The notes beneath the pieces were generated by a model. It did no database searches and was not told the origin of the DNA. It was given only the letters and a program-made list of their open reading frames with translations. Below are positions 1-34,003 of a stretch of 34,003 nucleotides of DNA, piece by piece; the stretch's first letter is position 1; each line of letters opens with the position of its first letter. The position numbers and the translations under genes were made by a program. The stretch lies in contig JADFOP010000020.1 of NCBI GenBank assembly GCA_022562795.1, forward strand, positions 1 through 34,003. Direction: 5' to 3'. The stretch comes from Nitrospinota bacterium (GTDB lineage: Bacteria; JADFOP01).

Positions 1-372
1 AACTCCAACGCCGAGACCGCCTACTGGATTGAGAACGGCTACGATGGGACTTTCATCATTCCCGATTTAGGCATCGATGTGGAAGGCGACCCGGGTATAT
101 CGGGCGGCTCGCTGAACGGGGCCATCAATTTGCGGCTCGGCGACCACGTGCTCTTTCCCGTCTTCGATCAGGTAACGGGAAACGGGGCCAACACCATCTA
201 TCATGTGGTGTCCCTGGTGGGGGGCATCATCGAGGGCTTTCGGCTAACAGGGAACATAGGCGAAAGAGAGCTCTTGATTGGTGTTACGGATTTCTCTGCC
301 ACGTGTATTATTTTGGGCGACGGGGACACCGAACTCAACTCCACCGTCTCCGCCCCCGTGCTGATCCAGTAA
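1..372 (+). CDS. C-terminal part of a probable TadG-like (Tad/Flp pilus) protein, 5' truncated by window edge
   Basis: Frame 1 is open from base 1 (NSNAETAYWIENGYDG...) to TAA at 370-372; 'PVFDQVTGNGANTIYHVV' and terminal 'PVLIQ' resemble TadG-like C-termini. Confidence 0.5.
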   Translation, partial: NSNAETAYWIENGYDGTFIIPDLGIDVEGDPGISGGSLNGAINLRLGDHVLFPVFDQVTGNGANTIYHVVSLVGGIIEGFRLTGNIGERELLIGVTDFSATCIILGDGDTELNSTVSAPVLIQ

Positions 373-569
373 CCCCCCCCTTTATCCTTCCCCTCGGTTT
401 AACGAGACATGGGGTTTGGCGGAGGTGCACGCGGGCAGATTGAGACTCCCATCCGGCCACCCGGCCGGGCCGCCTTGACATCCCACCCCTTGTAGAAACC
501 AGGCCGAAATCCTCTTACGGGGACGATCGACGCACCCACTCCACCGCGCCGATGCGCTATACTAGAGCG

Positions 570-1556
570 ATGAGGCGCACGAGCCCCCTCAGCCTTGGGA
601 CGGCTGTGGCCGTTTCGGTATGCCTGGCTGTGTCGGCTGCGTCGGGCGTCGAGGAGGCACCTATGACCGCACCTGAACAGGCCAGCGCGACCATCGCCGA
701 GAACGGTCGGGCTATCGTAAGGCACCTGGCTGAGACCATCGGCCCCCGCAGCCTCTTGAACCCCACGTCCCTGGAGGAAGCGGCCCGCTACATAGAGGAG
801 CGCCTCGCCGAGCTCGGCTACGCCGTCGAGCGCCAGCCCTACGAAGCCCCCGGCGGACACACGGTTCGCAACCTCATCGTCGAGAAGGCGGGCCGTGGGA
901 AGCCGGACGAGATAATCCTCTTCGGGGCCCACTACGACACAGTCCCCTCGACACCCGGGGCCGACGACAACGCCTCCGGTGTGGCGGGTCTTCTCGAGCT
1001 CGCCCGCCTGCTGAAGGCTTACGAGAACCGGCGGACCATCCGGCTGGTGGCCTTCACCTGCGAGGAGCCGCCCTACTACCATAGCCGCTGGATGGGAAGC
1101 CGCGTCTACGCCAGGGAGGCCCGCAAGCGGGGAGACGACATCATCGCCATGGTGAGCATCGAGATGATAGGCTTTTTCGACGCCTCTATCTCCCAGACTT
1201 TCCCCGTCCCGTTCATGAGCTACTTCTATCCAAGTACAGCCGACTTCATCGGCGTCGTGGGAAATCTCTCTTCCCGCCGGCTGGTCACGGCGGTTAGGGA
1301 GGCTATGCGGCGAGGGGGGGCCATCGGGGTAGAGAGCATCACGGCCGTAAGCGTCGTGCCGGGCATTGATTTTTCCGACCACGCCTCTTTCTGGCGAGAG
1401 GACTATCGGGCGGTCATGGTCACCGACACCGCCTTCTACCGAAGCCCCCACTACCACGGCCCCTCGGACACTCCTGACACCCTCAACTACGAATCCTTCG
1501 CCGAGGTCGTAAGGGGCCTCTACCAGGCAATCTTAGAGCTTGACGAGGGGGAGTGA
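570..1556 (+). CDS. M28 family metallopeptidase, probably exported
   Basis: Motifs GAHYD, PGADDNASG, EE, SDHASF, YHGPSDT; hydrophobic N-terminus; start uncertain (552/570/663). Confidence 0.9.
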   Translation: MRRTSPLSLGTAVAVSVCLAVSAASGVEEAPMTAPEQASATIAENGRAIVRHLAETIGPRSLLNPTSLEEAARYIEERLAELGYAVERQPYEAPGGHTVRNLIVEKAGRGKPDEIILFGAHYDTVPSTPGADDNASGVAGLLELARLLKAYENRRTIRLVAFTCEEPPYYHSRWMGSRVYAREARKRGDDIIAMVSIEMIGFFDASISQTFPVPFMSYFYPSTADFIGVVGNLSSRRLVTAVREAMRRGGAIGVESITAVSVVPGIDFSDHASFWREDYRAVMVTDTAFYRSPHYHGPSDTPDTLNYESFAEVVRGLYQAILELDEGE

Positions 1557-1619
1557 GGAGGGTCTCCCGGTGTAATGGGAGCGCTGCGGAGAGAGAATAG
1601 ACCAGGCGAGTCTCTGGCG

Positions 1620-2405
1620 TCACGATGCCACGACGGAGTCCACGGCGGCCTCCAGGTCCGGCAGTCCGGCGGCGGCCCCTTTTACGGCGTAGAGGAAGAA
1701 CTCCCGGTTTCCCTTCGGCCCTTTGAGGGGCGAGGCAATAAGGCCCGCCACCGTAAGCCCCAGGGCTTGGGCCGACTCGGCCACCTCCAGAATCACACGG
1801 CGGTGCTTGGCCCGATCCCGAACCACACCTCCCCTGCCCACCTCTCCGCGCCCCACCTCGAACTGGGGCTTGACGAGGCCAAGCAGCCATCCGCCCTCCT
1901 TGATGAGTGGCGCGAGGGGGGGGAATATTAGCCGAAGGGAGATGAAGGCCACATCGATAGTAGCCCCGTCGAGGGGTTCGGGGATGTGCTCGTCCGACAG
2001 GTAGCGGGCGTTGAGTTCCTCCAGGACGACCACCCGTGGGTCGGCCCTGAGAGCGGCGTCTATAAGACCTTTGCCCACATCTACTGCGTAGATTTTCCCT
2101 GCGCCGTGCTGCAATAGGCAGTCGGTGAAGCCACCCGTCGATGCGCCGAGGTCTGCGCAGACGGCCCCCTCAAGGGGGGGGTCGAAGGTGTCGAGGGCGG
2201 CCTTCAGCTTCTCGCCGCCGCGGGAGACGTAGGGGGGAATCTCTAGGAGGGCGATTTCGGCCTCGGCGGAGACGGCCTTGCCGGCCTTATCGACCACTGC
2301 GCCGTCAACGACGACCCGACCGGCGAGGATTAGGGCCTGGGCCCGGCTGCGTGTCGCCGCCAGGCCGCGCTCGATGAGGAGCTTATCCAGTCGAACCCCG
2401 GCCAT
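1620..2405 (-). CDS. tlyA: TlyA family rRNA 2'-O-methyltransferase
   Basis: S4 domain (RLDKLL), YVSRGGEKL, DLGASTGGFTD, LVKPQFE, GPKGNREF; usual position after dxs. Confidence 0.95.
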   Translation of the reverse strand: MAGVRLDKLLIERGLAATRSRAQALILAGRVVVDGAVVDKAGKAVSAEAEIALLEIPPYVSRGGEKLKAALDTFDPPLEGAVCADLGASTGGFTDCLLQHGAGKIYAVDVGKGLIDAALRADPRVVVLEELNARYLSDEHIPEPLDGATIDVAFISLRLIFPPLAPLIKEGGWLLGLVKPQFEVGRGEVGRGGVVRDRAKHRRVILEVAESAQALGLTVAGLIASPLKGPKGNREFFLYAVKGAAAGLPDLEAAVDSVVAS

Positions 2406-4314
2406 GGCTCATCGGCAGGGGATGACGGGCCTCAAGGGCCTGCTGGACGCTGGCGGCAATTCCCTCGGCGTCAAGGCCGTACGTGCGCCGAAGGAGCTCC
2501 GGGGAGCCCTGTTCGATTAGGCGGTCGGGTAGCCCGATCCGGTGGACCTTCGTCTCGAAGAGCCGGGCGGTCTCCAGAACCTCCAGAACGGCGCTACCGA
2601 AACCACCTGCGAGGGCGTTCTCCTCGACGGTGACTAGGAAACCCACCTGGCGGGCCTGCTCGCAGAGCAGGGCGTTATCGATGGGCTTGATGAAGCGGGC
2701 GTTGACCACGGACGTCTCGATCCCCTCCTCGGCAAGTAGATCGGCCGCCTCGTAGGCCGACCAGACCGTGGAGCCGAAGGCCCAAATGGCCACGTGCCGG
2801 CCGGGCTTAAGCAGCTCGGCCTTGCCGACCTCGAGAGGCTGCAGCGCCTCGTCCCGCTCCTTCCCGAATCCAGCTCCTGAAGGAAAGCATATGGCAGTCG
2901 GGCCGGCCCGTTGGAGGGCCGTCTTGAGCATGGGGCCTAGCTCGCTCTCGTCCTTAGGGGCCATGAGCACCATGTTGGGCGCGAGCCGGAGATAAGAGAT
3001 GTCGAAGGCCCCGAGGCGGCTGGGGCCCCTTTCGCCCGACAGGCCAGCGCACTCGACGGCGAAGGTCACCGGGAGGCTCTGGAGGCAGACATCGTTGAGC
3101 ACCTGGTCGAAGCTCCGTTGGAGGGCGGTGGACGGGATGAGCACGACCGGCTTAAGGCCCTGGCAGGCCAGCCCCGCGGCGAAGGCCGCGGCGTGCTGCG
3201 TTGCGCGGCCCACGTCGTAGAAGCGATTCGGAAACCGCTTGGCGAAGGGCTTGAGCCCGCTCCGCTCCGTCATGCCTGCGGTCACGGCGACGATGGAAGG
3301 GTCCTCCTCGGCCAGCGCCACGAGGATTTCAGCGAAGTCCTCCGCGTAGGTGGGCTGGCCTGTCTTCGCCTTAGGCCGGCCCGATGCGGGATCGAAGGCT
3401 CCGACGGCATGATACACTCCGGGGTACTGCTCGCTGGGCCGGTAGCCCTTGCCCTTTCGCGTAACGACGTGGACGACGACAGCACGCTCCATAGCTCTGG
3501 CGGCCTCAAATGCTTGGGTTAGGTGCCGAATATTGTGACCCTTGATGGGCCCGAGATAAGCGAATCCCATTTCCCGAAAGCGCTTAGCCGGGCCAAGGAG
3601 ACCTCTTACGGCCTCCTCTAGGCGGGCCCCGACCGAGGAGACCGGCTCGCCCACGACGGGGACTACCCGTATTAGTCCAAGGACGCCGTTACGGAGCTTC
3701 GTATAGAGTCGGCCTGAGAGCATTCTACTCAGAAAGGCCGAGAAGGCTTCAATGAGGGAGGCTGGGGCGAACGCATTGTCGTTCAAGACGACAAGCATCT
3801 TCTTGCCGAGGCGGCCCGCGTGAGTTAGGCCTTCGACGGCGACCCCTGCCGTAATGGCGCCGTCGCCGATTATTGCGACCACATCGTGGTCATCGCCCTT
3901 TAGATCCCTGGCTTCAACGAACCCCACGCCCGCCGAGAGGGAGGTGGAGCCATGGCGCGCGTGGTAAAGGTCGTATGGGCTCTCCCGCCGCTGCCCGACC
4001 TCCGAGATACCCTGGTCCTGGTCCGGGGGTGCGAAGCGCTCCCGTTGGCCTGTGAGCAGCTTATGTGTGTATGTCTGATGGCCTCCATCCCATATGAACT
4101 TGTCGCGCGGCGCGCTGAAGACGGTGTGGAGTGCGATGGTGAGCTCCACGGCTGCGAGGTTGCTCGCGAGGTGCCCCCCCCTGGAGGCCACCGCCTCGAT
4201 GATGGATTTACGGACCTCGGCGGCGAGCGCCTTAAGCTGCTTCTCGGTAAGGTGCTTGAGGCTCTCAGGCCCTTGAATCGTGGAGAGAATGGGCCTCATC
4301 TCTAGCTTTTCCAC
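2383..4314 (-). CDS. dxs: 1-deoxy-D-xylulose-5-phosphate synthase homolog with degenerate active site
   Basis: Full-length DXS architecture (GGHLASNL, HQ, GDGA, NDN, KGKGY, NARFIKPID, EEN...GGFG) in xseB-ispA-dxs-tlyA synteny; several catalytic motifs substituted; start 4314 (GTG) or 4299 (ATG). Confidence 0.9.
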   Translation of the reverse strand: MEKLEMRPILSTIQGPESLKHLTEKQLKALAAEVRKSIIEAVASRGGHLASNLAAVELTIALHTVFSAPRDKFIWDGGHQTYTHKLLTGQRERFAPPDQDQGISEVGQRRESPYDLYHARHGSTSLSAGVGFVEARDLKGDDHDVVAIIGDGAITAGVAVEGLTHAGRLGKKMLVVLNDNAFAPASLIEAFSAFLSRMLSGRLYTKLRNGVLGLIRVVPVVGEPVSSVGARLEEAVRGLLGPAKRFREMGFAYLGPIKGHNIRHLTQAFEAARAMERAVVVHVVTRKGKGYRPSEQYPGVYHAVGAFDPASGRPKAKTGQPTYAEDFAEILVALAEEDPSIVAVTAGMTERSGLKPFAKRFPNRFYDVGRATQHAAAFAAGLACQGLKPVVLIPSTALQRSFDQVLNDVCLQSLPVTFAVECAGLSGERGPSRLGAFDISYLRLAPNMVLMAPKDESELGPMLKTALQRAGPTAICFPSGAGFGKERDEALQPLEVGKAELLKPGRHVAIWAFGSTVWSAYEAADLLAEEGIETSVVNARFIKPIDNALLCEQARQVGFLVTVEENALAGGFGSAVLEVLETARLFETKVHRIGLPDRLIEQGSPELLRRTYGLDAEGIAASVQQALEARHPLPMSHGRGSTG

Positions 4315-4329
4315 ATGAACTCCGTTTGC

Positions 4330-5226
4330 TTACCGTCGCCTCGCCACGACGAAGAGGGCCAGCTCCACCAGCAACTCCCCCCCGTCGCCAATCGGCTCCA
4401 AGGCTCCACAGGCGTCCTCGACCAATCGGTCTGCCTCTGCTCGCGAGGCCTCGAGGCCGTGGAGGGAAGGGTAGGTCGCTTTGGCGTGGGCCTCATCTCC
4501 CCCGGTGGCTTTTCCGAGGGTTGTCTCATCACCCACCACGTCGAGAATGTCGTCGACAATCTGGAAGGCAAGGCCTACCGACAGCCCATAACGGCCGAGC
4601 GCCTCGACGGCCTCAGGGTTCCCACCCCCCAGCAGGGCCCCTGTCACCGTGCTCGCGCGTATTAGAGCCGCCGTCTTGTCGGTGTGTATGGCGGTGAGGC
4701 CCGCCTCATCGATCTCGCGGCCCTCGGCCTCAAGGTCAGCCACCTGACCGCCGACCATGCCGGAGGCCCCGGCAGCCTCAGCCACGGTGCGTACGACATC
4801 CATCAGCACGGCTGGCTCCACCGGCCCCCCGTACAATACGGGGTCGCTCAAGAGCTTGAATGCGTAAGTCAAGAGGGCGTCACCGGCGAGGATTGCCATG
4901 GCCTCGCCGAAAACCATGTGGCTCGTGGGCCGGCCGCGCCGGACGTCGCCGTCGTCCATGGCGGGCAGGTCATCGTGGATGAGGCTGTAGGTGTGGATGC
5001 ACTCCAGGGCGCAGGCGGCCGGCAGGGCCTTTGCCTCCTCGCCGCCAACAGCCTCGGCCGCCGCCAGACAGAGAATGGACCGAAGACGCTTGCCGCCGGC
5101 AAAGAGGCTGTAGCGCATCGCCTCATGGAGGGTCGCCGGGGGTGCGTCGGCCGTGGGCAACCACTTATCCAGCGTCCGATCCACCACCTCCCGCTTTACT
5201 GCCAGATAGTCCTCAAGGTCTCTCAC
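4330..5226 (-). CDS. ispA: Farnesyl/geranylgeranyl diphosphate synthase
   Basis: GGKR, HTYSLIHDDLPAMD, RRG, GQ, FQIVDDILD, KATYP. Confidence 0.95.
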   Translation of the reverse strand: MRDLEDYLAVKREVVDRTLDKWLPTADAPPATLHEAMRYSLFAGGKRLRSILCLAAAEAVGGEEAKALPAACALECIHTYSLIHDDLPAMDDGDVRRGRPTSHMVFGEAMAILAGDALLTYAFKLLSDPVLYGGPVEPAVLMDVVRTVAEAAGASGMVGGQVADLEAEGREIDEAGLTAIHTDKTAALIRASTVTGALLGGGNPEAVEALGRYGLSVGLAFQIVDDILDVVGDETTLGKATGGDEAHAKATYPSLHGLEASRAEADRLVEDACGALEPIGDGGELLVELALFVVARRR

Positions 5227-5471
5227 GGCTTCGTTTCCTCTTCATCGGCCTCTGGCTCTGGAGGGTCGGCGGCGAAGAGGCCCTCGTGCTCCAGGGCGAG
5301 TAGCTCGATTTTCTGCTCGGCCTCCTGGAGCTTATCGGCGCAGAAGCGGGCCAGCTTGATACCTTCCTCGAATAGCTTGAGCGATTTCTCGAGGTCGATT
5401 TGGCCATCTTCAAGCTGCTCGACAATGGCCTCAAGCCTTTTGATTGCTTTCTCGAACTTCATCTCACTCAT
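5223..5471 (-). CDS. xseB: Exodeoxyribonuclease VII small subunit
   Basis: FEKAIKRLEAIVEQLE...LEKSLKLFEEG; between xseA and ispA with 4-nt overlaps. Confidence 0.95.
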   Translation of the reverse strand: MSEMKFEKAIKRLEAIVEQLEDGQIDLEKSLKLFEEGIKLARFCADKLQEAEQKIELLALEHEGLFAADPPEPEADEEETKP

Positions 5472-6835
5472 CGCTCTCTCCGGCCCCCGCGTGTCGCCTG
5501 CACCTCGGCCTCCACCTCCCCGTGGCGGAGCGTCACCAGCAAGCCGTCGCCCTCTTTAAGCTGGGCTGCGTCGGTCACGAGTCGTCGGTCAGGAAGCCTT
5601 CTGGCGATAGCGTAGCCTCGCTCCAGGACATTCAAGGGGCTTAGAGCATCGAGGCGCCCGGAAGCCACGCTTAGGCGGTGGCTAAATCGCTGGAGGCAGT
5701 CGCTGATGCGGGTACGCAGGAGACGGTGAGCCTCCACGGCCAGGTGGCGCCTCTCCTCGAGCGCGTAGTGGGGCGCAAGAAGGGCAAGCTCTCTTCCGAG
5801 GGCCCGGGCCACATTCTCGCATTCGGCAAGCTGGAGCCGCACTCCTCGGCCGAGCCTGGAGCGGAGCTCATCTAGGCGCTGGCCAGCTGGAGCAACGACG
5901 CCGTAAGGCGAGGCCAGGGGTCGACGGCGGCAAAGGGCGGCGAGCATTTGGGCCCGAACCGCCCGCTCTGTCTTCGCCGATGCCACGAGGCGTCGGGCGA
6001 GGAGGCGAAGGCGGCGCTCGAGATCGGACTTCATCTGGACGACGAGCTCGGCCGCGGCCGAGGGCGTGGGCGCTCTGACATCGGCCACGAAGTCGGCTAT
6101 GGTGTGGTCGATCTCGTGCCCCACGGCGCTGATGACAGGAACTTTTGAAGCCGCGATGGCCCGGGCCACGACTTCCTCGTTGAAGGCCCAGAGGTCCTCC
6201 AGGCTCCCCCCGCCGCGCGATACGATTAGCACATCGAGGCCCCCGCGCCTGTTGAGGGCCGCGAGGGCAGAGGCGATCTCTTGGGCCGCGCCCTCGCCCT
6301 GTACCCGCACCGGCGCCACCAGGAGGTGGACGTTTGCGAAGCGGCGCTGGATGACTGTTGTGATGTCGTGAAGAGCCGCTCCCGTCGGTGAGGTCACCAC
6401 GCCGATGGTCTGGGGCAGGTAGGGGAGCGGGCGCTTGCGGGCTGAATCAAAGAGCCCCTCGTCGGCGAGCCGCACCTTGAGCTGCTCAAATGCCTGTTGG
6501 AGGAGTCCAAGGCCCAGGGGCTCCATGTATCCGACGACGAGCTGATAGTCGCCCCTCGGTTCGTATACGGTGAGCTGGCCCCTAACCAGCACCTTGAGGC
6601 CGTCTTCGGGCTCGCACCGCAAGCCCCCCTCCTGGTACTTGAAGACCACGCACCTGAGCTGGGCCTCGGAGTCCTTCAGGGTGAAGTAACGGTGGCCTGA
6701 GGCGGGGGCGCGTAGGTTGGATATCTCACCCTCGACCCAGAGGTCTGAAAAGCGGTCCTCCAGCAGATCCCGCACCTCGCGGGTCAAGTCGGCGACTGTA
6801 TATACCCGGCGCTCCGGGGCGGCGATGGCGTTCAT
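5468..6835 (-). CDS. xseA: Exodeoxyribonuclease VII large subunit
   Basis: [45 protein letters not shown]; start ATG 6835 overlaps folD stop (ATGA). Confidence 0.95.
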
Positions 6836-7698
6836 GACGGGCTTCCGCTCGCCCCTTGGAGCCGGCACGCGGTGAGGGTATTTTTCAGCAGCATGGCGAC
6901 CGTCATTGGGCCGACGCCGCCTGGCACCGGGGTGATGGCCCCTGCGACGGCTGCGGCGGCCTCGAAGTCGACATCGCCGACGAGCTTCTCCCCCACCCGG
7001 TTGATGCCGACGTCGATGACACATGCACCGGGCTTTACCATCTCGCCCGTTACGACCGCTGGCCTCCCCGCCGCAGCTATCAGGATGTCGGCGCGGCGTG
7101 CGGTGGCCGCCAGGTCGCGCGTGCGGGTGTGACAGATGGTCACCGTGGCGTGGCGGTGTAGCAGGAGCAGGGCGAGGGGCTTGCCGACGATCGCGCTCCG
7201 GCCGATCACCACAGCCTCGGCACCCTCGATGGGGATGTCGGTGCGGTCAAGGAGCTCTATAATCCCCGCTGGAGTGCAGGGGAGCAGCTCCGCCTTACCG
7301 GCTACCAGCCGGCTGATATTCATTGGGTGGAAGCCGTCCACGTCCTTGGCGGGATCGACGGCCGCGAGGACCGCCTCCTCATCTAGCCGGTCAGGCAGAG
7401 GGAGCTGTACGAGGATGCCGTGGACTTCGGGGTTCTTGCTCAACTCCTCGATGATGGCAAGGAGCTTGTCTTGGCTTACGGAGGCCGGTAGCTCATAGGG
7501 GAAGGAGGCGATGCCGACCTCGGCGCAGGCCCGCTGTTTGGTCTTGACGTAGATTTGACTGGCGGGGTTATCTCCAACGAGCACCGTGGCGAGGCCGGGC
7601 TCCGCGCCCCGGGCCGCCCGGAGTGAGGCGACCTCGGCTTTCAGCTCCTCGCGGATGGCCTGGGCGATGGCTTTGCCGTCGATGATGGTGGCTGTCAT
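6832..7698 (-). CDS. folD: Bifunctional methylene-THF dehydrogenase/cyclohydrolase
   Basis: [46 protein letters not shown]. Confidence 0.97.
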
Positions 7699-7738
7699 GG
7701 ATTCAATCCGAAAGTGGAAGGAAGTTGGAGAACGCCAT

Positions 7739-7767
7739 ATGATACGGGGCCTTCGGCCTCAAGTCAA
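7739..7767 (-). promoter_or_regulatory. Sigma70-type promoter for the folD-xseAB-ispA-dxs-tlyA operon
   Basis: Minus strand TTGACT-17 nt-TATCAT about 40 nt upstream of folD ATG. Confidence 0.65.
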
Positions 7768-7782
7768 GGCGAGGGCAGAGGC

Positions 7783-7811
7783 TAGACACCGCCGGTTTGG
7801 AACTCTATACT
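7783..7811 (+). promoter_or_regulatory. Sigma70-type promoter for NUDIX/TPR genes
   Basis: TAGACA-17 nt-TATACT, divergent from the folD promoter. Confidence 0.6.
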
Positions 7812-7842
7812 AGGCTTCGTCCCTGCCCAGGAGAATGCCCCC

Positions 7843-8340
7843 GTGAGCTACGAGCCCACCAAGGACGAGCCGGTGAGCCAGGGCGCCTCTAGCAAGATGG
7901 CTCCCTGCCCCAACTGCGGCCAGCCCGTTACCACCTACCGAAACCCCGTCCCCACGGTGGACATCATCATTGAGTGCGAGACCCCCGGCGGCGAGCGCGG
8001 CATCATCCTCATCGAGCGTGTGAACGAGCCTAAGGGCTGGGCCATCCCGGGAGGCTATGTGGATTACGGCGAGACCTTCGAGGAGGCGGCCAAGCGGGAG
8101 GCCCTAGAGGAGACGGGTCTCGATGTGGAGCTCGTGCGCCAGTTCCACGCCTATTCCGACCCCAGGCGCGATCCGCGCCAGCACAACGTAAGCGTGGTCT
8201 TCGTCGCCCGCGCCACCGGCACCCCCCGCGCAGGCAGCGACGCTGGGCAGGTAGGGCTCTTCACCCAAGAGACCCTCCCCGAGGAGATAGCCTTCGACCA
8301 CTCCGCCATCCTCGCCGACTACTATGCCGCCCGATACTGA
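7843..8340 (+). CDS. NUDIX hydrolase with N-terminal CxxC motif
   Basis: Nudix box [37 protein letters not shown]. Confidence 0.92.
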
Positions 8341-8349
8341 GAACCCACG

Positions 8350-10230
8350 ATGACGACGCCACCCGCCAGCACTGCCGCCTCGCTGCTTCGGCGCTGGTGG
8401 CCCTTTCTGCTCGTGGCCGTAGTGGCGGTGGGCGTTTTTTCAAACAGCTTCAACAACGAATTCATCTACGACGATAGGATAGCCATCGTAGAAAACCCCT
8501 ACATCCGCTCCTGGTCCAATCTTTGGGAGCTGATAAACCCCACCTCCACATTCCATCGCACCTACATGCTTCTGAGCTGGCGACCGCTCCAAAGTTTCTC
8601 CTATCTTGCAACTTACATGCTCTTCGGCCTTAATGCAGGACCCCACCATATCTTCAATGTAGCCTTCCATGCCCTTAACGCCGTCCTTGTCTTCGTGATT
8701 CTTCGGCGGCTGACCCGCCACGAGGCGGTCGCTCTTATCGGGGCCCTGGCATTCGCCGTCCACCCCATCCACATTGAGGCGGTTCAGGTCTCGGCCCTGC
8801 GGGCGGACCTTCTGTCCACTCCCTTATTCATCGCCGCCCTCTTATGTCATCTTCGCCTGCGAAGCCGTCCGGGCGACAAACCTCTTCTGTGGGCGGGCCT
8901 TGCGGCGGCGGCCTACTTCTTCTCTTGCACGGCCAAGGAGGTGGGAGCAATCCTCCCGCTGCTGGCTCTCTTCCTCGACGCCCGCCGCCACAAGCTCAGA
9001 GGGCTGCTCAACCTGGAAGGGATTAGGCCTTATCTCGGTTACGCAGTTGCGGCGGCCCTTTACGGCTTGCTACGATTCGGCATTTTCAGCAACGTCCACC
9101 AAGGGGATTTCTACATAGGGGATACGCTCCTGGCGGCCGTTCTTACCACCGGCAGGATTTTCGTCTACTACATCGACCACCTCCTGTTGCCCTTCGATAT
9201 GCGACCCGATTATGTCTTCGCCGCCTCAATGGCGCCCGACCTGGCCAGCTTGAGTTCCTGGGCGCTGCTTGCCTCCCTGGCCGGGGTAGCCTGGCTCGCC
9301 CGCCGCCGCCACCCTACCCTCACGCTGGGGCTTGTGTGGCTCGGCGTTACCCTCCTTCCCGTGACGAACGTCGTTCCCATCCGCAACCCCATGGCGGACC
9401 GCTATCTATACCTGCCGTCGATCGGCTTTAGCGCCATTGTGGGCTGGGCATTGGTCGAGGCGAGCCGAGCCGCGAAGCAGCGGTGGGGAGTGTCGCGAGC
9501 AGGTGTATTGGCCCTGCTCGGAGCGGCGGTGTTCATACCCTGGGGAGCCGTTACCTTGAAGCAAAACACCGTCTGGCGCAACAATATGAATTTGTGGACC
9601 GAGACGGCGCGCCTTGAGCCAAAAAGCGCCAGGGCCCAATACAACCTGGGGGTGTTCAGTCAGCGACAGGACTCATATGAGACCGCCATGGCATACTACC
9701 GCGAGGCGGTACGGCTCGCCCCCGGTTACGGCAAGGCGAACGGCAACCTGGGAGTCCTCATGGCATTGGAGGGCAACAATGCTGAGGCCGAGGTTTTTTT
9801 AAAAAGAGCCATTGCCTTAGATCGGTCCGATGGTTCTGCATATAACAACCTGGGGTTTTTCTATTATCGCCAGGGCCTGACGAAGAAGGCCGAGCCTTAC
9901 TACCACGAAGCGATACGGCTTGAGCCGACTTTCGCCAAGGCGCTCGACAACCTAGGAACCCTGCTGGAAGGGAAGGGTAAATATGCGGAGGCCGAAGCCG
10001 CTTACCTGCGCGCGGTTGCCGCCAAGCCGGAATACACCAAGGCCCACCTCAACCTCGCCGTCCTTTACCTTAAATTTCTCAAGACGCCCGAGAAGGCCCT
10101 TCCCCATCTGGAGGCGATCATCCGCATAAAGCCCGACCACCCCGATATTGAGCTAATCAGGTCCCAGGCCCGCAAACTTAGGGGGGAGTCTAAGTTTTTC
10201 GGAGAAATTCCGCTCCTTCCCGGCAGATGA
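8350..10230 (+). CDS. TMTC-like membrane glycosyltransferase (GT-C type) with C-terminal TPR repeats
   Basis: FIYDD, WRPL, HP, KE, ADRYLYLP in a multi-TM region followed by several TPRs (AQYNLG, AYNNLG, ALDNLG, AHLNLA). Confidence 0.85.
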   Translation: MTTPPASTAASLLRRWWPFLLVAVVAVGVFSNSFNNEFIYDDRIAIVENPYIRSWSNLWELINPTSTFHRTYMLLSWRPLQSFSYLATYMLFGLNAGPHHIFNVAFHALNAVLVFVILRRLTRHEAVALIGALAFAVHPIHIEAVQVSALRADLLSTPLFIAALLCHLRLRSRPGDKPLLWAGLAAAAYFFSCTAKEVGAILPLLALFLDARRHKLRGLLNLEGIRPYLGYAVAAALYGLLRFGIFSNVHQGDFYIGDTLLAAVLTTGRIFVYYIDHLLLPFDMRPDYVFAASMAPDLASLSSWALLASLAGVAWLARRRHPTLTLGLVWLGVTLLPVTNVVPIRNPMADRYLYLPSIGFSAIVGWALVEASRAAKQRWGVSRAGVLALLGAAVFIPWGAVTLKQNTVWRNNMNLWTETARLEPKSARAQYNLGVFSQRQDSYETAMAYYREAVRLAPGYGKANGNLGVLMALEGNNAEAEVFLKRAIALDRSDGSAYNNLGFFYYRQGLTKKAEPYYHEAIRLEPTFAKALDNLGTLLEGKGKYAEAEAAYLRAVAAKPEYTKAHLNLAVLYLKFLKTPEKALPHLEAIIRIKPDHPDIELIRSQARKLRGESKFFGEIPLLPGR

Positions 10231-10321
10231 AGCAAGAGCCGGTGGGAGCCTACCGGGCCGTTTTTTCCGGGATTTTCCGAATCATGGGTAGGGCAGGAAG
10301 CATCTTCGGATACAGCGGCCT

Positions 10322-11371
10322 CTAGACTTTTTCAACCAACCAGCCTTCGATTTCAACTTCCACCGCCCGGTTTAGGAGGTCCACCGAGATGACGATCCTC
10401 TGGCGCTTCTCTATGACCCCCACCATAATGCCCTCGGCTCCCTTCAGGGGCCCGTCGACCACCTGGACCCGATCACCGGTATCAAGGTACGGGTGGTGGC
10501 GGACGTGGAGGCCCGATTCAACAACTTTTTGGATGGAGTGGACTTGCTCCTCGGGAACAGGGACGGGTTTGTCGGCGTAGCCAAGGAGATTGGCCGCGCC
10601 GGGCGTCTTGACGATCTCGAGCCAGGCATCCTTCGTGAGCTCGCACTCGACGAAGAGGTAGCCAGGGAACATGGGTTGAGTGATCCGCTTTTTGCGATCT
10701 TTGCGGCGGCTCCAGACCTCAATTGTTGGCAAGAAGGCGTGAAATTTCTTGCTTAGAAGCCGGTCTGTAACCTTCTGTTCGTGGCGGCTCTTCGTCCTGA
10801 GCGCATACCACTTAACGGAGGGATCTTTCGGGGATTTTAGATGGCCAAGGCCCTCGGGCAGCAGGGCGAGAAGCTCCTCGACCACCTGCTCGGGCGCCCG
10901 GTCGGTCGTCTCAACATTGATGGTGGCCAGGGCGTTATAGACCGGCTCGCGCTCCTCCAAGAGAGCCTCGAAGGAGGCTCGCGGGTCGCCGGGGTCGAAG
11001 AAGGCAGGCAGGCCCTCGTCCATAATGCGGGCAAAGAGCGCTTCTTTCTCCACCTTGAGGTAGACCACACAGGACTGGGCGATCTGTCTCCTAAGGGGCT
11101 CACTGATAAGGGGTGTGCCCCCGCCTAGGGATATCACCTGCCCGTCGGTGGCGATGAGGTCGCCGGCCACTTCGGCCTCCAGCCGCCTGAAAGCCTCCGC
11201 GCCGAGGTTGCGGAAGATATCCCGAAAGGCAAGCGGCTCGCCCGAGCTGGAGGCGTAGCGGTGCTCGATTGCTTGGTCGAGGTCGACGAAAGGCCTCTCA
11301 AGGCGGTGGGCCAGGGCCCGGCCCACGGTCGTCTTGCCCGAGCCTTTAAAGCCGATGAGGACGACGTTCAT
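10322..11371 (-). CDS. Fusion: shikimate kinase (aa ~1-172) plus NusG-paralog UpxY/RfaH-type antiterminator (NGN+KOW, aa 188-349)
   Basis: N-half GFKGSGKT, DLD, FRRLE, GGG, EREPVY; C-half WYALRTKSRHE, PMFPGYLFV, GDRVQVVDGPLKGAEG; single uninterrupted frame. Confidence 0.9.
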   Translation of the reverse strand: MNVVLIGFKGSGKTTVGRALAHRLERPFVDLDQAIEHRYASSSGEPLAFRDIFRNLGAEAFRRLEAEVAGDLIATDGQVISLGGGTPLISEPLRRQIAQSCVVYLKVEKEALFARIMDEGLPAFFDPGDPRASFEALLEEREPVYNALATINVETTDRAPEQVVEELLALLPEGLGHLKSPKDPSVKWYALRTKSRHEQKVTDRLLSKKFHAFLPTIEVWSRRKDRKKRITQPMFPGYLFVECELTKDAWLEIVKTPGAANLLGYADKPVPVPEEQVHSIQKVVESGLHVRHHPYLDTGDRVQVVDGPLKGAEGIMVGVIEKRQRIVISVDLLNRAVEVEIEGWLVEKV

Positions 11372-12366
11372 CAGCCGCCTCCAGTGGTGACCGCTTCCTG
11401 TATTATACGGGCCCAGCCTGGGGATGGCAACGGCGGAAGGCGCCGCCTCAGAGAGTTCAGGACCGCCGAAGCGTCAGCCTCTACATCGTCGCTGGCCTCC
11501 ACCCACTCGATGCCTGGCAGCTTGCGGAACCAGGTCATTTGCCGCTTGGCGTAGCGGCGGGTCTCGCGCATTATGTCCGCCTGGGCTTCCTCGATAGTGC
11601 ACGTCCCGGCCAGGTGCTCGGCCATCTGGCGGTAGCCGATCCCTTGGAGAGCCGGCAGTTCAAGCCCATAGCCCGCCTCCAGGAGCGAGCTGACCTCCTC
11701 TGCCACCCCGGCGTCTATCATGGCCTCGACCCGGGCAGTGATCCGCTCGGCCAGCGCCGCGCGCGGACGGACCAACCCCACGGCCACGAGTCGGAAGGGC
11801 CCGGGCGTCTCGGCTGCCCTCCGTTGCATGGAACTGATTGGCTCCCCGGTGAGCACGTAGACCTCCAGCGCTCTCACGATTCGGACAAGGTCGTGGGGAT
11901 GGATCGACTCGGCCGCCTCGGGGTCCACCGCCGCCAGCCGTGCGTGGAGGGCAGGTCGGCCCTTGGCCTCGGCCTCCGCCCTCAGGCCGGCCCGGAGGTC
12001 CGGGTCCGACGGGGGTCCCGGAAAGAGTCCCTCAGCCAGGGCACGAAGATAGAGGCCGCTGCCTCCCACCACGAGCGGCCAGACAGCCCGCTCGAAGCAG
12101 AAAGCAGCCGCTTTACGGGCGGCCTTCCCAAAGTCTGCTGCGGTGAAGTGGTCGTGAGGGTTGGCTAGATCGAGGCCGTGATGTGTGATGCGAGTCCGGT
12201 CGGCGGCCGTCGGCTTGGCCGTTCCGATATCCATGCCACGGTAGACCTGCCGGGAATCACAACTGAGAATTTCAGCCGGTAGGGCCTCGGCCACAGGAAG
12301 GCTTACAGCCGTCTTGCCCACGGCCGTCGGTCCCACGATGGCTGGAAGTGGCAGGAGATTCCCCAC
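11371..12366 (-). CDS. miaA: tRNA dimethylallyltransferase
   Basis: GPTAVGKT, DSRQVYRGMDIGTAKP, VGGSGLY, IGY, TRRYAKRQMTWF; GTG at 12366 preceded by GGAGG. Confidence 0.95.
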   Translation of the reverse strand: MGNLLPLPAIVGPTAVGKTAVSLPVAEALPAEILSCDSRQVYRGMDIGTAKPTAADRTRITHHGLDLANPHDHFTAADFGKAARKAAAFCFERAVWPLVVGGSGLYLRALAEGLFPGPPSDPDLRAGLRAEAEAKGRPALHARLAAVDPEAAESIHPHDLVRIVRALEVYVLTGEPISSMQRRAAETPGPFRLVAVGLVRPRAALAERITARVEAMIDAGVAEEVSSLLEAGYGLELPALQGIGYRQMAEHLAGTCTIEEAQADIMRETRRYAKRQMTWFRKLPGIEWVEASDDVEADASAVLNSLRRRLPPLPSPGWARIIQEAVTTGGG

Positions 12367-12385
12367 GACTGGCCCTCCCGGGAAC

Positions 12386-12414
12386 AAAGAAAAAGCCGGG
12401 GCAGAGCCCCTGCC
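12386..12414 (-). terminator. Candidate intrinsic terminator between ihfB and miaA
   Basis: Minus strand GGCAGGGGC-TCT-GCCCC-GGC-TTTTTCTTT. Confidence 0.4.
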
Positions 12415-12467
12415 TCTCAAAGGGTTTGGTCTACTAGAGGTGAGCCGGCGGCATGGGGCGAAAGCCT

Positions 12468-12743
12468 TTAGTTATCAATCATCTCCCGCAATTCTTTGCC
12501 GGCTTTGAAGAAAGGCACTTTCTTGGCTGGAATGAAGACGGTGGCGCCAGTCTTTGGGTTGCGCCCCTCTCGGCTGTGGCGGTGTCGCACTCGGAAGGAG
12601 CCAAACCCTCGCAGCTCCACCTTGTCGCCATTTGCCAAGGCCTCGGTGATGCTCTGGAATACCGTATTGACGATTACCTCGGTTTGCTTCTTCGTCAGAT
12701 CGATGCGCTCCGCAACCTTCTCAACCAGCTCTGCCTTGGTCAT
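12468..12743 (-). CDS. ihfB: Integration host factor beta-like (HU/IHF family) protein
   Basis: MTKAELV, KVELRGFGSF, GRNPKTG, VPFFKAGKELRE; start ATG 12743. Confidence 0.85.
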   Translation of the reverse strand: MTKAELVEKVAERIDLTKKQTEVIVNTVFQSITEALANGDKVELRGFGSFRVRHRHSREGRNPKTGATVFIPAKKVPFFKAGKELREMIDN

Positions 12744-12819
12744 AAGTTTGCTCCCCCCACTTGCGCTCCATCGAGGATGTGGTGCCCCTGAAAAAGATGA
12801 TAATTGACTGAGGATAGGC

Positions 12820-12848
12820 AAGTTAGCATAACCCTGGGAGGCTGTCAA
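12820..12848 (-). promoter_or_regulatory. Sigma70-type promoter for ihfB
   Basis: Minus strand TTGACA-17 nt-TAACTT. Confidence 0.55.
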
Positions 12849-12947
12849 GGTTAAGACCGGTGGAGCTTTTGTAATTATTTGATGGTACTATAATGTCCTC
12901 TGTTACCCGTTTGAAAACCTGCTTCGAGCCGTTCCTTGGAGTATCCA

Positions 12948-13406
12948 ATGCAAAGTGTCGAATGCCAGACCATTCTCTTTCTTTGCACGGGAAACTCCTG
13001 CCGAAGCCAGATGGCTGAAGGTTTTGGGAGAGCCTTGGCCCCTGTGGGGTTTGAAATATTGAGCGCCGGCACCGAGCCCAGGGGGATTCATCCGAAGGCT
13101 ATCCAGGTCATGGCCGAGATGGGGATCGATATCGGCTCCCAGAACTCTCAGGGCCTTGAGGGCATCGACCTCGGGGGACTTGGCCTGGTGGTAACTCTCT
13201 GCGACTCGGCCGACCAGCGATGCCCATCTCTGCCCGCTTCCGTGTCCAAGGAGCACTGGCCCTTGCCCGACCCGGTGGAGGCCGAGGGGGGCGAGGAAGA
13301 GGTCATGGCCGTCTTCCGCACGGTACGGGATACGATTCGCCGGAGGGTCGAGGAGCTGATGGTGGGGCTAAAGTCCTCGCAGAGCGACTCTGAGAGGCGA
13401 ACGTGA
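12948..13406 (+). CDS. arsC: Arsenate reductase ArsC (thioredoxin-coupled, LMW-PTP fold)
   Basis: CTGNSCRSQMAEG, TLCDSADQRCP, HWPLPDP, FRTVRD; GGAG before ATG 12948. Confidence 0.9.
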   Translation: MQSVECQTILFLCTGNSCRSQMAEGFGRALAPVGFEILSAGTEPRGIHPKAIQVMAEMGIDIGSQNSQGLEGIDLGGLGLVVTLCDSADQRCPSLPASVSKEHWPLPDPVEAEGGEEEVMAVFRTVRDTIRRRVEELMVGLKSSQSDSERRT

Positions 13407-13478
13407 TAAGATTGCCCTAGTGGGGTTATGACCATTGAACCTTACAGGTCTTATCCGCTCAAAAGCGTAGTTTCATCC

Positions 13479-13507
13479 TTGACATACCCTATCAAAGTCG
13501 GTATGCT
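13479..13507 (+). promoter_or_regulatory. Sigma70-type promoter for the radical-SAM-like gene
   Basis: TTGACA-17 nt-TATGCT. Confidence 0.6.
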
Positions 13508-13550
13508 TGAGGCCTCTCTCCAAGTGTAGCGTCTGTCTGAATTTCCTTGA

Positions 13551-14624
13551 GTGGTTCCTTGCAAGAGGGGACCAATAGAGGAGCATGAGGCTTTGACGCC
13601 CCTTCGCCGACATTACAGATACGCTCACTTCTACCTGAACCATGTCGTGGGCAACCGCCTTCGCCGGACCGTCCGAAGCTCCCTCCTCAAGCCGTTCTGT
13701 GTAACTTACCACGTTACCGACCGGTCTCACCTTGCCCCTGTCGCGGGGGGTAGGCTGGCCCCGGGAACTTCCCCGGAAGCCCCTCTGGCAGACGTGCTGA
13801 CGCTCCTTAAAAAAGTCCGAAAAGAGGTGAGGATGCTCTACCTTTCTGGAGGTGAGCCCCTGCTCCATCCGGCCGTCGGCACAATAGCTACCGCCGCTCG
13901 TGGGTTGGGCTTCGAGCCTATTGTGCTGGAGACCGATTTCACGCTCGCCGACGAGCACGAAGAACTCCTCCAGCATTGCCATCTCGTGGTAGTCCCCCTG
14001 GAGACGGTAGAGGTTGGGAGGCAGGCAGCCCGGTGGCAGTGCGACCCAAGGTGGGTGGAGCGTCTCGTAGGAAACCTTGTCCACTTTGGGCCTCGCCAGG
14101 ACGAGTTGGGCGTCAGGATCATCATCAAGAGCGTCATAGGGGAGGGGACGATTGAAGGGGTTTACGACCTTATGGAATTTTGCTTCGAGCACAACCTCCT
14201 TTTCGCGCCGACCACCTCCAACAGCCTCGATCCGCCAGACCGGCGGGTTCAGAGCGATCCGGCCTATGAGAGGCTGGTGGATTACATAATCGCCCGCAAG
14301 AAGGCAGGCGCCCCAATCCTCGGCGGTCCCGAATCCCTCCGGCGACTTATGGCTTTCGAGGATTTCTCCTGCTACCCGACACTGGCTCCCCACATAGCAC
14401 CCAACGGAGAGCTCTTCTACCCCTGCATGCCCCAAAAGGAGGCGGGTGGCAATCTCCTTGCTGAGAGGACCCTGACGGCGCTCTACCGACGGGCCGAACA
14501 GTCATTCCGCTCTCTGCATGGGGAATTGCACGACTGCCGCCTCCACGGCTACATTACCAAGACCTGGCTGCTCGAGCATTTCTTCGACCGGTCCATTGAA
14601 GGCCTGACCGTTTTTGCCAAATAG
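13551..14624 (+). CDS. Radical SAM-fold protein lacking the CxxxCxxC motif
   Basis: LYLSGGEPLLHP and Twitch/SPASM-like CY...IAPNGELFYPC present; cluster-motif position reads VTDRSHLAPVAG; start uncertain (13551 or TTG 13593). Confidence 0.75.
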   Translation: MVPCKRGPIEEHEALTPLRRHYRYAHFYLNHVVGNRLRRTVRSSLLKPFCVTYHVTDRSHLAPVAGGRLAPGTSPEAPLADVLTLLKKVRKEVRMLYLSGGEPLLHPAVGTIATAARGLGFEPIVLETDFTLADEHEELLQHCHLVVVPLETVEVGRQAARWQCDPRWVERLVGNLVHFGPRQDELGVRIIIKSVIGEGTIEGVYDLMEFCFEHNLLFAPTTSNSLDPPDRRVQSDPAYERLVDYIIARKKAGAPILGGPESLRRLMAFEDFSCYPTLAPHIAPNGELFYPCMPQKEAGGNLLAERTLTALYRRAEQSFRSLHGELHDCRLHGYITKTWLLEHFFDRSIEGLTVFAK

Positions 14625-14680
14625 CCACCTGGTTCCAAGGAGAGGCTCTTAGGTCGGGAGGCTGGAGTCTTTAGCAAACC

Positions 14681-15658
14681 CTACTGACGGGCGGTGAAGC
14701 GATCCATCCATAGCTGGTGGAAGGTTTCCCACTCGGACTTCTCGGTGGTCCAGTTGGCATAAATGGCCACCCCAACGGGAGGCCCAGAGGGGTCGGAGGA
14801 GTTGGTGATCCCTCTAAGGAGCCCGATGAGGCCTACTTCAAGGTATTCCACCTCGGGACGGTGAAACCAGGTGGCCTTCTCATAGGTGGGCAGACCTACG
14901 AGGAGTTGACACGCCGGTCGTCCGCTCTTGTGGTGGGCCTGCACGAGGACAGCGACGTGGGCAGCCACGTATCGCTGGTAGAGTCCAGCGGTGGGGACGG
15001 CCGTGTCGTATACCATGACCACGATCTGGTCGAGGTAGGGCATGAGGCGGGCGAAGGCCTCTCCACTCCAGTAGCGCTCGGATATACCGAAAAGCCCCGG
15101 AACCCAGCCAGGACGCATCTTCGGAGCTGCGAAGGAGATGGTTTTCTTGCCCATGGCGCTCCGGAGAGCTTGGAGTAGGGTAATGAAGTCGGGGTCGGTT
15201 TCCTCAAGTGGCTCGATATTGAGGTGGATGCCGTCGAAGTCGAAGCGTTCAAGGAGGTGAGCGGTTTCGTTGACAATAGCCCCCCTGTAAGCAGCGCTGG
15301 CGAGCTCCAACGTTCCACCCTTCGATTTGGAGCGCCCGCCTAGCCAGGCGAGGCGTTGAATCGCCGGGGCGTGACGCTTCAGGGCCGCGAGCCACACTCG
15401 AACCACGGCGGGCTTGTAGCGGGTAAGGCGGCCCTCAGCGTTGAAAGGGCCGATGTGGACGTATACGTGGGTGGCACCGTGGCGGGTGAGGTGCTCGGCA
15501 AGGGCCTTAAGCTCCTTAGGGCTTCGCTCCTCTTCCATCCAGGCGTGCTTGAGCCACAAGCCGATGGGCATCCGGTTTGCGGCTGCATTGGCGCCGGTAG
15601 CGGGGCTCGCGCTCAATAGCAGCCCGATTCCGAAGCCCATGGCTACCGCTCGACGCAT
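14681..15658 (-). CDS. Secreted GH18-like TIM-barrel glycoside hydrolase
   Basis: Signal peptide; FDFDGIHLNIEP (GH18 DxxDxDxE-like), VMVYD, LLVGLPTY. Confidence 0.7.
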   Translation of the reverse strand: MRRAVAMGFGIGLLLSASPATGANAAANRMPIGLWLKHAWMEEERSPKELKALAEHLTRHGATHVYVHIGPFNAEGRLTRYKPAVVRVWLAALKRHAPAIQRLAWLGGRSKSKGGTLELASAAYRGAIVNETAHLLERFDFDGIHLNIEPLEETDPDFITLLQALRSAMGKKTISFAAPKMRPGWVPGLFGISERYWSGEAFARLMPYLDQIVVMVYDTAVPTAGLYQRYVAAHVAVLVQAHHKSGRPACQLLVGLPTYEKATWFHRPEVEYLEVGLIGLLRGITNSSDPSGPPVGVAIYANWTTEKSEWETFHQLWMDRFTARQ

Positions 15659-15696
15659 ATCAATTCCCTCTTCCGTGGGGATTCATTCTTGGGGCG

Positions 15697-15776
15697 ATGA
15701 TACTCGGCGGCCCGAAACCATGTCAATCGGGCCGAATCCAGTTTCTTTGACAGCCACATGGGGGTCGGGCTAGAAG
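15697..15776. promoter_or_regulatory. Divergent sigma70-type promoter pair
   Basis: Minus TTGACA-18-TATCAT (15697-15726); plus TTGACA-18-TAGAAG (15747-15776). Confidence 0.45.
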
Positions 15777-15813
15777 GTATGGGCTCTCGTCGTTGGGCGG
15801 CGTTTGGAGACTA

Positions 15814-16224
15814 ATGATGCCTCGGCTAGGCTTGCACGCGCTTCTGGGGATGGTGTTCATGGTTGGCCTTGGCCTGGGGGCTGGCAATGCAGCGCCCACC
15901 ACTGGCTCCCTGGTGCTGCTTGCTACAGCGGCCCCTCAGCCGAAAGCCTTAAGGGTGGCGCCGGGGAGGATAGTCATCTGGCTAAACCGGACCAAGTACC
16001 GCCCCCTGACCCTCACCTTCGATGGCTCGCCTTCTCCCGACCCATCCTGCCCCGCCGGCATTGGTTTCGTCCGTCGCAACTCCCTGGTTTTCACCCAACC
16101 GGCCCTGCCTCCCGGAGGGACGGCCAGCCTCTGCTTTCCCGCCCCTGGGGTATACGCCTACGTGGTCCATGGTCTCGGCCACCCTGCCTCCGGAACCGTA
16201 ACGGTGGGGGGCCGCCTCCCATGA
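15814..16224 (+). CDS. Exported cupredoxin-like beta-sandwich protein
   Basis: Signal peptide; LRVAPGRIVIWLN, LPPGGTASLCFPAPGVYAY...GTVTV; GGAG before ATG. Confidence 0.6.
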   Translation: MMPRLGLHALLGMVFMVGLGLGAGNAAPTTGSLVLLATAAPQPKALRVAPGRIVIWLNRTKYRPLTLTFDGSPSPDPSCPAGIGFVRRNSLVFTQPALPPGGTASLCFPAPGVYAYVVHGLGHPASGTVTVGGRLP

Positions 16225-17444
16225 CACGCCGGTGGTGTGGAGCCCTCCTTGCTGGTCTCGTCGCGGCCCTCATAGGCTGCGCCAGCCAGCCGGAAGTGAC
16301 GGCCCCCGGGCCCACGAGGGACATCCGGCTGCCCATCCGGGTAGCCGTCCTGCCATTCTATCTTGACGTGAAACCGCCCGCCGACCCGCTCCAGCGCCTG
16401 GCGACTCAGATTCTCAGGGAGCAGTTCTTCAACCGCTTTTCCGCTCTAGGCTACCTCGACCTCGACCTGGCCGAAGTCGACCGTCGCCTCAAGGGCGCCA
16501 ATATCTTACCCGAGCAAGCCGCCGTAGCCCGTTCCCCCAACAGATTGGCCGCCATCCTAGGGGTGGACGGCCTCATCGTGGGTCGGGTGAAGGAGGTCTC
16601 CACGTTTAAAGGGGGGGTCTACACCGACGCGCGCCTTGGCGGGACAATCAAGCTTATCTCCTCGGATGGCGCCATCGTCTGGGAGGCCGAGCACACCGAG
16701 AGCCGCAAAGGGGGGCTGATCCTTCGTGGCGGCGAGCTGCTTCGGGCCATAGAAGACCTCCAGAGCCAGTTCAAGGACGAGCGGCACGTAACCTACCTGA
16801 AGCTGGCCGAGGAGTTTAGCCGCAAAGTAGTGGCAACCGTGCCGCAGCCTGCCCGGAATGTAGCCGAGTCCGTCGCACCGCCGCGTATTCGCCGGGTGAG
16901 CGTGCAGGTAGAGACGAAGCGGGTTCTTCAGGCTGGCGACCTGATACGCGTGGTTGTGGAGGGAGACACCGAAATGACCGGAACCATGAACCTCGGGCTA
17001 TGGCGTTCGGGTCTTCCACTGGTGGAGGGCTCACGGGGCAGGTACGAAGGCGCGTACACGATCCAGGCGGGTGATTCTGCCTCGGCCGTTCCCGTGATGG
17101 TCCGGCTGACCGACGCCTTCGGCCTGAGCGCAACCAGTCAGGCTGCTGGGATGGCCCTCACCGTGGATGCCGCTCCGCCGCCGCCGCCGGAGGAGGTGGT
17201 GGCCGAAGCCATTGCGGGCCAGGGGGTCGTCGTACGATGGCGTGTCGGCGCCGAGGCGTCCGGCGTCGCCCTCTACCGCTCTTGCCCTCCTGGAGGGGAG
17301 CTTATCCTGATGGCCCGGATCACCGACGGAGCGAGTTTCACAGACCGGTCGGGACTGGCCTCGGCGGGCTCGTGCAGCTACCAGGCGGCAACTTACGATG
17401 CCCACCGGAATCTCTCTTATCCGGTTGTGGCGAAGTGGAGGTAG
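16221..17444 (+). CDS. Lipoprotein: DUF799/GNA1162 (CsgG-like) domain, Ig-like domain, FN3-like tail
   Basis: Lipobox LIG-C; VAVLPF, EVDRRL, LGVDGLIVGRV, IVWEA; ATG 16221 overlaps upstream stop (ATGA). Confidence 0.7.
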   Translation: MTRRWCGALLAGLVAALIGCASQPEVTAPGPTRDIRLPIRVAVLPFYLDVKPPADPLQRLATQILREQFFNRFSALGYLDLDLAEVDRRLKGANILPEQAAVARSPNRLAAILGVDGLIVGRVKEVSTFKGGVYTDARLGGTIKLISSDGAIVWEAEHTESRKGGLILRGGELLRAIEDLQSQFKDERHVTYLKLAEEFSRKVVATVPQPARNVAESVAPPRIRRVSVQVETKRVLQAGDLIRVVVEGDTEMTGTMNLGLWRSGLPLVEGSRGRYEGAYTIQAGDSASAVPVMVRLTDAFGLSATSQAAGMALTVDAAPPPPPEEVVAEAIAGQGVVVRWRVGAEASGVALYRSCPPGGELILMARITDGASFTDRSGLASAGSCSYQAATYDAHRNLSYPVVAKWR

Positions 17445-17452
17445 CTGGCGCA

Positions 17453-18418
17453 ATGGACGCCCTACGCTTGAGGATCCGTGCCCTTGCTCTTATTTTCCTC
17501 ATGGCCCTCCTGCCAGGGGTGGACGAAGCGGCCGGAGCCTCGGCCGAGGCCTTCGCCCCGAATCGGGGCCATACAGTCGCGGTGCTCCCCTTCCGGTTCG
17601 CAGCAGGCAAGGGGCTCGGCGGACGGGGGGCGGATACGGACCCCGACGAGGCGGCGGCCCTCGTTCGGGAACAGGTGACGGCCAACCTGCGGCGAGGGCC
17701 GTGGAGGCTACTGGAGCTAAACCAGGTCGATGCCGTCTTGGCCGGCCGTGGATGGGGAGAGCCGGAGGCCTTGGAGCGGGCCGGCCCGCGGCCCGTCGGG
17801 CAGGCTCTCGGCGCGGAGCTCCTCTTCTACGGAGAGGTGACCCACTGGGGTCGCCACTACATGCTCATCCACTCCCAGGCCGAGGTGGGAGCAGACGTGC
17901 GCCTCGTGAGCGCCCGTACGGGCAAGGTCGTCTGGTCCAATTCGGGCAAGAAGGTTCGTACTGCGGGCCTGACCAAAATTCCCACGGGCATTGGCTCGGC
18001 GGTGATCACGCCCTTCCTGGGAATGCAGAAGGCCTTCCTCTTCGAGATTACCAACGAATTGGCCCGGGAGCTTACGGCCTCCCTCGTATATGGCGCCGGT
18101 GAGGCGCCGGCCGCCGCCGCGCCTCCCAAACTCCTGGTGACGTCCGCCCAAGCGGGCTCTGACGGTCTCGTGGAGCCGGGCGACAGGATCACCGTAGTGG
18201 CCATCGGCCAGCCGGACCTCACGGCCACGTTCTCTGTAGGCCCCGAGCGGCGCGACCTCCCCATGACGGAGTTCGGCCCGGGCCGCTACGTCGGCGCTTA
18301 CGAAGTGGCCCCGGGCGACCGATTCACCAATGCGCCCATCACCGTAAATCTCTTCACCCGAGCCGGCGGGCTGACGTCCGCGACCCTGTTCTCTCCCATT
18401 GTGAGCACCAGGCCTTAA
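17453..18418 (+). CDS. Exported DUF799/GNA1162-like protein with Ig-like domain, paralog of the upstream gene
   Basis: VAVLPF, QVDAVL, LGAELLFYGEV, RLVSARTGKVVWS; GGAGG upstream of ATG 17453. Confidence 0.7.
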   Translation: MDALRLRIRALALIFLMALLPGVDEAAGASAEAFAPNRGHTVAVLPFRFAAGKGLGGRGADTDPDEAAALVREQVTANLRRGPWRLLELNQVDAVLAGRGWGEPEALERAGPRPVGQALGAELLFYGEVTHWGRHYMLIHSQAEVGADVRLVSARTGKVVWSNSGKKVRTAGLTKIPTGIGSAVITPFLGMQKAFLFEITNELARELTASLVYGAGEAPAAAAPPKLLVTSAQAGSDGLVEPGDRITVVAIGQPDLTATFSVGPERRDLPMTEFGPGRYVGAYEVAPGDRFTNAPITVNLFTRAGGLTSATLFSPIVSTRP

Positions 18419-18479
18419 TGCTCCCCGCTTGACGAACGCCTCCTTACTTCACAGATTGAACCATCAGGAGGGATTATCA

Positions 18480-20165
18480 ATGCCCGCAACCGACACCGAG
18501 GCGCTCGGCCTAATCGATGAAGTCCTGGACTCTTACTGTCGGGCCAACCCTGTATGGGCAACCTACGCCGGCGTGCGAGATTTCGACGGCGCCCTACCCG
18601 ACCTGCGAGCCGAGGCCAGGCAGGAGTGGCTGGAGGCCAGGAAGGATTTCGCCCGGCGGCTCAAAGAGGTCCTGGAAGATGGCGAGGGGCTGTCGCGCGA
18701 TGCGCGACTCGATCTCGACTTCCTCAAGCGCAAATTGGATATGGAGGTCTCTTTGGAGGAAGCCACACGTCCGGCGGAGCGCAATCCGACACTCGCCCCC
18801 AAGAGCGCCCTATACGGGCTCTACTTCCTTACGCTTAGGCCCTTCGGGGACGAGGGGGAGCGGGCCGCTCGGCTGAGCGAGAGGCTACGGGGTGTGCCGG
18901 CTCTCTTGGAGGAGGGCGCCCGGCAGCTCGTTGAGCCTGCAGAGGTTCCTCCCCTCTGGGTGACGGTCGCCCGCCAGCTCGTCCAGGGTGGGGATACCTT
19001 CATCGCCGCTGTGGTGCCCGCATTGGCTTCCGAGGCCCCCTCGTTGGCCTCCGATCTCGATCGGGCCAGCGCAGTGGCCCGAGATTCCTTGGAAAAGTAT
19101 GGCCGCTTTCTTGACAAGCTCGCCGAGCGGGCCGCCGGAGACTTCGCCGTGGGGGAGGCCCTCTTCAACAGCATCTGTCAGGACTTCCACGGTCTCGGCC
19201 ACAGGGCGGGCGATCTGGTGGCAATAGGCCACGACGCGATCGATCAGACGAAAGCGGCTCTCGCAGAGGAGGCCCGCCTCATCGAGGCAGGCGAGGACTG
19301 GGAGAGCGTTACCGAGAGGCTTCAGGGTGATGTGGTCGAGCCCTCCGAAGTCCTCCCTCTCTACCGCGATCAGATGGAGAGAGCGCGCCGGTTCGTCGAG
19401 GAGCGGGACCTGGCGACCATCCCGGAGGATGAGCGGCTGGAGATTGTCCCAACGCCTCCCTTCGCCCGGGTCATCATCCCATACGCCGCCTACATCCCAC
19501 CCGGGGCTTTTGAGGCCGACCAGACCGGCTACTTTTGGGTGACCCCGGTGGATGAGGCCGACCCGAAGGTCCGATCCGAGCGCCTTCGGGGTCATTGCCC
19601 GACGAAGGCCCAGGTGACCGCGCTGCACGAGGCTTACCCGGGCCACCACCTCCAGTTCACCAGGGCCAACCGCTTGGCCTGGCCCGTCCGGAAGCTTTTC
19701 TCCTCGACGGTCCTGGTGGAGGGATGGGCTCTTTACTGTGAGGAGCTCATGTACGAGGAGGGTTTTTATACCGAGCCCGGGGTGCGCTTCATGGAGCTGC
19801 TCGGCCAGCTCTGGCGGGACTGTCGGGTAGTCATCGACGCTTCCCTTCACACGAGGCAAATGACGCCCGAGCAGGCCGTGGAGATGCTCGTGAGCGTGGC
19901 CAAGCTCTCCCGGCCAAACGCCGAGGCCGAGGTGCTCCGATACACCTTAAGCCCCACCCAGCCGATGAGCTACCACATGGGCAAGCGCGAGCTGCTCTTC
20001 TTGCGGACGGCCTACCGGCAGCTGCTCGGAGACCGATTCGACCTGAAAGCGTTCCACGACAAGCTGCTCGACTTTGGGAGCCTGCCGCTACCCACCATCC
20101 GGGACGCCATGCTCGAAGACGCCCGGGGCCTGTCCTCGGCAGGTGGTGTCGGGGTTCCGGCTTAG
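18480..20165 (+). CDS. DUF885 family protein (putative zinc metallopeptidase)
   Basis: NPVWATYAG, HEAYPGHHLQ, EGWALYCE, PTQPMSY, FDLKAFHD; AGGAGG before ATG 18480. Confidence 0.9.
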   Translation: MPATDTEALGLIDEVLDSYCRANPVWATYAGVRDFDGALPDLRAEARQEWLEARKDFARRLKEVLEDGEGLSRDARLDLDFLKRKLDMEVSLEEATRPAERNPTLAPKSALYGLYFLTLRPFGDEGERAARLSERLRGVPALLEEGARQLVEPAEVPPLWVTVARQLVQGGDTFIAAVVPALASEAPSLASDLDRASAVARDSLEKYGRFLDKLAERAAGDFAVGEALFNSICQDFHGLGHRAGDLVAIGHDAIDQTKAALAEEARLIEAGEDWESVTERLQGDVVEPSEVLPLYRDQMERARRFVEERDLATIPEDERLEIVPTPPFARVIIPYAAYIPPGAFEADQTGYFWVTPVDEADPKVRSERLRGHCPTKAQVTALHEAYPGHHLQFTRANRLAWPVRKLFSSTVLVEGWALYCEELMYEEGFYTEPGVRFMELLGQLWRDCRVVIDASLHTRQMTPEQAVEMLVSVAKLSRPNAEAEVLRYTLSPTQPMSYHMGKRELLFLRTAYRQLLGDRFDLKAFHDKLLDFGSLPLPTIRDAMLEDARGLSSAGGVGVPA

Positions 20166-20615
20166 GCCCGCCTGAGGCGGAAGGTTGGATTGCCAGGAAT
20201 TTCCAGCTAAAACCCTCAAGCCTTATAATTTTAATTGCTTACAAGAATTGGACACCTCCTTTAGACCCGTCTATTTCCCGGAAGCTCGTGATTCTTAATA
20301 ATCGCAGCAAAATCAACAGCTTATGGTAAGTTGAGATTTTTGGACGCTATTTGACACCGTAGGCTTAATTCCAAGGCTGGTGTCTCCTACAAGTCCAGTA
20401 AAATCAATATACAAAGTCCATTTTGGTACATTTGGAAAGTTGTCAAGATGTGTCAAAAAGTGTCAAATCTGTCCAATCTCTCAGGTCGCGGCAGATGGTG
20501 TCGGGGTCCGGGGCGACCCCGACTACCCCAAAGTGTGGGAATGCCCTTTGCGGCCCTCCGCCAAAATATAAGGTGTCGTGGTTCCGCCTGACGTCCGCCT
20601 GAGGCGGAACTACCC
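20137..20615. repeat. Three related GC-rich REP-like palindromic repeats (~20137-20182, 20489-20528, 20572-20615)
   Basis: All contain GGTGTCGKGGT; copy 2 has 9-bp stem GTCGGGGTC/GACCCCGAC; copies 1 and 3 share CCGCCTGAGGCGGAA; copies 2 and 3 start with GTAG on the minus strand. Confidence 0.65.
20221..20477. mobile_element. AT-rich att-like site with an IHF box and phased arm-type repeats
   Basis: IHF consensus AATCAACAGCTTA at 20311-20323; TGTCAA at 20441, 20451, 20461 and TGTCCA at 20470; inverted copies at 20248, 20340, 20350. Confidence 0.45.
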
Positions 20616-20882
20616 TTTAATTAAAATTCAGGCAGTATAGAATGTACGGGAAGTGCGTGACGACCACCCTTGCATTTTGATACTACTCTTTTAAGATGCG
20701 GATTGGGGGTGCGTCTTCGCCCGGCTGTTCAACTGGATTATCCCAAGCGGGTCTAAAGTAGATAGGACGTGGACGATACGCTGATCCCGACGCCGGACTT
20801 ATCTCCCGTTATTTTCAACATAGGTCGGGAGTCTCCGCGATCTCGCTCTCCCTTTAGCCCGATTAAGCGATAGGAGGCTTTC

Positions 20883-22289
20883 ATGAACGGAATGAGGTTT
20901 GGTCTTGTTGGTATGCTCGTTGGGTCAATCGTGCTGTTTTCTTCAGGGGCTACACGGTCCGCTGAGGAGAGCCAAGTCGTCACAGCCGACGACCGGACGG
21001 CGCTGACGCTAACCATCTACGACCGGGGGTCGGCCCTGGTTGAGGAGACCCGCCGGGTGCGCCTTCCTGCTTCCGGGAGGATTGTATGGCGGGATGCGCC
21101 TAAGACTTTAGACCCTACGAGCGTTCAGCTTGAAGGCCCCAGGGGGCTTCAAGTCCTGGAGGAGCGCTTCCTCTACGACCCCCTCACTCATGAACGTCTC
21201 CTCAAAGCCGCCCGGGGCGGGCGGGTCGACCTCGTGGTGACGTCCCAGCAGACGGGCGAGGAGAGCAGAACTGAGGCCGTACTCCTCGCCGCCGAGGGCG
21301 CCCCGGTATTCCAGATCGGGGAGGAGGTCCATTTGGGACATCCCGGCCGCGTAGTCCTGCCCCGCATGCCCGGATCACTCGTCCCGGAGCCGGAGCTACT
21401 CTGGAAGCTTGCAGGTCCGACAGGCGAAGCGGCCCTCACCGCCCGTTATCTAGCCGAGGGGTTCAATTGGCGGGCCGACTACGTTCTCCGAATTGACGAG
21501 GCGTCTCTGGTAGGAACCCTCTCTGGGGTCTTCGCCGTCACCAACACAAGCGGGGCCGACGTCCGCGACGCCTCCGTCCAGCTTGTGGCCGGCACTGTTG
21601 GGCGCGTGAAGCCCCCTATAGTCCCGTTGGCCAGGGGTGTCCGGGCGATGGCCGAGAGGGTCGCTGAGGCCCCTGTCGCCGACCTCCACCGCTACACGGT
21701 CGAGGAACCCGTAACCGTGGCCGACGGCCGCACGGTACGCCTCGGCTTCCTCCAGGCCGATAGGCTTCGGCTCGGGCGCCGCTACGAGGTTCGCGGGGGC
21801 TGGCCCGTCCTTCTAAGGCCGCGCTCGGAAGAAGAGCGGCTCCCTGTGGCCGTAATCTGGTTAATGGCAAACACGTCCGAGGCGGGCCTCGGCCGCCCTC
21901 TGCCAGGCGGCACCCTCCGGGTCTACGTTGCCCAGGATGACCGACCCCTCCTGTTCGCCGGCGAGGTGGGCCTGGGTCATACTCCTGCGGGGGTTGAGGA
22001 GGTCAAGTTAGAGACGGGCCTGGCCTTCGATCTTGTGGCGAAGCGCAGGCAGACGGAATTTCAGCGCCTTGGGAAGGATCTCTACGAGTCGGCGTGGCGG
22101 GTGACGATCGAGAACCACAAGAGAGTTGAGGCTTCCGTTCGCCTCGTCGAGCACATCCCACCCCAGGCCGAGATAATCTCGGCGAGCCACGCGCATGAGC
22201 GGGCGGCCGCCGATAGGCTCGTCTTCGATATGGTTGTACCGGCAGACAAGGCCGTAGAGGTCACCTACAAGGTCAGGGTGCGTCGGTAG
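20883..22289 (+). CDS. DUF4139 family exported protein
   Basis: Signal peptide; LTIY..ALVEETR, LDPTSV, WRADY, VTNTSG, LGRPLPGGTLRVY, GLAFD; AGGAGG RBS. Confidence 0.88.
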   Translation: MNGMRFGLVGMLVGSIVLFSSGATRSAEESQVVTADDRTALTLTIYDRGSALVEETRRVRLPASGRIVWRDAPKTLDPTSVQLEGPRGLQVLEERFLYDPLTHERLLKAARGGRVDLVVTSQQTGEESRTEAVLLAAEGAPVFQIGEEVHLGHPGRVVLPRMPGSLVPEPELLWKLAGPTGEAALTARYLAEGFNWRADYVLRIDEASLVGTLSGVFAVTNTSGADVRDASVQLVAGTVGRVKPPIVPLARGVRAMAERVAEAPVADLHRYTVEEPVTVADGRTVRLGFLQADRLRLGRRYEVRGGWPVLLRPRSEEERLPVAVIWLMANTSEAGLGRPLPGGTLRVYVAQDDRPLLFAGEVGLGHTPAGVEEVKLETGLAFDLVAKRRQTEFQRLGKDLYESAWRVTIENHKRVEASVRLVEHIPPQAEIISASHAHERAAADRLVFDMVVPADKAVEVTYKVRVRR

Positions 22290-22535
22290 GGGGTCTCTGA
22301 GGGACCGGCTCTATGTTTGGGGATTGCGAAATGTCCCAGGAAGGTTAAAATGGTTATCGGAGAGGGGAGTTGATTGAGCTCGAGGGATGCTCCCGCCTCT
22401 CTGGCAGATTTCGTCCCCTTGTACGTCGCTACAGCCGAGGGGGTCCAAGGGCGAAGTAAATGCCTTACCGGGAGTATGTTGTGACGAAGTCGCTCTCCCT
22501 TATCAAACTTCAGGGCATGAAAGGAGGTATCGCTC

Positions 22536-23099
22536 ATGCGCGTGCTATTTAGCCTTCTTCTCCTTGTGGCCATGGTCGGCCAGGTCGAGGCTCAAGCCCC
22601 GGCGTCCAAACGCGGGCCTAAGGGCCCCAAGTGGAAGGTGAAAGAACAATCCACGGTGAAAAAAGCACCAGACACTAAAAAGGCGCCAGACACTGAGGAT
22701 ATCGCAAGAACCATTTTTAGCGAAATCGAGAGGCGCATCATCGAGAGATATTTTGGCAAAAAGGAGGCTCCGGAGGAGGAAAAGGTTGAGAAGGGCAAGG
22801 GGGCCAAGGGCAAGAGCAAAGCGATGCCACACGGCCTCGCCAAGCGGGAGACACTCCCCCCCGGTCTTGCCCGCCATGTCGAACGTCACGGCGGCTATCT
22901 GCCGCCGGGACTACAGAAGCGCGATTTCCCTGACGACCTAGCTTCGCTCCTGCCGAAGACGTCGCCCGGCCTAGAACGGGTGATCGTCGACAACAATGTG
23001 GTGCTGATCGAGAGGGCGACCGGGCTGGTCCTCGACGTTCTCGAAAACGTGTTAAAGAAGAAAGACATCGGCGCTAAAGGCCACCGCTCAGAGGATTAG
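22536..23099 (+). CDS. Exported Lys-rich protein with LPPGL repeats
   Basis: AGGAGG RBS, signal peptide, MPHGLAK/LPPGLAR/LPPGLQK, C-terminal RVIVDNNVVLIERATGLVLDVL. Confidence 0.75.
   Translation: MRVLFSLLLLVAMVGQVEAQAPASKRGPKGPKWKVKEQSTVKKAPDTKKAPDTEDIARTIFSEIERRIIERYFGKKEAPEEEKVEKGKGAKGKSKAMPHGLAKRETLPPGLARHVERHGGYLPPGLQKRDFPDDLASLLPKTSPGLERVIVDNNVVLIERATGLVLDVLENVLKKKDIGAKGHRSED
22659..22694 (+). repeat. 18-bp tandem duplication encoding KKAPDT twice
   Basis: aaaaaagcaccagacact / aaaaaggcgccagacact. Confidence 0.8.
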
Positions 23100-23349
23100 C
23101 AAGACGCAAAGCATAGGGGATTCCACATCCCAATGGCGCAATCAGTGATGGATTAAGCACGGGTTTTCTTGTTCCTGGGGGACGATAATTGGTAGTAATT
23201 AACCTAATTTTCATGTAATGTAGAGCCACGATTGCCTGTGATAATCTTCCCCGCCATTTGGTCCATTTACCATTAACAATGAGTACATGTGATTACTTGA
23301 GGCATATCGTAGGCTCTCCAAAAAAAACTATACATTTGTAAAAAAGGCC

Positions 23350-23377
23350 TTGCGTTCTTTCACAGACCCCGTAGAAT
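23350..23377 (+). promoter_or_regulatory. Sigma70-type promoter
   Basis: TTGCGT-16 nt-TAGAAT with A-rich upstream tracts. Confidence 0.55.
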
Positions 23378-23452
23378 GGCACCTTGTGTGCCCGGGAGCG
23401 GTTTCCCCGGAAGAGGAGTAATTAATTAAATTACAAAGGGTTGAGCGCCTTA

Positions 23453-23478
23453 GGGCCCTTTGAGGGGCCCATTTTTTT
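23453..23478 (+). terminator. Intrinsic terminator upstream of the kinase-like gene
   Basis: GGGCCCT-TTGA-GGGGCCC-ATTTTTTT. Confidence 0.7.
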
Positions 23479-23543
23479 GGCGACACGGCACGGCCGGAAC
23501 TAGGACGAAGCAAAGACGCGCACGACAACGAAACGGGATTGAG

Positions 23544-24011
23544 ATGCCAGGCAATTTGCTCTTAAAACTTCAGGCGGCTGTCAATGAAGGGAGAACCATC
23601 AACGATCTTGATAATATTTATCTCGTTGAGGATGGGATTATCGGAAAACGGTGCCGGAATAAAGAGCGCGCCTATAACGAATATGAGATAGGAAAATTTC
23701 TTTTTGAGAATGGCGTGCAAGTTCCTAATATGTTCAATTTAATTACGCCGGGTTCCTTAATGATTCGTAAATCCTCCAAAAACTCTCCAAAAGATTGGTT
23801 CATATTGATGGAAAGAATAAAGGGTAAAACCATAAAGGAGTTGGCCGGAATAGAGAAAAAGGAGGCGATTGAACAACGCAAGTCTGAGTTAGAAAAAGTT
23901 TTGGCTCTGAATGTCCATCATCCTGACTCCGCTTATGACGATAATTCGATATATGATGCAAAGCAGAAGAAGTTATACCTAATTGATTTCGAACATTGGA
24001 GAAAATTATAA
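23544..24011 (+). CDS. Minimal protein-kinase-like protein (Bud32/RIO/Kdo-kinase-like), 155 aa, AT-rich
   Basis: K...AYNEY, VQVP, ILMERIKG, VHHPD....N, LYLIDFE. Confidence 0.7.
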   Translation: MPGNLLLKLQAAVNEGRTINDLDNIYLVEDGIIGKRCRNKERAYNEYEIGKFLFENGVQVPNMFNLITPGSLMIRKSSKNSPKDWFILMERIKGKTIKELAGIEKKEAIEQRKSELEKVLALNVHHPDSAYDDNSIYDAKQKKLYLIDFEHWRKL

Positions 24012-24165
24012 GAGAACCGGATTATTGGTCGAATGTAACTACTGATATATCCTCTTAACCAGCACACTACAACAATCCCCGGCGAAGGTTGTTTGTGGGG
24101 ATTGCGCTCCGCAAATCTCCTTCCCTGACGGTCTTCATTTCCCGCCGTGCGTGGCGTTGGCGTCC

Positions 24166-25197
24166 TTAATGACCCGGTGTGATGTCTGTCTGAACCAGGG
24201 CCGCCGATTTGAGGGGTCTTCCGGCCAACAGCGCATCGAAAATCAGAGAGCCAAGACCTAACAGGACTACGGTTACAGAGATAGCGATGCGGAGCGCGAA
24301 CGCGGCCGAAAGAGCCTGAGCGCTCGTAAGCCCATATAGGAGGAGCCCGCCCATAGTGGCGAAGACGTGGTAGGCCCCGAGGATGCCCGGACCCGTCGGC
24401 AAGGTGAAGCTTAGAAACTGGAGCAGCATCAGCATGAGGGCGGCCGAGAGCGGTAGAGGCAGGTCGAAGGCTCGAAATAGGAAGAAGTTGCCGGCGAACC
24501 AACATCCCCACATAGAGACCGACAAGACGGCGAACGCAACAAGGTTTCTGCCCGTGGGCATCCCTCGCAGGCCGGTGACGAAGTTCTCCGCCCACCATGA
24601 GATTTTCTCAACCCAGCTGGACGGGAGGAAAGCAAACGTCTTATGCAAGCGTTCCAGGGTTCGCTCGCGGTTCCGAACCAGTCCCCAAAGAACCAGCCCA
24701 ACCAATAAAACAATCGCACCAGATAGACCCACGCCGATTTGCAAAGAGGCCTTCGTTGCAAGGCTCAGGTTGGGTGGATTGGCCCATCCTAAAGCCAGCA
24801 GGGTCATGAGAGGGAGTAGTAAGAGGATCCCGATAATCCGCTCTACTACTACGGTGGCGAAAACGCTGCTGACGGGCACGCGGCCTCCCTCTCCCGCCAC
24901 AAAGGCCCTCACCACCGCACCCGCGTGGGCCGGCAGCAGAGTATTGTATAGAAACCCCACTGAGGTGGCCCGAAAGCAGAGGCCGAGCCCCAACGGGTGG
25001 ACTGACCTTAAGAGAAATGTCCAGCGCCATGCGTGGATGCCTGTACGAAGTACAACAATGGCAGAGATGATTCCTAACCACTCCAGCTTCACATCGACAA
25101 ATGATTGGCGGACCTGACCCCACTCAATTCCCCGCACCAGCAATCCGATGAGCAGGAGACTGAAGATAAATCCAGCAATGGCGTAACGCCTCTTCAC
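24166..25197 (-). CDS. Lysylphosphatidylglycerol synthase TM / flippase-like (UPF0104) membrane protein
   Basis: AWRW, NTLLPAHAG..VR, VVVERI, PTGPGILGAYH; multi-TM. Confidence 0.85.
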   Translation of the reverse strand: MKRRYAIAGFIFSLLLIGLLVRGIEWGQVRQSFVDVKLEWLGIISAIVVLRTGIHAWRWTFLLRSVHPLGLGLCFRATSVGFLYNTLLPAHAGAVVRAFVAGEGGRVPVSSVFATVVVERIIGILLLLPLMTLLALGWANPPNLSLATKASLQIGVGLSGAIVLLVGLVLWGLVRNRERTLERLHKTFAFLPSSWVEKISWWAENFVTGLRGMPTGRNLVAFAVLSVSMWGCWFAGNFFLFRAFDLPLPLSAALMLMLLQFLSFTLPTGPGILGAYHVFATMGGLLLYGLTSAQALSAAFALRIAISVTVVLLGLGSLIFDALLAGRPLKSAALVQTDITPGH

Positions 25198-25265
25198 GTG
25201 TCGCCTCCATGGAGAGATGGGGTTTGCCCAAGTGAGCCACCACTTGGTGTGAGAACTATGCGTGC

Positions 25266-26186
25266 CTACTCCATCTCTCGGGCCTGCTCCATCAGCCGGA
25301 GGGCCGCATAGAGAGTGGCGTTGACGGGGGTGGGCACACCCTGAGCGCGGCCCCGATCGACGACCACACCCGACAGCGCGTGGACCTCGATTGGCTTTCC
25401 CGCCTCCCAGTCGTGCCGCATCGAGCTGGTGATGGGCCCCAGGCCCCTGGTGGCCTCGACCATCTTGTCCACCACGTCTTCGGCGAGCTCCACGCCACAG
25501 GCTCGGGCGACCTGGGCCACCTCGGCCATCGCTGCCCTAGCGACCTCCAGTGATTCCGGGATTTCCAGAATCTCCTGGACGTTCGCCCCGGTGATTGTGG
25601 TCAGAGGGTTGAAGCAGGCGTTCCAGGCGAGCTTGGTCCAAAGTCCCTTACGGATGTCCGCTGTGAGCTTGCTCTCAATGCCGGCCGCCTCGAAAAGGGC
25701 CTGTAGGCGTCGGCCCCGCTCCGAGAGATCGCCGTCCATCTCGCCGAAGGTGAGGCCTCCGGCGGCGGTGTGGGCGATGACGCCGGGCGACTCAATGACG
25801 GCCGAGATGAAGGCGAGACCGCCGAGGACGCTACCCATCCCAAAGTGGCTCGCCAATATCTCTTCGCTCTCAACACCGTTTTGCAACGACAGAACGGCCG
25901 TATCCGGGCCCACAATGGGCGCCATCTGCCGGGCGGCGGCCTCTGTGTCATAGGTCTTTACGGCAAAGAGGATGCAATCGACCTGGCCCACTTCCGCCGG
26001 CTCGTCGGTCGCCTTTACCTCTGGCAGGTGGAAGTCGCCCTTCCAGCTTTTGACCGTTAGGCCCTTATCCCGGATGGCCTCAAGGTGGGCCCCGCGGGCG
26101 ACGAAGGCGACCGTGTTACCAGCCCTGGCGAGCAGCGCACCATAGTACCCACCTACCGCGCCTGCCCCCACAACGGCGAACCGCAT
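25266..26186 (-). CDS. panE: 2-dehydropantoate 2-reductase
   Basis: GAGAVGGYYG, VKTYD, SLQNG, WTKLAWN, SSM..D, E; start 26186 ATG or 26192 TTG. Confidence 0.92.
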   Translation of the reverse strand: MRFAVVGAGAVGGYYGALLARAGNTVAFVARGAHLEAIRDKGLTVKSWKGDFHLPEVKATDEPAEVGQVDCILFAVKTYDTEAAARQMAPIVGPDTAVLSLQNGVESEEILASHFGMGSVLGGLAFISAVIESPGVIAHTAAGGLTFGEMDGDLSERGRRLQALFEAAGIESKLTADIRKGLWTKLAWNACFNPLTTITGANVQEILEIPESLEVARAAMAEVAQVARACGVELAEDVVDKMVEATRGLGPITSSMRHDWEAGKPIEVHALSGVVVDRGRAQGVPTPVNATLYAALRLMEQAREME

Positions 26187-26323
26187 GCTCAATCTCCTTA
26201 GAGAATTAGTGCGACTGCAGGCCTCTCAGTCCTCACTACTCTAACATTATATTTATCTTGCTATCTTATGAATGACGAGAAGGGGCACAAGGGAGCCGCT
26301 TGGGGGACCCACCAGGCCCTCGA

Positions 26324-27196
26324 TCAGAGCGGCTTGACGGCGAAGCTGATGTCGAGGGCTGGGGCGGCGTGGGTCAAGGCCCCGACCGAGATGTAGTCTA
26401 CTCCGCAGGCGGCCACGGCCTGGATGTTCTCAGGGGTCATGCCGCCCGAGGCTTCCAGCGGGATCCGGCCTTCCGCCGTCCTGACCGCCTCGCGGATCGC
26501 CTCGATGGGGAAGTTGTCCAGCATGATGCGGTCAACTTCGAGCTTAAGGGCCCCTGTTAGCTCCTCGTCGTTCGTCACCTCGACGACAACTGGGTAGCGC
26601 TCTCCGTAGGCCGCGCGCACATTCTCGACCGCCGCCTTTACGCCCCCGGCGGCGGCGATGTGATTGTCCTTGATGAGGACGAGGTCGAAGAGGCCGGCCC
26701 GCCAGTTCTCTCCCCCGCCGACTCGCACGGCGTAGCGCTCGAGGGACCTTAGGCCCGGCGTGGTCTTTCGGGTATCGAGGATCGTCACCCCGTAGGGGGC
26801 GGCCGCCTCGACGCACCGGCGGGTCAGCGTGGCGATGCCGCTTAAGCGCTGGACGAAGTTGAGGGCCACCCGTTCGGCCACGAGTTGTCCGGCCAGGGGG
26901 CCTTCGATCACCATGAGCGCCTCTCCCGGCTCAACGGCCTGGCCGTCGGCGACTTCCTGCCTCACGCTCAAGGAGGCCTCCGCCCTCCGAAAGACCGCTT
27001 CGGCCACAGGGAGGCCCGCCACGAGGGCGGCCGCCTTGGCCACCATGCGGCCGACGCCCAGGGTTTCCGGGCTCACGCAGGCGGCCGTCGTCACGTCGCC
27101 GCTGCCCACGTCTTCGTCCAGAGCCCTGGAGATGACTTCCTCCACGACGGCCTCATCGAGGCCGAGCAGGGCCGAAGGGCTCACAGCCTCTGCCAT
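26324..27196 (-). CDS. nadC: Quinolinate phosphoribosyltransferase
   Basis: ED..GDVT, ERVALN, DTRKTTPG, LIKDNH, MLDN, EASGG, GALTH. Confidence 0.93.
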   Translation of the reverse strand: MAEAVSPSALLGLDEAVVEEVISRALDEDVGSGDVTTAACVSPETLGVGRMVAKAAALVAGLPVAEAVFRRAEASLSVRQEVADGQAVEPGEALMVIEGPLAGQLVAERVALNFVQRLSGIATLTRRCVEAAAPYGVTILDTRKTTPGLRSLERYAVRVGGGENWRAGLFDLVLIKDNHIAAAGGVKAAVENVRAAYGERYPVVVEVTNDEELTGALKLEVDRIMLDNFPIEAIREAVRTAEGRIPLEASGGMTPENIQAVAACGVDYISVGALTHAAPALDISFAVKPL

Positions 27197-27254
27197 CGGG
27201 TTCTCCTCTTATCTGTGTAGGGAACTCGGGGCAAGTACACCAATGACCTCGCCA

Positions 27255-27701
27255 TCAGAGCTTGAGCCCGAGAATCCGTTTGATCTTTCCTCGAAGCTCA
27301 TCGGGCTCCTGAACCCCGTAGATGGTATCAAGCTTCCGGCCGTCTCCGTCAAAGAAGATGAGCACCGTGTTGGGGACGTTGTGCCGGATGGCGAAGGCAC
27401 GCCCCTCAGGGGTATTGAGGTCGGCAAGGACGAAGATACAATCCTTCCGAAATTCAGGGATGAGCGAGTCCACGACCCGCTTGAGCTCGCGGCAGTTCGG
27501 TCACGTTGGAAGGAAGACTTCGACGATGACGGGCTTTCCCTGTCCGATGGCGCTCAGCGACCCGTATGCGGGGCGGCTCTGGGCGAGAATGTAAGTCCCC
27601 GCGACGGCCACCAGGAGTACCACAAGGCCCGCGAGCATCCAGGTGCTCCGCCTCTTTTTCGGTCGCCTCCTGGCTTTCTTTCCCTTGGGCTTCTTGGCCA
27701 T
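27255..27701 (-). CDS. Membrane-anchored thioredoxin-like selenoprotein with UxxC motif (148 aa with UGA read-through)
   Basis: Track ORFs 27501-27728 and 27255-27473 are one frame joined through TGA 27501-27503: GKPVIVEVFLPT-U-PNC-RELK; later VPNTVLIFFDGDG; GGAGG before ATG 27701. Confidence 0.85.
27470..27492 (-). promoter_or_regulatory. Candidate bacterial SECIS hairpin
   Basis: CCGCGA(G)CTC-AAGC-GGG-TCGTGG starting 8 nt after the UGA. Confidence 0.5.
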
Positions 27702-27891
27702 CCGTTTGTTCCTCCTTCTTGCCGGCAAGGCAAGGGGCTCCTGAGAGCGGCAGGGACTAAATTAGTCGAGGGCTCCGCCGGTGTCAACCGCCTTTCAGCC
27801 GCCCGCCGTTGTTGGAGGTAGGTTTCGTCTGCTATAATCCTTTAAACCTTGAAGATGCTAGAGCGTTTACCATATGTAGAAGGGAGTCACA

Positions 27892-29310
27892 ATGGCTGGC
27901 GCGAAGACGTTAAAGAGCAGGCTGGACCTCAACTTCTGTTTGGCGACCTTCCTGGGAAAGGAGGCGGGCCTGACGGCCGCCGAGTGGCGAAAAGGCCTTG
28001 GGAGTTTGGAGAGGGCCCATCGAGTACTAGAGGCCGAGCGGCTCGCCGGGCTCCAGGCCTGGCGGAAGCTCCCCGCCGACAAGGCCCTCGCACGCCGCAT
28101 CACCGACCACGCCTCGGCCCTGGCCCGACGGTTTGAGGCCTTCGTCGTTGTAGGAATCGGAGGAAGCGCGCTAGGTAGCATCATGCTCCAGACAGCCTTG
28201 GCCCACCCCTTTTACAACGAGGACCGCCGGCTTAGGAGAGGCCGGCCCCGCGTGTTCGTGGCCGACAACGTAGACCCGGCCCTCATCGGTGGGCTACTTG
28301 ATACGCTGGATTTAAAGAAGACCTGCTTCAACGTCATCACCAAGAGTGGCGCCACGGCTGAGACGATGGCCACCTACCTCATCATCCGCGACCGGCTCCG
28401 TCGGCGGGTGGGCCGCCGGTGGCCGGAGCACATCATTGCCACGACCGACCCGAGCAGGGGCCATTTGCGGGAGGCGGCCGAGGCCGAAGGCTACGCCACG
28501 TACCCCATCCCGCCGGCCGTGGGAGGGCGCTTCAGCGTGCTTTCGGCCGTGGGGCTTCTCCCTGCCGCCGTTGCGGGCATCGACATCACGGCTCTCCTGG
28601 GCGGAGCTGGACGGGCGGAGAGGGCGCTTTCCGCCATGCCGCCCAGAGAGAACCCGGCCTACGTCTTCGCCCTCGCCTGCTACCTTTTCGACCGCCTGCG
28701 GGGTGTGCGGATTAACGTGCTGATGCCCTACTCCCAGCCGCTTAAGGACCTTGCCGACTGGTTTCGGCAGCTTTGGGCCGAGAGCCTGGGAAAGGCTGTT
28801 GACCGGCGAGGCAAACCGGTCGGGGTGGGCCTCACCCCGGTTCGGGCCCTAGGGGCCACCGACCAGCATTCCCAGCTACAGCTCTACGCCGAGGGGCCAC
28901 ACGACAAGCTCGTCTGCTTCGTTACGGTGGAAGAGGCAGGCCGAGACCTCAAGATTCCGAGGGCGGCAGGCCCCTTGGCAGGGTTGTCCTACTTGGGCGG
29001 GGAGAGCCTCGGGGGGCTCTTGAACGCAGAGGCTCGGGGCACTGAGGCGGCCCTGGCGAAGGCGGCTCGTCCCTCTATGCGGCTCACTATTCCTCGGGTA
29101 GACCCCGACACGGTGGGCGAGCTGATCCTCTTCTTCGAGGTAGCCACCGCCTGCGCCGGGGCCCTCTACAATATCAACCCCTACGACCAGCCCGGCGTGG
29201 AGGCGAGCAAACGGGCCACTTACGGGCTGATGGGCCGAGAGGGCTTCGCCGAGGAGGCTGAGGAGGTTGCCCGCCTTGAAGCGCGCAAGCTCCCCGATTA
29301 CGTTCTCTGA
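27892..29310 (+). CDS. pgi: Glucose-6-phosphate isomerase
   Basis: GIGGSALG, TKSG.T.ET, VGGRFS, QLWAESLGK, DQHS, YDQPGVEASK. Confidence 0.95.
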   Translation: MAGAKTLKSRLDLNFCLATFLGKEAGLTAAEWRKGLGSLERAHRVLEAERLAGLQAWRKLPADKALARRITDHASALARRFEAFVVVGIGGSALGSIMLQTALAHPFYNEDRRLRRGRPRVFVADNVDPALIGGLLDTLDLKKTCFNVITKSGATAETMATYLIIRDRLRRRVGRRWPEHIIATTDPSRGHLREAAEAEGYATYPIPPAVGGRFSVLSAVGLLPAAVAGIDITALLGGAGRAERALSAMPPRENPAYVFALACYLFDRLRGVRINVLMPYSQPLKDLADWFRQLWAESLGKAVDRRGKPVGVGLTPVRALGATDQHSQLQLYAEGPHDKLVCFVTVEEAGRDLKIPRAAGPLAGLSYLGGESLGGLLNAEARGTEAALAKAARPSMRLTIPRVDPDTVGELILFFEVATACAGALYNINPYDQPGVEASKRATYGLMGREGFAEEAEEVARLEARKLPDYVL

Positions 29311-29373
29311 AGGCCTAATATGCCTCGATAACATATTGAGTTTAGAATTCTTATAGTCCGAGGAGGCGCTCCC

Positions 29374-29673
29374 ATGCCGCTATACACCCCCGAAGCAAAG
29401 GAGAGAGCCAAGCAGGTGGAGGCCGCTGTGGTGGCGGCCATCGTCCACCAGTGGCTAGTCCGCGTTCAGGCTTATTCCGAGCAGACGATCCAGAGCAAGC
29501 GGGAAGAGCTGCAGGCCAAAGAGGGGAGAGACGAGGAGACTATAACCAAGCTCAACGAATGGCTTAGCTATCATCGCTTCAACGCCTACACTCTTAAAGA
29601 GATCGAGGAGGGAGGGCTGGACGAGTGGTTTCAGGATCTCTTCGAGCCGCCCAGGTCGTCCCCCGAGGGCTGA
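29374..29673 (+). CDS. Hypothetical helical protein
   Basis: GGAGG RBS; 99 aa filling the gap between pgi and the convergent radical SAM gene. Confidence 0.7.
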   Translation: MPLYTPEAKERAKQVEAAVVAAIVHQWLVRVQAYSEQTIQSKREELQAKEGRDEETITKLNEWLSYHRFNAYTLKEIEEGGLDEWFQDLFEPPRSSPEG

Positions 29674-29725
29674 GAAGGCCGTTTTTCTTCTCTACTTAAA
29701 GAAAGTGGGGTAAGGACACTCGCCG

Positions 29726-30688
29726 TCACGTGGGGCGGCGAAGACGGCCCCCATTGTCGAAACGATAGAGACCCGCTTCTTTGGCAAATCGGAAGGCTTC
29801 GGCCAGTTCCTTCGAGGTGATACGGCGGTTGATATCGCTGTATCTATCGAACTTGACCACCCTTCCGGCCGGGTAGTACTGGTCCATGATGTTGACGTAC
29901 GTATGAGGGGAGATCTCGTCGGCTAGAAACCGCATAATCTCCCGGGTCTCGTCGAGCCCCCCAGGCATAACCAAGTGACGCACGAGCAGCCCCCGGCGGG
30001 CAAGCCCTCTCTCATCGAACTCTAAATGCCCAACCTGGCGGTACATCTCCTTCACCGCCGCCCGCGCAGTCGCAGGGTATTTCGGTGACTTGAGGTAGTG
30101 TTTCGAGGTCTCCTCGTCCCAGTACTTGAAGTCGGGCATGTAGATATCGACTATGCCGTCCAAGTGGTGGAGGCTCTCAAGGGAGTCGAAGGCGCTCGTG
30201 TTGTAGACGATGGGGAGCCGCAGCCCGCCGCGGATCGCATGGGGAAACGCTTCGATGACCTGCGGCGCCACATGCTCTGGTGTGACAAAGTTTATGTTGT
30301 GGCACCCCATCGCCTGGAGCTCCAGCATCATTTCGGCCAACCGCTCGGGGGTCACCTCCTGGCCGGCTTCCTGCTGGCTGATGTCGTAATTCTGGCAAAA
30401 GACGCACTTGAGGTTGCACCAGGCGAAGAAGATCGTCCCGCTCCCGTTCCAGCCTTGGAGGCAACCTTCCTCACCGAAATGAGGGAAGTGGCTGGCCACT
30501 TTTGAATAGCGGCCCGTCCGACATACCTTCTTCTCGTCCTTGAGACGGTTGACGTCACAGTCCCACGGGCAGACCCGGCACTTCTCTAGAGAGGCTAAAG
30601 CCTCCTCGACGCGCCGCTCCAGCTCGCCGGACTCGTAGAGCCGGACGTAATTTGGCTCGTAGCCCGCAGCCACCTGGGTAGAGAACAT
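29726..30688 (-). CDS. PflX-like radical SAM protein
   Basis: CRVCPWDC, HFGEE, GSGTIFF, CNLKCVFCQN, NINFVTP, DIYMPDFKY, VRHLVMP, NIMDQY. Confidence 0.92.
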   Translation of the reverse strand: MFSTQVAAGYEPNYVRLYESGELERRVEEALASLEKCRVCPWDCDVNRLKDEKKVCRTGRYSKVASHFPHFGEEGCLQGWNGSGTIFFAWCNLKCVFCQNYDISQQEAGQEVTPERLAEMMLELQAMGCHNINFVTPEHVAPQVIEAFPHAIRGGLRLPIVYNTSAFDSLESLHHLDGIVDIYMPDFKYWDEETSKHYLKSPKYPATARAAVKEMYRQVGHLEFDERGLARRGLLVRHLVMPGGLDETREIMRFLADEISPHTYVNIMDQYYPAGRVVKFDRYSDINRRITSKELAEAFRFAKEAGLYRFDNGGRLRRPT

Positions 30689-30782
30689 TTCACCATTCCC
30701 ATCTATGCGTTGTCTCTATTCAAATTTAATATGTAAAGGACCTTTTGTAAAGCAAATCCTCACAGACCGGGGAGTAGCGTAA

Positions 30783-31015
30783 GCCAGGTGGGCGTGGGTC
30801 TTCGGCCAGAGCCTGCCACTGTCTGGGAAGCCCGTCAAGGATATTCGGGGAGCCTGGAAGGCGGCTTGTAGGGCGGTAGGGTTGGAAGGTAAGCTCTTTC
30901 ACGACCTTCGGAGGACCGCTGTATGGATGCCTATCACGCCTCAATGGGCACAATCTCCGGCAATGTGAGAGTTGCAGAGCGGATTATTGAGGACGTTCAG
31001 GCGGGTTTAAGGTAA
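30783..31015 (+). pseudogene. Tyrosine integrase fragment
   Basis: From 30795: WVFGQSLPLSGKPVKDIRGAWKAACRAVGLEGKLFHDLRRTAV (HxLR box); in-frame TAA at 30780; second His and catalytic Tyr region missing. Confidence 0.8.
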
Positions 31016-31097
31016 GGGCAATTTCTGATGAAATATTAACTAACGGAATTGCTCGCATAGTGCATATTTCATCGTGAAATAGAAACTAGGTAATATC

Positions 31098-31418
31098 TCA
31101 AATCTCCCAGGCGTCGATCCCCCCCTCAAGAACCGAGACTTTTAGAAAACCCTTTTCTCTCATCCTGGCCGCCGAACTGGCGGCCGAGCCTTCGCCAGGT
31201 CAGGTTCAATAGAAAACGATATCCTGTTCCGGGTTTAGAACAACATACCGCTGGTGGAGCACTACCTTTGGGATCGAGATGGCCCCCGGCACGCGGTGGT
31301 CGTTGAAGCTTTCTACCCTACGGACATCTACGATAACCAGGTCTGCTTCCTTCTGTTTAAGCTCCCTGATTGCCTGGGGGGTGATACGTGGAATTTCCTC
31401 TGCAAGCACCGTCGTCAT
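31098..31418 (-). CDS. Single-domain rhodanese, predicted double selenoprotein (Y-U-T-U-P), 106 aa
   Basis: IVDVR, HRVPGAISIP, DIVFY, then TGA-ACC-TGA, then in frame PGEGSAASSAARMREKGFLKVSVLEGGIDAWEI*; GGAGGTG RBS. Confidence 0.85.
31164..31199 (-). promoter_or_regulatory. Candidate bacterial SECIS hairpin for the rhodanese
   Basis: GGCCGCC-AGTTC-GGCGGCC 7-bp stem with loop 21 and 27 nt after the two UGAs; possible lower stem CCTGG/CCAGG. Confidence 0.7.
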
Positions 31419-31542
31419 TGGGAATCACCTCCTTTTGGGACGATAATTTCCTTTTGAAAAGGATACTACTACCTCCTGGAAGCCCCCCAAGAGAGGGACA
31501 GGTCCCAAAACCTTTTGGGATAATCTGCTTCTATCTATTTGC

Positions 31543-31893
31543 CTAACCCTCGTTAATCAGCCCAAGAAGTTCGTTGGCGGTATCACCATGTAAGTCTTTG
31601 AGAATGTTATACTCTTTCACTGCGCCCTCTCGGTTGCCGATTCTATGGTAAGCTAGGCCCAAATTATAGTGCGCCCCGACAAGGTCGGGCTTCAGAAGTA
31701 TCGCCACCTTGAATGCCATCACCGCTTCTTCGTAGCGGCCAAGATTCCCGTAAGCCGATCCCAAGTTATAGTGGGCCTCGGCATCGTCAGGCTTAAGGCG
31801 AATCGCTTCCTTGTACGACGCTTTTGCATCCTCGTGATGCCCTGAACGAAGTCCCTTAAGCCCCTGTTCTAGCAGCGAAGAAAGGTCTTCCAT
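31543..31893 (-). CDS. Small TPR protein
   Basis: AEAHYNLG, GAHYNLG, YKEAIRLKPD. Confidence 0.85.
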   Translation of the reverse strand: MEDLSSLLEQGLKGLRSGHHEDAKASYKEAIRLKPDDAEAHYNLGSAYGNLGRYEEAVMAFKVAILLKPDLVGAHYNLGLAYHRIGNREGAVKEYNILKDLHGDTANELLGLINEG

Positions 31894-31929
31894 CAAGTAG
31901 GCTCCGTTTATCGATTATTAGGGCTGGAT

Positions 31930-31969
31930 AAATTCTACCACAGGCCAGGCGAGCGGGGGTAGGAGGATG
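31930..31969 (-). repeat. ~40-bp promoter-like repeat, copy 1
   Basis: aaattctaccacaggccaggcgagcgggggtaggaggatg; minus strand contains TGGTAGAAT. Confidence 0.65.
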
Positions 31970-32038
31970 TAGCTGTGTGGGCTAAGGAGAGAGACTTGCT
32001 CCGCTTAACCTATTGTTTCGTAAACTCAGGACTGAATT

Positions 32039-33526
32039 TTACGTTCCACAGAAAGTGGCTTTTATCTCTTCTTCCGGCAGTGGAGCTGCTCCATAAGAAT
32101 CCAGATCCGGTTGATGCTTATAAGGGTTTATTAGAACTTTATTTATTTCATTAAAAACCGAGAGGTCACCGTCTATTGCACTTTGTATGGCCCTTTCCAC
32201 CTGATGATTTCGAGGGATATACAGAGGATTGAGGCGATTCATTTTTTCTTTAATAGTAGCAATGTCTATATTATCCTTCTTCAATCTTTTCCTCCAAGCC
32301 TGTACGAAATTTTCAAATTCGCTCGAAGGGCTAAATCGCAAATTTATGTGTTTTTCATTCACCTCCAACAAACCCGAAAGCTTTCTAAAAGAGAGAGTGA
32401 AGTCGAGCTTTTCTTTTTCTAAAATATCAAGCCACATCACAATTAATTTTTCATCTTCATTCTTAGTGGAGGGACTTGAAACAATACCCAGTTTTGCGGC
32501 CATTCGTTTGTGCCACTCACTTGTAAAAAGATCGCTGATCGTTGCTAATTCGTTATTTAACAACTCTATTGCTTTGTCATCGTTCGAATCCACCAGGGGA
32601 ATGAGGCAATCGGCTAGTCGACATAGATTCCAATGGACGATCGTTCTTTGGTTTTTATAACAGTAACGTCCATGTGAATCTATATAGCTGTATACTTGAT
32701 CGAAGTTAAAATGATCCATAAAAGCACAGGGACCATAATCCATGGTTTCTCCTGAAACCGTCATATTATCCGTATTCATCACTCCGTGGATAAAACCCAG
32801 ACTCATCCAATTCCCCACCAGAGGGACTTGCGCTTCAATTACTTTTTTTAAAAATAAAATAGCTGGGTTTAATGCTTCTGAACTTTCTTGAATTGCTGTT
32901 TTAATTTCTGGATAATGACGCTCGATCGAATAATCCAGCAGGGTTTTTAATCCCTCGAGGTCACCTTTGCCGGCAAAGTATTGGAAAGTACCTATACGTA
33001 TATGACTGGCTGCGACCCGGGTAAATACTGCGCCTGGAAGTGCCTCCTGGCGGTAAACCATATCACCCGTAGCGACAGCGGCCAAAGCTCTCGTCGTGGG
33101 CACTCCCAAGTGATGCATTGCTTCACTTACAATATATTCACGAATCACCGGGCCCAGGGCGGAGTATCCATCGCCATTTCTAGAAAATAATGTCGGTCCG
33201 GATCCTTTAAATTGAATATCAAAGCGTTTGCCCTTTGGATCGAGGACCTCTCCCAGAAGCATTGCCCGCCCATCTCCAAGCTGAGGGACAAAATTTCCAA
33301 ACTGATGTCCCCCATAGGTCATAGCAATAAAATGAGAGCCTTCGAGAAGTTTTTGTCCGCAAAAGATTTCGGCCAGACTTGTAGCGTCTTGCTCTCCCAG
33401 GTTTAAGCCCAATTCACTGGCTAGCTTTTCATTAAATGCCAATAGCTTCGGGTTTGAGAAACTTTCTGGAGTGGCCTCTGCGAAAAACCTCCCGGGCAGG
33501 GCGTCATAGGTATTATTAAATTTCAT
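32039..33526 (-). CDS. selO: Protein adenylyltransferase SelO (YdiU)
   Basis: YGGHQFG, QLGDGRA, KGSG.T.FSR.GDG, REY, GFIHGVMNTDN, DYGP, NPLYIPRNH, C-terminal FCGT; AT-richer than core. Confidence 0.95.
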   Translation of the reverse strand: MKFNNTYDALPGRFFAEATPESFSNPKLLAFNEKLASELGLNLGEQDATSLAEIFCGQKLLEGSHFIAMTYGGHQFGNFVPQLGDGRAMLLGEVLDPKGKRFDIQFKGSGPTLFSRNGDGYSALGPVIREYIVSEAMHHLGVPTTRALAAVATGDMVYRQEALPGAVFTRVAASHIRIGTFQYFAGKGDLEGLKTLLDYSIERHYPEIKTAIQESSEALNPAILFLKKVIEAQVPLVGNWMSLGFIHGVMNTDNMTVSGETMDYGPCAFMDHFNFDQVYSYIDSHGRYCYKNQRTIVHWNLCRLADCLIPLVDSNDDKAIELLNNELATISDLFTSEWHKRMAAKLGIVSSPSTKNEDEKLIVMWLDILEKEKLDFTLSFRKLSGLLEVNEKHINLRFSPSSEFENFVQAWRKRLKKDNIDIATIKEKMNRLNPLYIPRNHQVERAIQSAIDGDLSVFNEINKVLINPYKHQPDLDSYGAAPLPEEEIKATFCGT

Positions 33527-33566
33527 TCGGCTCTCAATTCACTTTGCCATTGAGTATACCCACTAG

Positions 33567-33683
33567 TCATACTATAGACTTTTTCAAATCCTCTGTCATT
33601 AAAAAAGCTGCCAGTTGAGCGAAAACTAAAACCACTATGCACAACAACGCAATATTTTTAGAGGATTTAATGGTTTTCATCAT
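33567..33683 (-). CDS. Small ORF, 38 aa, one hydrophobic segment (small membrane protein or truncated N-terminus)
   Basis: GGAGG-TTTA-ATG; MMKTIKSSKNIALLCIVVLVFAQLAAFLMTEDLKKSIV*; 38 nt downstream of repeat copy 2. Confidence 0.45.
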   Translation of the reverse strand: MMKTIKSSKNIALLCIVVLVFAQLAAFLMTEDLKKSIV

Positions 33684-33720
33684 TAAACCTCCATTATAAT
33701 TTGTATAACGGGGAGTTGTG

Positions 33721-33759
33721 AAATTATATCATAACCAGGCGTGTGGGGGTAGGTGAATG
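33721..33759 (-). repeat. ~40-bp promoter-like repeat, copy 2
   Basis: aaattatatcataaccaggcgtgtgggggtaggtgaatg; minus strand contains TGATATAAT. Confidence 0.65.
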
Positions 33760-34003
33760 CCATCTATCTTTTTTATGCTCCGTCCGGCAGGGGTCTGGTG
33801 ACCACTACCTCACCCTCTAGCCTTGCCTTTCGGTAGTGTTCTGTGTCCGACAGACGATCTTGTGCGCTTTTCGGAGTGCTTTCGCTTAGGGGGGGAAATT
33901 ACTATTTCAACCGAAATATGCCCCTGGGAGGCAGGGGAGCATCATGGCCGAGCTGAAATCATCCAGGCGGCTCAGCCTTTCGTCTGGGGCGGAACGTAGC
34001 CCT

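Follow-up and report, generated by a model that had tools for sequence, protein, structure and literature searches.

Does a gene that holds the dxs position in its operon, and whose product reads as a complete DXS apart from its catalytic residues, still encode a DXP synthase, and if it does not, why has its frame remained open? DXS stands at the head of the synthesis of precursors for isoprenoids and vitamins in bacteria. As the entry enzyme of the MEP pathway it controls the flux, and it is a target for both drugs and engineering. The gene in question lies in a stretch of 34,003 nucleotides, referred to below as the window, from the genome of a marine-sediment bacterium. The original prediction had described a full-length DXS in its normal operon, and the locus agrees with this description: an intact ORF of 643 codons (product P0001) runs on the minus strand from a GTG at 4314 to a TAA at 2383-2385 with no internal stop, is preceded by a GGAG located 5 nt 5′ of the start codon and sits inside the ancestral block folD-xseA-xseB-ispA-dxs-tlyA. 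The genes of this block are the following.

1620..2405, minus strand: tlyA, a TlyA-family rRNA 2′-O-methyltransferase, operon member downstream of the dxs-like gene (TIGR00478, 225.4 bits)
2383..2405, minus strand: 23 nt overlap between the 3′ end of the dxs-like gene and the tlyA start codon, encoding the tail HGRGSTG
2383..4314, minus strand: DXS-like ORF (P0001), 643 codons (TIGR00204, Pfam and alignment)
4330..5226, minus strand: ispA, farnesyl/geranylgeranyl diphosphate synthase, immediately upstream of the dxs-like gene (profile matches)
5223..5471, minus strand: xseB (family match)
5468..7024, minus strand: xseA (family match)
6832..7698, minus strand: folD, with which the conserved block opens (profile matches)

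For xseA the true start probably lies downstream of the one given, as the ORF matches its family only from residue 76 onward.

The family membership of P0001 is clear. It matches TIGR00204 with 669.8 bits (cut-off 465.95) and has the three-domain architecture DXP_synthase_N (PF13292, residues 10-285, 309.8 bits), Transket_pyr (PF02779, residues 321-479, 96.6 bits) and Transketolase_C (PF02780, residues 497-619, 107.1 bits). It aligns over its full length with E. coli DXS (PDB entry 2o1s; E 1.7e-152), and its fold is not in doubt, since it is 45% identical over this length to a DXS of solved structure. P0001 therefore resembles the canonical bacterial enzymes (E. coli, 2O1S; D. radiodurans, 2O1X) in domain architecture and operon context, but differs from them in lacking E370, Y392, F395, R420, D427, H431, R478 and R99. 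These positions were mapped by residue-by-residue alignment to E. coli DXS (2o1s), whose numbering is marked Ec below.

2875..2889, minus strand: CFPSG, with Ec R475 replaced by C, Y476 by F and R478 by S (Ser479) (alignment)
3016..3054, minus strand: ECAGLSGERGPSR, with Ec D419 replaced by E, R420 by C (Cys422), D427 by R (Arg429) and H431 by R (Arg433) (alignment)
3115..3138, minus strand: IPSTALQR, with Ec Y392 replaced by Pro394 and F395 by Ala397; Ec R398 is retained as R400 (alignment)
3193..3216, minus strand: DVGRATQH, with Ec E370 replaced by Thr372 (codon 3199-3201) and Ec I368 by Arg370 (alignment)
3775..3867, minus strand: GDG-x25-NDN, the Mg-ThDP diphosphate motif, intact, residues 150-180 (motif located)
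3994..4011, minus strand: GISEVG (motif located)
4021..4023, minus strand: Ec R99, part of the LThDP network, replaced by Asp98 (alignment)
4075..4092, minus strand: WDGGHQ (motif located)

The five altered motifs to which attention had first been drawn, including the threonine codon at 3199-3201, were all recovered at the computed coordinates, as were the GHQ, GDG and NDN motifs described as kept, and the alignment bears out the assignment of the altered sites to Ec E370, Y392, R420, D427, H431 and R478, to which it adds the replacement of R99 by aspartate. The ThDP-activating glutamate (Ec E370), present in 100% of 216 canonical DXS, is Thr372 in P0001. In the aminopyrimidine pocket, which we take to be lined by Ec F395, Y392 and I185, P0001 carries Ala397, Pro394 and Pro184, and the canonical residue is 100% conserved at all three positions. 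Both D-GAP-binding arginines, identified as Ec R420 and R478 in an excerpt of bioRxiv 10.1101/2025.03.03.641193, are absent (Cys422 and Ser479), and so is the LThDP-stabilising network of Ec R99, D427 and H431 named in the same excerpt (Asp98, Arg429 and Arg433), which also states that the R420 Ala variant of DXS turns over ‘extremely inefficiently’. The diphosphate side of the site is complete, with GDG, NDN and the equivalents of Ec H49, H80, H122, K284, H299 and R398, and P0001 has gained arginines at positions 370, 429 and 433. Having lost its residues for ThDP activation and D-GAP binding, P0001 most likely no longer forms DXP, a loss of activity that we infer from its sequence.

P0001 is not alone in this state. 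Four more public proteins, 63-97% identical to it, group with it in a single clade.

P0002: 97% identical to P0001; T at the Glu position
P0003: 73% identical to P0001; V at the Glu position; GDS/NDS in place of GDG/NDN
P0008: 63% identical to P0001; A at the Glu position; DGD/NDR in place of GDG/NDN
P0122: partial; T at the Glu position

All five members are open frames; the activating glutamate is gone from every one of them, and the changes Y to P, F to A/G and D to E are common to all. P0003 and P0008 further lack GDG, NDN, H122 and H299. The comparison of orthologues at the active site, proposed as a check on the original prediction, thus finds losses shared by the clade in open frames, with one out-of-frame exception: a stretch of about 280 residues in P0145 matches P0008 at 91% identity, after which the frame is lost. 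Either the gene copy is broken or it has been wrongly assembled. The members come from uncultured bacteria, and one source label reads ‘Nitrospinota bacterium’. The tree recovers the degenerate clade as a monophyletic group (SH-aLRT 100) placed within the canonical sisters P0004-7, from whose lineage of canonical DXS it would have derived. Its stem measures 0.26 and its inner branches 0.17-0.29, compared with 0.05-0.10 for the sisters, the unusual composition of P0003, P0008 and P0122 possibly inflating their branch lengths; judged by these values, the clade appears to have a rate of evolution some 3-4 times that of the canonical sisters, yet has remained full-length. The sisters, found in metagenomes, are 64-65% identical to P0001, and the tail HGRGSTG is common to both groups in the alignment. 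Two further scans, one of metagenomes and one of a genome collection, returned ordinary DXS (38-50% identity) and a sole close locus (L044). In this partial locus a canonical sister DXS directly follows ispA, and compared with the window its IspA is 78% identical and its DXS only 60%. The same ispA-dxs-tlyA slot is thus held by the degenerate copy and by a relative's canonical sister, which suggests that the two are orthologues rather than paralogues.

The losses extend well beyond the catalytic motifs, and they are unevenly distributed. P0001 deviates at 26 of 117 columns that are at least 93% conserved across 29 DXS from other genomes, each of which deviates at 0-15 of the same columns, most at 0-5. 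Among 134 columns at least 97% conserved across the 216 canonical DXS, P0001 has lost 33 and kept 101, whereas 14 canonical DXS that were checked deviate at 0-2 (132-134 kept). These losses are far above chance. They fall in domain I (17/74) and domain II (16/46) and spare domain III (0/14), a difference between domains I and II together and domain III (33/120 versus 0/14) with a Fisher p of 0.02.

2386..2832, minus strand: domain III, residues 495-643, which keeps all 14 family-invariant columns (column counts)

None of these 14 columns is lost in any of the five clade members. Identity among P0001-P0003 is 70.5, 66.7 and 83.9% for domains I, II and III, respectively, so that domain III is the most similar; in the canonical pairs compared the values are 84.8, 85.1 and 71.8%, and domain III is the least similar. 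Selection therefore appears to have shifted away from domains I and II, which are catalytic, and towards the C-terminal domain III, which is 72-84% identical within the degenerate clade.

We may ask whether such a gene is simply decaying. In neutral simulations a stop-free frame survived in 1 of 300 runs at 27% amino-acid divergence and in 0 of 300 at 36%; frames open at such divergence are not expected under neutrality. Strain SNPs in the dxs-like gene affect seven nonsynonymous and six synonymous codons (pN/pS about 0.40, compared with 0.13 for the neighbouring genes), a small and pre-filtered sample (40 of 178 differences) in which the contrast is not significant (Fisher p 0.15 versus the neighbours, binomial p 0.09 versus neutrality). 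A candidate frameshift, an inserted C behind 4173, was rejected: a single X19 contig shows it, some 20 nt short of the contig's end, and a second contig spans the position without it. Short contigs from X20, possibly an RNA run, lie on the gene but give no firm sign of its expression. The loss of catalytic residues goes together with signs of purifying selection across orthologues, as is expected of a pseudo-enzyme, the evidence being the losses shared by five open members, the intact invariant columns of domain III and the neutral simulation. Of the three fates proposed at the outset, a non-catalytic or new role still stands. Recent decay is contradicted by the monophyletic clade of open relatives that share the losses, and partnership in a heterodimer with a second dxs is unsupported, as none was found in the 97%-complete host genome or in the 85%-complete genome of the same genus. 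The wider proposal, that this DXS is probably unable to make DXP and is nevertheless retained, is supported by an intact clade having the same losses confined to its catalytic domains.

The demand for DXP in the host is complete. dxr, ispH and ispG score above cut-off in all three genomes examined, and ispD, ispE, ispF, pdxA, pdxJ, thiC, thiE, thiG, MiaA and octaprenyl-PP synthase are present; every DXP-consuming pathway is thus represented (isoprenoid, pdx and thi genes). The host genome (G000) is a MAG of 2.15 Mb in 84 contigs, 97.1% complete, in which one of seven TIGR00204 matches exceeds the cut-off, so that it has no second DXS. DXS of any kind was not found in the second genome of the genus (G001, 85% complete), in which the whole tlyA-dxs-ispA region is unassembled. 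The search for another route, also suggested as a check, returned neither HMG-CoA reductase (mevalonate route) nor RuBisCO or RuBisCO-like protein (MTA-isoprenoid shunt) in any of the three genomes.

Three other explanations have to be weighed. P0001 could still be a DXP synthase that uses ThDP without the glutamate and binds D-GAP through the new R370, R429 and R433. Three pathways of the host require DXP, yet its genome shows no other DXS homologue; P0001 also lies above the TIGR00204 cut-off, and its intact GDG-NDN and other diphosphate-side residues, together with the gained arginines, make a modified ThDP chemistry possible in the host species; glyoxylate carboligase offers a precedent for a Glu-less ThDP enzyme (PMC3534367, in part). 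We nevertheless consider this unlikely, because seven or eight independent active-site positions, including R420 and R478, have been lost together and because the replacement of the glutamate varies (T/V/A), as expected of an unconstrained site. Moreover, P0003 and P0008 are conserved despite having lost GDG, NDN, H122 and H299, so that conservation of the clade cannot rest on ThDP catalysis.

It is very unlikely, in our estimation, that a canonical dxs is missing from the assembly and that the dead copy is a paralogue-like regulator or heterodimer partner. With a MAG in 84 contigs, a second dxs could have escaped binning, canonical sisters do occur in metagenomes, and plant DXS3-class proteins coexist with an active DXS, as an excerpt of PMC10675008 indicates; but a gene absent from both G000 and G001 would have to have been missed twice (a chance of roughly 0.03 × 0.15 if independent), and the ancestral place between ispA and tlyA is taken by the dead copy here just as by the canonical sister in the relative. 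Equally little probability attaches to a functionless protein whose frame stays open only through the overlap with tlyA (translational coupling or polarity avoidance). The 23-nt overlap with the tlyA start, the faster evolution with a pN/pS above that of the neighbouring genes and the out-of-frame relative P0145 would all fit; what does not fit is that the amino-acid sequence itself is constrained, with 14/14 invariant columns of domain III kept in all five members, that overall identity has stayed at 60-73% during a divergence that altered 22% of IspA, and that the losses cluster in the catalytic domains.

A conserved pseudo- or neo-functionalised DXS, in a cell that obtains its DXP from another enzyme, is the reading we regard as probable. 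By position the gene would be orthologous to dxs, its product having become a pseudo-enzyme or acquired another enzymatic function. As a guess, the retained role would be that of a non-catalytic regulatory or scaffolding protein of precursor supply, possibly still holding a diphosphate ligand at the GDG-NDN site in the host species. If the sole DXS is catalytically dead and yet kept by selection, the DXP of the cell would come from some other source.

Several known systems come close to this conserved, degenerate DXS. The available portion of PMC10675008 describes plant class-3 DXS-like proteins (DXS3/DXL) that do not complement a DXS-deficient E. coli and have no TPP-binding site, and for which a distinct function is proposed. 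In eukaryotic plastids these proteins accompany active DXS1 and DXS2 as additional paralogues, whereas P0001 is bacterial, has kept the ancestral position in the operon and was found without a second DXS homologue in its genome; as its clade is nested among bacterial sisters (SH-aLRT 100 in a tree of bacterial DXS), we infer an origin independent of plant DXS3. In the titles and abstract openings of the literature matches listed, no inactive bacterial DXS appears and the DXS-like cases are in plants, so P0001 would be the first bacterial counterpart found of the plant DXS3-type inactive DXS. Glyoxylate carboligase, a whole family in which Val replaces the activating Glu and which works as a ThDP enzyme (PMC3534367, in part), speaks against our preferred reading. 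It is comparable with the T/V/A of the degenerate clade at this position; it comes, however, from another branch of the superfamily, and its cofactor and substrate sites are preserved, whereas the clade has lost the substrate site and, in some members, the cofactor site too. Finally, according to the part of a survey available to us (PMC10663253), 181 of 4,400 bacterial species lack only Dxs of the MEP pathway, in 172 cases without an explanation, and Dxs probably has an alternative. Functionally the host genome falls in the same class, also being without RLP, but here dxs is retained as a conserved degenerate protein instead of being absent. This would be a different route to the Dxs-less state, in which the gene is present and scores as a true DXS, gutted yet conserved. 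With 669.8 bits for P0001, HMM-based surveys would count the pathway as complete, and an MEP pathway can thus be called complete by such reconstruction even though its first enzyme is dead.

The replacement may be another pyruvate-decarboxylating ThDP enzyme. In a genome of only 2.15 Mb that would require a substitute source of DXP, the list of ThDP enzymes is short: in order, the candidates are the acetolactate synthase (ALS)-slot enzyme on contig C56, PDH E1 alpha/beta (C52), the split transketolases (C7 and C28) or something unrecognisable. The list includes an unnamed family that also displaced acetolactate synthase: canonical acetolactate synthase is missing from the genus, and an uncharacterised ThDP enzyme family (589 aa; G000, C56:23261-25030) occupies the ilvBN slot. 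A more specific proposal, in which this carboligase supplies both acetolactate and DXP in a genus without DXS and acetolactate synthase, the dead DXS being its regulator or partner, is decidedly unlikely in our view; if true, the ALS-slot enzyme could be put forward concretely as the natural substitute for Dxs that has long been sought. In the regions flanking dxr, ispD/F, ispE, ispG, ispH, pdxJ and thiG, about 4.5 kb either way, we found no replacement enzyme but ordinary neighbours. Two ORFs in these neighbourhoods are exceptions: one looks antisense, and the other, ahead of ispH, encodes a protein of 611 aa that matches no family and carries an N-terminal hydrophobic anchor. The ALS-slot enzyme occurs in two of the 401 genomes searched, both of the host genus, and has 551 metagenomic homologues.

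The best reading of the dxs-like gene is that its product (P0001) is a conserved pseudo- or neo-functionalised DXS and the only DXS homologue of the cell. The gene lies in the window as follows.

2383–4314, minus strand: dxs-like ORF of 643 codons, with a GTG start at 4314, GGAG ahead of the GTG and a TAA stop at 2383–2385

The DXS equivalog model TIGR00204 aligned to P0001 end to end (669.8 bits versus a cut-off of 465.95), and a domain search found all three DXS domains. On the same strand, folD, xseA, xseB and ispA precede the gene and tlyA follows it, the order folD–xseA–xseB–ispA–dxs–tlyA being that of Bacillus subtilis; the 3′ end of the frame overlaps tlyA, with the tlyA start codon falling 23 nt within it. 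The long ORF of xseA overlaps folD by 193 nt (6832–7024, minus strand). Since its family match begins at residue 76, and a difference at position 6850 in all three DNA runs compared places a stop at ‘codon 59’ of this ORF (it is synonymous in folD), the real xseA start probably lies further downstream.

The original prediction, that active-site residues have been replaced in this DXS, was confirmed residue by residue on the E. coli structure 2o1s_A (HMMER alignment of P0001 7–624 on residues 8–616, E = 1.7e-152). In E. coli numbering, Glu370 is replaced by Thr372, and the predicted codon (3199–3201) is exact. Further replacements are Tyr392 by Pro394, Phe395 by Ala397, Arg420 by Cys422, Asp427 by Arg429, His431 by Arg433, Arg478 by Ser479 and Arg99 by Asp98. 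On the other hand, P0001 keeps His49, His80 (GHQ), His122, Asp152 and Asn181 (GDG…NDN), Lys284, His299 and Arg398. In DXS, Phe395, Tyr392 and Ile185 belong to the aminopyrimidine pocket, and His49 is on the diphosphate-binding side. P0001 differs from 29 DXS of other genomes at 26 of 117 columns (at least 93% conserved), compared with 0–15 of 66–109 columns for each of those 29 in the same test, most differing at 0–5. Against 216 canonical DXS (212 database matches of 600–700 residues plus four sisters, introduced below), P0001 retains 101 of the 134 columns that are at least 97% conserved; the corresponding number is 132–134 for the sisters and for ten canonical proteins drawn at random. According to a preprint, Arg478 and Arg420 are important for D-GAP binding, R420A shows ‘extremely inefficient turnover’, and Asp427, His431 and Arg99 form a network keeping the lactyl-ThDP intermediate (bioRxiv 10.1101/2025.03.03.641193). 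Judged from its residues, P0001 has probably lost DXS activity.

The degeneration is not confined to this genome. In a word-indexed protein search with P0001 (7,998 candidates scored, 7,966 at E ≤ 1e-50), only seven of the best 120 matches listed exceed 60% identity, the others reaching at most about 52%. Three of the seven are likewise degenerate: P0002 (97%), P0003 (73%; source name ‘MAG: ... [Nitrospinota bacterium]’) and P0008 (63%). With P0008 as query we also found P0122, a degenerate C-terminal fragment 80% identical to it, and P0145, 91% identical to it for about 280 residues and then out of frame, owing either to misassembly or to breakage of the dead-DXS gene in one population. P0004–P0007 (64–65% identity) and the partial product of a metagenomic locus, L044, are fully canonical sisters. 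Across the five clade members the Glu position holds Thr, Thr, Val, Ala and Thr. Uniform changes are Y392P, D419E, V78G, S184A, I185P, G190E and G300A, and variable ones are R420 to C/C/H/G/G and H431 to R/R/P/P/P. The diphosphate motif is GDS…NDS in P0003 and DGD…NDR in P0008, which also lacks the His122 loop.

In a tree of 29 rows (five degenerate proteins, four sisters and 20 chosen canonical proteins; IQ-TREE, LG+G4, quick search, SH-aLRT only), a single clade (support 100) unites the degenerate proteins and is nested in a larger group that includes the sisters (support 100). The stem of the degenerate clade measures 0.26 changes per site and its inner branches 0.17–0.29, compared with 0.05–0.10 for the sisters; treekit flagged P0003, P0008 and P0122 for unusual composition. 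In L044, the canonical dxs directly follows a fragment of ispA. The encoded part of IspA matches the IspA of the window at 99/127 residues (78%), and the L044 DXS is 60% identical to P0001. Sisters and degenerate proteins have a common tail, H[AG]RGSTG, which in the window is an out-of-frame reading of the tlyA start. From this adjacency and the common tail, we infer that they are orthologues in the same ispA–dxs–tlyA slot.

Is the gene simply decaying? We simulated neutral mutation on its coding sequence (transitions to transversions 1:1 per event, no indels, 300 runs per level). Stop-free frames fell from 128/300 at 3% amino-acid divergence to 32/300 at 10%, 3/300 at 20%, 1/300 at 27% and 0/300 at 36%; the clade has diverged by 27–37% with four full-length frames open. 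The losses in P0001 are unevenly distributed: domain I lacks 17 of its 74 invariant columns and domain II 16 of 46, and domain III has kept all 14 (Fisher p = 0.02, I + II versus III). In each of the five members the loss in domain III is 0/14. Identities in domains I/II/III are 70.5/66.7/83.9% for P0001–P0003 and 62.8/62.6/78.5% for P0003–P0008, a pattern reversed with respect to the canonical pairs compared (84.8/85.1/71.8% for P0004–P0006 and 59.1/67.2/56.2% for P0005–P0014). At least half of the sampled words of the gene occur in each of 19 runs from eight studies (sediment or marine sediment metagenomes, one labelled ‘metagenome’). In contigs from three of these runs, 40 of 178 strain differences were tallied: 13 codons of the dxs-like gene changed, seven nonsynonymous and six synonymous (pN/pS about 0.40), compared with six nonsynonymous to 17 synonymous (about 0.13) in the neighbouring genes, contrasts that are not significant (Fisher p = 0.15 versus the neighbours, binomial p = 0.09 versus neutrality).

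The genome holding the window (G000; 2.15 Mb, 84 contigs, 97.1% complete) belongs to a phylum with only three species in the genome collection searched. It contains no second DXS by TIGR00204: the dxs-like gene is the one match above the cut-off, and six weaker matches are two split transketolases (contigs C7 and C28) and PDH E1 alpha/beta (C52). Both transketolases are split into N and C subunits (G000:C7:121111–122917 and G000:C28:31287–33073), and a full-length transketolase is absent. The distance of the C7 pair is 0.7 kb to pdxA and about 7 kb to ispD–ispF, and the C28 pair adjoins a DegT/PseC-type sugar aminotransferase. Neither HMG-CoA reductase nor a RuBisCO-like protein was found in G000, G001 (same genus) or G002 (same class), and all three have dxr, ispH and ispG above cut-off. 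G000 also has ispD, ispE, ispF, pdxA, pdxJ, thiC, thiE, thiG, MiaA (in the window), octaprenyl-diphosphate synthase and one futalosine-pathway gene, so DXP is needed for isoprenoids, PLP and thiamine. A gene 113 nt upstream of ispH (G000:C11:19429–21264, plus strand) encodes a protein of 611 residues that matches neither Pfam nor NCBIfam families; it has a hydrophobic anchor at its N terminus, contains several cysteines and ends in a Pro-rich tail. The DXS of G002 is canonical (1/103 conserved columns differ). No DXS was found in G001 (85% complete, 780 contigs), where the whole tlyA–dxs–ispA stretch is unassembled; if misses are independent, the chance of missing a canonical dxs in both genus genomes is about 0.03 × 0.15.

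A TPP_enzyme_C scan of G000 gave five ThDP enzymes: a 2-oxoacid:ferredoxin oxidoreductase, an indolepyruvate-oxidoreductase-like protein, PDH E1 alpha, the C7 transketolase and the following protein.

G000:C56:23261–25030 (= L145:1762–3531), minus strand, outside the window: 589-residue ThDP enzyme

It sits between ilvD (divergent) and ilvC–psd–pssA–leuA, the usual place of ilvBN. It reaches only 68–75 bits on acetolactate synthase (ALS) models (cut-offs 538 and 976); its best solved-structure match scores 51 bits, and in that alignment the activating Glu and the GDG…NN motif are kept. The cut-off for the canonical ALS large subunit is passed in G002 and 14/14 control genomes, and in neither G000 nor G001. 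The G001 copy is 90% identical and also adjoins ilvC; at E ≤ 1e-80 the protein occurs in 0/399 other genomes, thus in 2/401. Among 8,000 candidates scored, 551 metagenomic homologues were found at E ≤ 1e-10, the matches listed being 60–76% identical. The family bears no specific name; the few protein names attached to these matches are ‘thiamine pyrophosphate-binding protein’, ‘thiamine pyrophosphate-dependent enzyme’ or ‘acetolactate synthase large subunit’, with Methylomirabilales, Rokubacteria and Armatimonadetes as organism labels. On the sparing reading, this protein is the acetolactate synthase of the cell. ALS and DXS both begin from pyruvate-derived hydroxyethyl-ThDP and acetohydroxyacid synthases take aldehyde acceptors, which makes it the first candidate for a DXP source, as a lead and not a finding.

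According to PMC10663253, only Dxs is missing in 181 of 4,400 species, of which 172 are left unexplained; the bypasses named there are the MTA shunt and the AceE, RibB and YajO suppressors. Plant DXS3-class proteins have no TPP site and fail to complement, according to PMC10675008. Among the papers listed on DXS-like proteins, catalytically inactive DXS and the MEP pathway, titles and abstract openings name no inactive bacterial DXS, the DXS-like cases there being from plants.

Elsewhere in the window, a 349-residue ORF (10322–11371, minus strand) unusually fuses a shikimate kinase domain (10–170) to a NusG N-terminal (NGN) domain (187–280) and adjoins miaA (11371–12420). Two stretches are low in G+C compared with about 0.65 elsewhere: 20000–24000 (0.44–0.52), with three ORFs without Pfam matches (20883–22289, 22536–23099 and 23460–24011), and 31000–34003 (0.39–0.50), with a SelO gene at 32039–33526.

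Follow-up and report, generated by a model that had tools for sequence, protein, structure and literature searches.

A shikimate kinase (SKI) domain and a specialised NusG paralog are encoded in one open reading frame in the window, the 34,003-nt stretch of DNA that was analysed, which comes from an uncultured marine-sediment bacterium of the Nitrospinota (genome G000). The fusion is real, in frame and restricted to one lineage. It is best read, with a probability of about 0.55, as a lineage-specific bifunctional protein in which both halves most likely still work.

Architecture, continuity and distribution of the fusion gene

The fusion gene is a single frame of 349 amino acids plus stop with an ATG start, in which the SKI kinase is followed by a flexible linker of about 15 residues, an NGN domain and a KOW domain. 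This layout, given in a preliminary description of the DNA, was recovered in the ORF list and in Pfam and NCBIfam searches. The features of the locus are:

10322..11371, minus strand: fusion gene SKI-linker-NGN-KOW (ORF list, Pfam and NCBIfam, AF2 model with mean pLDDT 92.6)
10862..11344, minus strand: SKI domain (PF01202), residues 10-170, fold residues 1-170 (Pfam E 4e-32)
11330..11353, minus strand: Walker A/P-loop GFKGSGKT, residues 7-14 (sequence; aligns with the P-loop of solved shikimate kinases)
10997..11029, minus strand: LID segment RIMDEGLPAFF, residues 115-125 (alignments to 1kag and 1l4u, subfamily alignment, motif count)
10814..10855, minus strand: interdomain linker, about residues 173-186 (alignment; low pLDDT)
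10532..10813, minus strand: NGN domain (PF02357), residues 187-280 (Pfam E 6e-26; genome search)
10325..10531, minus strand: helix 274-286 and KOW region, residues 281-349, with Pfam KOW at 299-328 (Pfam, UpxY model, AF2)
11371..12420, minus strand: miaA, tRNA dimethylallyltransferase (Pfam IPPT E 3e-84); its stop overlaps the fusion ATG by one base
12468..12848, minus strand: gene for an HU/IHF-type DNA-binding protein, first in a conserved HU-miaA-kinase array (Pfam Bac_DNA_binding E 9e-36)
11402..11430, minus strand: promoter-like site TTGCCA-17-TATAAT inside the miaA 3' end (consensus match only)
10239..10256, both strands: terminator-like hairpin between convergent genes (T-run stronger on the plus strand)

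The AroK motifs quoted in the preliminary description were all found in the sequence (GFKGSGKT at residues 7-14, DLD at 30-32, FRRLE at 61-65, GGG at 83-85 and EREPVY at 140-145), as was the Trp codon at 10808-10810, which encodes Trp188, and the quoted linker, residues 172-187, contained neither a stop nor an ATG, as had been noted. The KOW domain scored 18.5 bits (E 0.0018), under its Pfam cut-off of 22.3. Base 11371 belongs to both the miaA and the fusion frames, in keeping with the TGATG overlap described earlier, and the convergent downstream gene lies at 8350..10230 on the plus strand, with the terminator-like hairpin in between. The neighbourhood comprises miaA, HU, a TPR membrane protein, NUDIX and folD. 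The promoter-like site matched the consensus at 11 of 12 positions and lies about 30 nt upstream of the fusion ATG; two such sites were found, compared with 0.6 expected in shuffles. One 224-nt metatranscriptome contig from one run covered 11040-11243 with 6 differences, which is too little to claim expression.

The junction was bridged by contigs of three DNA runs from three independent studies, spanning 10200-11506, 10200-11395 and 10200-11080. Each had 0 gaps and 2 substitutions, no indel was listed, and the contigs were continuous over 10800-10870, the linker stretch for which read support had been sought. In 18 runs, 82% or more of the sampled words were present. From four data sources (NCBI, ENA, JGI and Logan), 12 protein clusters with 38-97% identity also carry the fusion, as does, at 49% identity and with the HU-miaA-fusion order kept, a second genome of the same class (G002); it is thus not unique to one assembly. 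An artefact of assembly or gene calling, in which two adjacent genes were merged by a missing base or a chimeric contig, can practically be dismissed, given the spanning runs, the continuous frame in the other clusters and G002, and the linker free of stop and ATG.

The SKI-NusG fusion is rare and confined to one small lineage: fusion clusters accounted for two of the best 150 of 41,729 matches in 1.84 billion representatives. In the best tree all 11 fusion rows grouped together as a single clade (SH-aLRT 70), within which the two subclades were supported at 95 and 100. A 346-aa protein with two matched stretches (P0177), considered as a third fusion clade, proved to be a tandem of two kinase domains. 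Split or neighbouring kinase and NusG-paralog genes were absent from the best 80 of 378 NusG-paralog genome loci, the two genes were adjacent at none of 68 metagenome loci of the kinase subfamily, and no triple MiaA-kinase-NusG fusion was seen among the best 150 of the representative search, which had no length limit. Since the two genes were never adjacent in the examined loci, a neutral fusion of neighbours, the alternative offered in the preliminary description, does not fit as stated.

The AF2 model was built on a 103-row alignment; a 14-row alignment gave pLDDT of 30-40 in the C-terminal half, and a mixed alignment with kinase-only rows that MAFFT had misplaced (9-14% identity to the query) was left out. 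All domains were predicted confidently (mean pLDDT 92.6, pTM 0.63). The linker had a pLDDT of 67 in the block 171-180, with residues 179-181 below 50, and was predicted to be flexible. The KOW region was modelled as a five-strand beta barrel (residues 290-341, pLDDT 79-91), a single predicted state with which fold switching is still compatible. With a linker predicted as disordered and a pTM of 0.63 despite a pLDDT of 92.6, there was no confident packing between domains. Docking of kinase residues 1-175 against NGN-KOW residues 184-349 gave 0.00 (mark 0.32) in a run without controls, and speaks neither for nor against contact.

The kinase half and its decay in a sister clade

The SKI domain scored 111.9 bits against a Pfam cut-off of 22.1, and the kinase blocks of the AF2 model had pLDDT of 93-98. 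In Foldseek the kinase half matched the M. tuberculosis shikimate kinase 1l4u with a TM of 0.90 (by target), an rmsd of 2.1 Å and 35% identity. GFKGSGKT, DLD, FRRLE, GGG and EREP aligned with the same motifs in 1kag and 1l4u; in the enzymes of M. tuberculosis and E. coli, the Walker A lysine, DxD, the FRxxE arginine, GGG and the ERxP arginine serve as ATP and shikimate contacts. Walker A, DLD, FRxLE, GGG and ERE-P were kept in all seven sequences of the window's clade that are full-length or nearly so, a pattern that suggests purifying selection at the active site. Scores lay below the NCBIfam shikimate-kinase equivalog cut-offs (best 106.7 against 186 and 106.2 against 217).

The LID arginine is important in the shikimate kinases that have been studied. 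Its absence here, pointed out in the preliminary description, was borne out by alignments to 1kag and 1l4u: Leu121 occupies the place of the canonical arginine (R-P-L-L type) and the LID reads GLPAFF. As a hint of altered function, however, this absence lost its force, being normal across the kinase subfamily. A G-x-P LID was present in 36 of the 49 top kinase-only representatives, with x = R in only 2, and the nearest standalone relatives also lack the arginine. The subfamily includes members fused to AroB (P0206, LID GLPAYL) and to AroD-AroE (P0208); another relative is fused to AroQ (L167). As judged from the alignments, the missing LID arginine is a trait of a large shikimate-kinase subfamily, with Walker motif GFKGxGK[ST] and LID G-x-P-A-F-F-D-P (x usually hydrophobic), and not of the fusion.

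The fusion gave the only SKI match in G000, so that the second aroK looked for in this 97.1%-complete genome was not found. The genome encodes aroB, aroQ, aroE, aroA and aroC. Archaeal-type (GHMP) shikimate kinases were below cut-off in G000, G001 and G002, the GHMP matches being IspE and a sugar-kinase-like protein, and no kinase genes were found beside aroA-aroC, aroB-aroQ or aroE in G000. Residues 1-170 would be the organism's only shikimate kinase, giving shikimate 3-phosphate to an otherwise complete pathway. HU and/or miaA adjoin the standalone kinase in L120, L132, L138-L140, L147 and L159, the HU-miaA-kinase order recurs in G002 and in the metagenome loci L120, L147 and L159, and the kinase is fused to MiaA in P0132 and L120.

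In the sister clade the catalytic residues have decayed. GGG was lost in 5/5 members, the second Asp in 4/5 and the Walker lysine in one (P0012), and Walker A was kept in the other four; the kinase domain nonetheless still measures 166-176 aa despite this decay. Between the two clades identity was 61-69% in the NusG half and 20-34% in the kinase half, the linker of the sister clade has 8 fewer residues, and in both clades evolution of the kinase half outpaces that of the NusG half. Because residues that contact shikimate were lost in the sister clade, a conserved purpose of the fusion cannot lie in shikimate sensing. Genome G002 has aroA and aroC, and its only SKI domain lacks the D, R, GGG and R; with no other SKI gene in that genome, an unrecognised shikimate kinase may exist in the class, in which case the sole-SKI argument says less about activity in the clade of the window. 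The retention of the decayed domain at full length hints at a non-catalytic role in the sister clade, beyond a plain two-functions reading.

The NusG half, its usual home and a candidate target

To our knowledge, the NusG family contains the only transcription regulators common to all life. Residues 188-345 of the fusion scored 120.7 bits against the NCBIfam UpxY model NF033644 (cut-off 100), covering model positions 1-163 of 164. Scores stayed under the cut-offs of RfaH (TIGR01955, 89.7 against 144.5), LoaP (NF033641, 97.2 against 125) and housekeeping NusG (TIGR00922, 82.1 against 135.7). The housekeeping NusG of G000 (221.2 bits) is encoded elsewhere, in secE-nusG-rplK-rplA on contig C7, and Rho is also encoded in this genome. 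The earlier assignment to the specialised NusG paralogs therefore stands.

In L034, the locus of the closest standalone ortholog (60%), the gene is flanked by rmlA/B/D-like genes on one side and by an epimerase and DegT on the other. Same-strand sugar genes accompanied 22 of the 62 indexed loci of standalone NusG paralogs, and 40 had no sugar genes nearby; at six of the 62, a MarR-EPS-like winged-helix gene was directly upstream of the paralog. HU and miaA are thus the long-standing neighbours of the kinase, and the usual home of the NusG paralog is a sugar/polysaccharide operon.

An EPS-type operon of G000 on contig C26 is, by analogy, a likely trans target of the NusG half; it encodes Wzy, a GT4 glycosyltransferase, a Wzx flippase and sulfotransferases along with a MarR-EPS-like gene. 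The winged-helix gene that heads it is up to 47% identical to the paralog-associated homologs, and the operon has no NusG paralog of its own: the slot behind the winged-helix gene is empty and the leader is about 237 nt long. No homolog of the winged-helix gene was found in G002. Upstream of the winged-helix genes, a promoter-like TTGACA box occurred in 5/7 other loci and a GTTCAA..TGAAC palindrome in 4/7; the leader-motif search in these regions gave no element attributable to the NusG paralog.

Within the bifunctional reading, the NGN domain in residues 187-349 would bind elongating RNA polymerase and the KOW beta barrel would carry antitermination. With no long operon beside the fusion, the NusG half would act in trans on its target operon. 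As to origin, the kinase gene would already have stood in the HU-miaA-kinase array before the fusion. The NusG-paralog gene was probably once inside, or heading, a sugar/polysaccharide operon, as at the six loci where it lies directly behind a MarR-EPS-like gene; it may then have been relocated and joined once to the 3' end of the kinase gene in an ancestor of the class-level lineage, a direction that we infer from the neighbourhoods. The fusion would put antiterminator output under the housekeeping HU-miaA-aroK unit and a possible internal promoter, and no allosteric link between the halves would be needed.

Alternative readings and relation to known systems

The preliminary description proposed a ligand-gated one-component antiterminator, in which the kinase senses shikimate and/or ATP and alters access of NGN to RNA polymerase, making read-through of a target operon responsive to aromatic-precursor or energy status. 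The fusion frame is kept across sequences down to 38% identity, only 8-16 linker residues separate the kinase from NGN, Walker A persists in 4/5 sister-clade members, and the retention of the decayed domain at 166-176 aa is what a second, non-catalytic role would predict. However, the shikimate contacts are lost in the sister clade, where P0012 has lost the Walker lysine as well, so that sensing is not conserved; the linker is predicted to be disordered, without confident interdomain packing at a pTM of 0.63; and in both clades the kinase half is the faster-evolving of the two. These observations make gating by shikimate or ATP unlikely. We give similarly low odds to the broader proposal that the kinase is a regulatory module, with shikimate/ATP bound or turned over in the window's clade and coupled to exopolysaccharide read-through, and a pseudokinase that serves regulation or tethering in the sister clade. 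It is equally doubtful that the kinase-like domain is non-catalytic family-wide, a folded N-terminal module that aids stability, oligomerisation or tethering or that couples expression to miaA, while an unrecognised class-wide enzyme phosphorylates shikimate. G002, with aroA and aroC beside a decayed sole SKI domain, would need an alternative kinase or lack the step, and the window's domain has no LID arginine and falls below every equivalog cut-off. Against this stand the full set of active-site motifs in 7/7 window-clade sequences, the arginine-less relatives fused to AroB, the lack of a candidate kinase beside aroA-aroC, aroB-aroQ or aroE in G000, and the absence of a GHMP-type shikimate kinase.

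Phosphorylation of another alcohol, e.g. homoserine, by the SKI-like domain is less probable still. A precedent is DvMF_0971 of Desulfovibrio vulgaris, an SKI-related homoserine kinase annotated as a shikimate kinase, which rescues an E. coli thrB mutant according to the accessible part of 10.1101/192971. Neither G000 nor G002 has a recognisable homoserine kinase, with thrB_alt absent and GHMP matches limited to IspE and the sugar-kinase-like protein, and the hom_kin_desulfo model gave 86.5-88.5 bits. That score, however, is far under the cut-off of 197 and no better than those of the shikimate-kinase models, and among the nearest relatives the fusion partners are enzymes of the shikimate pathway. 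D. vulgaris also has a second, true shikimate kinase (10.1101/192971, same part), whereas G000 has no other.

The literature searched yielded no AroK-NusG fusion, in line with the preliminary description, which knew of none, although architectures of NusG paralogs may be given in the supplementary data sets of PMC7593976. In the available portions of the NusG-family papers PMC7819879 and PMC7593976, extra domains appear only as exceptions and the words "fused" and "fusion" are absent. Like UpxY of Bacteroides capsule operons, the fusion has an NGN plus KOW paralog that passes the UpxY model, with standalone orthologs in sugar/polysaccharide operons. UpxY stands first in the operon that it controls and is paired with UpxZ (PMC11685472 and PMC7593976, accessible text). 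The fusion, in contrast, sits in a housekeeping HU-miaA array and carries a 170-aa N-terminal enzyme domain. In E. coli, RfaH is autoinhibited by an alpha-helical KOW (PMC6370827, in the part available), whereas the KOW of the fusion is predicted as a beta barrel and the protein scores below the RfaH equivalog cut-off; no ops-like site was identified for the fusion. LoaP of Bacillus velezensis, a NusG paralog for antitermination of long biosynthetic operons (PMC12691694, excerpted text), has no extra domain, unlike the fusion, which falls under the LoaP cut-off. The NusG of Thermotoga maritima has also gained a domain, DII, said to stabilise RNA polymerase binding in the accessible sections of PMC7819879; DII is an insertion in a housekeeping NusG, whereas the fusion places a complete metabolic enzyme N-terminal to a specialised paralog. 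Within the same kinase subfamily, AroK-AroB, AroK-AroD-AroE, AroK-AroQ and MiaA-kinase fusions have pathway enzymes or a neighbouring tRNA-modification enzyme as partners; an elongation-factor partner occurs in only two clusters among the best 150 of the 41,729 matches.

The joining of a specialised NusG paralog with an enzyme of core metabolism represents a new architecture. If the halves are merely co-expressed, it is an ordinary, though rare, gene fusion; if the kinase does serve as a regulatory module, this would be the first NusG-family factor under an enzyme-derived sensor, seen at two stages of the change from enzyme to regulator. From the analysis also emerge a large shikimate-kinase subfamily that lacks the LID arginine and merits enzymology, and unfilled steps, namely the shikimate kinase step in G002 and the homoserine kinase step in G000 as well as G002. 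The lineage could show an operon-resident antiterminator turning trans-acting, and the natural series from standalone kinase through active-looking kinase-NusG to decayed kinase-NusG could show an enzyme becoming an accessory domain of the transcription machinery.

Architecture and occurrence of the kinase-NusG fusion

The single kinase-NusG frame proposed in the preliminary description was recovered in the ORF list as a 349-aa ORF at window 10322-11371 on the minus strand, with the following domains and nearby promoter-like site:

Residues 10-170, minus strand: SKI (shikimate-kinase) domain, Pfam, E 4e-32
Residues 187-280, minus strand: NusG NGN domain, Pfam, E 6e-26
Residues 299-328, minus strand: KOW motif, Pfam, E 0.0018, under its own cut-off
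Window 11402-11430, minus strand: promoter-like site, sigma-70 type, near consensus (TTGCCA, 17-nt spacer, TATAAT; 11/12)

All of the motifs quoted in that description were present, Trp188 was encoded at 10808-10810 as claimed, the overlap with miaA was seen as base 11371 common to the miaA ORF (11371-12420) and the fusion ORF, and the downstream gene was indeed convergent, with a terminator-like hairpin in between. The promoter-like site lay inside the 3' end of miaA, within its final 60 bases and about 30 nt 5' of the fusion ATG, which was preceded by GGAGG, suggesting that read-through from miaA may be supplemented by a promoter belonging to the fusion itself. The linker (171-185) was the sole weak stretch of the AF2 model (deeper alignment); NGN and KOW were modelled confidently, the latter as a beta barrel. 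The pTM was 0.63 despite a mean pLDDT of 92.6, so that the model does not fix how the kinase and NGN are oriented to each other.

The junction was bridged by contigs from one DNA run in each of three separate studies (spanning 10200-11506, 10200-11395 and 10200-11080); each differed from the window by two substitutions with no gap, and no insertion or deletion was listed across 10200-12500. Between 82 and 96% of sampled words of the 1050-base gene were contained in 18 sediment metagenome runs. The same architecture was found in 12 clusters (P0001-P0012, two partial; 38-97% identity) from NCBI, ENA, JGI and Logan in a large protein collection. Among 41 genomes searched, including the window's own (G000), two-domain matches were found in G000 and G002 only. 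G002, from the same class and another family, carried a fusion with 49% identity over residues 1-348 and the same gene order of HU, miaA and fusion. In the only genus-mate, G001 (85% complete, 780 contigs), the match was limited to 39 end residues at the edge of a contig, no match was obtained in G004 (59% complete), and the remaining 37 genomes had single-domain matches only. The three-study contigs, the 12 clusters and the G002 copy ruled out an assembly artefact.

HMMER over 1.84 billion representative proteins returned 41,729 matches at E 0.001 or better. Just two of the best 150 were this fusion, P0008 (window's clade) and P0010 (sister clade), showing that it is rare among representatives, and more distant fusions may lie below the score of the 150th match (about 113 bits). 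The rest were single-domain kinases, NusG paralogs or other fusions; P0177 (346 aa), considered as a third case, proved to be two tandem shikimate-kinase domains instead. In the best tree of NusG halves, all 11 fusion rows formed one clade (support 70) and the two fusion clades were supported at SH-aLRT 95 and 100, which together with the shared synteny fits a single fusion event.

As the preliminary description had supposed, no AroK-NusG fusion was found in titles and abstract openings of literature naming both 'shikimate kinase' and 'NusG'. The words 'fused' and 'fusion' were absent from the main text of two NusG-family papers (PMC7819879, PMC7593976), where the only extra domain of a bacterial NusG mentioned was DII of Thermotoga maritima NusG. 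Fusion members were labelled 'UpxY family transcription antiterminator, partial' (a Candidatus Tectimicrobiota bacterium record), 'shikimate kinase, partial' or 'transcriptional antiterminator NusG', indicating that the sequences were public and their architecture unremarked. This domain architecture is real, restricted to one lineage and undescribed.

Other features were seen near the gene. One 224-nt contig of metatranscriptome run X19 matched kinase-coding positions 11040-11243 apart from 6 differences; its source may be a relative, or DNA present in the library. The HU ORF (12468-12848, minus strand) had a listed TTG start 35 residues ahead of its Pfam domain (36-124), and translation probably begins at the internal Met, residue 36. 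Two long putative plus-strand ORFs, 13551-14624 (357 aa, overlapped by a 320-aa ORF of the opposite strand) and 15804-17444 (546 aa), had no Pfam match at E 1e-4.

The kinase half in the two clades

The kinase half aligned full-length to solved shikimate kinases (1kag, E 6e-21; 1l4u, E 3e-20), and its confident AF2 model superposed on the M. tuberculosis enzyme (TM 0.90, rmsd 2.1 A). The P-loop, DLD, FRRLE, GGG and EREP were all kept, the sole departure being Leu121 in place of the LID arginine. This absence, pointed out previously, was real and extended well beyond the fusion: of the top representatives, 49 were kinase-only proteins, and 36 of these had a LID of the form G-x-P-[ASPT]-hydrophobic, with Arg as x in just 2. 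Eleven standalone kinases (alignment A4) had the Walker motif GFK[GAH]xGK[ST] in common and, compared with canonical shikimate kinases (alignment A2), a short insertion ahead of FREIY. Fusions of kinases from this group were seen with DHQ synthase in P0206 (LID GLPAYL), with DHQase I and shikimate dehydrogenase together in P0208, and with DHQase II in L167, indicating that the group belongs to the shikimate pathway.

A search for a second aroK left the fusion as the sole SKI match in G000 (2.15 Mb, 97.1% complete), which has aroA, aroC, aroB, aroQ and aroE. No archaeal-type shikimate kinase reached cut-off in this genome, its two GHMP kinases were IspE and a sugar-kinase-like protein, and no kinase gene adjoined its aro genes. 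From the motifs, the sole SKI gene, the otherwise present aro genes and the fold, we infer that the kinase half is the cell's working shikimate kinase. A recognisable homoserine kinase was not found in G000 or G002: thrB_alt was absent, the SKI-like homoserine kinase model stayed under cut-off, and GHMP matches were again IspE and a sugar-kinase-like protein. A precedent for an SKI-like homoserine kinase appears in a preprint (10.1101/192971).

HU and/or miaA lay just upstream of a standalone kinase of the subfamily on metagenome contigs L120, L132, L138-L140, L147 and L159, and MiaA (tRNA dimethylallyltransferase) was fused in frame to an arginine-less-subfamily kinase in P0132 and L120 (about 880-2385). 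None of 68 kinase-subfamily loci had a NusG paralog (the window-like L119 set aside), suggesting that the HU-miaA-kinase array predates the fusion and that the NusG gene is the newcomer. The order HU-miaA-kinase or HU-kinase was recurrent across several contigs (L132, L138-L140, L147, L159).

Between the clades, identity was 20-34% in the kinase half, 61-69% in NGN and 54-65% in the KOW region; the kinase half was the faster-evolving part within each clade too. The sister clade comprises P0009-P0012 and G002; GGG was lost in all 5 of these members, DxD lacked its second Asp in 4, FRxLE lacked its Arg in 3 and ERxP likewise in 3, and in P0012 the Walker lysine was missing too, along with 9 residues of the LID. 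G002 (96% complete) has aroA and aroC, its fusion copy, whose SKI-family domain is without the shikimate-contact motifs, lies on its contig C26 (L114:10699-11724), and no other SKI gene or shikimate kinase was found in it, which slightly weakens the argument that a sole SKI domain in the window's clade must be active.

The NusG half and a candidate target operon

The NusG half passed the UpxY-family NCBIfam model (120.7 bits, cut-off 100; residues 188-345) and missed the cut-offs for RfaH (89.7/144.5), LoaP (97.2/125) and housekeeping NusG (82.1/135.7). True NusG (221 bits, TIGR00922) was encoded in secE-nusG-rplK-rplA on contig C7 of G000, where Rho was also present, showing that the fused copy is a specialised paralog, as had been claimed. 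Two peptide motifs of the NusG half retrieved 378 loci from species-representative genomes. In the best 80 of these, titled Tectomicrobia, Nitrospirae, Nitrospinota, Anammoxibacter, Omnitrophota and many Syntrophales, the paralog was standalone with no kinase within the fetched flanks. The closest of the 80 (L034, 60%) was flanked by rmlA/rmlB/rmlD-like genes and by an epimerase and a DegT aminotransferase. Same-strand sugar-nucleotide/polysaccharide genes occurred at 22 of 62 ORF-indexed loci and were absent at the other 40; a 200-aa winged-helix gene lay directly upstream of the paralog in 6 of the 62.

The winged-helix gene found ahead of the paralog in other phyla had a homolog (up to 47% identity) in G000, at the following locus:

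L115:7627-14035 (G000 contig C26, about 29626-36034): EPS-type operon with MarR-EPS-like winged-helix, Wzy_C, GT4, Wzx-type flippase and two sulfotransferase genes

The best NCBIfam match of this winged-helix homolog was the MarR family EPS-associated regulator (70 bits, below the cut-off of 88). The Wzy-type gene and the others listed come immediately after it, DegT and LPG_synthase_TM genes lay upstream of it, and no NusG paralog was found at this operon. G001 has the same gene (63% identity); the query had no match in G002, G008 or G027. The operon leader (about 237 nt) had features common to G000 and G001: a promoter-like TTGACA-spacer-TATAAT pair about 250-278 nt ahead of the start codon, a palindrome just after that pair, GTTCAAnAATTGAAC (also given as GTTCAAAAATTGAAC), and a hairpin at about -122. 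We infer from these loci that the paralog would have left an operon of this EPS kind and then joined the kinase gene, and that the fused protein would now act on the EPS-type operon in trans.

Role of the fusion

Our preferred reading, at a probability of roughly 55%, is a bifunctional fusion in which the kinase half makes shikimate 3-phosphate and the NusG half acts in trans as a UpxY-class antiterminator, with the EPS-type operon as its probable target. The gating of antitermination by shikimate/ATP put forward in the preliminary description was not borne out: no coupling was seen in any analysis, and the sister clade is without the shikimate site, a loss that speaks against the fusion having persisted for the sake of shikimate sensing. 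ATP binding may still play a part, as 4 of the 5 members of the sister clade have retained Walker A. It is unlikely that an elongation factor has here acquired a regulatory domain derived from an enzyme; the retained Walker A speaks for an ATP-dependent form of this regulatory reading, and the lost site counts against its shikimate-sensing form. A non-catalytic role of the domain has a similarly low probability; the decayed sister-clade domain is still 166-176 aa, full length and in frame. What weight both roles carry comes mainly from the sister-clade decay. Were the regulatory reading true, the fusion would be of high interest.
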